Assembly: GCA_963767925.1 (NCBI GenBank)
Contig: CAVYGB010000002.1
Coordinates: forward strand, 576,001-640,000
Direction: 5' to 3'
DNA from: an uncultured delta proteobacterium
GTDB taxonomy: Bacteria > Myxococcota_A > Polyangia > Fen-1088
DNA: 64,000 nucleotides
In this document: in pieces, positions 1 to 64,000 of the stretch
How positions within the stretch are numbered: position 1 is the stretch's first letter
Layout: every line of letters starts with the position of its first letter
Notes under the pieces: model-generated
The model's input: only the letters and a program-made list of their open reading frames with translations
Databases searched by the model: none
What the model was told of the DNA's origin: nothing
Position numbers and translations under genes: made by a program

Positions 1-185
1 GCAGGTGACCGAAGGAGAAAGCAGCGGTTGTCTCGCTCATGAAGGGGTGACGTCACCGCCCGCGGTGGTGTTGGGAAAATACCCCGCGCAGGCCCCACTT
101 CGTCGAGAGTCATCCGACCGCTTCGTACCGCTGGCGACGGGTCAGCGAAGCAGTTCAGGCCGTGGCGCAGGCCTTCGACGGGGCG

Positions 186-990
186 TCAGGGGGCGGATGC
201 CGGCGGAGCGGACGGGGCCGTCGCAGCGACAGAGTTGTTGCGGCAGGTCCCTTCGATGCAGAAGAGGCCGTCCTTGCACGGGGTTTGACCCCAAGGGCCG
301 GAGCAGAGCTCTCCTTCACCGGGCCGGTCACCGCAGGTGCGCGCGGGCGCAGGGGGCCGGCAGGTCAGCGGATAAACGCAGGCCTGGTTGAGGCATGCGG
401 CGCCGCTCGGTTCGAGCGGGCGGCACATCCCGCTGGTTTCTTCGGTACTCCCGGGCTTGCAGTACAGCCCGCGCCGGCAGTCGACATTGACCCGCGACGG
501 ATCGGAGCGTGAACAGGCCTCGCCCGCGTCCGAGAGCGGCACGCAGACCCCGCCCCGGCAGAGCAGCGGCGGCGCGCAATCGGAGGAGGAGGTGGGCTCG
601 CCGCTGCACGCCTCTCCCACTCGCTTCTCTGGCACGCAGACGGCGGAATGGCAGATCGAGCCGGCCTCACAGCGGCCGCGACAAGGGCGGCCAGGTCCAG
701 GGGGGCCGACGCAGACCGGAGTGGCGAGGGTGACATCGCAGATCAACGAACCTGCGCAGGGCCGGTACTCGTAGAGGTTGCCATTCATGGTCTGGCAGAC
801 CTCGCCCGCGCGGGTATTACGGATACACACCCCGGGCCTATCGCGAGCGTCGTCATGGCAACTCAGGCCGGCAGCGCAGGCGAGATCGGTGATGCACGAC
901 TCCCCTTCCTGCCGGAGCCCGGTGAACCCGAAGCGCTCTGTCTCCGAGATCTCCTTGAAACAGGGCTCAGCGTCGCTCGCGGTAGCCGAG
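186..990 (-). CDS. Cys-rich repeat protein (Dickkopf-N-like GxxC..C..GLxC repeats), apparently 5'-truncated
   Basis: The C-terminal ~265 aa of ORF 186..1178 has repeated GEAC/GESC/GELC...C..GLxC units. The N-terminal part of the ORF looks off-frame, with no signal peptide or clear start, so the 5' boundary is approximate. Confidence 0.55.
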
Positions 991-1267
991 GGAGGCCAGG
1001 AACATGTCCACGGTGGTGGTGACGAGGGCGTCGATCTGCTCGCGGAGCAGCGGCGTGTCGAGCATTCCCTGGCGCCCGCCTCATCTACCTCGCGGTTTCG
1101 GCCACTGCCTCCCGCGCCCCCTCCTCGGCCAGGTAGCCGAGGCCCTCCTGGACCACACAACCCGTTGACACCCTTCACCGTCCGCCCGCCTTTGGATGGG
1201 AAGATCGCGCCGTGCCGGCGTTGACAGATCGCCGGCTACCGGCGCGATCCCCATCCAAGGAGCTCCC

Positions 1268-1645
1268 ATGCCGATCGTCTGGAACCGCGAGGTCGAGAGC
1301 TACGTCGTCGAAGTGTTTTCCGGATCGACCCTGCCTTACACCCGCTCCCTGCGGGTCAAGCTGAAGGCCACCGACTCCTTGCCGGCCCACACCGTGAGCC
1401 TGAGCTTCCCGGTGTCCCCGCCTGCCGACTACATCGACATCAGCACCACGTTTACCACCATCCAGCTCGCCCTGAGCCAGTTCGAGGACGTGTACCGGCT
1501 CCTCCAGACGGAGAAGCCGATCTTCTTCACCGCCTACGAATACGACACCCTCCGCTTCGCCGGCTTCACCACCGACCCCGAGGCCACCGGGGAAGGGTTC
1601 CGCGACTCCGACGCCGGCCCGGCGATGACCTCGATGGCCGGCTGA
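1268..1645 (+). CDS. hypothetical protein (125 aa)
   Basis: AAGGAG RBS before ATG 1268, strong GC3 codon bias, globular composition (MPIVWNREVESY...). Confidence 0.8.
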   Translation: MPIVWNREVESYVVEVFSGSTLPYTRSLRVKLKATDSLPAHTVSLSFPVSPPADYIDISTTFTTIQLALSQFEDVYRLLQTEKPIFFTAYEYDTLRFAGFTTDPEATGEGFRDSDAGPAMTSMAG

Positions 1646-2426
1646 ACCCTCGAGGGCGAGGGCGGAGCCAGGCGCGGGCCTCCGCCCTGGCGCGCTGGCG
1701 CGCTGGCGCGCTGGTAGCACAACGCTCGCGCCCGAAAGCGGCAACGGTCGTTGTCGCGGCAACCGACGCGACGCCGATCACCGACGGCGAGAGCGCGCAA
1801 CCAAACGCCGGCTCCGCTGTCACGAGTTGCGACAGGAAGAGGTCGTCCTCGCGATGGCAGGCGATGCACGCGTCACCGGGTCGCATGCGAGGGCCCTCGC
1901 CGCCGGTGTACATGCTTCGGCTGGTGCAGACCGCCGCGGCGGCGAAGGGATCGGGGCCCGCGTCCGGACGGGCAGGGGCAGCGTCGCTGCCGGCGCCGGC
2001 GTCGGTGCAACCATCGGCCGGCAGGTCCATGCGCAGCCAGGTCTCGAGGGCGGCGGCCTCGCCGGGACTCACCGGCTCCCCCGGGGGCGGGGGCGGCGGC
2101 GCCTGGAGATTCGCGCAGGATCCGGTCGCGACGGGCGGAGCGACCGGCGCCGGGGCTGCGGCGGGGGGTGAGGGCAATCGATCGGGGATGGCGGCGGGTG
2201 GGGTGGCGGGAGCACCGGCCGGCGGGACCGCCGCCGCCGGCGGGACGACAGCCGCCGGTGGGTCGGACCGGGAGAGCGATTCGGCTCGGCGGGTGTCCAC
2301 TTCGCCAGCGACGCAGCCGAAGGCGGTCATCAGCAGCGTCATCACCAGCGAGGCCGGGAACCCTCTCCCGGGGGTCGTCATCACCGCCAGCGCCGGCGAA
2401 GCCGGGAACCCTCTCCCGCTGGACAT
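1566..2426 (-). CDS. putative lipoprotein with CxxCH heme-binding motif, probably 3'-truncated
   Basis: Lipobox-like AFGC, Pro/Ala linker, then MRPGDACIACH. The sequence degenerates after ~1830 and overlaps the convergent gene. Start uncertain (2426/2381/2342). Confidence 0.5.
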   Translation of the reverse strand: MSSGRGFPASPALAVMTTPGRGFPASLVMTLLMTAFGCVAGEVDTRRAESLSRSDPPAAVVPPAAAVPPAGAPATPPAAIPDRLPSPPAAAPAPVAPPVATGSCANLQAPPPPPPGEPVSPGEAAALETWLRMDLPADGCTDAGAGSDAAPARPDAGPDPFAAAAVCTSRSMYTGGEGPRMRPGDACIACHREDDLFLSQLVTAEPAFGCALSPSVIGVASVAATTTVAAFGRERCATSAPARQRARAEARAWLRPRPRGFSRPSRSSPGRRRSRGTLPRWPRGRW

Positions 2427-3020
2427 TCCGGAGGTCCCGCCGGTCTTTGCGGGGCACGAAGGGGAGCGATGATCCGGGAGCGCGTCGTTGCCCATCGATA
2501 GTCCTTGGGTCCTTGGAGTGAAGAGCCCCCGCAGCGGTCCGGAACGAGCCCAGCGACGACCCCGGCGGGTGAGACCGACCCTACGGGGGCCCTGGCGCGT
2601 CCGCTTGAGAGCCTCCTGAGAAGTTGCTCAAGGGCGGGCGCGGGGCGGGTGAGCGGCGGTCGCCGGGTCGGTTGGGTCTGTGAACCCTCTCGCCGCGATC
2701 CGCCGTGGGGACAGGGCAGGGTGAGGGGCGGTTGCCACGCCGGAGGCCCCTCACCCGGCGCGCAGACGCGCCGACCTCTGCCCCCGGCAGACCGCGGGGA
2801 GAGGTGATGGAGCGGCACCTTGCGGGAGGTGAACCTGCGCGTGGGAAGAGACGGAGGCCAGCGCGGAATCCTCTCCAACCTGGTGGAACAGCAATCGGTG
2901 TTCGCCGGGGCAGAGGAGAGGGAGGGGGGCCCTGGCGCTCGTGTTAGTGTCCGCGCCTCGATGAGCGACGAAACACCTCGCCTTCCCGGCGATCGCACGC
3001 CCCCCGCGGCCGGGTAGCCG

Positions 3021-4784
3021 ATGGTTGCCTGGGCTTCGGCGGCGGCGGTGCTGCTGTACCTGCTGCCGGCTGCGGTGGTGCTGTGGCACCGGCGCGATCG
3101 GGAGCTGCTCGAGCTGGCGCAGTCGATCCCTCTCGCGGTCGCCGCCGATCTTCTGACGCTCTTCGCCGCCATGCTCGCGGTGCGGCTCGAGGTGGCGGTG
3201 ATCGCCTCGCGCGTGGCCTGGCTGGCCGGCGGGCTGGCGCTGGCCTGGGTGCGGCGGGCGCGGGACCCGGCGCGGTCCAGCGCCCTGTCTCCGCGGGCCC
3301 AGCTCGCGATCGCCCTGTGCGCGCTGGGCATGGTGGTCCTCAGCGTGGCGCTGTCCCGGCCCTACGCGATCTGGGATCGCATGTGGCACGCCCCCCTCGT
3401 CGCCTCGCTGCGCGGACAGGGCCTGCCCTTCGCCAACGTTTTCGAGCCGGGCCGCGTCCTGCACTACCACTTCTCGGGCAACGTCCTGGCGGCTGCGCTG
3501 CAGGTGCTCTCCGGCGCCACCATCCACGCCTCGCGCGCGCTCTCGCTGGCCCACGACCTGATGTTCGGCCTCATGGGGGCCAGCCTGGCGCTGCTGCTGC
3601 GCGGGTGCGGCCGCGGGCTGCTGGCCAGCGTGCTGCTGGCCTGGGCGGTGGCGCTGGCCGGGCCGTTCAGCCTGATCCCCCTCGACGCGCGTTACCCCTA
3701 CTGGGGCTACTCCATCCACGCCTTTCTCACCCTGAGCTACCGGCCCCACACCTCGATCTTCGGCCTGCTCACCGTTGGCGTGTGCGCCGTCCTGCTCGAT
3801 CGCGCGCGCCCGCGCCCGGCCGCGCTCATCGCGCTGTTCGCCCTGATGGGGATCACCGACGAGTTCTCCTCGGCCCTCCTGCTGTTCGCGCTGGGCGTCG
3901 CCTGGCTGGCCGAGCCGGCCCTCCTGCACGGCAAGCGCAGCCGCGGCCTCGGCGTGCTGGTCCTGGCGGGCCTCGCCATCCTGCTGGCGAACCTCCTGTT
4001 CCGGGCCTCGCTCGCCCCGGGCGGACCGGCGAGCGCCCTCGAGCTGGTGGCGCCGCGCGCGCCCGGCTTCGGCCACCCGTCCCTGCCGCTCACCTCTGCG
4101 AAGGGCGCGCTGGCGCTGTTCCTCGACCTGGCGCCCACGCTGGCCTGCCTGGCGGCCCTGCTGGTGCGAGGCCTGCGCCGCCGGGCGGGCCTGGCCTGGC
4201 TGAGCCTGGCGCTGGTGGCGGTGGGGGTGTTCGGGTTGACCTCGGTGCAGATCAACGGCGCGCCGGTCGAGTCCCACCGGTTCATGTCGGCGGCCGTCTT
4301 CGTCGTGGCGCTGCTCGCCTTCACCCAGGCCACCGGCCGCGCCGATCGCCTGCTGGCCGGCGTCGGCGGCGCGCTCGCCGCAGTCTCCACGCTGGTGTGG
4401 GCCGCCGTGGGGCACCCGCGGGCCTCGCGTTATTACCTCGACAAGGGCAACTACGCCGTCGACTGCCGGCAGGAGGTGGGCGCGCACCTCCTCGAGCGCC
4501 CCGTCCCCACTTACGTGTCCCCCGCGATCTGGGAGAGCTACTCCGGCTGCCGCCCCCTCTACGCCGCCGGCCTGCCCGCCTCGAACCAGTGGGGCATCAG
4601 CCTGGGCCCGCTGCTCGGCCCCGATGCCCTCGCCGCCGTCGCCGCCCAGCCCCCGCAGCAAGGCCCGCTGCCGATCGCCTGCCGCCGCGGCGACCCCGAC
4701 CCGATCTGCGCCGCCGCCCGCGCCAGCGCCCCCTGCCAGCCCGCCGGCCAGACCGCCGAGCGCTGCCTCCGCCCGCGGGAGTAG
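3021..4784 (+). CDS. polytopic membrane protein, possibly GT-C-fold glycosyltransferase-like
   Basis: About 12 hydrophobic segments, a loop motif WDRMWH...LHYHFSGN, and a Cys-containing C-terminal soluble domain. Confidence 0.65.
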   Translation: MVAWASAAAVLLYLLPAAVVLWHRRDRELLELAQSIPLAVAADLLTLFAAMLAVRLEVAVIASRVAWLAGGLALAWVRRARDPARSSALSPRAQLAIALCALGMVVLSVALSRPYAIWDRMWHAPLVASLRGQGLPFANVFEPGRVLHYHFSGNVLAAALQVLSGATIHASRALSLAHDLMFGLMGASLALLLRGCGRGLLASVLLAWAVALAGPFSLIPLDARYPYWGYSIHAFLTLSYRPHTSIFGLLTVGVCAVLLDRARPRPAALIALFALMGITDEFSSALLLFALGVAWLAEPALLHGKRSRGLGVLVLAGLAILLANLLFRASLAPGGPASALELVAPRAPGFGHPSLPLTSAKGALALFLDLAPTLACLAALLVRGLRRRAGLAWLSLALVAVGVFGLTSVQINGAPVESHRFMSAAVFVVALLAFTQATGRADRLLAGVGGALAAVSTLVWAAVGHPRASRYYLDKGNYAVDCRQEVGAHLLERPVPTYVSPAIWESYSGCRPLYAAGLPASNQWGISLGPLLGPDALAAVAAQPPQQGPLPIACRRGDPDPICAAARASAPCQPAGQTAERCLRPRE

Positions 4785-4849
4785 CGCTCAGCACGGCCCG
4801 CCCAGACAGTCGATCAGGCGAGGGGCATTCTTGCTGGTCGAGGTCGCAT

Positions 4850-6364
4850 TCAGCGAACGGCAGAACCGGCGAGGCGGAGGCGGTCGGGGCGGCGGGGGCG
4901 GGAGCGGGCGGAGCTGGCGGGTGGGCAGGTGCCGCTCAGGTCGCGGGAGAAGGACCAGCCGCCCCAGCCGTCGGGGAAGGTGGTGGTGAGCTGGAAGCCC
5001 AGGCTGGCCAGCCGCTTGCCGGTCCAGAGATCGCGGCCGTTGGCCATCCGGGGCACGGGGTTGGCGGGCGCCCAGGAGACGTCGGCCGCGTCGAGGCGGT
5101 TGCCTTCGAACCGGAAGACGGCAAAGTGCCCGCGGCCTCCGTTGGTCGACTGCCCTTCGTAGTAGGGCGATCCGAGCGAGAAGACGTCGAGGCGGCGGCC
5201 GCCGAGGTCGGTGATCGGGTAGGCCCGGGTCTCGTGGACGTGACCGTGCAGGATCGCGGCGACGTTGTAGGGGCGCAGCGCCGCCAGCAGGGCGTCGCGC
5301 TGATCCTGATCCCACCAGCGGACCTCCGCGCTGAAGGGATCGAAGCCGTAGTGCATGACGACGAGGACGGGCCGGCAGGACGCGCCCACCTCGGCGGCCA
5401 GGTCCTCCTTCAGGAAGGTGAGCGCGCTCCGCGGATCACGCGTCGGCTGCCCAGCCGCGGGCGGTCGATCGGCGGCGACGAGGTTGAGCTGGACCAGGTG
5501 CAGGGCCTCCCAGTCCCAGGAGTAGTGGCCGGCGTTCCCGGGGGCGATGCGACGCACCTCGGGCCAGCCGCGCCGGACGCGGTTGCGGATCGACACGACG
5601 TCCACCGCGGGGGCTTGCCCCTGGTAGAGGAGGGAGACCCGCTCCAGCACGTCGAAGTCGTGGTTGCCGTACCCCTCGAACACGCGCCACCGGAGCTTGT
5701 GGAGATTCAGCCCGTCGTCACCCCGCAGCCCGTAGTCGCGCAGGAACAGCCCCAGCTCCGCGCTCATCCGTGGCCCCGCCACCTCGACCCCGTATTCGCC
5801 GGCAAGGTCGAAGCTGTACCGCTCCTCCGTGTACCACTCGCCCAGCGGATTGCGCCCCGCCTGCCCGTTCTGGGTGAGATCCCCCGCGATGATCACCCCC
5901 CGCGGCGCCCCCACCCGCTCCCCCTCCGCCGCGAACCCCCGCCCGCTCGGCCACAACAGCTCGGCCGCCTGATTGAGCGCCTGGATGTGAAACGCGTTCT
6001 TGTCCCCCGGCCCCCCACCGTATTGCGGATCCCCGAACGCAAAGAAGGTGACCGCCGTGGACGCGCCCGGCGCGGGCGCAGGGCTCGGCGCCGGCGGAGA
6101 GCTGGTTGCAGGCGACGGCGGGGTGGATGTCGGCGGAGGGCTGGGCGCGGGCTCGGGCGGCGGGCTCGGCGCCGGCGTGCCCGGCGGCAGCGGGTTCCCT
6201 GACGGGGGCGGCCCGGTTCCTGAAGTCGACGACGAGGGACCCGGCGCTCCCGGTGGGACGGGCGGCGGACCAGGCTGGCGATTTTGACCACAACCGAACG
6301 TCGATAGCGCCAGCGCGAGTACCAGCGCGCTCGCAACGGGCCCGAAAGCAACGCTCGACATCAC
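4850..6364 (-). CDS. calcineurin-like metallophosphoesterase, lipoprotein
   Basis: Motifs GDPQY, GDLTQNG, GNHD, MHYG and GHVH; lipobox TFGC; Pro-rich linker. Confidence 0.85.
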   Translation of the reverse strand: MMSSVAFGPVASALVLALALSTFGCGQNRQPGPPPVPPGAPGPSSSTSGTGPPPSGNPLPPGTPAPSPPPEPAPSPPPTSTPPSPATSSPPAPSPAPAPGASTAVTFFAFGDPQYGGGPGDKNAFHIQALNQAAELLWPSGRGFAAEGERVGAPRGVIIAGDLTQNGQAGRNPLGEWYTEERYSFDLAGEYGVEVAGPRMSAELGLFLRDYGLRGDDGLNLHKLRWRVFEGYGNHDFDVLERVSLLYQGQAPAVDVVSIRNRVRRGWPEVRRIAPGNAGHYSWDWEALHLVQLNLVAADRPPAAGQPTRDPRSALTFLKEDLAAEVGASCRPVLVVMHYGFDPFSAEVRWWDQDQRDALLAALRPYNVAAILHGHVHETRAYPITDLGGRRLDVFSLGSPYYEGQSTNGGRGHFAVFRFEGNRLDAADVSWAPANPVPRMANGRDLWTGKRLASLGFQLTTTFPDGWGGWSFSRDLSGTCPPASSARSRPRRPDRLRLAGSAVR

Positions 6365-6534
6365 CGTGGCGCAATCTACCCCCGCCGGTCTTCAAGCGGG
6401 TATCGATCCCGTCACGATCTCGAGGACCAGTCCTCCAAGCCGTCTCCTGAGCGCCGCAACCGCGTCGCCGGCCCGATCCGGGCCGGCACGGTCAGGCGGG
6501 AGGTGGGGGTTGGCCGTCGATACGAGGGATCCGT

Positions 6535-7007
6535 TCGGACGAGGCGTTCGAAGGTCTTGCCGATGGTGTTGTAGTCGCCCTCGTGGGCGAGGGCGGCGAC
6601 GGGGATGGAGGGGCTGTCAACGAGCTCGACGGGGTACATGTCTGGTCTCCTTTTCATGAGGGCCAGGGTGGCGGCGGCGCCGCCCTGGTAACGCGAGGGT
6701 GGTTTTCCGTACTCGAGGCGAAAGGCGCGCGTGAAGGCGGCCTGGCTGCCGTAGCCCGCCCGGCGCGCGATCCGCTCGATGGGCACGTCGCCCGCCAGCA
6801 GGTCGATGGCGGCGCGGTGAAGGCGCAGCCGCCGGACGGTGTCGCGGGCGGTCTCGCCCTGGATGGCGTGATAGATGCGGTGAAAGTGGTAGGGCGAGAA
6901 GCAGGCGATGCGGGCGAGCTGCTCGAGTCCAGCGCATCGTCGAGGTGCTCGGCGATGTGGCTGGTGACGCGCTCGATGCGCGCGAAGTAGTCTCGGCTGC
7001 TGTCCAC
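6535..7007 (-). pseudogene. AraC-family regulator with GyrI-like domain, frameshifted and truncated
   Basis: MDSSRDYFARIERVTSHIAEHLDDALD continues in another frame after ~6927 as LEQLARIACFSPYHFHRIY...GYGSQAAFTRAFRLEYGKPPSRY. The GyrI-like part (HEGDYNTIGKTFERL) breaks off near 6535. Confidence 0.8.
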
Positions 7008-7171
7008 GGCCGGACAGTAGCGAATCGCCTTTGATTCGGTTTGCGATTCTGGCCGGCCGGAGCGCCGGCCAGCGCCCCGGCGCGGCAGGCCGCCGCGGGG
7101 CGCTCGCTGGCCGTGGACGCGGCCGGGTCCGAGAGACTTGCGACGCTGCAGTCAGCTTGCGTCGCTGCTAA

Positions 7172-7780
7172 GAGCCAGCCGCTGAAACCTGTGGAGAATT
7201 TGCGCCGATGGGCGAAACGAGGTATCGAGGCCGGGACGCGTGCTCGTGGGCGTGTTCGAGCGCGTGTTCGTGTTTCGAGTTCGTGTGGGGCGAGCGGTGA
7301 GCGGCCAGGCGGCTCTCGGTGCGCGTAAATCACGCGAGCCGAGGCCCGCGGGCCGAACACGCTCACCACACACGGACACGAAGCCGTCACCATCACAGGG
7401 GCGAACGTGCACGACAAGTGGATGGTGGGCCAGACCCTGGATGCCATGGTCCTGCGGGGCCCTCGTGGTCCACGTCGCCCCAAGAACTTGTGCCTCGACA
7501 AAGGCTACGACTACGCCGACTGTGAGCAGGAGGTTCGCCGCCGTCGAATCGTTCCTCACATCCGCCGGCGAGGCGAACCACCACTGGTCGGCTGTGTTCA
7601 CGGTAGGCCGCGACGCTGGGTGGTCGAGCGCACCAACAGCTGGCACAACCGATATCGAGGTCTTCTCATCCGCTGGGAACGCAAAGCCGAGAATTACTTA
7701 GCCTTCGTTCGGCTCGCCTGTGCGCTGATTGCCTTCAACGCTGCCTCTCGTGCGTAATTCACAGGTTCAGCGGCTCACTC
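7172..7780. mobile_element. internally deleted IS5-family element (609 bp)
   Basis: Imperfect terminal inverted repeats: GAGCCAGCCGCTGAAACCTGTG at the left, and the right end reverse-complements to GAGTGAGCCGCTGAACCTGTG. TAA is duplicated at 7169-7171 and 7781-7783. GAG ends with a TNA duplication fit the IS1031-group pattern. Confidence 0.8.
7380..7757 (+). pseudogene. IS5-family DDE transposase, C-terminal half only
   Basis: Motifs ITGANVHD, LCLDKGYD and RWVVERTNSWHNRYRGLLIRWERKAENY; the N-terminal half is missing. Confidence 0.85.
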
Positions 7781-8327
7781 TAAGACGCAAAAATTCGGGC
7801 AGGGCGAAGCTGGTTCCGTCGAAGGCCAGGCGCACGCCCTCGAGGTGGGTGAAGGGGCACTCCTCGGCGAAGTCCTGATCCGCGACGGTGGCTACCAGCC
7901 CCAGCTCGATCAGGTTCCCGTGCGAGATGATGAGGGCCGCGCCGGGGTCTGGCAGCTCGCGGGCGATGGTCAGCCAGGTCTCCCGGAGGGCCAGGCCCAT
8001 CCTTCGCGCCGGGCCCTCCTTCGCGAGGAGCTCCCGAAATTTCAGAAGCGGGCGCTCCGAGCTCCAGCGCTCGTGGCGGCCGATCTGCTCGTAGAAATCG
8101 GCGGGCAGGTCGCCCAGAACCTCCAGGCAATCCGTGACCGCATGTCCCATCGCCAGCGCCGTCTCCAGGGTGCGGGGGATGAGGCTGGTGAACACGCCCT
8201 GGAACGCGCCCAGCTCCGCGCCGAGCTGGCGCGCGCGCCTCACCCCCTCCAGCGACAGGTGGCTCCCGCGGCCGCGCCCGGAGTCCTTCTTCGTGAACGA
8301 GTGCCGCCTGACCTCCAGGACTCTCAT
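7767..8327 (-). CDS. histidine phosphatase (phosphoglycerate mutase-like) family protein
   Basis: N-terminal RRHS, LSLEG, SLIPRTLETA and ISHG motifs. The stop codon now lies inside the IS5 end. Confidence 0.8.
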   Translation of the reverse strand: MRVLEVRRHSFTKKDSGRGRGSHLSLEGVRRARQLGAELGAFQGVFTSLIPRTLETALAMGHAVTDCLEVLGDLPADFYEQIGRHERWSSERPLLKFRELLAKEGPARRMGLALRETWLTIARELPDPGAALIISHGNLIELGLVATVADQDFAEECPFTHLEGVRLAFDGTSFALPEFLRLRVSR

Positions 8328-8472
8328 GGCGTCGGCCGAGCGTAGCCAACCCCGCCGGAGGCGGCAAGGACGTGACCCTGGCGACCCCATGCTCGCGAAT
8401 CAACCCGCCCGCCCGCCGTGGAGTCACCTCTCTTCCGCAGGCACGGGACATGTCGCGCGCCGCCTGGAGAAC

Positions 8473-8810
8473 CGAATGGTTTGTCGCCCAGACCCCTCAC
8501 CCCTCCCTCTCCCCGCTGGCGCGGGGCGAGGGCGAACGGACAGTGGGGAGCAGTAGATCCCGGCCGATTGCACCCTCGATCGTCAGATCAGATGACCGGG
8601 GGGAAGGGAGGTGTCGCGCCCCGCTACGGATAACGAATGGTTTCGTTGGGACCCCTCACTCCTCCCCGCTGCCGCGGGGCGAGGGGGAACGGACAGTGGG
8701 GAGCGGTTGATCTCGGCCGTTTGCACCTTCGATCGCCGGATCAGATGAGCGGGGCAGCTGGCCGGTTGTTCGCCCTCGCCCCGCGGCAGCGGGGTGAGGA
8801 GGGGCTCCGG
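8473..8810. repeat. REP-like palindromic repeats (two ~120-bp direct copies plus one inverted core)
   Basis: cgaatggttt...cccctcac...ctccccgctg.cgcggggcgaggg.gaacggacagtggggagc...gatcagatga at ~8473 and ~8634; inverted core at ~8770-8800. Confidence 0.75.
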
Positions 8811-8982
8811 GGTGGACGTGAAGGCTGTCGGTGCTCCACGGGCGGCGGCGGGTGCGGAGGCGGCGCCAGAGGGTGACGATCAGGGGGTCGGTGGAGGAGC
8901 TCCACATGGCCGGGCCCATGAACAGAACCGCCACCAGTGTGCCGACCAGGGCAAACAGGATGGCCTGCCAGTACGTCCCCAT
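8656..8982 (-). CDS. small membrane protein, C-terminus reading into REP repeat
   Basis: MGTYWQAILFALVGTLVAVLFMGPAMW is one hydrophobic helix; lies just downstream of ileS. Confidence 0.4.
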   Translation of the reverse strand: MGTYWQAILFALVGTLVAVLFMGPAMWSSSTDPLIVTLWRRLRTRRRPWSTDSLHVHPGAPPHPAAAGRGRTTGQLPRSSDPAIEGANGRDQPLPTVRSPSPRGSGEE

Positions 8983-9056
8983 GGGGACAAGTCTAGCAAG
9001 CGGGGGCATCTGGCGGTTTCGACAGGGCCCGGTGGCGGCGAGGCGCCGGGTGGGGG

Positions 9057-12173
<3,117 letters not shown>

Positions 12174-12333
12174 CCCGACTGTCTACAGCCTCGCGCCGGC
12201 GCGTGCCACGCCCGTATCGCCCAGGGCCTCAGGGCGGATCGGGCGGGATCCCCGCTGACCAATCTCCGCACGTGAGGTGGTCAACGCTGCCGGAAACTTG
12301 CCGGTCACCTGAACATATGGATAGTCTGAGGGC

Positions 12334-13302
12334 ATGGCCGCCCGTGTGCCGTCCGAAGCCCTCAACCCCGCGCAGCAGCGCGTGGTCGACCACGGAGACG
12401 GGCCGCTGCTGGTGGTGGCGGGCGCGGGATCGGGCAAGACGCACACGCTGGCCCACCGGGTGGCGGCGCTGGTCGCCCGGGGGGCCGACCCCCGGCGTGT
12501 CCTCCTGCTCACCTTCACCCGCCGGGCCGCGGCCGAGATGGTGCGCCGGGCGGCGCGCATCGCGGGGCTCGGCGGCAAGCACGACGGCCTCTGCTGGGCC
12601 GGCACCTTCCACGCCGTCGCCAACCGGCTGCTGCGCATCCACGCCCCCCGCCTGGGCCTCGACCCGGCGTTCACCTTGCTCGACCGGGAGGACGCCGCCG
12701 ACCTCATCGATCAGCTCCGTCACGAGCAGGGGCTGTCGCGCACCCACGAGCGTTTTCCCCGCAAGGGGACCTGCCTGGCGATCTACTCGCGCGTGGTCAA
12801 CACGCAGGTCCCGCTGCAGGCGTGCCTCGAGACAACATTCCCCTGGTGCCTGTCCTGGCACGATCCCCTGCGCGCGCTGTTCGCCGCCTATGTGGAGGCC
12901 AAGATCGAGCGCCAGGTGCTGGACTACGACGATCTGCTGCTCTACTGGTACCACCTCATGGGCGAGGCAGCCCTCGCCGCCGAGGTAGGCAGCAGGTTTT
13001 CCCACGTGCTCGTCGACGAGTACCAGGACACCAACACGCTGCAGGCGGAGATCCTGGCCCGGCTGCGGCCCGATGGCCGCGGCGTCACGGTGGTGGGCGA
13101 CGACGCCCAGGCCATCTATTCCTTTCGCGCCGCCACCATCCGCAACATCCTCGCCTTCCCCCAGGGGTTCGACCCGCCGGCGGCCGTGTACGCGCTCGAG
13201 CAGAACTACCGCTCGACCCAGCCCATCCTCGCCGCGGCCAACGCCGTCATCGCCCTCGCTTCCGAGCGCCGGGGCTCGGGGGGGCCGGGCCGCGCGAGTT
13301 GA
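12334..13302 (+). pseudogene. UvrD/Rep/PcrA-family helicase, 5' portion (truncated by island)
   Basis: LNPAQ, AGAGSGKT (Walker A), TFTRRAA, GTFH, VDEYQD, VGDDAQAIYSFR and LEQNYRS. Homology ends at 13270. Confidence 0.9.
12781..13270 (+). repeat. 490-bp direct repeat, left copy (internal helicase segment)
   Basis: Matches 26809..27298 apart from two synonymous differences seen by eye (CCG/CCC, GCT/GCC). Confidence 0.95.
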
Positions 13303-13366
13303 CATAGGACACGATATCGGTCGTCTACGTCCGCGCGCGTCATGCAGCGTGATTTTCCTATCATCC
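13269..13366 (+). repeat. 98-bp promoter-like module, copy A
   Basis: Near-identical to 26601..26698. Contains TTGACA (13299-13304), CGATATCG and ATGCAGCGTGATTTTCCTATCATCC. Confidence 0.9.
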
Positions 13367-13539
13367 GAAACCTACGACCCCGAACGGTTCATGGAGACCC
13401 TGGACAACTGGGGCTGGTTCGCCCGACCGTCCGAGGCGCCCCTGTGGTTCGCGGGCGGTTTCTACCGACGAGGCGGCGCTCCCTGACCGGGCGGCCGGCC
13501 GGCGCTGCGGGCGAACCCGGCCATCCCGACAACCGACTC

Positions 13540-13854
13540 CTACGACGGCGGTGACGGCTGGTCTTCCGGCGCGCGCCGTCTGGGCAGGTGGACGCCGTAG
13601 GCGCTGCCGGAGCCTTCCCGGACGACTATCAAGCTGAGGAGGGAGCCCGGAAAACCGAAGATGAACGCGAGGGCCCGCCAGCCGACGCTGGGGTGGTGCT
13701 GCGCCCGCATCCCGGCGTAGCTGACATTGGCCAGCATCCACAGCGCCGTCACGCCACTACGGCCGATCGAATCGCGCGCCCCCTGGTCCGCGGCATGGGC
13801 CATGGTTGTCCACAGCAACGGCAAGAGACCGGACAGGATCTGCATCCAACGCAT
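13540..13854 (-). CDS. small membrane protein
   Basis: Signal-like N-terminus (AHA) plus hydrophobic segments (WRALAFIFGFPGSLLSLIVV). Confidence 0.6.
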   Translation of the reverse strand: MRWMQILSGLLPLLWTTMAHAADQGARDSIGRSGVTALWMLANVSYAGMRAQHHPSVGWRALAFIFGFPGSLLSLIVVREGSGSAYGVHLPRRRAPEDQPSPPS

Positions 13855-13938
13855 GCTTCCGGCTATCACGCCGGCGGGGCCTCCGGGCAAGAAATTTTCA
13901 CGGATCGCGGCCCGCCCAACACGTTGACACTCTTTTTT

Positions 13939-15470
13939 GGCTCTCCGACAGAATCAGTGGGTGATCTGAGACCTCCTGGAGGCCGGTCGCGCCCGCCGCT
14001 CGCTGGATGATACGAGCGTGCGCGGGCGGGTAAAGGGTTCGCGCGGCGGCCGCGCCGGCGCAGCGCCGCCCTTGACCCACCCTGTGCGCGCTCTGCGATT
14101 GGCTGAGATGCGGCGGGCGGGGACGGACTGGGCGGCGACGGGCGAGGGAGAAAGTGGGTCCAACGCTTCCCGGGGCGGGTATCGTCCCGGTTTGCATGAA
14201 CCCGAAGGACCCGAGGTGCAAGTTAAGACGATCTTGAACCGATGTCACCGGTTCAAGTGCTTCGTGTACGGCGTCTGCTACTTGGGCGACGACGGCTCGA
14301 TAAACGTGGCGGTTCGTCCCCGCAAGGGGTCGGCGGCGGTGTGCTCAGGGTGCCAGCGGCCGGGCCGGTCTACGACACGAGCCGAGCACCGCGCGGCTTT
14401 GCCTTCGTGCCGCTGTGGGGCTTCGCCGTGTGGCTGTGGTACTGCATGCCGGGTCGACTGCGCCGAATGCGGCGTCACAGTCGAGGAGGTTCCGTGGGCT
14501 GATGGCAAGAACCCGACCTGCAACGCTTACCGCTTGTTTCTGGCCCGCTGGGCGCGACGACTACCCTGGAGCCAGGTCGCCCAGATCTTCAACAGCAGCT
14601 GGGGCGTGGTGTATCGAGCCATCCGGTGGGTGGTGGACTACGGCCTGGCCCACCGAGATTCCGACAGCGTCGAGGCCATCGGCGTCGACGAGATCGCCGT
14701 GTGGAAGGGTCACAAGTACCTCACCGTCGTGTACCAGATCGACCAGGGCGTTCGCCGGCTGCTTTGGGTCGGCAATGAGCGCACAGTCGAGAGCTTCCGT
14801 GGTTTCTTCGCGATGTTCGGCCAGACCCGCACCCTGGCCCTTCGCTTCGGTGCCAGCGAAATGTGGAAGCCCAACCTCGATGTCATCGCCGAGTTGGCTA
14901 GCCAGACCGTACACGTCCTGGACAGGTTTCACATCGTCGCCAACATGAACAAAGCCGTCGACGAGGTCCGCGCCGGGGAAGCCCGTGAGCTGGTGCGCCA
15001 AGGCTACGAGCCCATCCTCAAGCATTCGAGGTGGTGCTTTCTCAAGCGCCTTGGAGAACCTCAACGACGCCCAGCGGGCCAAGCTCGCCGACGTCCTCAA
15101 GTACGACCTAAGGTCGGTGCGTGCCTACCTGCTCAAGGAGAGCCTGCAGGCCTTCTGGAGATACACCACGGCCGGCGCGGCGGGCTGGTTCCTCGACAAG
15201 TGGTGCACCCGTGCGCTGCGCTCGCGCCTGGAGCCCATCAAGAAGGTCGCGCGTTCTCCGCGGGGCCACCGCGAGCTCATCCTCAACTGGTTCCGAGCGA
15301 AAAAGGAGATCTCCGCCGCCGCCGTCGAGGGTCTGAACGCCAACGTCAAACTCGCACTCAGAAAAGCTCGAGGCTTCCGCACCTTCCAGGTCCTCGAAAC
15401 CGCCCTCTATCACGAGCTCGGCCGGCTATCCGAGCTCCCAGAGATCACCCATAGATTCTGTTGAGGGGGC
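13939..15470 (+). mobile_element. ISL3-family insertion sequence (degenerate)
   Basis: Left IR ggctctccgacagaatcagtgggtgatct versus right IR reverse complement gccccctcaacagaatctatgggtgatct (22/29 match). T-tract on both flanks. Confidence 0.85.
14216..15464 (+). pseudogene. ISL3-family transposase with several frameshifts
   Basis: Zn-finger CSGC...CAEC, IGVDEI, LDRFHIV, and EGLNANVKLALRKARGFR in a second frame after ~15050. Confidence 0.9.
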
Positions 15471-15486
15471 TTTTTTTCAGGTTGCA

Positions 15487-17124
15487 ATGATTCCTCATTT
15501 GATGCTTCTACGCTCTCAGGCGTCCCGGACCTGGTTTCTTGGGCTGATGCTGGCCCATCTGGGCCTGATCTGGGCACTTCCCGTCCTGCCCGCTCAGGAC
15601 CTCCCGCAACATCTCACCTACGCAACCATCCTGCGCGACTACCAGCGCCCGGATAACTTGTTCCGGGAGTTTTACCAGCCCGATGGCGCCAACCAGAGCT
15701 ACTACACCACCTATCGTCTGCTGGTCGGCGCTGCCCGCTTCATAGCGGTCGAGGCCAGCGCGCGCCTGCTCTTTTCCGCCTACGTCATCGCCCTTTTCAT
15801 GTCCTTTCGCGCCCTGGTGCGCACCTGCGTCCCGCCGGGCGGGCCGGCGGCCCAGGCTACTCCGCTGCTCGCATCGCTGCTGGTATGGAATCCGGTCTCA
15901 TGCATGGGGTTTCTGGCCTTCCAGCTGGCGATTCCCGCGCTGCTGAGCGGCGTGGTCGCCTTCGTGCGCCTGGCCGAACGGGAGCAGGAAGTGTCCGTCC
16001 GAAACGCCTGGCCGCTGCTGGCCGCGACGGCCGTGATCGGTTCGTTGCATGTGGTGGCCAGCTGGCTTCTGCTGCTGTTCGCGGGCCTCTATACGGCCCT
16101 CAGCCCGCATCGGCGTCGTCTGCACGCTTTCCTGGTCTTGACCGGCGCAGTGGTCAACGTCACCGCCATCTGGGGCGCCCTCGGTGATGCGCAGATCGCT
16201 GGGCAGCAGGCGCTGGACCTCGCCTCACACGTGAAAAGCGCCTTCGCCTTCGAGTTCATAACCGAGGCTTTCCGCCTGACCTGGCGCGATCCCATCGCCA
16301 AGCTCGGCTACCTGCTCTGGAACGTATTAGGTCCTTTCCGCATCACCGGTCAGGTTCTTGTCGCAGGCGTGCTGCTGGCCGCCTACCTCATGCTGCGGCG
16401 TCCTCCCCGAGAAGCACCGACCGGCCCAACCGGCCTGCGCCGGGCTTTCACCCGTGCGACGCTGGCCCTGCTCGCTCTCAGCTGGCTGATTCCCTGGGGA
16501 ATCCACTTTCCATCCGAAGTGACCTTCCTGGACTTCCGGGTGATGGCGGTGGCCATCATCTTGCTCGCGGCGGTTCCGGATCTCCGCTGGCCGACGCCAA
16601 CCCGGGCGACGGCCCTGGTCGGAATCGCCTGCGCCATCTTGACCGTCCATTTCGGTGTGCGGGCGTTTGCGTTCGGCACCGAGGCCAGGAGTGCGCTCAC
16701 GCTGCTGGAGTCCGCCAGACCAGCTGGGGTGATGATGGGCCTGACGTTTTTTAACCGAAGCGACCACTTCGGCAAGCAGTTCCGGCAGTCTCACTTTCTG
16801 CCCCTCTACTACACGGTTCGCCACGGCGGGATCTCCACCCAGTTCTGGGCCCGCTATACCGACCACCTTCCAGTGGCCTATCGCCCAGGCAAGCGACCCT
16901 CCGCTCCACCGGACTGGCACCCCGGGGAGCTCCGGCCGGCTCATCTCGAGGGCCCGCTCGACTACGTGCTGCTTCAGCGAGCCACCCAGGACAACAGCAC
17001 CCGCGAGCAGCAGACTTCCGGGACCGTCGAGGCGATGCTGAAGACGCGGGCCGATCTGGTTAGCTGCGAAGGAATCTGGTGTCTCTATCGCACGCGTCGG
17101 GGTGGCGTGCCTAAGACACCCTGA
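15487..17124 (+). CDS. polytopic membrane protein, GT-C-like
   Basis: First-loop motif PAQDLPQHL, ~12 hydrophobic segments, soluble C-terminal domain. The true start may be ATG 15502. Confidence 0.7.
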   Translation: MIPHLMLLRSQASRTWFLGLMLAHLGLIWALPVLPAQDLPQHLTYATILRDYQRPDNLFREFYQPDGANQSYYTTYRLLVGAARFIAVEASARLLFSAYVIALFMSFRALVRTCVPPGGPAAQATPLLASLLVWNPVSCMGFLAFQLAIPALLSGVVAFVRLAEREQEVSVRNAWPLLAATAVIGSLHVVASWLLLLFAGLYTALSPHRRRLHAFLVLTGAVVNVTAIWGALGDAQIAGQQALDLASHVKSAFAFEFITEAFRLTWRDPIAKLGYLLWNVLGPFRITGQVLVAGVLLAAYLMLRRPPREAPTGPTGLRRAFTRATLALLALSWLIPWGIHFPSEVTFLDFRVMAVAIILLAAVPDLRWPTPTRATALVGIACAILTVHFGVRAFAFGTEARSALTLLESARPAGVMMGLTFFNRSDHFGKQFRQSHFLPLYYTVRHGGISTQFWARYTDHLPVAYRPGKRPSAPPDWHPGELRPAHLEGPLDYVLLQRATQDNSTREQQTSGTVEAMLKTRADLVSCEGIWCLYRTRRGGVPKTP

Positions 17125-18674
17125 GGCGCCGGGCTGGCGCTTGACCTCGTCCACCAGGCGTGGACCCACCTGACCCCGAGATAGGCGGCGAGCAACAAGG
17201 ACGGCAGGAAAACCACCGGGGTCCGCAGCGTCGAGTACTTCAAAGGATAGATGGCCAGCGCCAGACATGAGAACAGCACCGCCAGCTGGGTGGTGGCCCG
17301 TCGGCTGGCTATGGCGGAAAGGCACACGAACCAGGTGACGTACCAGGGCCAGAACCAGACCGCCAGCAGGCACACGGAGAACATGACCCAGGCGGCGGCA
17401 AGAACCGCCGTGGTCATCGTGGTCACCGAGATCGCTCCCAGGGCGATCGCCGCCAGCGAACCGGTGTTGGCCGCGGCGCGGGCGACCTCTCTGGTCCGGG
17501 AGCCATCCGGTCCCGCCATCATACGGCCGGCCGCGGGGGTCGCCTGACGCTTCTGCAACTCGAGGATGAGCGCCCCCACCGAGTTGGCGAGAAGCTTTTG
17601 CGGCGGGGACCCGGTCAGGACGGCGATGGTCCGCGAACCCTCCCAGAAGCGGCCGTAGAGAACGACGGTGGTGCAGGCGACGATGACCCCGATGCCGGCC
17701 AGCCGTATCCACCGCCGCCAGTCCGGTGGCGCCTCGCGTACCGCCACGATCACGTAGAAGAGTAGCGCCACCAGCGCGGTCCACTTGGTGAGCACCGCCA
17801 GCGTGAACATGACGACCGCCGTCTTCCAGCGTTGCTGATACCCCAGCCAGATTCCGACCAGCATGAGAAACAACATCATCACGTCGTTGTGGCCGTGTCC
17901 GACGAACTCGATCAACAACAGTGGGTTCAACAGATAGAGGAGCGTGCTGAAGGCCTGTCGGTCTGGCGCCACCCGTCCCACGATTTTCCAGATCAGGCCC
18001 GCGCTGCCACCGTGCAGGGCGGCCGCCACCAGCTTGAACAGCAGGACGTAGGTGATGATGGTGCCGCCCAGCCGCTCGGCCAGCCAGGTGACCCCCATTC
18101 CCAGATAGAGCCAGGCGGGCCCGTAGACGCTCGGCTCTCGCTTCCAGTGAACCCACTGCAGGAAGGGATCGGAGACGTACCGCACCGGAGACTCGAGCAG
18201 CGAATTCCCCCCGTGCACCAGGTCGATCCGCCCGTACATGATGTAGCTGTGGATGTCCCCGGAGAGCAGATTGGGCAGGGCGAGCAGGGGCGCGCTGGCC
18301 AGCCCCAGCATCCAGACGGCCGGGCGCAGCCGCCGCCGGGCCACATCGGACGAGCGCGAGCCCAGCAAGAGCCCCACGTATCCCAGCACGATGAGGGCCA
18401 GGGCTCCCGCCTGCCAGAGCTGAGCGCTGGTCACAGCGACGCCGGGGGCAGCCTGGAGCAGTTCCCGGGTCGTCGCCTCCGTGCCCTGCCGCCACGCCGG
18501 GTACTGGAAGAAGCTGTCCCAGATATGGCCGGGAGCCCAGGCCAGGCTCCTCAGCCGCATCACCAGGAACAGACCGAGATGACCGGCCAAAAAGCCGACC
18601 CCCGACACGAGGAAGCCGGACGGACGCGAGAGCCAGCGATCCGCCCGGGCCCGCGCTCGGCGAAGACGGTTCAC
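17085..18674 (-). CDS. GT-C glycosyltransferase, MptA/MptB-like (polyprenol-phosphate-sugar dependent)
   Basis: Motifs LLSGDIHSYIMYGRI, SVYGPAW, NPLLLIEFVGHGHNDVMM, LAVLTK and FWPWY. GTG start overlaps the DsbA stop (TAGTG). Confidence 0.85.
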   Translation of the reverse strand: MNRLRRARARADRWLSRPSGFLVSGVGFLAGHLGLFLVMRLRSLAWAPGHIWDSFFQYPAWRQGTEATTRELLQAAPGVAVTSAQLWQAGALALIVLGYVGLLLGSRSSDVARRRLRPAVWMLGLASAPLLALPNLLSGDIHSYIMYGRIDLVHGGNSLLESPVRYVSDPFLQWVHWKREPSVYGPAWLYLGMGVTWLAERLGGTIITYVLLFKLVAAALHGGSAGLIWKIVGRVAPDRQAFSTLLYLLNPLLLIEFVGHGHNDVMMLFLMLVGIWLGYQQRWKTAVVMFTLAVLTKWTALVALLFYVIVAVREAPPDWRRWIRLAGIGVIVACTTVVLYGRFWEGSRTIAVLTGSPPQKLLANSVGALILELQKRQATPAAGRMMAGPDGSRTREVARAAANTGSLAAIALGAISVTTMTTAVLAAAWVMFSVCLLAVWFWPWYVTWFVCLSAIASRRATTQLAVLFSCLALAIYPLKYSTLRTPVVFLPSLLLAAYLGVRWVHAWWTRSSASPAPQGVLGTPPRRVR

Positions 18675-20005
18675 TAGTTCTGCGCCTTGCGACTGGCGCC
18701 TTCTGCCTCGGGGGCTTCCGTCGCGACCTTGTTCGCCCCGCCGCCGGCCCTGGCCAGAGCCTTCTCCACCAGCATCCGGAGGGCCCAATACGGCGCCGGG
18801 CCTTCTACCCGGCTCCCGTTGATGAAGATCGTCGGCGTCGTCGTCACTCCCAACGCGCGGGCCTGCCCGACATCGGTCAGGACCCGGCTGCGCGCCTGCA
18901 CGTCGGGGCCGCCCGAGGCAGGCAGAGCCAATCCGAGGGCTTCGGCATGGCGTTCGATATCGACGGGCGACTGCGAGATCTGATTGAGGAACAGGTGGTC
19001 GTGCATCTGCCAGAACTTGCCCTGACTCCTCGCTCGCTCGGCCACCTCCGCGGTGCGAAGTGCATCCTGGTCGGTTTCCCCGGGAAAATGCTTGTAAGTG
19101 AGGCGGACGCTGGATCCGTAGGCATCGATGATCCGCTTCAGAGTCCCCGCCATGCGCGCCGATTCACCCGACCTGAAGTCGGCAAACTCCACGATGGTCA
19201 CCAGAGGACGTTCCGCACCCGTCCAGGGACTGTCCCCGGTATCGACCGGAACCGGGCTCTTCATCCGATCCTCCAGCCGGGCCTGTACCCGGGCCAGCTC
19301 ATGGGACAGCAAGGGATCGGGGGGGACCAGCACACGGTACAGGTCGTCCGGATAGCTCGCGCCGGGATGATGACGCTGCACCCGCAGCAGTTCTTCCTCC
19401 ACGACCTTCGACAGCTCTTCGAAGGGGATGGTTCCCGCGACCCGGCGGCCATTCACGAAGAACATGGGAACCTCGTTGAGGGCCAGGCGTCCGCCCCATT
19501 CGATGTCGTCCTCCAACCGCGCCCAGGTCGCATTCGATTGCAGGTCAGCGAAGAACCTGCCCGTATCCATCCCCAGCACGGTGGCCGCCCCGACAATCAC
19601 CTCGCGGCTGGCATCATTCCCCGCGCTGAGCAGCTTCTCATAGAGCTGCAATCCCTGACCCTGACCGCCAGCCGCAATGGCCGCATGGGCCACCAGGCGC
19701 GAGGACTTGTGTCCAGGGAACGGGAAGTGTCGGAGCGACACCCGCACGTCCCTGGGCTTTGCGGCGACCAGGCGTTTCGCGCCGTCGAAGGCCTTCTGGC
19801 AGGGCGGACAATCGCTGTCGCTGTAGAGGATCAAGGTGACCGGCGCGTTCGAAGGGCCAGCGTTGATGTCGGCGATCGGGACGTGGACGCGGGCGATGGC
19901 CACTTCTGACCCGGCGCCGGTGCGCAAGAGCTTGATGAGCCCGTACCCGGCGAAGATCGAGGCCAGGACCGCAGCTGAAGTTGCAATCACATTTTTCATC
20001 ATCAT
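18674..20005 (-). CDS. membrane-anchored tandem DsbA/thioredoxin-fold protein
   Basis: Domain 1 has DCPPC, HFPF and VPMFFVNG. Domain 2 has IVEFADFRSGES, KHFP and TPTIFING. N-terminal TM; ATGA overlap with the upstream gene. Confidence 0.9.
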   Translation of the reverse strand: MMMKNVIATSAAVLASIFAGYGLIKLLRTGAGSEVAIARVHVPIADINAGPSNAPVTLILYSDSDCPPCQKAFDGAKRLVAAKPRDVRVSLRHFPFPGHKSSRLVAHAAIAAGGQGQGLQLYEKLLSAGNDASREVIVGAATVLGMDTGRFFADLQSNATWARLEDDIEWGGRLALNEVPMFFVNGRRVAGTIPFEELSKVVEEELLRVQRHHPGASYPDDLYRVLVPPDPLLSHELARVQARLEDRMKSPVPVDTGDSPWTGAERPLVTIVEFADFRSGESARMAGTLKRIIDAYGSSVRLTYKHFPGETDQDALRTAEVAERARSQGKFWQMHDHLFLNQISQSPVDIERHAEALGLALPASGGPDVQARSRVLTDVGQARALGVTTTPTIFINGSRVEGPAPYWALRMLVEKALARAGGGANKVATEAPEAEGASRKAQN

Positions 20006-20961
20006 TTTTCACCAAACAACGCTTTGTCGAATGTCGGTTGTTGCAAGGAAAACAATCTCACCGCACGCCGCACCTCACGCGCAGACAGCAGCAGCAGCGG
20101 CGCTGGCGCATATGCGAACCAGAACAGAAATGGAACTTCGAAGGCCACAATGATGGAGAGGAAAAAGGCCTGGTAGACCACCGTCGCCCAGAGCCGGGTG
20201 CGTCTCCAGGCGATGGCCAAGGGAAGGGTCAGCTCCAGCAAGACGGTTGCCCAGTTGGCAACGACCGCCACCCCGGGCCACCGCAGGAGCCCCAACTCGA
20301 CCAGCCATCCGCGCACGACAAAGCCGGCGGGGTAGTCGGCCAGCTGGTGAAACCCTCCCTGGAGCGGCCAGCCGGCCGTCAGCTTTTCGACTCCCGCGAA
20401 GAACAGCGAGACGAGAACCAGGCCACTCAGCAGCAGGGCTCCAACCTGGTCGGCGGTGGGTCCCGACGCCGCCGGGAGCGAGCGACCGTCGTGGCCGGCG
20501 GGAGGTGAGTCCCCGTCAGTCTTCTTCCGATCGAGCAAGGAACGCAGGGATAGGGCCTGGTCGGTCGTGACGAAGATGAGGACCGGCAAGAGAATCCAGA
20601 TCGTCTCGAGGGCCAGGGTTCCGACGCTCAAGGCATTCATCGAGGCGAAGAAATACAGGCCCACCAGCGAAACTGCGGCGCACAGGCGGGTGCAAAGACC
20701 GAGCGCCCCTCCCAGGCAGGCCAACATGGTCAGGGCCACCAGAGGCATCACCAGCGTCAGGGGCAGCCGGGCGGCGAGGTCATGGAGGGTGGCGTTGTAT
20801 TGACCGATGCGAAAGGCGTCCCGGCCGAAATTCTCGTCGAAGGCGAAAAACGCCGGAAAATAGTGGACGATCACCCCGCTGAAGAAGAACGCCCGGAACA
20901 GGCCCAGCGCCCGCGCGCGAACTTGCCGGTCAGGACTGGTCGATTGTCGAAAGAGATCCAT
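20002..20961 (-). CDS. HTTM-domain membrane protein (SdpB / vitamin K-dependent gamma-carboxylase-like)
   Basis: Motifs LGLFR, LGLCTR, ALSLRSLL, FFAGVEKLTAGW..G and LELTLPLAIAWRRTR. Confidence 0.8.
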   Translation of the reverse strand: MDLFRQSTSPDRQVRARALGLFRAFFFSGVIVHYFPAFFAFDENFGRDAFRIGQYNATLHDLAARLPLTLVMPLVALTMLACLGGALGLCTRLCAAVSLVGLYFFASMNALSVGTLALETIWILLPVLIFVTTDQALSLRSLLDRKKTDGDSPPAGHDGRSLPAASGPTADQVGALLLSGLVLVSLFFAGVEKLTAGWPLQGGFHQLADYPAGFVVRGWLVELGLLRWPGVAVVANWATVLLELTLPLAIAWRRTRLWATVVYQAFFLSIIVAFEVPFLFWFAYAPAPLLLLSAREVRRAVRLFSLQQPTFDKALFGEK

Positions 20962-21391
20962 TCCAGCACCTGAAAAGCTCGCGTCGGTCGCGGTCCTCAC
21001 GCTCCAGATTTCGCCAGGTCAGCTCGAGGTGGGCGCCCTGCAGGTCCGGTCGTCGGCGACACAGCGACTCCAGATAGGGGCGGGCAGCCTTCATCAGGTT
21101 GAGCGCCAGGCGACTCTGGTGAAAACCTGCGGTCCGCGTGTCCACCAACTCCTGGACAGAGCGGAGCTGCGTTTCGTTCGCCGGCCTGAAGCGCGCAAAG
21201 GGCACCAGTTCGTGAAGCCGGGCGAACATCAGGAACCCGATCGAACGGTGAACGAAGGGGAGAGAAGGAAGCCGGTCCTGCCAGGCGGGCGGCAGAAAGG
21301 TGGTCTTCACCGCCATGACCAGGAACAACCCGAACCAGCACGCCGCCGCGATCATGGGCAGCTGAGCTCGAACGGTTCGCAGGGAAGGCAT
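20930..21391 (-). CDS. SdpA/DUF5819-like partner of HTTM protein
   Basis: One N-terminal TM, GFLMFA (WxMFA-like) motif, YLESLCRR...FRC Cys pair; sits directly upstream of the HTTM gene. GGAG precedes ATG 21391 (alternative start 21439). Confidence 0.6.
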   Translation of the reverse strand: MPSLRTVRAQLPMIAAACWFGLFLVMAVKTTFLPPAWQDRLPSLPFVHRSIGFLMFARLHELVPFARFRPANETQLRSVQELVDTRTAGFHQSRLALNLMKAARPYLESLCRRRPDLQGAHLELTWRNLEREDRDRRELFRCWNGSLSTIDQS

Positions 21392-21411
21392 CCAGGTCTC
21401 CGCGGGTTCGA

Positions 21412-22059
21412 TCAACGCGGGTTCAGGCCCGGTAAACATGCGAGGGCGCCCTGGGTCCTGACCCGGACCCGGTCACTGCCCTGGTAGGCGTCCGGGAACT
21501 CATGGTCCGGGGCGGGTTCGGCCGCCCTGAGCGTGGAGGCCCGCAGGGCGAAGCAGTCCAGGGCCTGGGGAGGAAGCGTCAGATTGCCCAGAACGCGCTC
21601 GAGGACGATGTTGGAAAGACTGGCCTTGTATTCGGTGGCATTGATGTCCACCCGGAAGATCAGGTCGACGCTGGCGGCGCTGTCCGGCGGCCAGCAGGGC
21701 TCCAGGCGGTCGACCAGCGCCAGCTCGATTGCGTTGCGTAGAGCCGCCGCTCTCCTCGAAATCTCGTATTTGCTCTCCACGATCATCTCGTCCAGGGGGC
21801 CGAGCTCGACAGCGGTTTCCGACGCCTTCGCCGAGCTGATCACCTCCAGCGCTCCCCGCAACTGATCAGCCGTCGGGCGAGACACCGGTCCTTCGGCGGG
21901 AAGCGGGCGGGAATCCTCGGTCGGGGCGGGGGCGGCCGAAGCCAAGGGAGCCGGCCCGTCCGGGGCGGGATGACCCCTCAGCATGACCAGTCTCGTCAGG
22001 ACAAACGCCGTCGTGAGAGGCAGCGCCGTGATCAGCAGCAGCGAGGCAAGTGGTCGCAT
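21412..22059 (-). CDS. membrane-anchored protein with possible TonB-C/AgmX-like C-terminal domain
   Basis: N-terminal TM, Pro-rich linker, LEPCW...LDCF Cys pair. Starts 10 nt after the upstream stop. Confidence 0.6.
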   Translation of the reverse strand: MRPLASLLLITALPLTTAFVLTRLVMLRGHPAPDGPAPLASAAPAPTEDSRPLPAEGPVSRPTADQLRGALEVISSAKASETAVELGPLDEMIVESKYEISRRAAALRNAIELALVDRLEPCWPPDSAASVDLIFRVDINATEYKASLSNIVLERVLGNLTLPPQALDCFALRASTLRAAEPAPDHEFPDAYQGSDRVRVRTQGALACLPGLNPR

Positions 22060-22069
22060 GGGTCTGGCC

Positions 22070-22747
22070 TCAGATGGGCGGTATGGGTGGAAAATCCGTG
22101 GGGCGGAACGTCTCGCGGCTACGCAGCGTCTCCAGGTCGGTCTGGCGCGCCTTCTGATACCAGGCTCGGTAGTCATCGGGCGCGCGGTGGCTCGCGCTGA
22201 AAACGAGGGTCAGACAGGTGCTGGCCCCACCATTTTGCAGTCTGGAATTCGGCCCGAAGTGCACGGTGTCGGCCAGGGGGACGTAGGCCGCCAGACGGCG
22301 CGCTTTGGTCAAGTAGCTCAGGTCGTCCGCCTCCATGCACAGTCGACAGGTCATCGTGCGGCAGTCGACATCGGACAGCCGCGCGCCGGGCAGGACGGCG
22401 GCAAAGTCCCGGGTCAGGGTCTCCTTCACTGACTGCTCGATGCGCGAGGCCCAGACGTCGTCGCGGCCCTCCTTGTCGTAGAGCTCACCCGGCCGCATCG
22501 ACAGCTTGACCAGCTTGTTCGCGTCGTAGTCGGGGGCGCGATGGTCGAGCGTCAGTGTCTTCTTCGCGGAAACTGGAGGCACGAACTTCGGAACCGTCTT
22601 CGGTCTTTCGCGGGCGGCTATCTCCGCCGCGGGTTTGCCGCTTCCGACGTCACCGCCAGCCCAAGGAGGCCGCGGCGTCAACCACCAGGCCAGGCAGATC
22701 CCCACCAGCGTGCAGGCAGCCGCCAGCACCAACTTGCGTCTGTTCAT
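22070..22747 (-). CDS. membrane-anchored hypothetical protein with CxxxxC motif
   Basis: MNRRKLVLAAACTLVGICLAWW anchor; RDDVWASRIE...VDCRTMTCRL. Confidence 0.75.
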   Translation of the reverse strand: MNRRKLVLAAACTLVGICLAWWLTPRPPWAGGDVGSGKPAAEIAARERPKTVPKFVPPVSAKKTLTLDHRAPDYDANKLVKLSMRPGELYDKEGRDDVWASRIEQSVKETLTRDFAAVLPGARLSDVDCRTMTCRLCMEADDLSYLTKARRLAAYVPLADTVHFGPNSRLQNGGASTCLTLVFSASHRAPDDYRAWYQKARQTDLETLRSRETFRPTDFPPIPPI

Positions 22748-22772
22748 GGTCGTCACCACGTCCGAGGTCGCG

Positions 22773-22809
22773 GCCGTGAGGGCCTCGATGGGGGCCGAGT
22801 CCTCACGGC
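22773..22809 (-). terminator. intergenic stem-loop after peptide gene (attenuator or mRNA stabiliser)
   Basis: Perfect 9-bp stem gccgtgagg/cctcacggc plus inner ctcg/cgag; no U-tract. Confidence 0.55.
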
Positions 22810-22822
22810 GTTGCGAGTTGAA

Positions 22823-23107
22823 TTAGGTTCCTGATCCCTCGTCGCAGCCGGACACTTCCTTGCAGCTGTTGCAGGTCAGAAGATCGAACGGGCCGCAGGG
22901 GTTCGTCTCCATCGTGCAGCTCTTCTGCGTCGATTCCGGACCGTTGCAGTCACAGCCCGCGGTGCAGAACTGGCATCGCTCCCAGGTGCTGCAACCGGCT
23001 TCGGCGGGCGCTCCCACAGCCAGTCCGCCTCTGCTCGTGTCGATCGACGCCACAAAGGCGCCCAGGGCAATCCCGAGGACAGACAGGACCAGAGTCACTT
23101 TTTTCAT
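22823..23107 (-). CDS. secreted Cys-rich peptide (94 aa; predicted 57-aa mature part with 10 Cys)
   Basis: AGGA RBS, MKKVTLVLSVLGIALGAFVA signal, then AEA followed by GCSTWERCQFCTAGCDCNGPESTQKSCTMETNPCGPFDLLTCNSCKEVSGCDEGSGT. Confidence 0.85.
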   Translation of the reverse strand: MKKVTLVLSVLGIALGAFVASIDTSRGGLAVGAPAEAGCSTWERCQFCTAGCDCNGPESTQKSCTMETNPCGPFDLLTCNSCKEVSGCDEGSGT

Positions 23108-23492
23108 GTGCTTTCCTATCGCAGGTGGTCGTTGATGAACTGGCACGTAAAAACAACGCGCCTGATTAGAGAATAGAGACCGTGCCCACGACGCTGTCTA
23201 CCAAAGATTCATGGATTGCCGCTTAAGGCGGGAGTCTGACCGGCCCGACAGCATAAAATAGATCGTAATTACATGGACTTATGACGAGAGCCTGGACGTG
23301 CAAAAAATTGCCGCCTGAGAGGCCCCTGCGCTCTGTCGACCACGAGAAGAGGGCTACTGCCAATAGGTCTGTGCCCATCCGCATACCCGTGCGTCGGCGT
23401 CAAGGGGGCGTGGATAGAGGACTGAATGCCGTCAGCAACGCTTCGCGTCTCGAATAAGCGGGGCCTGAAATTGACCCGACAGGGACGAGTCC

Positions 23493-24764
23493 TCAGGCGG
23501 GCTGGGGCTCTCTACGTCCCAGCGGGCCCCAGAGGTGCCCGGCGGTGGCCACCGCCAGAAAGGGCAGGACCCAGAGCAGGTAGTTCCGGTGCACGATCCC
23601 GCTGCCCAGGAAGAGAAGCACCAGCGTCTGGGACACCAGGGCGGCGATGGCGGCGGGCGTGTGGGGCCGGGGCGAGCGCAGGTGGCGCCAGATCAGGAAT
23701 CCGATCCCCAGGACGGTCGCCGCGCTGACGACCAGTCGGGCGGCGGGCGGCAGGAAGAAGGCTAGGCTGGTGGAGTCGGGGCGCCGTGAAAGCTGGAACA
23801 GGAGGATGCCAGCGATCAGCTCGCGCGGGGAGGTCAGCAGGGAGGGCAGGTAGCAGGCGATCGAGACGGCCCCGGCCACCGCGAGAGCCCGCCACCGGCC
23901 CCGCCAGGTCGACGGTCCCGCCGACGCCGACGGCGCGAGCAGCAGCGGAACCGCCAGCAGCAGACCGGGCAACAGCTTGGCGCCGATGCTCGCTCCGATC
24001 AGGGCCGCTGAGAGGAGGGGGCGATTCCGGCTGCGCGCGGCGAACGCCAGCAGCCCGAGCGCCACCGGGACCGCGTCGTTCACCCCGGCCTGGAAGAGCT
24101 CCTTGTGAACGAATCCGGGAACCAGGACCAGAAGGGCAGCCCCCAGCCCGGCGGTCAGACCGCCCCGGTCGGCGGCCCACAGGCCCGCGCCCGCCGCCAT
24201 CAGCCCGTAGGCCACGACGGTCGTCGCGAAGTACCCGGCCAGGCCCGCCCCGAGGACACCCGGCGCGTAGGCCCAGATCATCATCGGTCCGTACTTGAAG
24301 CCGCCGTAAAAGGCGAAACCCGAGCCGCCGGGATTCTCCCGCGCCCCCAGGCGGTCCATGAAAAGCTCGTAGGGCGAAAGGCCACGCGCCCACAGCTCGA
24401 CCGCCCGGATGGTCGTCTGGCCGATGTCCACCGTCGGCATGCGCGCGTCCAGCACGACCGCGCCCGCCTGCACCAGACGCCAGGCCAGGAGCATCCCCAG
24501 GGCGACGGCCAGCGCCGCCACTAGCCCGGGCAGGGGCCGGGGCTCCCGCTCGCGCAGAGCGGTCACCAGCATCAGCACCCCGCCCAGCATCAGGGCCCGC
24601 TCCACGCCCCGACCCCAGTCCGCCCAGGCCAGGGCGAAAAACCCGACGAAGAAGCCGACCAGCGGCAGCAGCACCCCCAGCGCGAAGGTCCGGGCTTCGC
24701 CGGCAACCGATGTGGCCACCGGCGGCCAGAAGGTTCGCGAGTTGACCGGCGCCCGCGCGCTCAC
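23493..24764 (-). CDS. GT87/DUF2029-like GT-C glycosyltransferase
   Basis: PTVDIG loop Asp, FKYGP, GVNDAVP, GASIGAKLLP and NYLLW motifs; GTGA overlap with the upstream stop. Confidence 0.75.
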   Translation of the reverse strand: MSARAPVNSRTFWPPVATSVAGEARTFALGVLLPLVGFFVGFFALAWADWGRGVERALMLGGVLMLVTALREREPRPLPGLVAALAVALGMLLAWRLVQAGAVVLDARMPTVDIGQTTIRAVELWARGLSPYELFMDRLGARENPGGSGFAFYGGFKYGPMMIWAYAPGVLGAGLAGYFATTVVAYGLMAAGAGLWAADRGGLTAGLGAALLVLVPGFVHKELFQAGVNDAVPVALGLLAFAARSRNRPLLSAALIGASIGAKLLPGLLLAVPLLLAPSASAGPSTWRGRWRALAVAGAVSIACYLPSLLTSPRELIAGILLFQLSRRPDSTSLAFFLPPAARLVVSAATVLGIGFLIWRHLRSPRPHTPAAIAALVSQTLVLLFLGSGIVHRNYLLWVLPFLAVATAGHLWGPLGRREPQPA

Positions 24765-26458
24765 GACCGACCCGTGGCCAGGTCGGTGGACAGAGCCACC
24801 TGACGGTGGCGGGCCCACCAGGCGCGGGCCCACCTGACCCCGAAGTAGAGCGTCAGCAGCATGGTGGGAACGAACACCACCACCGTGCGCAGGTACGAAT
24901 ACCTCAGGGGATAGATGACCAGCCCCAGGGAGGAGAAGAGGACCCCGAGTTGCATGAGCGCCCGGCTACCCGTCAGCGGAACCAGACTCAGGGACCAGGT
25001 CGCGTACCAGGGCCAGAACCACACCGCCAGCAGGCAGACGAAGAACAGGACCCAGGCGGCCGCCGCGACCGCCGCGCTCATCGAGGTCACCGTTGCCGCC
25101 CCCAGCGCCAGCGCCACCAGAGTCGCCGTCTGGCTGATGTCACGTACCACCGTCTTGTCCCGGTAATTTTCCGGTCCCGGCATCACGCCCATGCGGTACC
25201 CTCGGGCGGGGCGGCCATCGCCTGGACCGTGCGGCGCGGAACCGGGGCCAGCATTCCGTCCGGACCCACCAGCGCGCGTTGCACGCCCTTGCGCCGATCG
25301 ACGATCAGCGCTCACCGAGTTCGCCATCATCTTCTGCGGCGGCGACCGGGTGAGCATGGCGAACGAGTCCGGCCCCCCCCAGAAGCGAGCGTAGAGCGCG
25401 ACAGTGGTGAGCGCCACCAGCATGCCGGCTTCCGCCAGCCGCGCCCACCGCCGCCAGTCGGCAGGGGCCTCCCGCGCCACCACGATGAGGTAAAAGAGCA
25501 GCGCCACCAGGGCGGTCCATTTCGTGACCACCGCCAGGGTGAACGCCACCACCGCCACCGGCCAGTGCTTCTGGTACCCCAGCCCGACCCCCAACAGCAT
25601 CAGGAACACCATCATGGCGTCGTTGTGCCCCTGTCCCACGAACTCGATCAGCGCCAGGGGATTGATCAGATAAAAGAGTGTGCCGAAAGCCTGCCTCTCG
25701 GGCGCCACCCGCCCCAGGATCTTCCAGATCAGGCCCGCGCTGCCAAAGTGCAGGGCGGTGGGCAGGAGCTTGAACAGCAGGGTGTAGACGATGATGGTGC
25801 CGCCCAGCCGCTCGGCCAGCCACGTCACCCCCATGCCGACGTAGAACCAGGCCGGCCCATAGACGCTCGGTTCGCGTTTCCAGTGGACCCAGGGCAAGAA
25901 GGAATCAGAGACGTAGCGCGACGGCGCTTCGAGCAGCGAGTTGCCCCCGTGCAGCAGGTCGATGCGCCCATACATGATGTAGCTGTGGATGTGGCCCGAC
26001 AGCAGGTTGGGCAGCACCAGCAGGATCGCGCTCGCCAGCCCGGCCAGCCAGACGACGCTGGGTAGCCGGCGCCGGGAGAGCGCGGGGGTGAGCGAGCCCA
26101 GCAGGATCCCGACGTACCCGAGCACGATCACCATCAGGCTTCCCAGCTGCAAGAGCTGCTCGCCCGTCACGGCGATCCCCGGGGCGGCCTGCAGCAACGC
26201 CCGGGCACCGAACTCCGTGCCGTGTCGCCACTTCGGGTAGTCGAAGAAGCTGTCCAGGATGTGGCCGGGAGCCCAGGCCAGGGTCCTGGACCGCATCACC
26301 AGGAAAAAGAGGAGATGGCCGGTCAGAAAGACCGCCGCCGACACGGCGAAGCCCGGCCGTCCCGAGAGCCATCGGACCATCCGCTCCCTGACCGAAGTTG
26401 AACGGGTCGCTCCGGAAGGACTGTCTGCTGGGCTCAAGAGATCACCTAGGGTTCGCAT
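24761..26458 (-). CDS. second MptA/MptB-like GT-C glycosyltransferase, paralog of 17085..18674
   Basis: Clearly alignable paralog (LAWAPGHI, YGRIDL, WVHWKREPSVYGPAW, GHND, FWPWY). Has SGHIHSY instead of SGDIHSY, and a possibly off-frame patch at ~25200-25310. Confidence 0.8.
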   Translation of the reverse strand: MRTLGDLLSPADSPSGATRSTSVRERMVRWLSGRPGFAVSAAVFLTGHLLFFLVMRSRTLAWAPGHILDSFFDYPKWRHGTEFGARALLQAAPGIAVTGEQLLQLGSLMVIVLGYVGILLGSLTPALSRRRLPSVVWLAGLASAILLVLPNLLSGHIHSYIMYGRIDLLHGGNSLLEAPSRYVSDSFLPWVHWKREPSVYGPAWFYVGMGVTWLAERLGGTIIVYTLLFKLLPTALHFGSAGLIWKILGRVAPERQAFGTLFYLINPLALIEFVGQGHNDAMMVFLMLLGVGLGYQKHWPVAVVAFTLAVVTKWTALVALLFYLIVVAREAPADWRRWARLAEAGMLVALTTVALYARFWGGPDSFAMLTRSPPQKMMANSVSADRRSAQGRATRAGGSGRNAGPGSAPHGPGDGRPARGYRMGVMPGPENYRDKTVVRDISQTATLVALALGAATVTSMSAAVAAAAWVLFFVCLLAVWFWPWYATWSLSLVPLTGSRALMQLGVLFSSLGLVIYPLRYSYLRTVVVFVPTMLLTLYFGVRWARAWWARHRQVALSTDLATGRS

Positions 26459-26600
26459 AAATCAAAAAAGATGCTGCGGGACAAATAATGAGGTCTCTTG
26501 CGACAGGCATGTCCATGGAAAAGGGCGGCCCTTTCGAGCTCGTGCGATCTCCCTCACGCCGCGCGCGGGAGCGGGCGGGTGCCGATACGGATAGAACGCC

Positions 26601-26698
26601 CCGGGGCTCGGGGGGGGCCGGGCCGCGCGAGTTGACATAGACACGATATCGGTCGTCTACGTCCGCACGCGTCATGCAGCTTGATTTTCCTATCATCC
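26601..26698 (+). repeat. 98-bp promoter-like module, copy B
   Basis: Near-identical to 13269..13366. TTGACA at 26632-26637, ATG at 26674. Confidence 0.9.
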
Positions 26699-28394
26699 CA
26701 TCGCCTCCGGGTCGACCAGCTTGGTCCCCAGGGGCGGCATCTGCAGCAGCGGGTGGCGCGTGCGCATGTTCGCCAGGTGCTGAGGGTGGTGACCAAGGCC
26801 TCGATGCAATCTACTCGCGCGTGGTCAACACGCAGGTCCCCCTGCAGGCGTGCCTCGAGACAACATTCCCCTGGTGCCTGTCCTGGCACGATCCCCTGCG
26901 CGCGCTGTTCGCCGCCTATGTGGAGGCCAAGATCGAGCGCCAGGTGCTGGACTACGACGATCTGCTGCTCTACTGGTACCACCTCATGGGCGAGGCAGCC
27001 CTCGCCGCCGAGGTAGGCAGCAGGTTTTCCCACGTGCTCGTCGACGAGTACCAGGACACCAACACGCTGCAGGCGGAGATCCTGGCCCGGCTGCGGCCCG
27101 ATGGCCGCGGCGTCACGGTGGTGGGCGACGACGCCCAGGCCATCTATTCCTTTCGCGCCGCCACCATCCGCAACATCCTCGCCTTCCCCCAGGGGTTCGA
27201 CCCGCCGGCGGCCGTGTACGCGCTCGAGCAGAACTACCGCTCGACCCAGCCCATCCTCGCCGCGGCCAACGCCGTCATCGCCCTCGCCTCCGAGCGCCAC
27301 GCCAAGGAGCTGTTCTCCACCCGCCCCGGCGGACAGCGCCCGCGGCTGGTCACGGTGGCCGACGAGATCGCCGAGGTCGACTACGTCGTCGGGCGCATCC
27401 TCGAGCGGCGCGAGACCGGTGTGCCCCTGCGCCAGCAGGCGGTGCTCTTCCGGGCCGCCCACCACAGCGATCTGCTGGAGGTGGAGCTCGGCCGCCGCAA
27501 CATCCCCTTCGTGAAGTACGGAGGCCTGCGCTTCCTGGAGGCGGCCCACGTCAAGGACATGCTGGCCGTCCTGCGCTGGGCGGAGAACCCCCGCGACGCG
27601 CTGGCCGGCTTCCGCGTGGCCCAGCTCCTGCCCGGCGTCGGCCCCCAGACCGCCGCCCGGCTGTGCGCGGAGCTGGCGGCGGCCAGCGTCGGCACGCGCG
27701 AGGCGCTGGCCGGCTGGAGCCCGCCGCCGGCTGCCCGCGCCGACTGGCCCGCCTTCGTCGATCTGTACGCCCGGCTGTGCGACGTCGCCACCCCCTGGGC
27801 CGGCCAGCTGGGCCTGGTCCGCCGCTGGTACGAGCCGCACCTCGATCGAATCTACGACAACGCCCGCGTGCGGCTGGGCGACCTGGAGCAGCTCGAGCAG
27901 CTGGCCGCCGCCGCGCCCTCGCGGGAGCGCTTCCTGTCGGACCTGGCGCTCGATCCCCCGAGGCCACGGGCGCCGAGGCGGGCCCGCCCCACCTCGACGA
28001 GGATCACCTCGTCCTTTCGACGGTCCACTCGGCCAAGGGGCAGGAGTGGGACTCGGTGTTCGTGCTCCACGTGGCCGACGGCTGCTTCCCCTCCGACCTG
28101 GCGACGGGGAGCCCCGACCAGATCGAGGAGGAGCGGCGGCTGCTCTACGTGGCGATGACCCGGGCCAAGAACCTGCTCGAGCTGGTGCACCCGCTGCGCT
28201 TCTTCATCCGCCAGCAGGCCCGCCGGGGCGACCGCCACGTTTTCACGCCGCGCACGCGCTTCATCCCCGAAGCGATCCTGGACCGCTTCGAGCGCACCTC
28301 CCCGATCCTCGAGCTCCCGAGCAACGACGTGGCGCCGGGGTCGGCCCCGCCGGCCGTGGACGTGGCCGGACGCTTGCGCGCCTCCTGGCGCTGA
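26674..28394 (+). pseudogene. UvrD/Rep helicase 3' portion with chimeric N-terminus; frameshift at C5 run 27955-27959
   Basis: DEYQD, NYRS and AVLFR in one frame; STVHSAKGQEW and EERRLLYVAMTRAK in the next frame. Lacks Walker A. Confidence 0.85.
26809..27298 (+). repeat. 490-bp direct repeat, right copy
   Basis: Matches 12781..13270. Confidence 0.95.
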
Positions 28395-28484
28395 GCGCTG
28401 GTTTCGTCCGGCTGATCCGCCTGACGCCCGGGCGGCGCGCAGCCGATCCCGAACTATCTCGGGGCTCAGCCGCGCGATCGCAGG

Positions 28485-29141
28485 TCAGCGGACCTGGAAA
28501 TGCGAAGGTGGCGCCAGCTGGGTGTGCGGCTCGGTGAGGAAGATCGCCTTGTAGCGACCGGGCGGGAGGGGCCATTGGCGCGAGCCCATCGAGCCGGTGC
28601 CGAAGGTAACCGCGCCATCTCTGGGGCCGACGCCGCCGCCCGGGGGCCGGGTGGCCCATCCCTTGTTGTCGGTGTAGTACCAGAGGAGCGATCGGCTGGC
28701 ATCGCTGGGCGGGGGCGCGCTCTCCTCGTAGATTCCGATCCAGTCCGCTGCCTGGCCCGGACCGTTGACGAAGGACACGACGATGTCCTGTGCGGAGTCA
28801 TAGATGCGCCTATCGAGGGTGAGCGCCGGCGCTGGCGGAACGCCGGGGCCGTCGGGCTCTGCCCCCGAGTCGACGCCCGCGTCGCCCGGACTGGCCCCGG
28901 TGGCTCGGGTGTCGCTCGGCGGGGCCAGCGCGTCGGCTGCCGGGGACGCGTCCGCGATGGCCGGAGCAGACGGTGGCGGCGGCGCCATCGGACCACTGGC
29001 GGGCGAGGTCGGCGCGGCTGGTGGCGCGGGGCCGCCAGTCGGCGCGGTGGAGATCTCCACCCGGAGTCCATCCTCCGAGAGCCCACATCCCGCCAGGATC
29101 AAGAACAACCAGACGCCGGAAACGCGATTGGGGTGCTTCAT
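28485..29141 (-). CDS. lipoprotein with Ig-like domain (DWIGIY motif)
   Basis: Lipobox LAGC, Pro/Ala linker, then DWIGIY...WYY...LPPGRY. Confidence 0.75.
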   Translation of the reverse strand: MKHPNRVSGVWLFLILAGCGLSEDGLRVEISTAPTGGPAPPAAPTSPASGPMAPPPPSAPAIADASPAADALAPPSDTRATGASPGDAGVDSGAEPDGPGVPPAPALTLDRRIYDSAQDIVVSFVNGPGQAADWIGIYEESAPPPSDASRSLLWYYTDNKGWATRPPGGGVGPRDGAVTFGTGSMGSRQWPLPPGRYKAIFLTEPHTQLAPPSHFQVR

Positions 29142-29532
29142 GAATCACACGAAAGAGATGGAGCGGCGTGCCTCTGATTCCCTTGCCCTGGGCCCCTGAA
29201 ACCAGACCACTCTAGGTTCGGCCCAGCAGCGCGCCGTTGACTGTTTCGTGTCGTTTCGACGGCCTTGCCCAACTTTTACGAGGCATGCCGTGGCCGAACC
29301 GCGAGGCGCGGGTGCGCTCGGGCAGTCCGTAGCGCACGCCGGCTCCCGCCATGCGGAGGTGGGTGACGCGGAATGTCCGTATCCGGCTGGCACAGGCGGC
29401 TGCGGTTTCCGCAGCGGCGCGAGCGGTGAGGCGGACCGACGGGCGCGGGATCGGGCCGGTTGCGGCCGATCCGGGAGGCTGGCCCGGCGGCTGCAGTAGC
29501 GGTGGTCGTCCGCTAACGAAAGGAGACCGCCC

Positions 29533-29988
29533 ATGAAGATCATCGCTTTCACCGTATCCACCGCCCTGCTGGCCCTCGGGGCCGCGCCGGCCGACGCCGC
29601 CCGGGGCCGCCGCTACCAGGACCAGCGCGCCGAGTGGACGAACCTCGGTGTCGTGCAGGCCGACGGCCGGGACGACACCATCGACGTGCACCGCCGCGCG
29701 GGACGCATCGACGATCTCAGGATCGAGGCCACCCGGGGCAGCGTCGACATCAGCAGCGTGGTGGTGACGGCGCGGGACGGGCGGCGCTACACCCTGCCCG
29801 TCCACCAGCACCTGCGCGCCGGCAACTCGCACTTCCTCCGCCTGCCGGGCCCGGCCCAGCGGGTGGCCAGCATCGAGCTGAACTACGCGAGCCCCCGTGA
29901 AGCCCCTCGCGGGCGCTGGTGGCGCCGGGTGTTCGCCGGCAACCGCGGCCCCGGCACCCGCGCCGAGCTGGCGGTGCTCGCTCGCTGA
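29533..29988 (+). CDS. secreted beta-rich hypothetical protein
   Basis: AAGGAG RBS, signal peptide ending ADA, WTNLG motif. Confidence 0.75.
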   Translation: MKIIAFTVSTALLALGAAPADAARGRRYQDQRAEWTNLGVVQADGRDDTIDVHRRAGRIDDLRIEATRGSVDISSVVVTARDGRRYTLPVHQHLRAGNSHFLRLPGPAQRVASIELNYASPREAPRGRWWRRVFAGNRGPGTRAELAVLAR

Positions 29989-30099
29989 TCGGACGGCGGA
30001 TCGGCCGGTCGCTGCGCGGCAGGGGACGGGATGAAAACCCACCCTGCCGCGCCGGCGTTTCGTGCCCGGCCCGGCCGGTCCCATCCCGACGTGACCTGC

Positions 30100-31695
30100 T
30101 CAGAAGCCCGCGGCTTCCAGGGCTGGCCAGCGGCGGGCGACGTATTCCAGGAGGCGGTCCTTGCTCTCCTCCGGGTCGGCGCCGGGATCGAGCAGCGGAT
30201 CGCTCACGACCCGGGTGGAGATGGTGGCCCAGAGCGCGTCGACCCGGCGGGTGATGGCCTCGGGTGACAGCACACCCGTGCGCAGCCGCCGCACGGCCGC
30301 CTGGTAGAGCGCGAGGCCCTCGCCGGTGGCGGTCAGCTTCTCGAGGAAGAGGTCGCGGTAGGCGGGGTTCCGCTCCCGGCAGGACTGGTGGGGCTCGGGG
30401 GCGCGGGCGTTGGGAGCGGGCAGGCTCTCGGGCACGAAGGTGTCGTCGTTGCCCAGGATCACGAGCCGCAGCCGGTTCAGGGCCGTGTCGTGGTACAGGC
30501 GGAAGTTGCCGGCGGAGGCCGAGAAGCCGTCGCGGTTGCCGGCCAGCGCGGTGTCGATGGCGAGCTGGTCGATCCATTCCGACAGGGGGATGAGGGGGCC
30601 GACGGCGGCCAGGAACTGCTCGGGGGGCCCGTTCATCACCTGGCAGAGGGCGACGAGCTGCTCGCCCTGGGCGACGCTGTCGTTGAACACGCGATCGAAG
30701 TGGTCGACGATGCGCGCGCACCCGCCCAGCGCGGGGCTGACGAAGCCCTGGCAGCCCGCCGGCTCGAACGAAGGGCCGTCGCCGTTGCCGGTCCGCTCGC
30801 GCACGAAGCCGTCGGTGAAGGCCTCCTCGACGAAATACAGGCCGTGGGGCTGGCCGTTTACGATCAGGTCGGCGTAGGTGGTTCGCGGCGCCAGGAGGTT
30901 CGACTCGCGCATCGCCTGGTACAGCAGGGCCTGGCGCAGGCCCGACACGTCCTGGGCGTTGTTCTTCAGGCGCATGCGCTCGATGCCACGCAGGCTCTGG
31001 CCGGCGACGTACTGGTCGATGTCGATGCTGAGGTTCGGCTTGTTCCGGTTCTCCAGGCGGCTGCCCCAGCCGAAGGTGTGGAACCCCACGTTGCGCAGGG
31101 GCGTGCCATCGATGACGAAGTCGCCGGCGAACCACTTGTCTCCCGGCGGCACGGGAAACGACCGGTGCCGGTTCAGATAGGCCTGCCAGAGGGCCGGATC
31201 GATGGTGACCTCGATCCGGTGGATCACGTCGCTGCGAAAGAAGTCGGCCCGCGCCTGGCCGGGCGCGGGGGCGGGCGCTGCGGGCGGAGGGGGTGCGGGC
31301 GCGGCCGCCGTATCCATGCTGGCCGCGCTGTCGGCAGCGGCGTCCGCCGGGCTGGGCGGCGGTGGTGCGTCGGTTGCCCCCGCATCGGGGGATCCGCCGC
31401 TCGCCGTGTCGGTGCTGCGTGGGGCATCGCGGGGGGCGTCGACGGCCGGGCGGGCGTCAGCCCCACCCGAGGCGGGCGTGCCGGGCGTGCTCGCCTCCGG
31501 CGTGCTCGCGTCGCGCGCGCTCGCGCCAGGTGCGCTGCCCCCGGCCGGGCTCCCCTCCGGCGTCCCCGCGCCCGCCGGCGCGCCACCGGCGCCAGCGTCG
31601 ACCATTCCCATCGGATCGGGCGACTCCGACGCGGGCCGCTCCTGGGCGCCCCCACAGGCTGGAAGCGCCAGGAGCAAGAGCCAATATCGTTTCAT
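30100..31695 (-). CDS. CotH kinase-family lipoprotein
   Basis: Lipobox LPAC; GWGSR...KPNLSIDID, MRLKN, APRTTYA...NGQPHGLY..EE, NRDGF...NFRLY and NDDTF. Confidence 0.85.
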   Translation of the reverse strand: MKRYWLLLLALPACGGAQERPASESPDPMGMVDAGAGGAPAGAGTPEGSPAGGSAPGASARDASTPEASTPGTPASGGADARPAVDAPRDAPRSTDTASGGSPDAGATDAPPPPSPADAAADSAASMDTAAAPAPPPPAAPAPAPGQARADFFRSDVIHRIEVTIDPALWQAYLNRHRSFPVPPGDKWFAGDFVIDGTPLRNVGFHTFGWGSRLENRNKPNLSIDIDQYVAGQSLRGIERMRLKNNAQDVSGLRQALLYQAMRESNLLAPRTTYADLIVNGQPHGLYFVEEAFTDGFVRERTGNGDGPSFEPAGCQGFVSPALGGCARIVDHFDRVFNDSVAQGEQLVALCQVMNGPPEQFLAAVGPLIPLSEWIDQLAIDTALAGNRDGFSASAGNFRLYHDTALNRLRLVILGNDDTFVPESLPAPNARAPEPHQSCRERNPAYRDLFLEKLTATGEGLALYQAAVRRLRTGVLSPEAITRRVDALWATISTRVVSDPLLDPGADPEESKDRLLEYVARRWPALEAAGF

Positions 31696-31869
31696 TCCTG
31701 CGAAGTCTAGCGACCATCCGACACGCCCGCAGCTTTCCTGCAACGTAAGTCCCCACTCCCCCCGACCCTAAGGCCCACCACGCTTCACGACGGCGCAAAT
31801 GGTGTGCCCAGGGAACGAGCCATGCTCTTAGAAGATAGGTCCTCCCTTCGGCTCGCGAGCGGGATTGGC

Positions 31870-32050
31870 CTTTGGTGGTCGCCGGGAAGAGGCCCGCTGC
31901 GCTTCGGAGGGAAAGGTCCCTCCCTGGGGCTCGCCGGGGCTTACAGCGCTTCGCGCTTGCCCCTCTGTCGGCGCTAGCAAGCTCGCGCAGACGCGAGCTG
32001 CACGCCTCCACTCGCCCCAGGAAGGGTCCTTCCCCTCCTGCGCTCCGCTC
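31870..32050 (+). repeat. ~160-180-bp dispersed palindrome-rich repeat, copy 1
   Basis: cgctgcgcttcggagggaaagg...gcgctagcaagctcgcgcagacgcgagctgcacgcctccactcgcc...gcgctccgct. Related copies at 32368 (inverted) and 41872. Confidence 0.8.
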
Positions 32051-32105
32051 CCGCCCGGCTGTCACGACCGCTGACGGGGGGCGGACCGGTCCCGCCCGGC
32101 CCTAT

Positions 32106-32273
32106 CGAACGCTGACGGGGCAGCAGACCGCTCAACCTGTTTCGAACGCTGACTGGCGGACCGCTCAACCCGGCTGTTCCGAACGCTGACTGGCGGACCG
32201 CTCAACCCGGCTGTTTCGAACGCTGACTGGCGGACGCTCAACCCGGCTGTTTCGAACGCTGACGGGGCAGCAG
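32106..32273 (+). repeat. 37-bp tandem repeat (~4.5 copies)
   Basis: Unit cgaacgctgactggcggaccgctcaacccggctgttt starting at 32106, 32143, 32180, 32217 and 32253; no spacers. Confidence 0.9.
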
Positions 32274-32367
32274 GATCGATCGTTGTGAGTGAAGGGTCCG
32301 TCCTTCTCTGCCCTGCCGGGTGTTGTGTCCGATCGCAACCAGCTGGCGTCAGCTACAGCCGCCGGGG

Positions 32368-32700
32368 TAGCGGAGCGGAGGAGGGGAAGGACCCTCCGTG
32401 AGGCGAGTGGAGGCGTGCAGCTCGCGTCTGCGCGAGCTTGCTAGCGCCGACGAACCGGGGCCCCCAAGCCGGTCTGCCGGCTTGGGGTGGTGAGGGCCAG
32501 CGCGAAGCGCGTAAGGCCCGGCGAGCCGAGGGGAGGGACCTTTCCCTCCGAAGCGCAGCGGCAACATCCCCGGCGACCACGAACACCGAGTTTGGCGAGC
32601 CGAAGGAAACACCTTTCCCTCCGGAGCCCAGCGGCGGCGACCTCGGACACCGAGTTCGGCGAGCCGAAGGAAGCACCTTTCCCTCCGAAGCGCAGCGGCA
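32368..32700 (-). repeat. dispersed repeat copy 2 (inverted) with ~70-bp end segment triplicated
   Basis: Reverse complement of 31870..32050; ggcgagccga...cctttccctccgaagcgcagcggc occurs three times. Confidence 0.8.
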
Positions 32701-32785
32701 AGATCCACGCGAGCATCGAACCACTCCTCGAGAGGTGTGCGCTCTCCCGTCGGTGACTGCGAATGGCGGCCTGCCGCGGTGACCG

Positions 32786-33976
32786 GTGTCGGGTGGTGCA
32801 GCCGGGGGCGGGAGCTGTCGATGGGGAAGGGAGGGGGAGCGACTGCTGCGCGGCCAGGAAGTGGGTGGGAGAACACGCGACGCTGGACCGCGCCGGTCCG
32901 ATGGTGGGCGTGCCGTCGCCGCGGCCGCTGCGCGGGCGAGTCGCCGCCGGGCGATCGGCGGGATCGTGCTGCTGGTGCTGGCGGGCGGGTGCCTGAACCT
33001 GGCGCCGCCGTCGGTCACCCGGTGTGGCGAGGACCACCACATCTGCCGGGAGGACGCGGGCGCCGAAGACGGACGCAAGGATGCGTTCACCGGGGAGAGC
33101 GGGACCGACGCGGTGGCGCCGGACGCTGACTCTCCCGACTCGGACGGCCTGGACCACGCGGTCGACCTGGACCCAGCGGGCCCCGACGCGGATCCAGACA
33201 CAACGAGTGGCCCGTCGGACGTCGCCCCGGTCCCGAGCTCCGACGGACCGACCGACCTGGCCCCCGACACCGCCGTGGATCGCGCGCCCGACACCGCCAT
33301 CGACACCGCCGTGGACCGCGCGCCCGACACCGCCATCGACACCGCCCCGGACCGCGCCCCCGACACCGGTCCGGTCGCAACCTGCCCCGGCGACTCGTCG
33401 CTGCTGCTCTGCCTGCGGTTCGAGGGCGCGCTGGTCGACGAGTCGGCACCCGCCGCCACCGTCACGGGGAGCAACCTCGGCTACCAGTCCGGAACGGACA
33501 GCCAGGCGATCCGCCTCGCCAGCTCGAGCCTGCTGCGGGCGGCGGCGGGGTGGGGATCGTTCGCCAGCGCCTTCACGCTGGAGGTGTGGATCCGCCCCGA
33601 TCGCCTGCCCAGCAGCGGCGATCGCATGGGACTCTTCGACGCCGAGGGTCGCTTCGGCCTGTTCCTGCTGCCCGGCGGGGGCGTGAGCTGTTCCTCCCCG
33701 GGTGGTGAAGCGATCGCGGCGGGCGTTGTGTCGGCCGGGCGCTGGAGCGCCGTGGCCTGCACGGCGAGCGGGAGCACCCTCACCCTCTGGATCGACGGCC
33801 AGGCGGAGGACCAGGCGTACTTCGACGGCCTCTCCAGCGGATCGCCCGCCGCCCTCGCCATCGGCGGCAACCTCCCCTCGGGCGATCCCTTCGAGGGCAT
33901 GATCGACAACGTCCGCGTCTGGAGCGTCGCGCGCAACGCCCAGCAGATCGCCGCCCACCAGCCCGCCTCGCCGTAG
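32786..33976 (+). CDS. LamG/concanavalin-like domain lipoprotein (true start probably downstream of 32786)
   Basis: Lipobox LAGGC, DTAVDRAP repeats, then FTLEVWIRP, WSAVAC, LWIDG and FEGMIDNVRVW. Confidence 0.8.
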   Translation: MSGGAAGGGSCRWGREGERLLRGQEVGGRTRDAGPRRSDGGRAVAAAAARASRRRAIGGIVLLVLAGGCLNLAPPSVTRCGEDHHICREDAGAEDGRKDAFTGESGTDAVAPDADSPDSDGLDHAVDLDPAGPDADPDTTSGPSDVAPVPSSDGPTDLAPDTAVDRAPDTAIDTAVDRAPDTAIDTAPDRAPDTGPVATCPGDSSLLLCLRFEGALVDESAPAATVTGSNLGYQSGTDSQAIRLASSSLLRAAAGWGSFASAFTLEVWIRPDRLPSSGDRMGLFDAEGRFGLFLLPGGGVSCSSPGGEAIAAGVVSAGRWSAVACTASGSTLTLWIDGQAEDQAYFDGLSSGSPAALAIGGNLPSGDPFEGMIDNVRVWSVARNAQQIAAHQPASP

Positions 33977-34115
33977 CGCGCGCGCCGGGCTCATCGCCGA
34001 TCGCAGCGGCAGTTTCAACTCGATCGCCCCACAACGGCGCCGGCCGGCTCCGCATCTCGCGCGCGCGGCTCGAGGCGAAGATGAAAGGCGGGTACGTGTT
34101 AAACAAGCGGGCGGA

Positions 34116-34911
34116 ATGACCCTCTCACGCGGCCTGCCCGCGGCAGTGCTCGCCGCGCTCCTGTGTCTGGGCGCCTGCCGGCGCGAAAGCGCCGCGCCGG
34201 GCCTGCCGCCGCTGCTGCCCCCCGCGAACGCCGCAGCCCCTGCGCCGACCAACACCGCTGCCCCCGCTGCGCCGACTAGCGCTGTCGCCACCGCCGCGCC
34301 GGCCAACGCCGCTGCCCATGCGCCCGCCAGCGCCGCCCCCCCCCGCCGCGCCGGGCGGTTCCGGCGGGGCGACTCCGACGGCGTCCTGGACGCCCGAGCG
34401 GGTGCGTGCCTTCGTGCTCGAGGTCCACCTGTCGATCGAGAAGGTGGTCGACGACCTCACGAAGAAGCGCGACCGCAGCAAGATCATCGGCGAGTGTTTC
34501 GACGGCGAGCCGGCCGGGGCGCTGGCGAAGACGGGCGAGGTCTTGCCCCTGCTGGAGAAGAAGATCACCGGCACCGCCCTCCCCTGTTACCTGGCCAGCT
34601 ACTTCGGCTGCACGGTGGGGGCCTGGATCGGACGCGCCGGCATGGCCAAGATCGGCCCCGGCTTCGTGCCCTTCACCCGCTCGCGCGTGACCATCGTCGA
34701 ACAGACGCCCGAGCGCGTGGTCGCCGACGTCATCGAGGCCGACATCAATGTCGTCATCCACGGCGAGATCGACCGCGGCCAGATCAGCGAGAAGACCGAG
34801 GCCACCCTGAAGGAGAAGTCCCGCTACACCCTCACCCGCGGCGCCGCGGGCGTCTGGCGCATCTCCGACCGCCAGGTCTCCTTCGACGAATGGGAGTGCC
34901 GCCCCCGCTGA
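34116..34911 (+). CDS. lipoprotein, frameshifted at C9 run 34336-34344
   Basis: Lipobox LGAC in ORF 34116 and a globular domain in ORF 34318..34911. Removing one C joins them. Confidence 0.7.
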
Positions 34912-34984
34912 GGCAAGGCCACGTTCCGTCGACCGCCCCGCCGTCGGCGGCCGGCACGGAGACGCACACGGATCCGTCTGACAG

Positions 34985-35112
34985 TCGTGCACATCTCACG
35001 TGCTCGCGCTCGTATCGTGCACGTGCACGGAAGACGTGGACGGGATCCCAGTCGTGCACGTCTCACGTGCTCGGAAGACGTCCACGGGATCCGCCAGTCG
35101 TGCACGTCACAC
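34985..35112. repeat. degenerate repeats rich in GTGCAC/CACGTG palindromes
   Basis: agtcgtgcac.tc.cacg three times and ggaagacgt..acgggatcc twice. Confidence 0.65.
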
Positions 35113-35194
35113 GCGGCGCCTCGACGGAGCGCCGGCGCCGGGGCGCGCAGCGCCGAGGGCGGGGCGGCGGCTATACTCGAGTGGTCCAACGCGC

Positions 35195-36409
35195 ATGCGC
35201 CGGTCGGTCTCAGCCTCGCCCTCCCTGCCGCTGGCGATCTCGGTGGTGGTGCATGCCCTGGCCGCGCTGCTGCTGGTCCGGGTGGGTCCGTGGCGGCCGG
35301 TGACCGCCCCGGCGCCGGCGCCGGAGCCCGCGCTGGAGGTGGAGCTGGTGGAGACCCCGCCGGCCACCGAGCCGGGGCCGGAACCGGCGCCGATCGCGCT
35401 GCCGCCGACCGCCCGCGCGCCCGAAGTCCCACCCCCGAGCCCACGCCCCGGGCCACGACCTGCGCCCGTCCGCGCACCGGCGCCCGCCAGGTCCGAACCC
35501 CGGGCGGCACCCCCCGCGGATCCGCCGCCGGCCACCCCCGCGCCGCGGGCGGCACCCCCCGCGAGCCCCTCGGCGGGCTCGCGCGGGCGGCCGCCGGTGG
35601 TGCTGGCGCTCGACTTCCGGGCGATCGATCGCCTCACCGACCGGGGGGTGCTGGCGCGGCCGGAGGCGCCCGGCGGGCCGCCGGCGCCGGCGGCGCCGCG
35701 GGTGTCTGCCTTCGGGCAGCGGCTGGCGGCGCGGGTGCGGGAGGATGGGGCCCGGCGCAACGTGGCTGCGGGCAAGGTGCACCCGCAGGTGTTCGACTAC
35801 ATGCGGGACGCGCGCAAGGTGTTCGCGCCGGACCCGGGCACGGTGGATCTGGACCCGCGCACGCCGAACAGCGTGAAGAACAGCCTGAAGCAGTGGGGTG
35901 GCGGCCTCCGCGAGGCGTACCGGAGCTGGCGGCGCGAGCTCGGCAATCTGAACGCCCGCACGCGCAATGATCTCGACCGGCGGGGCGTGCCCGACATCCT
36001 GGAGCACTACAACCGCATCCTCGAGGGGAACCGCAAGGGCGCGGAGGCCATCGCCTCGCAGGTCTGCCTGCTCCTCGCGCCGGGCGATCCGCCCCGGGTG
36101 GAGCTGGGCCGCAGCTCGAACAACGACGAGGTGGACCGGGCGGCGATCGATGCCCTCCGCCTCGCCGCCCGCAGCCGCCAGCCCGAGTCCGACCTCGCCC
36201 GGCAGCGCACCTGTTACCGCTTCGAGGTCAAGGTGGTGCGCGTGCCCCCGCTGCCGGTGGCCGGTTGCACCTTCGACGAGGTGGCGCTCACGGCGAGCTG
36301 CTATTACCCCCTCAAGAAGGCGATGGTCATCTCGGTGTCGGTCGACGGCGTCGACTACGACGAGGGCGCCGCCGTAGCTGGACCAGGTGCCGCGCCGGCG
36401 GCTCCCTGA
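35195..36409 (+). CDS. TonB/TolA-like energy-transducer protein
   Basis: SVVVH TM motif (SxxxH), Pro-rich spacer, RSSNNDEVDRAAIDAL TonB-C-like segment. TATACT -10-like box at 35172. Confidence 0.7.
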   Translation: MRRSVSASPSLPLAISVVVHALAALLLVRVGPWRPVTAPAPAPEPALEVELVETPPATEPGPEPAPIALPPTARAPEVPPPSPRPGPRPAPVRAPAPARSEPRAAPPADPPPATPAPRAAPPASPSAGSRGRPPVVLALDFRAIDRLTDRGVLARPEAPGGPPAPAAPRVSAFGQRLAARVREDGARRNVAAGKVHPQVFDYMRDARKVFAPDPGTVDLDPRTPNSVKNSLKQWGGGLREAYRSWRRELGNLNARTRNDLDRRGVPDILEHYNRILEGNRKGAEAIASQVCLLLAPGDPPRVELGRSSNNDEVDRAAIDALRLAARSRQPESDLARQRTCYRFEVKVVRVPPLPVAGCTFDEVALTASCYYPLKKAMVISVSVDGVDYDEGAAVAGPGAAPAAP

Positions 36410-36410
36410 C

Positions 36411-36495
36411 GCGAACCGGAGGCGAACCGGAGGCGAACCGGAGGCGAACCGAAGGCGAACCGGAGGCGAACCGGAGGCGAACCGGAGGCGAACCG
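36411..36495 (+). repeat. 11-bp tandem repeat GCGAACCGGAG x ~7.7
   Basis: Seen directly after the stop codon at 36409; one variant unit. Confidence 0.95.
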
Positions 36496-36603
36496 CGTAG
36501 CCCGCCCGCCCCTTCCGCCCGACGCGCCCCCCCGCCCCCTTCCGCCCGGCGCGACCGCCCCCCCGCGGGCCCAAGGCTGGCGCAGAGGCGCACCTCGCGC
36601 GTG

Positions 36604-36690
36604 CGGCCGATGACCGGCTCACATGGGGTAGGCGGTCGATGACCGGTTCACATGGGGTAGCCGGTCGATGATCGGTTCCTGTGGGTAGGG
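36604..36690 (+). repeat. 29-bp tandem repeat x3
   Basis: Unit cggtcgatgaccggttcacatggggtagN. Confidence 0.85.
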
Positions 36691-36795
36691 ATCCCGAGCG
36701 AAAGATCGAAAAATCGTCTCTCTCCTGTCGGCCTGGCCGGCCCGTTATCGTCGTGTCGTTGACGCGCACCCACCGGGGTGCAACAAGGAGATGCG

Positions 36796-38103
36796 ATGCG
36801 CTCAGTGAACTTTGCCAACCTGGAGATGACGAGACGGCGATTCCTGGTGGGGTCCGGCAGCGCCGCGGCTGCCCTGGGCCTGCCCGGCTGTGCGAGCGCG
36901 CCTGCCACGCGGGCGCGGCTGACCGTGCCCGGCCTGCATGAGCTGATGGCCGCCCAGGTCGTCCCGGACAAGTTGCCGGGCGCCGTCTGGTTGATCGCCC
37001 GCGGGGACGACGTCGTCGTCGACACGGTGGGGGTCAGCGCCATCGGCGGCAGCGCGCCCATGCGCCGGGACACCATCTTCCGCATCGCCTCGATGACCAA
37101 GCCGATCACCTCGACCGCGGTGCTGATGCTGATCGAGGAGGGCAAGCTCACCCTCGATGCGCCGGTCGAGCGCTGGCTGCCCGAGCTCGCCAGCCGGCGC
37201 GTGCTCAAGCGCATGGACGGTCCGCTCGAGGAGACGGTCCCCGCCAGCCGCTCGATCACGGTGAAGGACCTGCTCACCTTCACCCAGGGGTTCGGCATCC
37301 TGTTCGAGGGGGCCCCGCCGATCGTGCGCGCCACCGTCGACCTGCAGCTCACCAACGCCGAGCCCATCCCGATGACGCCGCACGCGCCCGACGCCTGGAT
37401 GGCCAAGTTCGGGACCCTGCCGCTCATGCACCAGCCCGGCGAGCACTGGATGTACAACACCGGCAGCCTCCTGCAGGGCGTGCTGGTCAAGCGCGCGTCC
37501 GGGCAGGACTTCGACGACTTCCTCCGCGCGCGGATCTTCACCCCGCTCGGCATGCGCGACACCGGCTTCTTCGTCTCGCCCGACAAGCTCGAGCGGTTCG
37601 CCGGCTGCGGCGCCTTCACCCATCCGGAGAAGGGGCCCGTCCGCATGGACGCCGACGGCGCCCGCAGCGCCTACGCCACCGACCCGGTCTTCCCCTCGGG
37701 CGCCGGGGGGCTGGTCTCCACGGTCGACGACTACCTGAAGTTCGCCCGCATGTTGCTGGCCGGGGGGGTGCACGAGGGCCACCGGCTCCTCCGCGCCGAC
37801 ACGGTCCGCGACATGACGAAGGACCAGCTCACCGCCGAGCAGAAGGCGCGTTCCAGCTACTTCCCTCCGGGCTACTTCAACACCCACGGCTGGGGCTACG
37901 GCGTTGGCGTGAGCACCGCCCCCGACCCCATCTCCCCCACCCCCGGTCGCTACGGCTGGGACGGGGGCTTCGGCACCTCCTGGACCAACGACCCCACCCA
38001 CAACCTGGTGGCGATCGTGCTGACCCAGGGCACGGACTTCCTCTTCGCCGGCGGCCTCGAAAAGTTCTGGCGCACCCTCTACGCCGGCCTGCCCAAGGCC
38101 TGA
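36796..38103 (+). CDS. serine hydrolase, beta-lactamase class C-like family; Tat lipoprotein
   Basis: TRRRFL Tat motif, LPGC lipobox, FRIASMTK (SxxK), LLTFTQG, YNT and WDGGFGT. Confidence 0.9.
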   Translation: MRSVNFANLEMTRRRFLVGSGSAAAALGLPGCASAPATRARLTVPGLHELMAAQVVPDKLPGAVWLIARGDDVVVDTVGVSAIGGSAPMRRDTIFRIASMTKPITSTAVLMLIEEGKLTLDAPVERWLPELASRRVLKRMDGPLEETVPASRSITVKDLLTFTQGFGILFEGAPPIVRATVDLQLTNAEPIPMTPHAPDAWMAKFGTLPLMHQPGEHWMYNTGSLLQGVLVKRASGQDFDDFLRARIFTPLGMRDTGFFVSPDKLERFAGCGAFTHPEKGPVRMDADGARSAYATDPVFPSGAGGLVSTVDDYLKFARMLLAGGVHEGHRLLRADTVRDMTKDQLTAEQKARSSYFPPGYFNTHGWGYGVGVSTAPDPISPTPGRYGWDGGFGTSWTNDPTHNLVAIVLTQGTDFLFAGGLEKFWRTLYAGLPKA

Positions 38104-38205
38104 GCGCCGAACAACCGATCTCGCCCGCGCCCGCGTCAAGCGACGTTGGTCAGCCCGATGTTCCCGGTAGCGCCGCCCTCCGGCGGGCGCTACAAGTCGA
38201 CGTCC

Positions 38206-39174
38206 ATGTCGCCGCTGCTCCTTGTCGCCGGCTTTCTGGGCGCGGGCAAGACCACCTTCCTGCGCGGGTTGATCCCTGCCGTGCGGGCGCGCGGCCTGCG
38301 GCCAAGGGTGGTGCTCAACGACTTCCAGAACGCCCGCGTGGACGCCGCCACCCTCACCGACGTCCTCCCGGATCTGGTGGCCCTCGACGGCGATTGCGTC
38401 TGCTGCGAGACCTTCGCCGACCTGCTCGAGGCGCTGGCCGCCATGACCGGAGCGCCAGGTGAGGTGGTGGTGGTCGAGACCAACGGCACCACCGACACCG
38501 GCGCCCTGCTCGAGCTGCTAGGGGGCGAGCCCCGGCTCGATCACCTGGCCCCGCCGCTCCAGGTCACGCTGGTGGACGCGCACCGCTTCGCGCGGCGAGG
38601 CTGGCAGGACACCATGGAGGAGGAGCAGATCGCCACCGCCACCCACCTCGCCATCAGCCGCCAGGACCTGGTGGACAAGGAGCGCCTGCGGCAGGTAGAG
38701 CACGCCCTGGCGGCCATGGCCCCGACCGCCCGACGAACCGACGCCCTCCGCTGCGCCGAGGAGCTGGCCGCGCTCGAGCAATCCCTGCGGGGGCGGGGCG
38801 GTCGGACGGCAAGCGGCGTGGCGGCCCCCGCCAGCGCAACGGCGCCGGGGCACCCGCACGATCACGCCCTCCACGACTTCGCCTCGTTGCAGGTGCCGCT
38901 CGATGGCGTTGTCGACGAGCTGGCCTTCCTCGATTTCCTGCGCCGGCTTCCGCCGGAGGTCCTGCGGGCCAAGGGGATCGTCGAGCTCACGGCGCCGCAG
39001 GGAGAGCGGCGCAGCTTTCACAAGGTCGACGTCCAGGTCGAGATCTCGCCCTGCCGCCTGGCGGACCCGGATGCCCTCGCCCCGGTGGCGATCTTCGTGG
39101 GCCCCAACCTTCCGGCGTCGGAGGTCCGCGCGCGCCTGCAGCGCCTGCTGGCAGCAGCCGCCGCTCCCGGGTGA
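38206..39174 (+). CDS. CobW/COG0523-family metallochaperone GTPase
   Basis: GFLGAGKTT, LNDF, CVCC, VETNG, His-rich linker and LRAKG. Confidence 0.9.
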   Translation: MSPLLLVAGFLGAGKTTFLRGLIPAVRARGLRPRVVLNDFQNARVDAATLTDVLPDLVALDGDCVCCETFADLLEALAAMTGAPGEVVVVETNGTTDTGALLELLGGEPRLDHLAPPLQVTLVDAHRFARRGWQDTMEEEQIATATHLAISRQDLVDKERLRQVEHALAAMAPTARRTDALRCAEELAALEQSLRGRGGRTASGVAAPASATAPGHPHDHALHDFASLQVPLDGVVDELAFLDFLRRLPPEVLRAKGIVELTAPQGERRSFHKVDVQVEISPCRLADPDALAPVAIFVGPNLPASEVRARLQRLLAAAAAPG

Positions 39175-39344
39175 GCCCCCCGCGCCCCTCGCCGTCGCCG
39201 AGAGCCCGCTCATCTCGGCGGGGATGGCCCGGCGCGATGTTCTCCTTGAGCGGCTGGCGTCTGGCCCGCAGTCGCCGGGGGGAAGGGCAAACCCGCAGCG
39301 GCCGTCGCCTGCCCGCCTGGGACCCGGGCCTCCGGAAGCGGCCC

Positions 39345-39701
39345 TCACCTTTCTGGGAGGGGCAGACACTCCATGATCTCCACCGAGTCACCGGGGAAGA
39401 TGGTGAAGTGGGGGTGGTTGTCGAACAGCCTGGCGGCGGCTTCGTGCGACTCGGCCCGCACGATCACGTAGCCGACCATGACGTTCTTGATGTCCGTGAG
39501 GCCTTCGGGGGCGGCGCGCTTGGTCTTTCCCAGGGGTGTTCCCTTGTCGACGATGGCGGCGGCGTGTCTCGTGCCCCAGTCCATCCAGGCCTTCATGCCG
39601 GCCGCCTCGCGGGCCTTGCGTTTCTCCTCGTCCATCTGATTCCAGCCCGAGCGTTCCTGGGCGGCCTGGGTGCCGATGTAGATGGCCATGAAGTGTTTCA
39701 T
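39345..39701 (-). CDS. YciI-like protein
   Basis: GTPLGKT...GYVIVRAESHEAAARLFDNHPH; GAGG RBS. Confidence 0.75.
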   Translation of the reverse strand: MKHFMAIYIGTQAAQERSGWNQMDEEKRKAREAAGMKAWMDWGTRHAAAIVDKGTPLGKTKRAAPEGLTDIKNVMVGYVIVRAESHEAAARLFDNHPHFTIFPGDSVEIMECLPLPER

Positions 39702-39787
39702 TGTCGTTGCCTCCTCGTCGGTTGCCTCTGTCGATAGTCCTGATTTAGGACTAAAAAATCCTTCATCGCAAGTGTTATCCTCGCCGG

Positions 39788-40405
39788 GTGAGCGGGATAC
39801 GCAGCTATGGGGATCCCTGCGGGATCGCCCGAGGGCTCGACGTGGTCGGCGAGCGCTGGGCGCTGTTGATCGTGCGGGAGCTGCTCTATGGGCCCAAGCG
39901 CTTCACCGATCTCCGATCGGCCCTGGGCGCCAGCCCCAACGTCCTCTCCCAGCGGCTCGACGAGCTGGAAGCCGGGGGAGTCGTGCAGCGGCGCCAGGCC
40001 GGCGGAGCGCAATACGAGCTCACCACCTGGGGTCGAGGCCTCCAGCCCATCCTGCTGGAGCTGGGACGGTGGGGCGCGCGCGCCCAGCACCGGCCGGTGG
40101 CCGAGCTCAGCGTCGACGCGCTGATGGCCGCGCTCGAGTCCACCTTCGTCCCCGCGAACGCCACCGACCCCCGCGCCAGCTACGAGCTGCGGCTCGGGCT
40201 GGATCGCTTCGCCGTCGAGATCGCGCCCGGATCGATCGCCATCACGCGCGGCAGCCCGCCCCGACCCGACGTGGTGATCGAGACCGATCCCGGCACCCTG
40301 CGCGCCGTGGCCTTCGGCGACCGCAAGCTCGCCGGGGCGCCCCTCGAGATCCGGGGCGACGCCCGCCTGGCCCGGGCCTTCTTCAAGCTGTTCGCCCGCC
40401 CCTGA
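39788..40405 (+). CDS. HxlR-family winged-helix regulator with C-terminal SCP2-like domain
   Basis: YGDPCGIARGLDVVGERWALLIVRELLYGPKRFTDL. Confidence 0.9.
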   Translation: MSGIRSYGDPCGIARGLDVVGERWALLIVRELLYGPKRFTDLRSALGASPNVLSQRLDELEAGGVVQRRQAGGAQYELTTWGRGLQPILLELGRWGARAQHRPVAELSVDALMAALESTFVPANATDPRASYELRLGLDRFAVEIAPGSIAITRGSPPRPDVVIETDPGTLRAVAFGDRKLAGAPLEIRGDARLARAFFKLFARP

Positions 40406-40565
40406 CCGGCGGCCTGGCCCCCGTCGGCGAGAGGCCCGAATCGCACACGAGCTCGAGCAGATCGGAACCGTGAGCGCGCTCAGAGCAGGACAAAGTCGCG
40501 GGCTCACCATCGCAGTACGCCCTGACCGGGGCGCTCGCTGCCCGCCGACCGAGAGGAGCTTTCCC

Positions 40566-41507
40566 GTGAAAACAGCGTCGCCGATTCCGAGGGGTTTGCC
40601 GGAGGCACGGAGCCGAGGCGCATGCCGGCTCATGCTCGTGGTGGCCGTCGCCAGCCTGGCGTGCCGCTCCGAGACCCCAGCGCCCTCGCCCTTGCCGCGG
40701 CCGGCGCAAGCCGATGCCGGCCCCGATGGTGCGACGCCAGGTGGCGGTGGTACTGGCGGCGGTGGTGGCGGTGGCGCTGCAGGAGGTAGCGGGGGCAGCA
40801 GCCCGGAAGGTTCGCCGGGAGCTGGCGGGACCGGCCCGGACGCCGCCCCGGATCGGGCCCCCCCGCTGGACGCCGGCAGCACGCCCGACGTGCCCGCGCG
40901 CGGCCCCATCGGCAACCCGAAGCTGGACGACCTCGAGGACTGCGACCAGGCCATCCTGGCCAACGATGGCCGCGCCGGCACCTGGTACACCTACCTCGAC
41001 ATGTTCGGATCGACCCTCATGCCGGCCATGATCAGCCCGGAGATGGGCGGCGCGCCGGACAGCACCCGCTGCGCGATCCACGTGCGCGGCACCGTCGTCA
41101 GCGACCCCGCGATGATGAAATACGGCTTCGTCGGCGTGGGATTTTCCTTCACCGGCGCGACAGCTTTCGACTCGTCCGGGTATGAAGGGATCAGCTTCTG
41201 GACCCGGGGCAGCGGACAGATCCGGCTGGGCGTCGCGATCCCCGAGACCACCGACATGATGTTCGGCGGCGCCTGCACCAGCATGTGCGGAGACGCGTTC
41301 GGCGCGGTGGTCGAAGTGACGCCGGACTGGAAGAAGGTCGAGGTCAGATGGTCGGACCTGGCGCAAGCAGGCTGGGGCACCCCCGCCACCTTCGACAACA
41401 AGAAGATGGTCGGCCTCGACCTGGCCTTGCTGGGCGCCACCTTTGACCTCTGGATCGACGAAGTCGCCTACCTCCCCGCCGCCACCCCCCCAGCCACGTC
41501 ACCCTAG
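40566..41507 (+). CDS. lipoprotein with CBM11-like carbohydrate-binding domain
   Basis: SLAC lipobox, Gly-rich linker, then LDDLED...WYTY, YEGISFW, LAQAGWG and DLWIDEV. Start uncertain. Confidence 0.75.
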   Translation: MKTASPIPRGLPEARSRGACRLMLVVAVASLACRSETPAPSPLPRPAQADAGPDGATPGGGGTGGGGGGGAAGGSGGSSPEGSPGAGGTGPDAAPDRAPPLDAGSTPDVPARGPIGNPKLDDLEDCDQAILANDGRAGTWYTYLDMFGSTLMPAMISPEMGGAPDSTRCAIHVRGTVVSDPAMMKYGFVGVGFSFTGATAFDSSGYEGISFWTRGSGQIRLGVAIPETTDMMFGGACTSMCGDAFGAVVEVTPDWKKVEVRWSDLAQAGWGTPATFDNKKMVGLDLALLGATFDLWIDEVAYLPAATPPATSP

Positions 41508-41608
41508 TCGGGCCCGAGCGAAGCGAGGTAACCCGACTACTTTGAAAACAGTCCTTAGTCGGGCCCGAGCGAAGCGAGGAAACCCGACTACTTTGAAACG
41601 CTGCCTAG
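41503..41608 (+). repeat. two tandem ~51-bp REP-like hairpins
   Basis: tagtcgggcccgagcgaagcgagg.aacccgactactttgaaa twice; stem tagtcggg/cccgacta. Confidence 0.85.
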
Positions 41609-41871
41609 CGGCAATCGGGGGAGGCCAGGGAGAGTGCCCTTCCCGGCCCCCCCACAGATCCGGACTTGCACGTCCCGAATCCGGCTCTTCGACTCACGGG
41701 GTTCGCTGCGCTCGGGCAGACGCTGTGGACCACGACCACAGCGCCCAGCGCGGCGGCAACACACGCGCGCTTTTTCTTTGCGCGGGCGCTGCGGGCGCGC
41801 GGGCGGCTGGGGCGCTGCGATCGCGAGCGCGGGATGGCTGGGCGCTCGATCGCCGGCGCGGATGACTGGGG

Positions 41872-42027
41872 GCGCTGCGCTTCGGGGAGGGAAGGACTTG
41901 CTCGGGGCTCGCCGGGGCTCACAGCTTCGCGCTTGCCCCTCTGTCGGCGCTGGCAACTTCGCGCAGACGCGAAGTGCGCGCCTCCACTCGCCCCCGGCCA
42001 GGTCCTTCCCTCCCCTGCGCTCCGCTC
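41872..42027 (+). repeat. dispersed repeat copy 3
   Basis: Diverged copy of 31895..32050. Confidence 0.75.
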
Positions 42028-42156
42028 GCGTCGGGGCCCCGCGGGCGGTGGGTCTGGTTCCTTCCCGTCCATGGGAGTCGGAACCGGGAGTCCTTCCCCC
42101 CTTCTGGGGGGACCGGTATCACGCGCGCGAGCTGGCGACACCGCGGGCGACCGGGA

Positions 42157-42597
42157 TCAATCTTCGATGGTGCGCAGGCGCAGGATGACGCCGATCCCGA
42201 TCGCGACGAGCACGACCACCACGGCGACGGCGGCAGGAGAGGAGCCCACCCGCCACACGCTCACGCCCGCGCCGGCGAGGGTCATGCTGATGGCACCGAT
42301 CTTCGTCCGCCGGCGAACGCCGCGGTGGCGGTCCCAGTCGGCGAGCAGCCGCCCGAACAGCCGCGACCGCCGCAGCCAGGCGTGATGGCGCGGCGAGGAG
42401 CGCAGGAAGCAGAAGCTGGCCAGGAGAAGAAACGGGGTGGTCGGCAAGACCGGCGTGACAACCCCCAGCCCCCCGACCCCGACGAAAAACAGCCCCAGCC
42501 CCAGCCAGAGGAACCGCCGCCACCCGGTGGCCAGGGGGGGCCCCGCCGGCGGCGCGGACGGCGCCGGTTCGGGGCCGGATGGTTCGATCGAGGACAT
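42157..42597 (-). CDS. YbaN/DUF454 inner membrane protein
   Basis: PVLPTTPFLLLASFCFLRSSPR motif. Confidence 0.9.
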   Translation of the reverse strand: MSSIEPSGPEPAPSAPPAGPPLATGWRRFLWLGLGLFFVGVGGLGVVTPVLPTTPFLLLASFCFLRSSPRHHAWLRRSRLFGRLLADWDRHRGVRRRTKIGAISMTLAGAGVSVWRVGSSPAAVAVVVVLVAIGIGVILRLRTIED

Positions 42598-42762
42598 GGG
42601 GCAGGCTCGAGGCCGAGCAGGAAGTATAGCGCCCGCGAACCGCCCCCTCCCGCCCGGCCCCGGCCGGCCCGTCCCGACCGCGACCGCGACCGCACGCAGG
42701 CCGAACGGTGTGGGCGGAGCCCCCCGGCGTTCGCGCGCCCGCGAACCGCCCTTCCCGCCGGG

Positions 42763-45027
<2,265 letters not shown>

Positions 45028-45059
45028 CGCTTGCCTGCCTTCGCTGGGGTTCGCTGCCC

Positions 45060-46325
45060 CTAAGAAGTGAGGGTCTCGGCGCAGGCGGCGGCGCGGGCCA
45101 GCAGGGAGGCGCGCTCGCGCTGGTTGCGGGTCAGGCTGGCGGCGCGCTCGAACTCGACCAGGGCCTCGTCGAAGCGGCGGAGCTTGTGCAGCAGGTCGCC
45201 GCGCACCGCCGGCAGCAGGTGGTACCCGCGCAGGGCCGGCTCGGGCGCCAGCGCGTCGACGAGGGCCAGGCCGGCGGCCGGGCCGTAGGCCATCGCCACC
45301 GCCATGGCCCGGTTGACCTCGACGACCGGCGACGGCTGGCAGCGGGCCAGCGCGGTGTAGAGGTCCGCGATCTGCGGCCAGGCGGTCTCCTCGGCGGTGC
45401 TGGCCCGGGCGTGGCAGGCGGCGATGGCCGCCTGCAAGGTGTAGGGCCCATCGGCCCCGCCGAGCGCGCGGGCCCGCTCCAGGGCGGCCAGACCCCGGCG
45501 GATGAGGAGCTGGTCCCAGGTGCCGCGGTCCTGGGCGTGCAAGGCGACGGGCTGACCGCCGGGGCCGACCCGCGCCGCCGCGCGGGAGGCCTGGAGCTCC
45601 ATCAGCGCGATCAGCCCATGCACCTCGGGCTCGGCGGGCGCGAGCTCGGCCAGCACCCGGCCGAGGCGCAGGGCCTCGCCGCACAGGCCGGGGCGCATCC
45701 AGTCGTCGCCGGCGGTGGCCGAATACCCCTCGTTGAAGACCAGGTAGACCACCTCGAGCGCCGAGGCCAGGCGGTCGGCCAGCTCGGCGCCCCGCGGGAC
45801 CGCGAAGGGGACGCCCTTGTCCGCCAGGGTCCGCTTGGCCCGCAGCAGGCGCTGGGAGATGGTCGGCTCGGGCGTCAGGTAGGCCCGGGCGATCTCGTCG
45901 GTGGTCAGGCCGCAGACCAGCCGCAGGGTGAGCGCGACGCGCGCTTCGGTGGACAGGACCGGGTGGCAGGCGGTGAACACCAGCCGCAACAGATCGTCGC
46001 CGATGTCGTCGTCCATGATGGCTTCCATGTCTGGCCCCGCTTCCTCGCCAGCGCCCTGCGCCCGACCGATCTCCTGCCAGTTGCGCTCCAGGCGCTGGCG
46101 GCGGCGAAGCTCGTCGATGGCCCGATGCTTCGCGGTCTGCATCAGCCAGGCCGCCGGGCTGTCGGGGACGCCGTCGCGTGGCCAGCGCTCGAGCGCGGTC
46201 ACCAGGGCGTCCTGGGCCAGCTCCTCGGCGCGGCCCACGTCGCGGACCAGGCGGGCCAGCCCGGCGATGAGCCGGGCCCGCTCGATGCGGAAGACGGCGT
46301 GGATGGCGGCCTGGGCCTCGCTCAT
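45060..46325 (-). CDS. ECF sigma factor with C-terminal TPR-like extension (ECF42-type)
   Basis: AEELAQDA, DDLLRLVFTACHPVL, YLVFNEGY and GPYTLQAAIAACHA; neighbours YciI/DGPF genes. Confidence 0.9.
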   Translation of the reverse strand: MSEAQAAIHAVFRIERARLIAGLARLVRDVGRAEELAQDALVTALERWPRDGVPDSPAAWLMQTAKHRAIDELRRRQRLERNWQEIGRAQGAGEEAGPDMEAIMDDDIGDDLLRLVFTACHPVLSTEARVALTLRLVCGLTTDEIARAYLTPEPTISQRLLRAKRTLADKGVPFAVPRGAELADRLASALEVVYLVFNEGYSATAGDDWMRPGLCGEALRLGRVLAELAPAEPEVHGLIALMELQASRAAARVGPGGQPVALHAQDRGTWDQLLIRRGLAALERARALGGADGPYTLQAAIAACHARASTAEETAWPQIADLYTALARCQPSPVVEVNRAMAVAMAYGPAAGLALVDALAPEPALRGYHLLPAVRGDLLHKLRRFDEALVEFERAASLTRNQRERASLLARAAACAETLTS

Positions 46326-47194
46326 GTCGGGCCGCTCCCGGGCGCGTCGAGGAAGGCCGGCACCAGGCGGGCCGAGCGCGCGACCATGCTGGGGTCGTGA
46401 TCGTATCCGGACAGCACCTCCAGCCGGGCGTCGGGGAGCAGCCGGCTCATCTCCAGGAGGTGGTCGGAGCGCACGACCCCGTATTCGCCCCCCACGACGA
46501 GGGTGGGCACCCGGATGTCGCGGAGCTGGCTCGGGCGCAGGCCGCCGTCGCTGCCGAACAGGTCCTTCACCCGGCTGACCGCCGCGCCCCACTGCCCGTC
46601 CTGGACCGCCACCCGCTGGAACTCGCGGCGAACCGGCGCCACCGCCGGGTTGCTGTCGATCCGCTCGATGGTGCGGAAGAAGGCCGGGTCGACCCCGGCC
46701 ATGTTGAAGCCGCCCGAGACGATGGCCAGCTTGCGCACGAGGCCGGGCCGGGCCCGCGCGACCTGCAGGGCGACCGAGCTGCCCATGCTGTAGCCGAACA
46801 GGTCCGCCTGCTCGATGTCGAGCTGGCGCAGCAGCTCGACCGTGTCGTCGGCCATCTGCTCGTAGGTCAGGCGCCGATCGATGTCGCCGGTGCGGCCGTG
46901 GGCCTGCTGCTCGATGGCGATCACCTGGCGGGATCCGGCCAGCGTCGACAGGATCTTGCTGAAGGTGATGTCGATGGTGGCGAGCGCGGCGTGCAGCAGC
47001 ACCAGCGGCCGGCCGCGCCCGTGGACCTCGTAGTACATCCGCAGCCCGTTGACCGAGGCGTAGCGGCCGGCGCGGGAGGGCCAGTCGCCCAGCAGCACCT
47101 CCTTTGTCTCGGCGAACGGTCCATCGAGCACCGGGCGGCGGCGGGCGGGGGCCGGGGCGGGCGGGGCGAGGGCGGGCTTGGGGTTGCGCCTCAT
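46322..47194 (-). CDS. alpha/beta hydrolase with N-terminal DGPF-motif remnant
   Basis: MYYEVHGRGRPLVLLH, QAHGRT and GYSMG nucleophile elbow; N-terminal VLDGPFAETKEV. Confidence 0.85.
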   Translation of the reverse strand: MRRNPKPALAPPAPAPARRRPVLDGPFAETKEVLLGDWPSRAGRYASVNGLRMYYEVHGRGRPLVLLHAALATIDITFSKILSTLAGSRQVIAIEQQAHGRTGDIDRRLTYEQMADDTVELLRQLDIEQADLFGYSMGSSVALQVARARPGLVRKLAIVSGGFNMAGVDPAFFRTIERIDSNPAVAPVRREFQRVAVQDGQWGAAVSRVKDLFGSDGGLRPSQLRDIRVPTLVVGGEYGVVRSDHLLEMSRLLPDARLEVLSGYDHDPSMVARSARLVPAFLDAPGSGPT

Positions 47195-47224
47195 CGGGTC
47201 ACCTCATCGGATTCGTCGTTGCGG

Positions 47225-47650
47225 TCAATGCCCGGTCCGGGCGCGCGCCTGCGCCCGGGCACGCCGCTCGGGGGTGAGGGTCTCGCCGGGGTCGTCTCCC
47301 GCCAGGACCGGGCGCAGCTCGATCTCGGTGGCGAGGTTCTCCGGGTTGGGGATCCGCCTGGCCCATTCCAGCGCCTCTTCCATCGACCGTACCTGCCACA
47401 GCCAGAAGCCCGCCACCAGGTCCCGCGACGCCTCGAACGGTCCGTCGACGGCCGTCACTTCGCCGCGCGTGCGCCCCGGCAGGTGGACCCGCGCCCCCAG
47501 CGCGCTGGGCGTCAAGCCCCCCGCGGCCAGCAGCACCCCGGATCGGGCGAGCTCCCCATTGATCGCCATCATCCCGGCGAGCACCCGCTCCGCCGGGAGC
47601 ACCCCCGCCTCGCAGTCAGCAGTGGCCTTGATCATGACCATCACGCGCAT
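47225..47650 (-). CDS. YciI/DGPF-domain protein
   Basis: MRVMVMIKAT...VDGPFEASRDLVAGFWLWQVRSMEEALEWARR...IELRP; GGAGG RBS. Confidence 0.9.
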   Translation of the reverse strand: MRVMVMIKATADCEAGVLPAERVLAGMMAINGELARSGVLLAAGGLTPSALGARVHLPGRTRGEVTAVDGPFEASRDLVAGFWLWQVRSMEEALEWARRIPNPENLATEIELRPVLAGDDPGETLTPERRARAQARARTGH

Positions 47651-48937
47651 CGCGCCTCCCGCTCTCCAGGTGTGTCTGGCAGGTCCTGCATCTGGGGACC
47701 CGACGAACAACCCATCCGGAAAACGACACCCGTCCCTACTCTTTTTCGCGTCGGGGCAGCCGGGGACAGCCGGCCCGCAGGAGCGCCGCCGGGACCGCGG
47801 CGCCGCCGGGCTCGCGATTCGCAAGCTGCGCAAACTGGTGGTTGTGGGCGCCAGCTCGGGCGTGCTGCGGGGCGGCCGCGCCGCGCTGGCCCTCGCTCGG
47901 TCCCGTGCGACACCCGCCGGGAAGGACGGACGGGCGGCTCAGTCAACACAATAGAAAAGCGACAAACTAGCTTGGGCGCAATAGATTTACGTCTCGACGC
48001 GAGGTAGTTTTATGGATAACACTCATGACTTCCCCCGTAAAGACCTCTGCTCCTGCTGACGGCCAGACTACTCAGCAGTACTGATTCATCGACCGACGAA
48101 CAATCCGAGACGTGCACGGATAGGTCAGACGATCGGAGGTTGCGCCGATATGAGCGGATCGGGAGTCGGACCGGCCAATCGTGGCCAGCTCACGAATTGA
48201 ACCCTCCCATCAGGGGCGGCCGTGTTTCAGGCGGCTGTCCCTTGCGCGACGCAGCGCAGTCCGAGTGTGGTGAGGACAGTTGCCCGGACTCGCACCGGGA
48301 CGGAGAGTGCTCCCGAGCACCTCGATCCGTTGGCGCGATCGGCTTCCGGGAGAACGCGTTGCGGGCTGGGGCCGCGGCCGGCACTCGGATCATCTGCGCG
48401 CTCCTAGGCTAGATATCCTGTTCTAGGGACGTAGCGGATCGGTCCTGTCTACGAAGCGTCTCAAGGGGCGGACGATCCTCCCGCCGGGCGTTCGTCTGAA
48501 GCGACTTCGGTCACCTCGACATACTGACTTTCGCCACGCCAGCTCGACGGAATCGTCGTCATCGTCAAGTAGCCGCGCAAGCGGGATCCACCAAAGTCAC
48601 GGCGGCGTCGCCGGCGTAGAGGAAAGAAGTTTCCTCGATCATTTCGGTCGCTGGCGCGGCCGTCGCAAGGTGGGGAGCGTCACTGTCGTCGAGGCATTGA
48701 TCACGATCAATCCACACGAGTGGCGAGCGAGGACGTACCCCAAAAGGTCCCCGAGCGGAGCTGGTTTGCCTATCGACCGGAAGACCTTCTTGTTCGTCGG
48801 GCACGAGGAAGCCGGGGACGACAGCGCCGGCCGAGCCCTGGCGAAGCCTCCACATGCCCGCCCCTCTGGGTCGTTCCTGCGTTCCGCGAGGGCCCGGGCG
48901 GTCGAACCACTCGCAAGGGGGGGGGGTAACGGACGGC

Positions 48938-50293
48938 TCAGGTGCAGCCGGGCTGGCCGCTGGTCGTGGGGCGCGGGGCGAGGATGGGGGTGGCGGCGAT
49001 CCGGCAGGTGGTGGCGGCGTTGATGCGCAGGACGCCGGCCGCTCCGCCGCCGCCGCCCCCGCCGCCGTTGCCGTTCTGTCCCCGCGCGCCTGCGCCGGGC
49101 AAGGTCGCGCCGCCGCCGCCGTTGCCGCCGTCGCCGCCGGCGGTCGATTGGCCAGCGCCGCCCGGAGCCGCGCTGGCGACGTCGGACCGGCCATCGTCGC
49201 CGGGGTCGTTGGCCGCTTCGTTGTTGTTGGCCCCGCCCTCGCCGCCGCCACCGCCGAGCGCGGTCACCTGCGCCTCCGGGCCGATGACGACCTGGTTGCC
49301 CTCGAGGAGCACGCCGCCGCCGCTGCCGCCCCCGCCGCCGCCCGCCCGCCGGGCACCGGCCCGTCCGCCGCCGCCGCTGGCGCTGATCTGCCCGTTGATG
49401 GTCAAGGTGCCGGCCGCGGAGATCTGCACCGCCCCGCCGCCGGCTCCCCCCGGACCGCCGGGCTCGGCGGCGCTGTCGCCGCCCTTGCCGCCCGCGCACC
49501 CGCCCCGCAGCGGGAGCAACATCGCCGCGCCGGCGGCCAGCGCGCCCCGGCTGCCTTTGGCGGCGCCCGCGCTGCCGTCACCGCCCTCGCCGCCCGGAGT
49601 ACCGAAGCCGGCGCCACCGCCGCCGCCGCCGTTGTCTCCCGTCCGGGCGCCGTCGCCGCCGCGGCTGCTTCCGCAGGCCGCGCCGCTGGATCCGCCGGGT
49701 CCCGGCGTCGTGCCGGCACCGCGCACGTCCACGGTGCCGTCGATGACCGCGTCGCCGAACACCGCGAACACGACCGGCCGGTCGCCCCGTATCTCCAGCT
49801 CGGCGTCCTCGGCCAGGCGGAGCTGCGCCAGGGCCAGGACGACAACACCGCCGGACACGACCGGGGTGGGCGGCGCCTGGCCACACCAGTTGCCGAACAC
49901 GTTCGAGGACGAGTCGAAGGTCGACTTGCCACAGTCCAGGGTCGTCGCGGCGCCGGGCAGGAGATCATCGGCCACGAAGTTGCTCGTCGGGTAGGGATAG
50001 GCCGGCTCCCGGGCATCGGGCATTCCAGCGTCCGGCAGCCGGGCGTCGCCCGCGGCGGCGCTGCCTTCCGGATCCGCGTCCGCCGGGGAGGGCCCGCCAT
50101 CGTCGCCCCCGACGACAACAGGAGGCCGCACCGGCGGTGGCGCCAGCGGATCGATGGAAGCGGGAGGGGAGCCCCCACCCCTTCGACCGGCGTCCGGAGG
50201 TCCCATCGGGCTCGGCACTTCGGAGCCGGCAACCCCCGAGGCGTCCAGCGAACACCCCAGCGCCAGCCAGGCAAGCAAGGTCAGCGCGCGCAC
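48938..50293 (-). CDS. glycine-rich lipoprotein
   Basis: ALGC lipobox; repeated GGGGG..GG.GG.G with GGAGGGAVQISA and GGSGGGVLLEG. Confidence 0.8.
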   Translation of the reverse strand: MRALTLLAWLALGCSLDASGVAGSEVPSPMGPPDAGRRGGGSPPASIDPLAPPPVRPPVVVGGDDGGPSPADADPEGSAAAGDARLPDAGMPDAREPAYPYPTSNFVADDLLPGAATTLDCGKSTFDSSSNVFGNWCGQAPPTPVVSGGVVVLALAQLRLAEDAELEIRGDRPVVFAVFGDAVIDGTVDVRGAGTTPGPGGSSGAACGSSRGGDGARTGDNGGGGGGAGFGTPGGEGGDGSAGAAKGSRGALAAGAAMLLPLRGGCAGGKGGDSAAEPGGPGGAGGGAVQISAAGTLTINGQISASGGGGRAGARRAGGGGGGSGGGVLLEGNQVVIGPEAQVTALGGGGGEGGANNNEAANDPGDDGRSDVASAAPGGAGQSTAGGDGGNGGGGATLPGAGARGQNGNGGGGGGGGAAGVLRINAATTCRIAATPILAPRPTTSGQPGCT

Positions 50294-50446
50294 CCCTGAT
50301 GTTTGCCACGAAACCCCCTCAGACCGCGACAGGTACGACACGCTCCCGGTCCTCCCGGGCCCGACGCGGCGCCGTCGCGACGGCGGTTGACGCGAAAACC
50401 CCCACGTTTCCGGGAACAAATCGCCGGGGCGGCCCCGGGCTCCGGA

Positions 50447-51556
50447 TCAAGGGGACTGGGGGCGGGCAGCCAGGAACGCGGCCACCCGTCTGGTCGCGTT
50501 CTGGCGCAGGTTCATGAAGAAGAGCTGGTACTCGATGGCGTGGTAGTTGCCCGCGCCGAGCAGGTGGTCGAGGATCCGGCTGGGGAGATCGCGCGCCACC
50601 GGGCCGAGCTGGGTGATGAGGAGGGTGCCGCCCCGGCACTGCGCGTCCGCGAAGCCGGGGCGCGGCCGGGGGTCGCGCTCCAGGAACACGGCACCCAGGT
50701 TCAGCGCGGCCGGCGCGACGGCGCCGTCGTTGCGCCAGGAGAGGGGGTTGCTGCAGAGGCGCTCGCGGCGATCCGGCAGGTGCATCTCGAACGCGCTCGC
50801 CACGTACCGGGGGCTCTTTGCGTTCCAGGCCACGACACAGTGGAGGTCATCGGCCGCGCCGCAGGCGGCCAGGTCGGGCGCGCGCTCGCGCAGGCCCGCC
50901 GCCGTGAGGCGCCCACCAGGCAGGTAGGCGGCGACGAGCTGGTCCCGGAGGGCCCCGCCCGAGACGACCTCGTACAGGAGCCGTTCGGCCAGCACCGTCC
51001 CCTGGCTGTGGGCGGCCAGGAGGAACGGGCGGCCGGGGCCGCGCCTCGCCTGAAAGGCGTCGAAGGCGCGCCGCACGTCCTGGAACGCCAGCTCGAAGGC
51101 GCGCTCGCCGTCGGCCGACGGCCAGGGGAACGACATCCCGTTGGCCTGGCGGTACCTCGGCGCGTACACCGCGCAGCAGCCGTTGAACGCGGCGGCCTGG
51201 ATGCCGGTGGCCACCCGGTCGGTCGCCGCGTTCAGCGAGGCGTCGTCGGTGGGCCCGTTCCAGCGCCCGCCGAGATAAGACGTCGGGTGCAGGTAGAAGA
51301 CGTCGGCGGGCGCGCGGCGCTGGTCCACGGCCGGCGCCCCCGTCGGCGACCGATCCGCCAGGTCGTCGCGCTCCGGAAGGGCGCTCCAGCTTCCGGGATC
51401 CGTGTAGTCGGGCGGCGCCGGCGGCCCCTGGGCGGCGAAGGGCCCCCGGGGCGAGCTCGCCAGTCGAACCAGCCGACCCAGGTTCAGGAACAGCGCCCCC
51501 CCGATCACGACGCCGCCGAGCCCGATCCAGCCCGCGACCCGCAGCGGTCTGCTCAC
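50447..51556 (-). CDS. DUF3089-like alpha/beta hydrolase
   Basis: DVFYLHPTSY, VYAPRYRQ, AHSQG, CSNPLSW and NYH. Confidence 0.85.
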   Translation of the reverse strand: MSRPLRVAGWIGLGGVVIGGALFLNLGRLVRLASSPRGPFAAQGPPAPPDYTDPGSWSALPERDDLADRSPTGAPAVDQRRAPADVFYLHPTSYLGGRWNGPTDDASLNAATDRVATGIQAAAFNGCCAVYAPRYRQANGMSFPWPSADGERAFELAFQDVRRAFDAFQARRGPGRPFLLAAHSQGTVLAERLLYEVVSGGALRDQLVAAYLPGGRLTAAGLRERAPDLAACGAADDLHCVVAWNAKSPRYVASAFEMHLPDRRERLCSNPLSWRNDGAVAPAALNLGAVFLERDPRPRPGFADAQCRGGTLLITQLGPVARDLPSRILDHLLGAGNYHAIEYQLFFMNLRQNATRRVAAFLAARPQSP

Positions 51557-51743
51557 GGGGCCCTCATCGAGCCCGCGCCCTTCGTCCGGGAGCCATCTCG
51601 CCGAATGTAGGCGGCCGCCGTCGAGGACGCCACCGCCATTGGCGGCGGTTCGTTTGTCAGACCGGCGGGTGGCGCCGCAAACAAGCCAGGGAGGACGGCG
51701 CGGTTGTCGCGCTGGCTCGAGGAATCAGCAAAGGAGTGGGGAC

Positions 51744-52226
51744 ATGACGAACGTGAAGATGGGGCTCTTGATCGCGGCAGTCGGATTCACGGCGGTGGCG
51801 TGCGTTCCGCCCGAGGAGGCGGGGGTCGAGGATGTGTCGGCGGCGCCGGTGGCAGCGGAGGCGGTCGAGACGACGACCCAGGCCCTCGGGTCGGAGACCT
51901 GCAAGAACGTCGACCTCTATATCCGGAACAACTTCACGGACGGGTCGCGCACGCCGACCATCCAGATCGACTGGATCGAATATCGGCTGCCGTCGGGCTG
52001 GAACCGGGAGGACCTGCCCAACGACGAGATCACCACCGGCGCCAACCACAAGTTCGACAACGAGGATCTCGGCCACGCTTACAACGACCCGCTGGAGTCG
52101 TGGAACATCCGCTTTCGCTTCCGGGAGAGCGACGGGGACTGGTCGGACTGGGACACGCAGAGCTTCAGCTACACCGGCTCGCCCACCTGTACCGACAGCC
52201 GCGTCTATTCGCTCGTCGTCGACTGA
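51744..52226 (+). CDS. lipoprotein, hypothetical
   Basis: AAGGAG RBS, AVAC lipobox, ETTTQAL linker, and a Cys-bracketed beta domain. Confidence 0.8.
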   Translation: MTNVKMGLLIAAVGFTAVACVPPEEAGVEDVSAAPVAAEAVETTTQALGSETCKNVDLYIRNNFTDGSRTPTIQIDWIEYRLPSGWNREDLPNDEITTGANHKFDNEDLGHAYNDPLESWNIRFRFRESDGDWSDWDTQSFSYTGSPTCTDSRVYSLVVD

Positions 52227-52431
52227 TCCGGACCTGCGCGCAAAGCGGCGGCGACGCCCCCTCTCCGTCCAACGGGGAGGGGGCGTCGCCCGTTTTGCGA
52301 CCGCGCGCGCGAAAGAGAGGCCCGGCGCGAACGGCGGGATCGCTGTCAGACCGCGGCCGCCCGGCGCAAACGGGTCTGGTGGAGACGGAAGGTATCCGCC
52401 TCCTTCAGACCGTAGACGAGAGGAGATCGCC

Positions 52432-53139
52432 ATGACCTCGAACCACGACCGCACCCACATCGCCACCGGCACGGACCGGCGGCCCAGCGACACCACCCAC
52501 CCCGCTGGCCGCGGCTGGCGCACGCGCCGCTGGCTCGCGCTCGGTGGGCCGGCGCTGCTGCTCGCCAGCGCCGGCCTGGCCGCCGCCGCCATCAGCAACG
52601 TCGTCGGCATGGCGGCCCAGGTCGCGCCGCCGGCGACGGTGCTGCCCGCCGCCAACCAGGGGGCCGTCATCCAGGCCTTCAACGAGCTGCAGAACGTGAT
52701 CCTCCCGGTCGACCTGCCGGTGGACGCCCGGGGCACCAACCCGCCGACGGAGCTGCGGAACGAGCAGGACCTGCGACCGGGGAAGATCCCGGCGGGCACC
52801 TGCGTGAGCAGCCACTACCTGCACTTCGACCCCGCCGCCGCCGCCGCCGTCACCGGCGGGGTGGCCTTCGATGGGCCGATCCTCGGCGTGGCGGTCATGC
52901 CCGACACGCTCGACGCCACCAACCCGCTGGGGTGGCCCTGGACGAGCTACCCGGCCGACGCGAACGCGGGTAGCTGCGCGGTGGGCGCCAACCACTGCGG
53001 CCTGGAGCTGACCGGGCAGGACCTGCTGCGGGTGGGGATCGATCGGGTCGAGCTGTCGGCCTTCGCGGCCAACCCGGGCGACCGCATCCGGGTGATCACG
53101 GCCGGCGACTGCCGGTGCAACAACCCCGGCAAACCCTGA
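52432..53139 (+). CDS. secreted hypothetical protein
   Basis: GAGGAG RBS, long signal region, FNELQNV...VSSHYLHFDP...FDGPILGV...DRIRVIT. Confidence 0.8.
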   Translation: MTSNHDRTHIATGTDRRPSDTTHPAGRGWRTRRWLALGGPALLLASAGLAAAAISNVVGMAAQVAPPATVLPAANQGAVIQAFNELQNVILPVDLPVDARGTNPPTELRNEQDLRPGKIPAGTCVSSHYLHFDPAAAAAVTGGVAFDGPILGVAVMPDTLDATNPLGWPWTSYPADANAGSCAVGANHCGLELTGQDLLRVGIDRVELSAFAANPGDRIRVITAGDCRCNNPGKP

Positions 53140-53195
53140 TGGCTTGCCTCGGGGGCGCGCGGTCGCTAGGGTCGGTCGGTGTGAGGGAACCGGGG

Positions 53196-53912
53196 ATGGG
53201 TGATGTCGGCGCCGTGGGCGCCACCGAGCGACCGCGTGCACCGGAGGCGGCTCCGGCGCCCCCCTCGCGGGCGGATCTGGAGCTGGTGACGCGCGCGCTG
53301 GCGGGAGAGGCGACGGCGATGCGCGCGCTGATCGATCGGCTGCTGCCGGTTATCCAGACGCGGGTGGGCCTGGCCCTGATGCGCCGGCGTGGCCAGGCCC
53401 GCGGCCGCGACCTGCGCGCCGAGGTGGAGGATCTGAGCCAGGAGGTGTTCCTGGCGCTGCTCGAGCGGGAGGGGCGGGTCCTGCGCGGGTGGCAACCGGA
53501 GCGTGGGCTCTCGCTCAACGGGTTCGTGGGGCTGGTGGCCGAGCGCGAGGCGGGCGCCATCCTCCGCACCGGCAAGCGCAGCCCCTTCACCGAGGACCCC
53601 ACCGCGGACGACACGCTCCACCAGCTCGGGTCGGCGGCCCCCGGCGAGCGGGCGCCGGTCAGCGAGGCGATCGAGTCCCGCGACCTGCTGGAGGTTGTCG
53701 TCGATCGCCTGCGCGAGCGGCTCAGCCCGCAGGGCTTCTGGCTGTTCCAGCTCCTGTACGTGGAGGAGCGCTCGATCGAGGAGGCCTGCGCGTCGACCGG
53801 CATGAAGGCCGACGCCCTGTACGCCTGGCGCAGCCGCATCGGCAAGCTGGCGCGCGAGGTTCGCGACGAGCTGGCCGGCGCGCCCGGCCCCGGAGAGAGA
53901 GGACCATCATGA
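53196..53912 (+). CDS. ECF-type sigma-70 factor
   Basis: DLELVTRALAG, VEDLSQEVFLALL and region-4 HTH (SIEEAC...ALYAWRSRI). Confidence 0.85.
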   Translation: MGDVGAVGATERPRAPEAAPAPPSRADLELVTRALAGEATAMRALIDRLLPVIQTRVGLALMRRRGQARGRDLRAEVEDLSQEVFLALLEREGRVLRGWQPERGLSLNGFVGLVAEREAGAILRTGKRSPFTEDPTADDTLHQLGSAAPGERAPVSEAIESRDLLEVVVDRLRERLSPQGFWLFQLLYVEERSIEEACASTGMKADALYAWRSRIGKLAREVRDELAGAPGPGERGPS

Positions 53913-54616
53913 GCAGCGACGACGAACGCCTGCTGAGCCGCATGGGGCAGGCCCTGCGCGATCGGCAGGGGCGCGAAGAGGCGGCGGCGAGCGAGGGGCT
54001 CCCGCGGGAGCTGACCGAGCCGCTGCCGGCGAGCTTCCGCGAGGCGCTGGCCGAGCGGGCGTTGCAGACCCTGGGACCGGCGCGGGCGGCGCCGGCGGTG
54101 GCCGCCCGGCCCATCGCGAGCGCCCGGCCCCGCCGCCGGTGGCTGGCGCCCTCCTTCGTGCTGGCGCTCGGGGCCGCGGCGGCCGCCTGGATGATGTGGC
54201 GGGCGCCGGCGTTGCCCGCCTACGCCCTGGCGCTCGAGGGGGGCGACGCGCCCCTGCGTGGGGCGCCGGCGGCGGCGGGACCCGGGCGCGTGACCCTGGC
54301 CCGCGATTCGCGCCTCGAGCTCGTGTTGCGTCCGGCCACCCCGGTCGAGGGGGCGGTGCAGGCGCGGATCTACCTCGCGGGCGATCCGCCGGTTCCCCTC
54401 GACGCCGCCGTGGAGGTGGCGCCCAGCGGAGCCGTGCGCTGGTCCGGCACCGCCGAGCAGCTCGTGGGGGCCCGCACCGGGGAGGTCGATCTCCTGGTGG
54501 TGGTGGGCCGCCCGGCCGCCTTGCCCGCCCCCGGCGAGCTCGCGCGGCAGCCGGAGGGCGGGCGCACCTGGCAGCGCTTCCGGGTCCCGCTGCGGGTTGT
54601 CGTCAGCGAACGATGA
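53909..54616 (+). CDS. putative single-pass anti-sigma factor
   Basis: ATGA overlap with the sigma gene; short N-terminal domain, RRRW plus TM, then a beta-rich C-terminal domain. Confidence 0.7.
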   Translation: MSSDDERLLSRMGQALRDRQGREEAAASEGLPRELTEPLPASFREALAERALQTLGPARAAPAVAARPIASARPRRRWLAPSFVLALGAAAAAWMMWRAPALPAYALALEGGDAPLRGAPAAAGPGRVTLARDSRLELVLRPATPVEGAVQARIYLAGDPPVPLDAAVEVAPSGAVRWSGTAEQLVGARTGEVDLLVVVGRPAALPAPGELARQPEGGRTWQRFRVPLRVVVSER

Positions 54617-57476
54617 CCCGGAAGGCGGCCCAGTCGGCGTCCGGCCGGTCGCGCGCCAGGCTCCGCTGCGCCAGGCGCAGGGCCTCGCCCAGGTCGGCGA
54701 GGTCGCTGCGGTGAAGGCGGGTGGCCAGCTCGCGCGCCACCCCGTCGCCCACCTCGCGCACGCTGGCCACCACCGCCTCCGACCCGGCGAGCACGAAGGC
54801 GTGGGCCAGCCCCAGCTCGGCCCCGGCCTGGCGCTGGCTGCGCCCGGTCTCGCAGCCCGAGAGCACCACCGTGCGCGGGACGGCGTCCGCGGAGAGGGCC
54901 AGCACGTCGGCCACCGCCAGGGCGGTCCCGCCCGCCAGCGGCAGCTCGCTGCCCATCCCGTCGGGCGCCGCGAAGCGGCCGTGGCCGGCGTAGTGAAACA
55001 GGTCGGCCCCCGCCAGCAGCGGCCGCACCCGCGCCGCCGACAGCTCCCCCTGCAGCCCGACCGCCTCCAGCACCCGCGTCGCGCCACGCGCGCGCAGCAA
55101 GGCCACCACCTCGGCCCCCTCGCGGCGCGCCCCGGGCAGGTCGCCGCCCGGATCGGCCACCACCACCGCGGGCCCCGGGACCGCGGGGCGTGACGGCGAC
55201 GGCGGCAGATCCAGGCTGTAGACAACCTGCCGGCGGGAGCCGAGCGGCTCGCCCTGGAACGGCAGGGCGTGGAAGTCCACCCCCGACAGCGGGCCGTAGC
55301 CGAGCACCCGCACCCGGCGCGCGGCCGCCAGCGGCGGTCCGAACGGGCGCAGCAGCCGGGCGGCCAGCTCGGCGGGCGGCGCCGCCGGGTCCACCGGCCC
55401 GAGCTGCACCAGCTCCGTCGCGCCTTCGCTGATCAGGTAGCCCTGCCAGGTTGTCGGGCCGGCGGGGCCCCGGCTGGCGGGATGAAAGCCCAGGATGGCC
55501 TCGCCGGGCCCCGGCGGGGACAGCGGCGCCCGCTGCGCCGCCGGGGCGAGCCGGGCCAGCGCGGCGGCCAGCTCCTGCCGCGCTTCCCGGGCGATCTGCT
55601 GCTCGGACGCCCGGGCCGCCGCCAGCTCCGATCCGGGCAGGCTCCAGCGCCGCTCGGCCAGGGCCTCGAGGCGGGCCCGCGCGGCCAGGAACGCGCCGGC
55701 GGCCCGCTCCCAGCTCCGCCGCAGCGCCGGGTCGAGGGCGCGCGCGCCGTCGTGCAGGCGGGCGTGCAGGAGATCCCGGGGACGCAGGCCCACCAGGGTG
55801 CGGCCGCGCCCGCGGCGGGCCACCTCGATCGCCTCCACCGTCCGCCCGGCCGCCTGCAGCGCCGCGATCAGCTCGCCGGTGGCCAGGTCGCGGGCGCCGA
55901 GGAAGTCGCTGCGCCCCTCGCCCAGCGGCACCTGGTTGATCTGATCGTCGAGCAGCGCTTCGGCCTCCTGGTAGGCGGCGATGGCCTCCATTCGCTGACC
56001 CTGCAGCGCCCGGGCGCGGGCGCGCCCCACCGCCGCCCGCCAGCGCGCCTCACCGGCCAGCGTGCGGGCCGCCAGCTCCTCGAGCCGCTGGTAGGCCGCC
56101 AGCGCCGCGGCAGGCTCCCCCGCCGCCAGGGCGGCGCGCCCCTCGAGATCGATCCGCCACAGCTCGATGAAGGTCTGCGGCGGCTGCTCGCCCGCGCCTG
56201 CCGCCGCGAGCGACTCCCGGGCTGGCCCCACCTGCCCCGCCTGCAGGTGGGCCAGCGCCAGGTTGACCGCGGCGTTGGCGAGCTGGCCGCCCGCGGTGGG
56301 ACAGGCGCCGCGATAGAGCGCGAGCGCCTGCTCGGCCCGCGCGATGGTCCCATGCACGGAGCCCGCCACCGCCGGCGAGGTCCCCGCCTCGCGGGCCATC
56401 GCCTCCTGCCAGGCCAGGCTGCTCAGGAACCCGGCGCGCTCGCAGGGCGCGCGGCCTGCCGCCGCGCCGGCCAGCGCGCGAAAGGCTGCCAGCGCCTCCT
56501 CGAAGCGGCCGAGGGCGCCCAGCATGGCCGCCTCCTGCCGCCGGGCCAGCCAGACATCCAGCGGCTGGTCGAGCCGCTCGGCCCGCGCCGCGGACGAGGC
56601 GAACGCCGCCAGCGCGCCGGCCAGGTCCCCCGACCGCTGCGCCAGGTACCCGCGCTGCATGTCCTGCCACAGCGCCGCCATCCCGCTCACCTGCAGGGCG
56701 GCTGCCTGCTCCAGGCGCGCCCGCGCCGCTGCCAGATCGTGCCGCCGGGTCAGGTGGCCATGGGCGAGGGCCAGGTGGTACCGCGCGGCCGACAGCCGCG
56801 CCCCCGACCGCGCCGCCTGCTCCGCCGCCTGGCCCCGCAGGTCGAACCACCGCCCGACCTCCCCGCGCGCCTGCGCCACCTCCGCCCGCAGGGCCAGGCC
56901 GAGCGCGCGCTGCCGATCGTTCAGCGCGGGCCAGGCGCGATCGACCAGGCTGGCCGCCCCGGGCCCGTCGCCCGCAGCCAGCCGGGCGATCGCCGCCTGC
57001 AACGCCGGGTGCGGCTGGGCGGCGACGAGGTCGAGCTGCCAGCGCCAGCGGCGTCCGGCCTGCCGCACCTCGAGCGCGATCGCCTGCCGCGGATCGGGCG
57101 CGGACACGACGAGCTGGACGCCGCCCGGCAGGCGCTGCTGCCGCGCCCCCGCCGGCGCCCGCACCTCGGCCCCGGGCGCGACGGGCGCCCAGATCACAAG
57201 CCGCGTCCGTGGCCCCACGGCGCAGCCGCCACCGGCGAGCACCTCCTCGCACCCGGCCACCTCCACCCCGGCGAGCGCCTCCAGGGGCCCGCCGTGAAGG
57301 CCGAGCCCGGCGGCCACCGCGAGGGGGACGGCGCTGGCGGCGAGCGCCAGGGCGATCCGACGGCCCACCGGGACCGCCCATCCGGGCGGGTGCACCTGCG
57401 CGTCGAGCTCCGGCGGTGTCAGGCCCGGGGCAGCCGGGGTCGAGGGAAGTCCGCTGGCCACCGGCTCGCTCTTCAT
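54603..57476 (-). CDS. TPR + CHAT (caspase-like) protease
   Basis: Catalytic dyad motifs FHYAGHG and VLSGCETG, GLAHAFVLAG and C-terminal WAAF; long helical repeats; N-terminal hydrophobic segment. Confidence 0.9.
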   Translation of the reverse strand: MKSEPVASGLPSTPAAPGLTPPELDAQVHPPGWAVPVGRRIALALAASAVPLAVAAGLGLHGGPLEALAGVEVAGCEEVLAGGGCAVGPRTRLVIWAPVAPGAEVRAPAGARQQRLPGGVQLVVSAPDPRQAIALEVRQAGRRWRWQLDLVAAQPHPALQAAIARLAAGDGPGAASLVDRAWPALNDRQRALGLALRAEVAQARGEVGRWFDLRGQAAEQAARSGARLSAARYHLALAHGHLTRRHDLAAARARLEQAAALQVSGMAALWQDMQRGYLAQRSGDLAGALAAFASSAARAERLDQPLDVWLARRQEAAMLGALGRFEEALAAFRALAGAAAGRAPCERAGFLSSLAWQEAMAREAGTSPAVAGSVHGTIARAEQALALYRGACPTAGGQLANAAVNLALAHLQAGQVGPARESLAAAGAGEQPPQTFIELWRIDLEGRAALAAGEPAAALAAYQRLEELAARTLAGEARWRAAVGRARARALQGQRMEAIAAYQEAEALLDDQINQVPLGEGRSDFLGARDLATGELIAALQAAGRTVEAIEVARRGRGRTLVGLRPRDLLHARLHDGARALDPALRRSWERAAGAFLAARARLEALAERRWSLPGSELAAARASEQQIAREARQELAAALARLAPAAQRAPLSPPGPGEAILGFHPASRGPAGPTTWQGYLISEGATELVQLGPVDPAAPPAELAARLLRPFGPPLAAARRVRVLGYGPLSGVDFHALPFQGEPLGSRRQVVYSLDLPPSPSRPAVPGPAVVVADPGGDLPGARREGAEVVALLRARGATRVLEAVGLQGELSAARVRPLLAGADLFHYAGHGRFAAPDGMGSELPLAGGTALAVADVLALSADAVPRTVVLSGCETGRSQRQAGAELGLAHAFVLAGSEAVVASVREVGDGVARELATRLHRSDLADLGEALRLAQRSLARDRPDADWAAFRVIVR

Positions 57477-57558
57477 CTTCGACTCCCTGTCAGGAAGGAC
57501 GCCTCGCCGGCAAAAGATTCCCGGGGGTGAAGCGTTCACTCTCCGAGGAGGTCCTTCC

Positions 57559-59747
57559 ATGTACATCCGGATCGCGCTGTCTGCACTCTCCCTGCTGGCC
57601 CTGTCGCCCGCCTGCCGGCCCGACGACCCGACCGCGACCGCCGCGGCGCTGGCGCTCGACGACGACCTGGAGGCGGAGCTGCTGGCCCAGTCCTGCTCGG
57701 GCACCGTGCTCGTCGCCGAGGGCAAGGCCTGCGTCCCGCACCCACAGTGGCGGGCGCGGCCGCTGTTCGACGAGGCGAACCGCGGCGCCGGACGGCTCGA
57801 CCGCTACTGTGTGTTCGAGTGGGAGGGCGACGGCGTGCCCCGGCCCGACCAGTACCCGCACGCCGACGACCCGGATCCCCCCGCCCCGACTGCGCCGCCG
57901 CGAGCCCCCTGGCCCCCCTGCCCCCGGAGCCCCCGCTGCTCACCGAGGGGCAGCTCGAGGCGCGTTTCCTCGATCACGTGCGCGCCCTGCCCGCCCTGCC
58001 GGCGGCCACCGATCCCGCCGCGGTCCCGGTGGCGGTCTCGGTGATCGACACCGCCCGGGAGCTCGGCGCGCCCGGCGCGCCCGGCGCCGGCAACGCCCCC
58101 CACGGGCGGGCCATGGGCCTGCTCATCGACCGGCTCGCCTGCCCGCCCGGCGGCGCCTGCGCCGCCCGCATCGACAACGTCCCCGCGCTGCGCATGGTCC
58201 GCACGCCCGCGGGCCTACGCCGCGACAGCAACGGCGGCTACTGGGGCTACCTCGGCGACATCGCCTGGGGCATCGGGCTGGCGGTCGCCGGGCGCCCCGC
58301 CGGCCACCACCACATCCTGAACCTCAGCCTCGGCTGGAACGCCGAGCTCGGGGACGTGGGGGCCGCCACCCGGCCGCACGTGCGGGCGGTCCACGATGCC
58401 CTCCGCTACGCCCGCTGCAGCGGCGCCCTGCCGATCGCCGCCGCCGGCAACACGCGCGGGCAGCGGCCGCCGCCCGAGGGCCCGCTGGTGCCGGCCGCCT
58501 GGCAACGGCTGCCCGCCCCCACCGCCGCCGCCTGCCAGAGCGACTTCGGCATCACGCCGCCGGCGCCGCTGGCCGGCCCGCTGGTCTTCGCGGTCAGCGC
58601 CGTCGATCCCTTCGACCGCGCCCTCACCACCACCCCGCCGGGCGGCGTCGCCCCGCTGGCCGCCCCCGGGCTGCAGGTGGTGGTGAGCGACGGCAACCCA
58701 CCGCCCGGCCCGCCACCGGTCGGCCCCCAGACCGGCTCGTCGCCGGCCGCCGCCACCGCCTCGGCGCTGGCCGCCATCGTCTGGACCTATTACCCCGAGC
58801 TGCCGCCCGACCAGGTCATGGCTCGAGTCGCCGCCGCCGGCGTCGAGCTCGACGAGCCGGCGGACTTCTGCTTCCAGAAGAGCCCCTGCCCCCCGGTGCG
58901 CCGCCTCTCCACCTGCGCCCTGGTCCAGGCCGCCTGCCAGGACGGCCGCTGCAGCCCCGTCCCCGCCTGCGAGCCCGACGCGCCCCGCGGCGCTCCCCTG
59001 CCCGGCGGCCCGCACGCGCCGCTGCCCCGCACCTGCGCTGAAACCCGCGCCCCCCACGGCTGCGCCGAAGATCCCCGGGACGCCATCGGCAACCGCCGCA
59101 TGTTGCCCCTCGGCGACCCCCAGCCCAACGAAGACCCCTGCGGCTCGACCTGCGGGCTCGGCGCCGCGGAGTCCCTGCACGCAACAGCCCGCGCGGCGCC
59201 CGCGGAACCGCCCGCCGCGCGCCCCGCCACCGCCCCGCTGCGCCTCGAGCTGCCCATCAACCCCAACCTCTCCGGCTACGCCTTCTCCGCCCACCGCCTC
59301 TGGATCCGCGACGACGCCACCCCCACCCGCGGCTGGCTGCAGATCGACCTGCGCGCCCGCCTCCCCGCCGACCAGCCCGGCGGCGCCACCTTGCGCCTCG
59401 AGCTCGACCCGGGCGCCGAAGGCATCACCGGCCAGATCCACGCCGCCCAGATCGACTTCACCTTCGAAGAGCGCCTCCTCGACGGCCGCCCCCTCCGCCG
59501 CCTCGTCGGCAGCCCCATCACCGTCCCCCCGCCTCCGGCCCACCCGCCCCCGCCCGGTCGCGCTGAACGGCGCCCGCGCGACCTGCTCGCCATTTTGCAT
59601 GACCGCGGCGGAGGCCGGTCGGCGCCGAGCCGCCCGCGCGAGCTCCTGCTCGCTGGAGATCGGGTTGGCGGTCCGCATCCGGGGCCTGCGGCCGGGCGCT
59701 GCAGGGCCGGCCTTTTACCAGTCGGACTTTTACCAGTCCTGGCTTGA
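57559..59747 (+). CDS. S8 subtilisin-like serine peptidase, lipoprotein; frameshift in C-run near 57880
   Basis: LSPAC lipobox in ORF 57559. VSVIDT (Asp), PHGRAMG (His), NLSLG, AAAGN and TGSSPAAA (Ser) in ORF 57747. The true 3' end may be near 59566. Confidence 0.8.
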
Positions 59748-59785
59748 CCGGCCACTGCCGCGCTTCTAACGTCCGGCCCGCCGCC

Positions 59786-60676
59786 ATGAAGCCGAAGCGC
59801 GCGTTCCTGGTCTCCCGGTCCTGGCTGTGGCTGCTGGCGCCGCTCGCCGCCTGCGCCGCGCGATCACCGGTCCCGTCGGTCCTGGTCAAGCCCCTGGTCG
59901 CGGGCGAGCAGCTGTTCGGCGAGTCGCTCCCCCCCATGACCGTCGTGCTCACCTACGACGACGGCCCCGACGAATCCACCCTGCCAATCGCGCGCTACCT
60001 GCAGAGCGAGGGCCTCTCGGTCACCTTCTTCGTCAACGGCGGCCGCTTCTGCAAGCAGGCCGACGCCGCCGGCAATTGCCTGCAACCGATGGAGACCCGC
60101 CCCTGCGACGACGGCCGCGCCCAGGCCGCGGTGACCACCCCGCGCTACTACCCCGAATCGCTGCTCGACGAGCTGCAGGCCCTGGGCCACCGCATCGGCA
60201 ACCACACCCAGAGCCACTGCCACCTCACCAAGCAGACCGATCCGGAGCACCTCGACTGGGAGATCAGCGCCACCCAGGAGATCCTCGACCGGCACATCCG
60301 CGACGGCGTGTACCTGTTCCGCGCCCCCTTCGGCCACTGGGACCAGGCCACCGCCGATCGGCTCGCGAAGTCGAAGGTGTGGCCCCGGCTCACCGGCCCC
60401 ATCAACTGGGACGTCGACGGGGACGACTGGGACTGCTGGCGCGCGCAGAGCTCGCCCGATCAGTGCGTGGAGAACTACATCCGCATCCTGGCCGCCCGCC
60501 CCAACCACAACGGCGTCTTCATCATGCACGACCGCCCCGAGTTCAACGTGGGCATCGACGGCCCCCTACAAATGACGAAGATCCTCATCCCCCGCCTACG
60601 CGCCCACGGCTACAAGTTCGCCACCGTAACCGACCTCCTCGCCCTCCCCCCCCAGGCCCGCCTCGCCCAGCGCTGA
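59786..60676 (+). CDS. polysaccharide deacetylase (NodB/CE4) lipoprotein
   Basis: LTYDDGP, TFFVNG, GNHTQSH, FRAPFG, DW and MHD motifs; LAAC lipobox. Confidence 0.92.
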   Translation: MKPKRAFLVSRSWLWLLAPLAACAARSPVPSVLVKPLVAGEQLFGESLPPMTVVLTYDDGPDESTLPIARYLQSEGLSVTFFVNGGRFCKQADAAGNCLQPMETRPCDDGRAQAAVTTPRYYPESLLDELQALGHRIGNHTQSHCHLTKQTDPEHLDWEISATQEILDRHIRDGVYLFRAPFGHWDQATADRLAKSKVWPRLTGPINWDVDGDDWDCWRAQSSPDQCVENYIRILAARPNHNGVFIMHDRPEFNVGIDGPLQMTKILIPRLRAHGYKFATVTDLLALPPQARLAQR

Positions 60677-60730
60677 AGGCCCCCGGCAGCGAGCGTCGTC
60701 GCGGTCGAGCGGCGCCGGGGCTCGCACGAC

Positions 60731-60743
60731 GGCATCATGATGC
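60731..60743. promoter_or_regulatory. operator-like palindrome, second copy
   Basis: GGCATCATGATGC, the same core as 62247..62266. Confidence 0.5.
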
Positions 60744-60844
60744 TACTCGCCTGTTCGTCCGAAAACAGAGCGTCAAGCCGTGGATGCCGGACGCAAGGCG
60801 AGGCTCTTGCTGGCGGGCGGGCGGAGGAGGAGTATGATCTTCGT

Positions 60845-61072
60845 ATGCAGAAGGCCCGCGTGACCGTGACGGTGAGACGAGACATCCTCGCCAAGGCCGA
60901 GCGGCAAGTGAAAAAGGGGCGAGCGAAGTCTGTGAGCGCGTGGGTCGACTCCGCCATGGAGGAAAAGGCGCGTCGTGAGGATCTGGCGTCTCTCCTGGCG
61001 GAGATGAAGGCGGAGAGCGGCCCCGCCAGCCCTGAAGAGGAAGCTTGGGCGCGCGACGTCCTCGGCCTGTAG
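60845..61072 (+). CDS. ribbon-helix-helix antitoxin (VapB-like)
   Basis: RVTVTV beta strand and SVSAWVDSAM; overlaps the PIN gene. Confidence 0.8.
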   Translation: MQKARVTVTVRRDILAKAERQVKKGRAKSVSAWVDSAMEEKARREDLASLLAEMKAESGPASPEEEAWARDVLGL

Positions 61073-61437
61073 TCCTCGACGCCGGTGCGCTCATTGCTTT
61101 CGAGCGCAACGATGCCCGGGTGCGCACCTTGATCGAACTGGCGCTGCGCCACGGCGCCGCACTCTTTGCCCCCGCGGGCGTCGTCGCGCAAGTCTGGCGC
61201 GACGGCAGTCGGCAAGCGCGACTCGCTCGTCTCATCGGTTCGGGCCTGGTTTCGGTTCAGGTGCTCGATCTCGAGGAGGCACAAGCAGCCGGCGTGTTGT
61301 GCGGGCGCCGCAAGAGCCGCGACATCGTTGACGCGAGTGTTGCATTGCTCGCCCGTCGGCATGGCGCGAAAGTCGTGACCAGCGATCCAGAAGACCTCCG
61401 GCGGATCGATCAGACCCTGGATCTCGTGGTCTGCTGA
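61045..61437 (+). CDS. PIN-domain toxin (VapC-like)
   Basis: VVLDAGALIA, DIVDASV and VVTSDPEDL. Confidence 0.88.
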   Translation: MGARRPRPVVLDAGALIAFERNDARVRTLIELALRHGAALFAPAGVVAQVWRDGSRQARLARLIGSGLVSVQVLDLEEAQAAGVLCGRRKSRDIVDASVALLARRHGAKVVTSDPEDLRRIDQTLDLVVC

Positions 61438-61551
61438 GCCAGCTCGGGCGGCCCGGCGGATCACGCCGCGAGGTAAGGCTTCGTCGACGCCCCCCCGGCG
61501 CAACGATTGCCCGTAACGCCGCGTGCTTCGTCGCGAAGCCATCGCAGGCGT

Positions 61552-61983
61552 TCACGCGCGCAGCGGGTTGACCCAGCGAAGGCCTTCGAACCGGCCGAAG
61601 TCGCCGTCGGTCGAGTGGACCTCGCCGTTGACCTCGATCGCGTGCGCGGCGATCTGCACGTCGGTCGTGAGATTGGCGGCCGTCCCCAGGCGCCGGAGCA
61701 GGCGAAAGGCCGTCTGCAGATGGGTGCGCCCGGGGACGAGCGTGCTGACGTTGGCTCGGTCGAGCCAGGCCTCGACCCGGTCGATGGCGTCGGTCACAGG
61801 CAGCGGCGCGGTGAAGACCCGGCGGTTGGTCGCCAGGCGAATGAAGCCGAACAGACAGACCGGCGCGAGGCCCACCTGGCGATCTCCGCTGAGGGCGTCT
61901 TCCCACCACTTCCGCGCGGCAGGGTGCAATGGGTGAGCGTCGATCTCGGCGAAGAGCAGCAGGTTGACGTCGGGAACGATCAC
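61552..61983 (-). CDS. PIN-domain toxin (VapC family)
   Basis: IVPDVNLL, TDVQIAAHAIE and STDGDFGRFEGLRWVNPL. Confidence 0.92.
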   Translation of the reverse strand: MIVPDVNLLLFAEIDAHPLHPAARKWWEDALSGDRQVGLAPVCLFGFIRLATNRRVFTAPLPVTDAIDRVEAWLDRANVSTLVPGRTHLQTAFRLLRRLGTAANLTTDVQIAAHAIEVNGEVHSTDGDFGRFEGLRWVNPLRA

Positions 61984-62246
61984 CGACCCGCCCGCATCTT
62001 CTCGACAACGGCATCGTCCTCGAGCTCATCGGCCAGGCGGTTGAGCCCTTCGGCGTCGATGCCAGGTCGCAAGGTGGTCCGGTGTGGCGACACGCGATAG
62101 GGCGCGGGCCGCTTGCCCGCCGCGCGGGGCGCCAGCCCCCTCCGGATGGCCTCGTTCACCACCTGCTTGAAAGGCTTGCGCTGTCGGTGCGCCTCCTCCT
62201 CCAGCATGCGAGCGACGTCGGGGTCGAGCGTCAAGGTGGTTCGCAT
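61980..62246 (-). CDS. VapB-family antitoxin
   Basis: MRTTLTLDPDV...FKQVVNEAIRRGL; GTGA overlap with the toxin gene. Confidence 0.9.
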   Translation of the reverse strand: MRTTLTLDPDVARMLEEEAHRQRKPFKQVVNEAIRRGLAPRAAGKRPAPYRVSPHRTTLRPGIDAEGLNRLADELEDDAVVEKMRAGR

Positions 62247-62266
62247 GAAGGCATCATGATGCCTTC
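62247..62266. promoter_or_regulatory. perfect 20-bp palindrome, probable VapBC autoregulatory operator
   Basis: GAAGGCATCATGATGCCTTC directly abuts the antitoxin ATG. Confidence 0.75.
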
Positions 62267-62616
62267 CGGTCGCCCGATCAAGAAACACAGCGTCATAGCC
62301 TTGTACGCCGGTGCTTCCGGAGGGAGCGACATGAAAGCCGCGGCGCTGGTCCTGTCGGTACGCTCATCACTCGGGCGCCTGGAGACGGATGTACGACTAT
62401 TGGTTGCCGTGATCACGCCAGCAAGCATTCGGGGCGCGGCTATTTCTTCGCGTCGGTGACGTTCCTGAAACCGTTCCTCGGCCTCGGCACGCTGGCTCCC
62501 GAAGCCATTCCTTGGCCGCGCCAGCCGCGGAGAAGCCGGACCCGCGGCCTCGCTCCGGTTTCATCGCGCTGGCCTTTTGCCGCCCTTCTGTTCGATCGTC
62601 GGATGAAGGGGGCGCT

Positions 62617-64000
62617 GTGCAAAAGTATCGACTTCGTAAACAGGGGGACGGGCCGCCCGCGGTCGAGGTCCCTCACCGCGGCGACGCGCTCTTGCGGCAG
62701 CCCATGTTCAGCAAGGGCACCGCCTTCAGCCGCGAGGAGCGGGCGGCCTTCGGGCTCGAGGGGCTGCTGCCGGACGCGGTGAGCACGATGGAGCAGCAGG
62801 TGCGGCGCATGTACCGCAGCATCGAGCGCAAGGAGGATCCGCTCGAGCGGTACATCGGCCTGGCGGCGCTGCAGGACCGCAACGAGCACCTGTTTTTCCG
62901 GCTCCTGGTCGAGCACCTGGAGGACCTGCTGCCCATCGTCTACACCCCGACGGTGGGGCTGGCCTGCCAGCGCTACAGCCACATCTTTCGCCGGGGGCGT
63001 GGCCTCTGGATCACCCCCGGCCACCGCGGGCGCATCGCCGAGGTCCTCGGCAACGCGCCCTTCGAAGACGTGCGCCTCGTCTGCGTCACCGACAACGAGC
63101 GCATCCTGGGCCTCGGCGATCAGGGCGCCGGGGGCATGGGGATCCCCATCGGCAAGCTGGCGATCTACACCGCCGCCGCGGGGATCCACCCCACCCGGAC
63201 GCTGCCGCTGAGCCTCGACGTCGGCACCGACAACCAGGACCTGCTGGCCGACGACCTGTACCTCGGCTGGCGGCAGCCGCGGCTGCGGGGGGCCGCCTAC
63301 GACAGCCTGGTCGAGGAGCTGGTCCAGGCGGTCAAGCTGCGTTTCCCCCTGGCGATCCTGCAGTGGGAGGACTTCAAGAAGGTCAACGCCATCGACCTGC
63401 TGGTCCGCTACCGCGAGACCTTGCCCAGCTTCAACGACGACATCCAGGGGACCGCCGCGGTGGCGGTGGCGGGGATCCTGGCGGCGGGGAGGGTCACGGG
63501 GACGCCCCTGCGCGCGCAGCGGATCGTGATGCTGGGGGCCGGCGCGGCGGGGATCGGCATCGCCCGCCTCCTGCGGTCGGCGCTGCGCGAGGAGGGGCTC
63601 GCCGGCGAGCCGCTGCTGCGGGCGGTGGCCACCGTCGACAGCCGCGGGCTGCTCGTCGACGACCAGGAGATCCGCGACCTGCACAAGCGCGACTTCGCCT
63701 GGCCGGCCGCCCTGGCCGCCGGGCTGGGCCTGGGGCCCGACCGCCCCCGCGACCTCGCCGCCGTGGTGGCGGCGCTGCGGCCCACCGTGCTCATCGGCAC
63801 CACCGGCGAGCCGGGCACCTTCACCGAGCCGGTCATCCGCAGCATGGCGGCGGAGGTCGCCCGACCGGTCGTGATGCCGCTGTCCAACCCGACGAGCTGC
63901 TCGGAGGCCCGCCCGGCCGACGTCATCGCCTGGACGGAGGGCCGCGCGCTCGTCGCCGCGGGCAGCCCTTGCCCCCCGGTCACCTGGGGCGGTCGCACCC
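62617..64000 (+). CDS. maeA: NAD-dependent malic enzyme (partial, runs off window)
   Basis: Own translation (absent from the ORF track): KGTAFSREER..GLEGLLP, PIVYTPTVG, VTDNERILGLGDQG, QWEDF, FNDDIQGT, GAGAAG and PLSNPT. Confidence 0.93.
   Translation, partial: MQKYRLRKQGDGPPAVEVPHRGDALLRQPMFSKGTAFSREERAAFGLEGLLPDAVSTMEQQVRRMYRSIERKEDPLERYIGLAALQDRNEHLFFRLLVEHLEDLLPIVYTPTVGLACQRYSHIFRRGRGLWITPGHRGRIAEVLGNAPFEDVRLVCVTDNERILGLGDQGAGGMGIPIGKLAIYTAAAGIHPTRTLPLSLDVGTDNQDLLADDLYLGWRQPRLRGAAYDSLVEELVQAVKLRFPLAILQWEDFKKVNAIDLLVRYRETLPSFNDDIQGTAAVAVAGILAAGRVTGTPLRAQRIVMLGAGAAGIGIARLLRSALREEGLAGEPLLRAVATVDSRGLLVDDQEIRDLHKRDFAWPAALAAGLGLGPDRPRDLAAVVAALRPTVLIGTTGEPGTFTEPVIRSMAAEVARPVVMPLSNPTSCSEARPADVIAWTEGRALVAAGSPCPPVTWGGRT

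What the first reader, a model, noticed from the sequence alone, without database searches (positions are those of the whole stretch)
12334..28394. Integrase-free island formed by insertion-duplication in a UvrD-family helicase gene
Seen: the helicase 5' part runs through a 490-bp segment X (12781-13270), then ~13.5 kb of cargo, then X again (26809-27298) and the 3' part. The copies differ at two synonymous sites. No recombinase gene or tRNA target is visible. Known: single-crossover integration of a circle carrying an internal gene fragment gives exactly this structure and leaves two truncated genes. Inference: the cargo arrived as, or can excise as, a RecA-dependent 14,028-bp circle. Excision would restore the helicase, so helicase integrity and cargo presence would be reversibly coupled, and amplification is also possible.
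Basis: partly seen in the sequence, partly recalled or inferred. Interest (0 to 1): 0.72.

Follow-up and report, generated by a model that had tools for sequence, protein, structure and literature searches.

The report
Jumping-gene ends built helicase-splitting island
A 13.5-kb block of accessory genes splits a DNA helicase gene between two copies of a 490-base piece of that gene, and it is also bracketed by two 95-base ends of a rolling-circle jumping gene that resemble the chromosome's own untangling site, so it likely arrived as a circle captured by those ends and then recombined in, as known for resistance genes on plasmids.

Summary
The 490-bp repeat X (12781-13270, 26809-27298) is real, with two synonymous differences and a third at the junction. 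Y is a transposase-less oriIS end of an IS91/ISCR rolling-circle element. An end motif learned only from 41 transposase-adjacent ends ranks Y2 3rd of 18.7 million positions; a two-block model ranks Y1 first. Y also mimics the chromosome's dif site; the Y copies are the genome's only other close matches. The right junction is a mosaic: Y2, a foreign gene fragment, 35 bp of ileS, X. The cargo holds a passenger ISL3, so 'no recombinase gene' is not strictly true.

Best reading: oriIS-driven capture linked helicase DNA to the cargo, and a circle recombined into another strain's intact allele, as in the ISCR1 complex-integron model. Excision restoring the helicase is possible but unshown; no read bridges a junction, and no IS91 transposase was found in this 84%-complete assembly. 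The scan noted dif-mimicking IS91 ends before in other genomes. New variant of a known kind.

The parts
9057..12173 (-). ileS, intact host gene; bases 9990-10024 are the source of the 35-bp patch at the right junction
12334..13270 (+). 5' part of a UvrD/PcrA-like helicase gene (ORF runs on into Y1 and stops at 13302)
12781..13270 (+). X1, left copy of the 490-bp internal helicase segment
13271..13365 (+). Y1, 95-bp transposase-less IS91/ISCR right end: G-rich hairpin (13273-13291), dif-like site, oriIS end motif ending 4 nt after CCTAT; 2-4 nt of microhomology with the end of X
13297..13324 (+). dif-like site in Y1: 11+6+11 layout, 5 mismatches in the 22 arm bases against the chromosome's own site
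13366..13486 (+). W, last ~40 codons of a gene of an unnamed family (aligned homologues 51-217 aa), cut at the end of Y1
13540..13890 (-). small membrane-protein ORF (116 aa); a homologue lies among unrelated genes in the same-genus genome
13939..15469 (+). ISL3-family IS, frameshifted, with its own 8-bp target duplication (one T short on the left); a passenger inside the cargo; 86% copy on contig C4
15487..26458 (.). cargo: three GT87/MptA-like membrane glycosyltransferase genes, a 545-aa membrane protein, a double DsbA-like protein, an HTTM protein, three unnamed proteins and a small Cys-rich peptide with a signal-like N-terminus; the whole insert is 66.2% G+C against 72.6% in the flanks
26603..26697 (+). 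Y2, second copy of the IS91/ISCR end; best end motif, but its dif-like site (26630-26656) has a 5-bp centre
26698..26772 (-). Z, ~75-bp fragment near the 3' end of a foreign gene (MPPLG-motif family), cut at the end of Y2; no other copy in the assembly
26773..26807 (+). 35-bp copy of ileS 9990-10024 (34 of 35), collinear with X; joined to X at a 2-3 nt microhomology
26809..27298 (+). X2, right copy of the 490-bp segment; not followed by Y
27299..28394 (+). 3' part of the helicase gene, well conserved, one frameshift in a C run at 27955-27959 (likely sequencing error)

Best explanation
The island is a cargo block bracketed by two transposase-less IS91/ISCR origin ends (Y) and by two copies of a helicase segment (X), and it likely entered by rolling-circle capture followed by homologous recombination. 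Shown: X and Y repeats, the identity of Y as an oriIS-type end with a dif-like site, genes cut at the right ends of Y, the ileS patch, the passenger ISL3. Inferred order: (1) a mini-element Y landed in the helicase gene of a donor strain after base 13270; (2) a transposase acting in trans started at its origin, ran past its left end and copied the DNA to the left, probably as far as ileS 9990 (3,281 bp), and joined it to gene W beside the cargo; (3) the stretch from Z round to Y2 closed into a circle, by rolling-circle release at Y2 or by a microhomology join; (4) RecA crossed the circle into an intact, Y-free allele of another strain, leaving X twice; (5) a 2,756-bp deletion cut the right-hand copy down to 35 bp of ileS plus X, before or after step 4. 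Predicted consequences: X-by-X crossover would release 14,028 bp and rebuild the helicase; Y-by-Y release would remove 13,332 bp and leave it broken.
For: Y as an IS91/ISCR end: multi-copy IS91-family elements of the class stop 4 nt after a CCTAT-like core, and both Y copies diverge 4-5 nt after CCTAT. A Gibbs motif learned without Y from 41 non-redundant transposase-downstream regions (82 loci given, 49 usable) ranks Y2 3rd and Y1 229th of 18,673,440 positions. A two-block model ranks Y1 1st (35.1 bits; best controls 27.2, 23.6, 21.0) and Y2 5th. Y1 has the same 65-nt box-to-end spacing as transposase-adjacent ends L132, L147 and L162 of the same family. The ISCR1 origin has the same TTCCTAT+4 end (PMC13023784). 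IS91-family transposases occur in 151 of 251 class genomes and 27 of 36 family genomes. An 82-bp right end suffices with transposase in trans, with no target duplication and 1-14% read-through (PMC13181058). IS801 makes miniature right-end fragments and carries off 290-1,431 bp of flanking gene (PMC3189936). Genes W and Z are cut at the ends of Y. Allelic origin of X: 3 of 3 differences synonymous, the rarer codon on the junction side in 2 of 3, and no Y after X2. The circle-plus-recombination model is published for ISCR1 and the integron 3'-CS.
Against: No IS91 transposase was found in the assembly (PF04986, PF14319 and a custom HMM; 84% complete, and the PF04986 control rang nowhere). A gapped profile of 9 ends gave Y only E 6-7, no better than a reversed-genome control. 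The upstream box of the two-block model was noticed after seeing Y, so that block is not fully independent. The short end motif alone is not diagnostic: none of the 17 family hits lay near a transposase and many look coding. Target tetranucleotides of this subgroup vary, so they give no support. Y has no full-length homologue in 301 class or 401 phylum genomes. At six other repeat-flanked inserts of this genome the best end-motif score was 10.0 bits, against 13.0 and 20.7 here, so the lineage also makes such duplications without Y. The left neighbour of the captured piece is Z, not the missing half of W, so an extra join must be assumed. No read bridges a junction.
Confidence: 0.6

Rival explanations
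1. Repair scar. A broken or stalled chromosome was mended by microhomology-guided template switching or Ku-dependent end joining, which copied the cargo and short patches (Y, Z, ileS35) and re-entered upstream, duplicating X. Y was only a passive end of the donor DNA.
For: All junctions whose two sources are known show 2-4 nt of microhomology. Two Ku genes are present. A 2.55-kb low-G+C insert between an MFS gene and cysK has a 72-bp duplication and a decayed upstream patch at its right junction, no oriIS signal, and an empty site in the same-genus genome. A CRISPR repeat in this genome is split by a similar insert with a 15-bp duplication.
Against: It does not explain why one oriIS sits exactly at the host-cargo boundary, why both Y copies end at the predicted nick position against cut genes, or why all three X differences are synonymous (0.016).
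Confidence: 0.17
2. Two steps through Y. The helicase first received a small scar (X-Y-Z-ileS35-X). A 13,332-bp cargo circle carrying its own Y then entered at that Y, by RecA or by the host's XerCD acting on the dif-like sites.
For: The Y copies are direct repeats bracketing the cargo, differ more (4 changes in 95 bp) than the X copies, and are the only dif-like sites besides dif itself. xerD is present. 7 of 41 transposase-adjacent ends carry such a site against 4 of 4,100 shuffles. An oriIS 'sandwich' is described for ISCR28 (PMC12772301).
Against: Y1 has 4 mismatches in one 11-bp arm and a different 6-bp centre; Y2 has a 5-bp centre. xerC was not found above its cut-off. The first scar still needs the steps of the best explanation.
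Confidence: 0.12
3. Assembly artefact. The assembler stitched a separate circle, or a second strain's locus, into the chromosome through the 490-bp repeat.
For: The assembly has indel errors (rpoB in pieces) and 5% contamination. X differences look allelic. No listed contig bridges a junction.
Against: Contigs reach 3.3 Mb, which implies reads far longer than 490 bp (inference). Strand polarity of the GGGNAGGG octamer does not switch at the locus. In one run, listed flank pieces (3) and cargo pieces (5) match at 99-100% at similar depth, 2.5-4.6 (this run may be the source sample and 22 more pieces were not shown). The junctions carry biological signatures, which even an artefact would have to draw from a real molecule.
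Confidence: 0.1

Closest known systems
ISCR1 complex class 1 integrons (oriIS-initiated circle rescued by recombination into the 3'-CS; PMC13023784, section 2.2 read)
   Same: An oriIS end of about 100 bp, capture of unrelated genes, a circle carrying part of the target, and entry by homologous recombination that leaves the target piece twice, with unstable copy number.
   Different: No transposase gene in the unit, two oriIS ends, a chromosomal helicase gene as target rather than an integron, both target copies truncated, no resistance cargo, and a dif-like site in the end.
One-ended transposition and miniature right-end derivatives of IS91/IS801/IS1294 (PMC13181058 and PMC3189936, passages read); ISCR28 oriIS 'sandwich' (as cited in PMC12772301, passage read; primary paper not seen)
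   Same: Short right ends that work with transposase in trans, no target duplication, neighbouring gene fragments carried along, two successive oriIS around cargo.
   Different: Y is shorter (95 bp) than the 229-679-nt IS801 miniatures; no fixed target tetranucleotide was seen in this subgroup; here the product was followed by recombination into the source gene.
Unconventional circularizable structures (UCS; definition in PMC8401462, passage read) and the recombinase-free H47 island of E. coli (PMC5426353, passages read)
   Same: About 13-15 kb of cargo, no integrase, long direct repeats that allow release as a circle.
   Different: Circle formation is their defining, tested feature and is untested here; their repeats are not described there as an internal piece of a split host gene; no oriIS is described for them in the passages read.
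pdif modules of Acinetobacter plasmids (PMC9771954, passages read)
   Same: Cargo between two dif-like sites with the 11+6+11 layout.
   Different: Here the sites are direct, not inverted, are part of an IS91 end, lie on the chromosome and look decayed.
Excision switches that restore a host gene (skin in sigK, A118 prophage in comK, SpyCI at mutL; recalled, no call)
   Same: Removal of the insert would rebuild a DNA-metabolism gene.
   Different: Those use a dedicated, regulated site-specific recombinase and short att sites; none is present here.

Membership tests
IS91/ISCR family (Y as oriIS end) | Conserved right-end motif, with the element ending 4 nt after the CCTAT core | tested here: met
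   ISCR1 22-mer
IS91/ISCR family (Y as oriIS end) | HUH Y2 transposase gene upstream of oriIS | tested here: not met
   none in the island or the assembly; Y is at most a non-autonomous derivative
IS91/ISCR family (Y as oriIS end) | No target-site duplication at the element's ends | tested here: met
   flanks of Y1 and Y2 share only 1-4 nt with the element ends
IS91/ISCR family (Y as oriIS end) | terIS: tetranucleotide plus adjacent hairpin at the left end | tested here: inconclusive
   7-bp hairpin right after CCGG; one family element also starts with CCGG; a G-rich hairpin could be chance
IS91/ISCR family (Y as oriIS end) | Specific target tetranucleotide next to oriIS | tested here: inconclusive
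   CGAA and CCAT keep the conserved T on the other strand, but training ends vary widely
IS91/ISCR family (Y as oriIS end) | Nicking and transfer by the transposase | not testable with these tools
   needs an assay
ISCR1-type recombination-rescued circle | Target segment duplicated on both sides of oriIS plus cargo | tested here: met
   X1-Y1-cargo-Y2-X2
ISCR1-type recombination-rescued circle | Class 1 integron 3'-CS as target and a complete ISCR in the unit | tested here: not met
   target is a helicase gene; no transposase
Unconventional circularizable structure | Long direct repeats and no own site-specific recombinase | tested here: met
   490-bp repeats; no tyrosine or serine recombinase among the scanned cargo ORFs; the ISL3 DDE gene is an internal passenger
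Unconventional circularizable structure | Circular form and empty site detected | tested here: inconclusive
   only short low-depth contigs were available; no joint listed at 97% identity
XerCD dif/pdif module | Two 11+6+11 sites resembling the host's dif | tested here: inconclusive
   Y1 meets the layout with 5 of 22 mismatches; Y2 has a 5-bp centre; host site placed by single copy and octamer polarity switch
XerCD dif/pdif module | Recombination by XerC and XerD | not testable with these tools
   xerD found, xerC not above cut-off
Integrase-encoding genomic island or prophage | Integrase at one end and short att repeats, often in a tRNA | tested here: not met
   a true example in this genome has a 48-bp tRNA-Val repeat
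Long-duplication DDE elements (IS1634/IS1549 type; recalled) | Transposase and inverted repeats directly inside the long duplication | tested here: not met
   the only DDE element is internal with its own 8-bp duplication; no terminal inverted repeats among the 25 longest listed

The most novel reading that the evidence does not exclude
A 95-bp transposase-less IS91 end with a dif mimic works as a portable gene-capture hub that, by copying a piece of the host gene it lands in, builds islands aimed back at that gene in sister strains. The nested repeats then give the cell two exits with opposite results: RecA at X releases the glycosylation cargo and rebuilds the helicase, whereas host XerCD or the transposase at Y drops the cargo and leaves the helicase broken, so surface type and DNA repair switch together with no integrase.
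Probability: 0.15. Interest if true: 0.8.

Novelty: new variant of a known kind. Interest (0 to 1): 0.5.

Why it matters
The ISCR route (capture at a rolling-circle origin, then recombination) is known mainly from resistance genes on clinical plasmids. This locus suggests the same route builds chromosomal islands in a high-G+C soil lineage, with only a 95-bp end left as a trace. Island finders keyed on integrases, tRNAs or transposases would miss it. It also supplies a testable case for whether dif-like sites in IS91 ends are used by XerCD; four paper searches that combined IS91 or ISCR with dif, Xer or oriIS terms (listings only, plus passages of two hits) showed no paper describing that, in an open-access library only. 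The reversible helicase switch would be more striking but is unshown.

Tried and rejected
Y as promoter of a fused, separately expressed C-terminal helicase: an ATG at 26674 is in frame with the 3' half, but the promoter scan found no site in Y (2 sites in 16.6 kb, shuffles 1.3); left open at low odds. Y as a known RNA: no Rfam hit in 8000-33000. Y as an integrase fragment: tblastx against the genome gave only low-complexity hits. Y elsewhere: nothing for a 21-22-base core in metagenome contigs, no full-length match in 301 class or 401 phylum genomes, two chance hits in plasmids. A 19-base end pattern gave 28 metagenome and 24 genome loci. Many look like coding chance hits; a few (L184, L195, L197 twice) share upstream sequence and diverge 3-5 nt after CCTAT, but none of the 52 had a transposase by my HMM, and they were picked with Y, so they were not used for training. 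A first motif search on 33 mixed loci found an unrelated internal motif. A first two-block run had a wrong box length and is void (redone). The gapped profile was not significant. A third motif copy at C2:1423901 has no dif-like box and was set aside. Reading Z on into the DNA left of Y2 gives a plausible but imperfect gene end: weak. Reads: runs X2 and X3 hold next to none of the words; the joints seen at 85% identity come from other organisms. No same-species genome was available for the empty site; relatives' orthologues are not next to ileS. The ISL3 as cause of the duplication: rejected. The main ISCR review could not be read. No supplements were read; those of PMC13181058 may list more oriIS ends.
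Full report
Observation. The repeat X is as described: 490 bp, 12781-13270 and 26809-27298, 14,028 bp apart, two substitutions, plus one more at 12780/26808. All three are synonymous third positions. The left side encodes the N-terminal UvrD-helicase domain and the right side the UvrD_C domains; neither reaches an NCBIfam cut-off, and PcrA is the best label. Intact orthologues of 688-736 aa were read in 4 of 5 fetched relative loci, none beside ileS. Both halves align with them without decay apart from one frameshift in a C run. rpoB is also frameshifted in this assembly, so that break is probably a sequencing error. The insert is 66.2% G+C against 72.6%. One cargo glycosyltransferase matched 1 of 88 other family genomes, and the HTTM gene 4 of 200 other class genomes and 0 of 26 in the family. 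The Cys-rich peptide found only itself. The cargo is accessory; a role in surface glycosylation or peptide export is inferred from the domain names only.

The order is X1, Y1, W, small ORF, ISL3, cargo genes, Y2, Z, ileS35, X2. Y is a 95-bp repeat with two copies in the genome. W is the last 40 codons of a gene family and starts at the end of Y1. Z is about 75 bp of a gene that relatives carry whole, cut at the end of Y2 and absent elsewhere in the assembly. ileS35 copies 9990-10024. It lies on the same strand and in the same order as X, so ileS35 plus X reads as a 3,281-bp host segment with 2,756 bp removed at a short microhomology (inference). The ISL3 has its own 8-bp target duplication and is a passenger.

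Y is an IS91/ISCR origin end. The lead was a recalled motif, then tested. TTTTCCTAT occurs three times in 9.3 Mb, twice as the end of Y. The ISCR1 origin ends in TTCCTAT plus four bases (PMC13023784, passages and section 2.2). IS91-family transposases occur in 151 of 251 class genomes. Where copies could be compared, several elements end 4 nt after such a core. A Gibbs search on 41 non-redundant regions downstream of long-form transposases (82 loci given, 49 usable), run without Y, returned this end motif in 2 of 8 starts with the top score. It ranks Y2 3rd and Y1 229th of 18,673,440 positions. Adding an upstream box from 8 transposase-adjacent ends ranks Y1 first at 35.1 bits, above the best of three controls (27.2, 23.6, 21.0), and Y2 fifth at 21.0, which is within control range. 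That box was spotted by comparison with Y, so only the first block is independent. A gapped profile was not significant (E 6-7). Y1 has the same 65-nt spacing as three family ends. No transposase was found in this 84%-complete assembly; the same-genus genome has a remnant.

The upstream box is a dif mimic. Earlier scan notes on other genomes suggested this reading. The box pattern occurs in 54 of 89 family genomes, mostly once, and never in the reversed control. This genome's conserved copy at C8:1558595 lies 7 kb from the point where the polarity of the GGGNAGGG octamer (recalled as the FtsK-orienting word) flips, which marks it as dif. The only other sites within 5 mismatches of its arms are the two Y copies. 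7 of 41 transposase-adjacent ends carry such a site, against 4 of 4,100 shuffles; all 7 come from genomes of this family (handles). Y1 keeps the 11+6+11 layout with 5 mismatches; Y2 has a 5-bp centre. xerD is present and xerC was not found above cut-off. Use by Xer is untested.

How it most likely arose. Published work shows that an 82-bp right end moves with transposase in trans, leaves no target duplication and often runs past its left end (PMC13181058, passages). IS801 makes miniature right ends and carries off flanking gene pieces (PMC3189936, passages). ISCR1 circles recombine into a shared segment and duplicate it. Applied here: Y landed in a donor's helicase, copied the DNA to its left into the cargo region, the unit closed into a circle, and RecA (present) crossed it into an intact allele. 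X2 has no Y after it, so the recipient allele differed from the donor's. The differences between the X copies fit: 3 of 3 synonymous (0.016), the rare codon on the junction side in two, and all within 34 bp of the ends around 446 identical bases (0.003 if uniform, a test chosen after seeing the data). One of the three lies at the junction and may have been made there. The order of steps is inferred; how Z came to sit beside ileS35 is the weakest link.

Against and rivals. This genome makes repeat-flanked inserts without oriIS as well: a 72-bp duplication at an MFS gene with an empty site in the same-genus genome, and others found in a genome-wide list of 441 two-copy repeats, most of which are paralogues, tandem repeats or mobile elements. 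Six such loci scored at most 10.0 bits near their junctions. Ku is present twice. A repair scar therefore stays possible (0.17), as does entry through Y (0.12). An artefact (0.10) is not excluded: one soil run holds flank and cargo pieces at similar low depth but none listed bridges a junction, and it may be the source sample.

The reversible switch. Crossover between the X copies would rebuild the gene; release between the Y copies (13,332 bp) would not. Both halves look undecayed, which fits either recent arrival or continued use. No circle or empty site was seen, no regulator or dedicated recombinase is present, and two other UvrD-like genes exist. I treat it as a passive property, not a shown switch.

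Verdict. Real structure, mechanism of a known kind (ISCR-type capture and recombination rescue; UCS-like in outcome, PMC8401462 and PMC5426353, passages), in a new setting: a chromosomal gene, transposase-less 95-bp ends with a dif mimic, nested repeats. New variant of a known kind; interest 0.5.

Noticed in passing
L042:2117-4815 (G000:C2:1275616-1278314): 2.55-kb low-G+C insert with a 72-bp perfect duplication of an MFS gene end and a decayed upstream piece of the same gene at the right junction; no recombinase seen; cargo has a Cys-rich peptide and a relative of the 229-aa cargo protein; empty site in the same-genus genome.
   Followed up: partly
L043:3062-6276 (G000:C2:2246561-2249775): WYL-like gene end repeated as 61 bp plus 250 bp (112 bp missing) around two cargo genes; related pieces on contig C5.
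   Followed up: partly
G000:C8:1558595-1558622: Single-copy dif-type site 7 kb from the octamer polarity switch on C8; the chromosome's likely dif. The origin-type switch lies near C2:1.31 Mb.
   Followed up: yes
G000:C2:1012218-1012476: Two outward-facing oriIS-like ends about 250 bp apart, one with a decayed dif-like box; another solo IS91 remnant.
   Followed up: partly
L109, L141, L145, L162, L172, L240, L241: Family IS91 elements whose right ends carry a close copy of the family's dif site, 48-84 nt from the end.
   Followed up: partly
L184, L195, L197 (metagenome contigs): Solo repeats of about 100-130 bp between unrelated genes that share Y's last 19 bases and a dif-like box; no transposase nearby.
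   Followed up: partly
L081-L105: Short-form IS91 transposases of this class share a conserved ~22-bp motif about 250 bp downstream that recalls integron attC sites (recalled label).
   Followed up: no
G000:C2:757480-759700 and C2:1420015-1420960: attC-like sites with toxin-antitoxin-like cassettes, suggesting cassette arrays without a nearby integrase (labels from reading, not from a family scan).
   Followed up: no
window 26674-27959: An ATG inside Y2 is in frame with the 3' helicase through Z and ileS35, giving a fused ORF with all C-terminal domains; no promoter match found.
   Followed up: partly
window 31872-32709 and 41873-42010: Palindromic repeat element with 37-bp internal repeats between genes, with a further copy at 41.9 kb; MITE- or REP-like.
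   Followed up: no
G000:C12:52796-55757: Paralogues (35%) of two cargo genes lie together on another contig, pointing to a related cluster.
   Followed up: no
window 9057-12173: ileS is of the long type-2 form, the group that includes mupirocin-resistant enzymes, below their cut-off.
   Followed up: no

Follow-up and report, generated by a model that had tools for sequence, protein, structure and literature searches.

An inserted genomic island as a candidate system for modifying a ten-cysteine peptide outside the cell

A 13.5-kb island in the genome of an uncultured delta proteobacterium carries seven packed genes (g1 to g7) that might together perform a new type of peptide modification outside the cell, a candidate that is plausible though unproven; modules made of an HTTM protein and an accessory protein are themselves already known. 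The reading that we put forward tentatively, as quite possible though short of probable, is that the ten-cysteine peptide encoded by g1 is oxidatively folded by the DsbA-type protein g6 and modified by a split enzyme resembling vitamin K-dependent carboxylases (VKGC). Coordinates refer to the window, the whole 64,000-nt stretch of DNA that was analysed.

The island and its gene array

The island (13271..26805) carries the whole system and splits a gene for a UvrD-like helicase, the halves of which lie at 12334-13302 and 26674-28394. A 493-nt direct duplication of helicase sequence is found on both sides (left copy, 12778..13270; right copy, 26806..27298; both on the plus strand and 99.4% identical), together with an inner 101-nt direct repeat (left copy, 13266..13366, plus strand; right copy, 26598-26698; 95% identical). 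In genome G401 of the same genus the helicase gene is uninterrupted and represents the empty site. The GC content of the island genes is 62-68% vs 71.2% for the genome. An ISL3-family transposase gene (14018..15464, plus strand) is divided over two frames by a frameshift or an assembly error, PF01610 positions 1-123 matching the ORF at 14018-15454 and positions 124-238 the ORF at 14985-15464. The island is a foreign, horizontally acquired insertion, and g1 to g7 lie within it. The earlier note had described the seven genes; beyond that picture, the cluster is part of a larger inserted island with further GT-C genes.

The ORF list and the sequence show g1 to g7 as seven minus-strand ORFs, co-directional and tightly packed from 23107 to 17085, as the earlier note had read them. 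Its gene order and spacing were also confirmed: the peptide gene leads, a stable hairpin lies 3' of it, and the other six genes are separated by gaps of 10 and 20 nt or joined by ATGA and TAGTG overlaps. Every one of the seven products is secreted, anchored in the membrane or multi-pass. The first gene, g1 (23107-22823), encodes 94 aa and has the motif AGGAAAG 6 nt ahead of its ATG. The hairpin between g1 and g2 (about 22809-22773, minus strand) has no U-tract and a folding energy of −31.7 kcal/mol (z −2.7; 2 of 200 shuffles fold equally well). Two N-terminally anchored orphan proteins follow. The product of g2 (22759-22070; 229 aa, 6 Cys) matched no family in Pfam or NCBIfam, and among 5.8 billion clusters it matched only itself; for that of g3 (22059-21412; 215 aa, 3 Cys), which starts with ATG after a 10-nt gap containing GAGG, no family was identified. 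After the 20-nt gap comes g4 (21391-20930, with an alternative start at 21439), coding for a small anchor protein. The next gene, g5 (20961-20002), encodes an HTTM/VKGC-fold transmembrane core without a lumenal domain. Its start at 20961 is that of the source gene caller (P0001, 319 aa) and gives an overlap of 32 nt with g4; the residue numbers used below follow a 332-aa frame starting at 21000. A membrane-anchored tandem DsbA-fold protein is encoded by g6 (20005-18674), which shares the ATGA overlap with g5, and the array ends with g7 (18674-17085), coding for a GT-C-like membrane glycosyltransferase (GT87/MptA-like) of 529 aa if read from the GTG inferred as its start in the TAGTG overlap. 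At the locus, no gene for a protease, an exporter, immunity or regulation was recognisable.

The peptide, its DsbA partner and the g4-g5 pair

In the product of g1, the signal peptide is followed by a variable spacer (about 16 aa) and then by a core of 50 aa containing 10 Cys. A mature peptide of 57 aa had been predicted earlier. The composition counted from G38 onward agrees with it (57 aa with 10 Cys, 5 Glu and 3 Asp), but the cleavage between AEA and G does not: since the signal peptide's h-region stops at about A20-S21, cleavage there is more likely, and would leave the variable spacer of about 16 aa in front of the Cys core. The homologue P0007 (41% identity, E 2e-17) has such a spacer as well. 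Because this homologue retains all 10 Cys at identical spacing, g1 is, as judged from sequence comparison, a real, conserved gene product, as the earlier note had taken it to be. P0007 is the sole homologue found and lies on a contig of 1838 bp. No homologue was found among 400 genomes of the class, where two weak matches were spurious, or in metagenome, viral or plasmid collections. In a crude genome scan, 9.34 Mb contained 11 small ORFs, g1 among them, that looked signal-peptide-like and had 8 or more Cys, so that by chance about 0.006 such ORFs would be expected in the 3 kb around any one site and about 0.06 over the genome's 9 places with HTTM hits. The sole link between g1 and the modifying enzymes is operon structure, from which we infer their connection.

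The g6 protein belongs to the DsbA family, with matches above the cut-offs to PF13462 (E 3e-32, 112 bits) and PF01323 (E 3e-22, 80 bits), and has one N-terminal TM segment. The double DsbA proposed earlier stands as regards family, but a CxxC motif is present in domain 1 only (CPPC). Domain 2 has SGES at the same position and, with 2 Cys in the whole protein, lacks Cys and is therefore a redox-inactive copy. Tandem DsbA proteins occur in 41/41 genomes of the taxonomic family, and DsbB is encoded at another place in this genome.

The call of g5 as an HTTM protein proved sound. First, it matched PF05090 (E 1e-7, 32.0 bits; cut-off, 27.7), with the same result in the genome scan, although the alignment comprises only g5 residues 189-302 against HMM positions 145-253. 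Secondly, when the AF2 model of g5 (pLDDT 71, from a 7-sequence alignment) was searched with Foldseek, the top 16 matches were all human GGCX (E 5e-5, TMq 0.56-0.58). Model residues 13-322 superimpose on GGCX 46-327 with Z 17.2 (263 aligned, rmsd 6.1), the next unrelated fold following at Z 7.4. Thirdly, the catalytic Lys and acid are conserved: K206, E256, W211 and F293 of g5 align with K218, D263, W223 and F299 of GGCX, the roles of which are described in 10.64898/2026.03.26.714578 and PMC12647623. This residue alignment was bridged by a canonical paralogue (L032), and the numbering was checked against 10.64898/2026.03.26.714578. K206 sits in the invariant motif FFAGVEK, and E256 is invariant. 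By its modelled structure, g5 is a genuine HTTM protein with the VKGC fold.

Two parts of GGCX are missing. In GGCX, Asn159-His160 serve glutamate binding together with Tyr395 of the lumenal domain (PMC12647623). The Asn-His pair is absent from g5 and its clade, there being no His in g5 residues 116-140, whereas the canonical paralogue carries it at the site in question. The lumenal domain is also absent, g5 ending at residue 332 and covering GGCX only from 46 to 327. An HTTM gene of the g5 type was found in none of 88 other genomes of the taxonomic family and in 1 of 400 other genomes sampled from the phylum. The genome, at 84% completeness, yielded no VKOR.

It is very improbable, in our view, that g5 and g6 form a redox module in which the HTTM protein, analogous to DsbB or VKOR, couples quinone chemistry to DsbA reoxidation while the peptide is no more than a client of DsbA. 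The ATGA overlap couples the two genes translationally, VKOR was not found in the genome, and the animal vitamin K cycle ties VKOR to thioredoxin-fold oxidoreductases (10.64898/2026.03.26.714578). However, of the 3 Cys of g5 only C95 is invariant across the protein's family, and a CxxC pair that could serve a thiol-disulfide relay is lacking; DsbB is encoded elsewhere in the genome, and related HTTM loci have no DsbA.

The g4 protein had been called SdpA-like, and this was not upheld by sequence. No Pfam, NCBIfam or PDB match was obtained for g4, eight members of its family gave no relevant Pfam family at E≤10, and TIGR04034 (SdpA/DUF5819) gave no match anywhere in the genome at E≤10, with a positive Bacillus subtilis control. 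Neither SdpA/DUF5819 nor the lumenal domain of GGCX could be recognised in g4, an Atlas score of 0.76 being the sole hint. What g4 shares with SdpA is its arrangement: it is small, has an N-terminal TM helix, and is encoded directly upstream of the HTTM gene and translationally coupled to it. The model of g4 (AF2, pLDDT 78) comprises this helix and an alpha/beta domain, with two Cys that are invariant. The g4 family is unnamed and has at least 193 proteins; its gene precedes and overlaps the HTTM gene of the clade in 8/8 pairs at seven related loci. Neither could g5 be assigned to the SdpB family, no NCBIfam match being found at E≤0.01.

Taken as a pathway, the horizontally acquired island would work entirely at or outside the cytoplasmic membrane. 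The small protein g1 would be exported through Sec with a rigid ten-cysteine core, and the hairpin behind its gene probably lifts the level of its message relative to the accessory genes. The exported core may then be oxidised, with up to five disulfides, by g6 as a dedicated membrane-anchored DsbA whose redox-dead thioredoxin-fold domain may hold the client; the housekeeping DsbB encoded elsewhere would reoxidise g6. A split vitamin-K-carboxylase-like enzyme might be formed by g5, the transmembrane HTTM core, and g4, which by analogy would contribute one more TM helix and, to stand in for the absent lumenal domain, an extracytoplasmic one. The quinol-deprotonating Lys/acid pair and the Trp and Phe of the CO2 pocket are retained in g5, which would most likely use menaquinol and O2 to generate a strong base acting on the peptide, the putative change being carboxylation or another base-driven one. 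The orphans g2 and g3 may serve as chaperone, immunity or processing factors. That g1 would be the client of g4, g5 and g6, and all of this chemistry, we infer. The pathway is favoured by the overlapping, operon-like packing of the genes, by the strong RBS on g1 and by the movement of the whole gene set as one island. Of the pathway outside the cytoplasm proposed in the earlier note, the exported and membrane products, the HTTM fold and the DsbA are supported; membership of g4 and g5 in the SdpA and SdpB families, respectively, is not.

Glycosyltransferases and related HTTM loci

GT-C-like enzymes account for 4 of the 11 island genes. The first is g7, whose assignment to GT-C was only partly sustained: it resembles GT87 (PF09594, E 0.0024, 18.1 bits) and MptA-type enzymes (TIGR03459, E 1e-15, 57.7 bits), but misses the curated cut-offs of 25 and 439, respectively. 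Its multi-pass topology, with about 12 hydrophobic segments, fits GT-C. An upstream operon of the same island encodes a 446-aa GT87-family GT-C glycosyltransferase (23493..24833, minus strand), which exceeds the PF09594 cut-off of 25 (E 7e-6, 26.3 bits), and a 565-aa paralogue of g7 (24761..26458, minus strand; 64% identity to g7). The fourth gene, dn_545 (15487..17124, plus strand), is convergent with g7 and encodes a 545-aa multi-pass membrane protein that is probably another GT-C-like glycosyltransferase. It has no Pfam match. As leads only, its closest Atlas clusters (score 0.99) are automatically named RgtA/B/C/D-like glycosyltransferase, and the nearest Atlas cluster having a Pfam family is PMT_2. 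It is homologous to an approximately 500-aa membrane protein of HTTM loci in Polyangia (E 2e-5).

Seven such Polyangia loci (L007-L013) were found, with HTTM proteins 34-40% identical to g5; no second copy of the g1-g7 cluster was found. Like the island, they have the anchor and HTTM pair, GT-C enzymes (GT-C genes in 6/7, a dn_545 homologue in 3/7) and Cys-rich secreted proteins. Unlike the g1-g7 cluster, they have no DsbA, g1, g2 or g3, and their own companions are a multihaem-TPR protein, a 390-aa Cys-rich lipoprotein, a trypsin-like protease with a Cys-rich tail and PMT_2-type GT-C enzymes. The lack of the peptide gene in all seven is the finding that the earlier note had named as speaking against its proposal, and the recurrence of precursor with enzyme across genomes that is typical of RiPPs was not seen. 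These loci are, however, distant relatives, with a different architecture and other Cys-rich secreted proteins.

In the proposed pathway the four GT-C-like enzymes would use lipid-linked sugars outside the membrane, with the peptide only a possible acceptor, and glycosylation of the g1 peptide is speculative. The four genes point as much to a glycolipid or glycopolymer. GT87 and MptA-type enzymes, such as mycobacterial PimE and MptA, serve lipoglycan synthesis and are not known to glycosylate proteins. It is conceivable, though rather unlikely, that the island serves to make an envelope glycoconjugate: outside the membrane its four enzymes would assemble a glycolipid or glycopolymer resembling mannan, while g1 shares the island, and perhaps the transcript, and goes unmodified by g4 and g5. 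In that event DsbA would fold these or other envelope proteins, and the HTTM pair would act on a lipid, quinone or envelope substrate. The related loci with GT-C genes and without g1 agree with this, as does the common occurrence of tandem DsbA in the taxonomic family. The VKGC-like epoxidases of giant viruses have been proposed to act in lipid modification (10.64898/2026.03.26.714578). On the other hand, g1 leads seven closely packed genes that include a dedicated DsbA, and its product requires as many as five disulfides; secreted Cys-rich ORFs of small size are scarce in this genome; and SdpAB, a bacterial HTTM-plus-accessory module with genetics, acts on a peptide of the same operon (PMC6818787).

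Comparison with known systems

In Bacillus subtilis sdpABC, SdpA and the HTTM protein SdpB are required for processing SdpC to the SDP toxin, whose maturation thus needs HTTM and accessory genes (PMC6818787). As in sdpABC and yitPOM, a small accessory gene directly precedes the HTTM gene here, and a Sec-exported precursor is encoded in the operon. By this shared logic (PMC6818787), g1 might be a bacteriocin-like precursor, with g4 and g5 for proteolytic processing or release instead of carboxylation, g2 and g3 as immunity or processing factors, and the spacer found in both peptide homologues as a pro-segment. We consider this improbable. The SdpA and SdpB models match neither g4 nor g5, the precursor gene is first here and last there, and no SdpI- or SdpR-like gene or protease is recognisable; the core of g1 is hydrophilic with 10 Cys, whereas SDP is a hydrophobic 42-mer, and DsbA and GT-C genes are added here.

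Linaridin clusters likewise contain an HTTM-domain protein, such as CrdG, inside a ribosomal-peptide cluster, its role being left unexplained in PMC9927463; an alpha/beta hydrolase accompanies it there. They differ in that no alpha/beta hydrolase, decarboxylase or methyltransferase gene is found here, and in that g1 combines a Sec signal with a disulfide core where linaridin precursors have a leader and a dehydrated linear core.

With human GGCX the transmembrane fold is shared, as are the equivalents of K218, D263 (Glu in g5), W223 and F299, and g1, as the candidate substrate, is an acidic secreted protein rich in Cys whose signal peptide and core are set apart by a spacer. In contrast to GGCX, g5 has no lumenal domain in cis, where Tyr395 would fall, Asn159-His160 are not conserved, and the putative enzyme is split over two genes; the genome gave no VKOR, and there is no Gla-domain-like sequence. 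MloH of malonomycin biosynthesis is reported to be a fused bacterial vitamin K-dependent carboxylase (preprint 10.64898/2026.08.19.745780); its substrate is a PKS-NRPS intermediate and not a ribosomal peptide. The same preprint reports that pairs of DUF5819 and HTTM proteins model as a complex resembling the whole of GGCX. Pfam does not place g4 in DUF5819. Its N-terminal TM helix and domain of about 120 aa, beside an HTTM core without a lumenal domain, are laid out in the same way as in those pairs.

Layout of the cluster and the secreted product of g1

Seven genes (g1 to g7) lie in the same direction on the minus strand between 23107 and 17085, and the list of open reading frames together with the sequence bears out the earlier note on this point. 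The first of them, g1 (23107-22823, minus strand), is preceded by a Shine-Dalgarno-like AGGAAAG and encodes a protein of 94 aa. When the most plausible starts are assumed, the gaps beyond the g1/g2 spacer are 10 and 20 nt, or the genes overlap: g4 and g5 share 32 nt, an ATGA at 20005-20002 is common to g5 and g6, and a TAGTG at 18676-18672 is common to g6 and g7. In the spacer between g1 and g2, a hairpin forms around 22809-22773 (−31.7 kcal/mol, z −2.7), a stability equalled by 2 of 200 shuffled sequences. Since it lacks a U-tract, this hairpin is more suggestive of an element for processing or stability than of an intrinsic terminator. One promoter-like site turned up in a scan for sigma-70 promoters, where 0.7 were expected, and the terminator-like sites fell inside coding regions. 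Each product of g1 to g7 either begins with a hydrophobic segment or is multi-pass, so that the cluster had rightly been described as extracytoplasmic.

The first count for the segment of g1 that begins at G38 was right: it is 57 residues long and includes 10 Cys, 5 Glu and 3 Asp. Signal cleavage before G38, as proposed at that time, is less likely than cleavage near A20-S21, since the hydrophobic core of the predicted signal peptide ends near residue 20. Cleavage near A20-S21 would leave a spacer of about 16 residues, which is variable when g1 is aligned with its one known homologue.

When 1.84 billion representatives were scanned in full with phmmer (E<=0.001), three proteins came up, namely g1 itself, one true homologue and one weakly matching repeat protein. 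The homologue (P0007, 91 aa, 41% identity, E 2e-17), which sits on a single 1838-bp contig, has its ten cysteines at the spacing of g1 (C-x5-C-x2-C-x3-C-x-C-x9-C-x6-C-x7-C-x2-C-x5-C), and several further residues are also kept. Retention of the ten cysteines at identical spacing argues that g1 represents a real gene family under structural constraint. Small ORFs that bear a signal peptide and at least 8 Cys are rare in the source genome (11 in a crude scan, g1 included), and chance adjacency of such an ORF to one of the 9 places with HTTM hits would be, roughly, a ~6% event.

The repeat protein (P0008, 545 aa, E 4.5e-4) was judged to show motif resemblance only, through a short W-x-C...GCDC-x-G motif. 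It contains four copies of W-x-C...GCDC-x-G-x-E-x-TQ, like the N-terminal half of the g1 core, which may reflect a shared mini-domain or chance. No relatives of g1 were found in JGI metagenome contigs, viral contigs or plasmids. Among 400 genomes of the class, there were two weak matches (E 1e-4 and 4.5e-4; L040 in genome G395 and L041 in genome G689), each with an internal stop. L040 was rejected because it is antisense to real genes, and L041 was rejected by analogy with L040 only.

The mobile island and its genes

The block 13271-26805, which carries the cluster, is a 13.5-kb insertion. This follows from several observations. First, a UvrD-like helicase gene (Pfam) is split into an N-terminal part at 12334-13302 and a remainder that restarts at 26674 and runs to 28394. 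Secondly, a 493-nt duplication of the helicase (12778-13270 and 26806-27298, 99.4% identity) flanks the block, with 101-nt direct repeats (13266-13366 and 26598-26698, 95% identity) just inside it, whereas a genome of the same genus (G401) has an unbroken helicase gene with just one copy of the 493-nt stretch. Thirdly, island genes have a GC content of 62-68% against 71.2% for the genome and a GC3 of 0.69-0.87 against 0.87-0.97 for three flanking genes, and an ISL3 transposase (14018-15464) occupies the left end. A search for the HTTM gene of the island drew a blank in the 88 other genomes of the family and gave a match in 1 of 400 further genomes from a sample of the phylum, a sparse distribution in line with recent acquisition of the island.

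The insertion may have come about by Campbell-type recombination or through a transposon-mediated event, or it may be an artefact of assembly. The transposase (14018-15464) and the C-terminal part of the helicase (26674-28394) are each read in two overlapping frames, owing either to true frameshifts or to homopolymer errors of long-read assembly; errors of the latter kind, if real, call for caution on start codons elsewhere in the window. Among the native genes on the flanks, at 30100-31743 and 9057-12173 (both minus strand), are those for a CotH-kinase-family protein (E 3e-23) and for a class I aminoacyl-tRNA synthetase (E 6e-140), neither of which is related to the island.

Within the cluster, g7 had been taken for a GT-C glycosyltransferase. 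It does match GT87 and MptA-type GT-C models, but all of these matches are sub-threshold, so that the assignment is kept as a putative one; relatives of g7 occur at low identity in 4 of 40 related genomes, and the sequence around g7 homologues in four relatives was either short or gave no useful information on context. An upstream two-gene unit on the island encodes a GT87 protein above the Pfam cut-off and a 64%-identical paralogue of g7. The convergent gene dn_545 (15487-17124, plus strand) encodes a 545-aa membrane protein whose nearest clusters in the Atlas resource are glycosyltransferase-like (a lead only). The main alternative to g1 being a modified client is built on these genes: the block would be an envelope-glycan island, on which four GT-C-like enzymes, the DsbA protein g6 and the HTTM pair (g4 and g5) serve other substrates. 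We regard this as rather unlikely. No family was found for g2 and g3, which remain orphans; a search with g2 gave a self-match only, and the two were rejected as paralogues, both of each other and of the small anchored proteins at the related Polyangia loci.

Pfam identifies g6 as a tandem DsbA-fold protein, and the "double DsbA" of the earlier note thus stands as to fold but not as to active sites: the protein has two cysteines in all, in the CPPC of domain 1, with SGES at the equivalent place of domain 2. Tandem multi-DsbA proteins (open frames of ~900 aa with several DsbA domains) were found in all 41 related genomes searched (relatives G401-G435), with 15 matches in the source genome. Dedicated DsbA arrays are therefore a trait of the lineage and not special to the cluster. 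A DsbB is encoded elsewhere in the source genome, while no VKOR was found in this assembly, which is 84% complete.

The g4 and g5 pair as a candidate split enzyme

The description of g5 as HTTM/VKGC-like is borne out by its Pfam score, its fold and its mapped active-site residues. Against the HTTM model of Pfam it scores 32 bits, which is above the cut-off of 27.7, with residues 189-302 only being aligned. When an AlphaFold2 model (7-sequence alignment, pLDDT 71) was compared with the PDB, human GGCX was the sole match (Foldseek E 5e-5, probability 1.00, TMq 0.56-0.58). Model residues 13-322 align to GGCX 46-327 (Z 17.2, 263 residues aligned, rmsd 6.1 Å), and the next unrelated fold has a Z of 7.4. 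The extent of this alignment indicates that g5, as modelled, spans the membrane core without the lumenal domain.

Sequence searches of the PDB with g5 or its small profile gave no match, and the link to GGCX came via a canonical paralogue in the source genome (L032). Mapping was done in two steps, from L032 to GGCX (E 2e-41) and then from g5 and its clade to L032. In this alignment, the invariant K206 in FFAGVEK of g5 corresponds to GGCX K218, the invariant E256 to D263, W211 to W223 and F293 to F299. L032 retains the Asn159-His160 pair, which g5 and the other members of its clade lack; in GGCX, this pair holds the substrate glutamate (residue roles after 10.64898/2026.03.26.714578 and PMC12647623). 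A redox relay between g5 and g6 may also be imagined; given that the cysteines of g5 offer no pair that could serve in it, we hold it to be highly improbable and weaker than the envelope-glycan alternative.

Of the 9 places with HTTM hits in the source genome, two are strong canonical copies (C8:2869570-2870337, L032, and C8:2888418-2889194, L031; 249 and 258 bits). One canonical copy, of 471 aa with a C-terminal VKGC-like extension, aligns to residues 19-474 of the human GGCX construct (E 2e-41). The island copy is thus one among several distinct HTTM types here. No close HTTM relatives of g5 were found in metagenome contigs or plasmids.

The claim that g4 is SdpA-like was not upheld. The SdpA model TIGR04034 matched nothing across the whole source genome at E<=10, while a Bacillus subtilis control was detected, and no match to g4 was found in Pfam, NCBIfam, PADLOC or PHROG; PADLOC and PHROGs gave nothing for any of g1 to g5 or dn_545. 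The protein belongs, as a divergent member (18-28% identity), to an unnamed family that has two invariant cysteines and comprises at least 193 proteins, almost all of them of Polyangia-type origin. In the model of g4 (pLDDT 78), a single TM helix is combined with a small alpha/beta domain, and no PDB structure resembles the model significantly (the best Foldseek E being 0.055). In a VIA-wide search the best Z was 5.1, with GGCX absent among the best 50 matches listed, and a weak Atlas lead pointed to VKGC_lumenal_dom (score 0.76).

Published work on related pairs supports the idea of a split VKGC. A 2026 preprint (10.64898/2026.08.19.745780) reports that neighbouring DUF5819 and HTTM proteins, when modelled, form a complex that resembles the whole of GGCX, in which the TM helix of the small protein replaces a GGCX helix and its domain sits at part of the lumenal domain; the same source describes MloH as a bacterial vitamin K-dependent carboxylase in fused form. 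An HTTM protein without an assigned role is part of linaridin clusters (PMC9927463). SdpA and SdpB are needed to process exported SdpC into SDP (PMC6818787). A model for g1 of the SdpABC type, with processing only, seems improbable to us, and is also weaker than the envelope-glycan alternative.

By analogy, g4 and g5 would form a two-subunit VKGC-like enzyme that would use menaquinol and O2 to generate a strong base at the outer face of the membrane. Its client would be g1, once exported and folded by g6, and the DsbB encoded elsewhere could recycle g6. We put forward this whole model, with g1 as the client, tentatively. Since g5 lacks the Asn-His pair and the lumenal domain would be replaced, classical gamma-carboxylation of Glu is only one possibility, and carboxylation specifically is given a slim chance. 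The same slim chance applies to the full scheme, in which split, menaquinol-dependent g4 and g5 carboxylate acidic residues of the Sec-exported ten-Cys peptide, a dedicated DsbA folds it and GT-C enzymes may glycosylate it.

Related Polyangia loci and comparison with known systems

Seven genome records from Polyangia or Polyangiaceae contain relatives of g5 (34-40% identity). One of these records is the G395 contig that gave the single match among the 400 genomes sampled from the phylum. At all 7 loci a gene of the g4 family lies directly upstream of the HTTM gene, one locus having two such pairs. These loci (L007-L013; for example L009:2769-15769) have a different, conserved architecture. A multihaem-TPR protein, a ~390-aa lipoprotein with 11-16 Cys and a ~165-aa anchored protein are present at 7/7 loci, a trypsin-like protease with a Cys-rich tail and a GT-C enzyme (PMT_2-type or another) at 6/7, and a 37-Cys lipoprotein and a homologue of dn_545 at 3/7 each, the last count being affected by several contigs that end early. 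Going by these counts, the anchor and HTTM pair is repeatedly in the company of GT-C enzymes and of secreted proteins rich in Cys, and never in that of g1; g2, g3, g6 and g7 are likewise absent at all 7 loci.

The earlier note had expected the peptide gene in homologous clusters, and its absence from 7 of 7 loci goes against the proposal in form. In substance it decides little, because no close relative of the cluster was found in the metagenome, viral and plasmid collections or in 400 genomes of the class; the cluster is a singleton. The Polyangia anchor and HTTM locus itself appears to be undescribed and, having many natural replicates, may be a better system for follow-up than the island.

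To our knowledge, what bacterial VKGC homologues do to proteins is a long-standing open question, and the only known cases are MloH, which acts on a small-molecule intermediate, and SdpAB, which is genetically defined and mechanistically opaque. The island offers a compact, self-contained test case, with one small measurable secreted peptide, a putative two-gene VKGC-like enzyme whose quinol-activating residues appear intact, and a dedicated disulfide catalyst. If g1 is unmodified, the block would be nothing out of the ordinary, a mobile envelope-glycan island that also encodes an orphan protein rich in Cys; if g1 is modified, a new extracytoplasmic peptide-modification chemistry would be at hand, together with a function for the unnamed family of g4.

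No description of a system with HTTM, DsbA, GT-C and a Cys-rich peptide was found in the literature searched, subscription-only papers lying outside it, nor was a precedent found there for a mobile island on which a ten-Cys Sec-exported core is combined with GT-C genes and with a dedicated tandem DsbA of which one half is active. HTTM proteins with accessory modules beside peptide genes are already known from SDP and the linaridins. Should the carboxylation reading be true, the island would carry the first bacterial Gla-type peptide pathway, a mobile counterpart of conotoxin and clotting-factor maturation.
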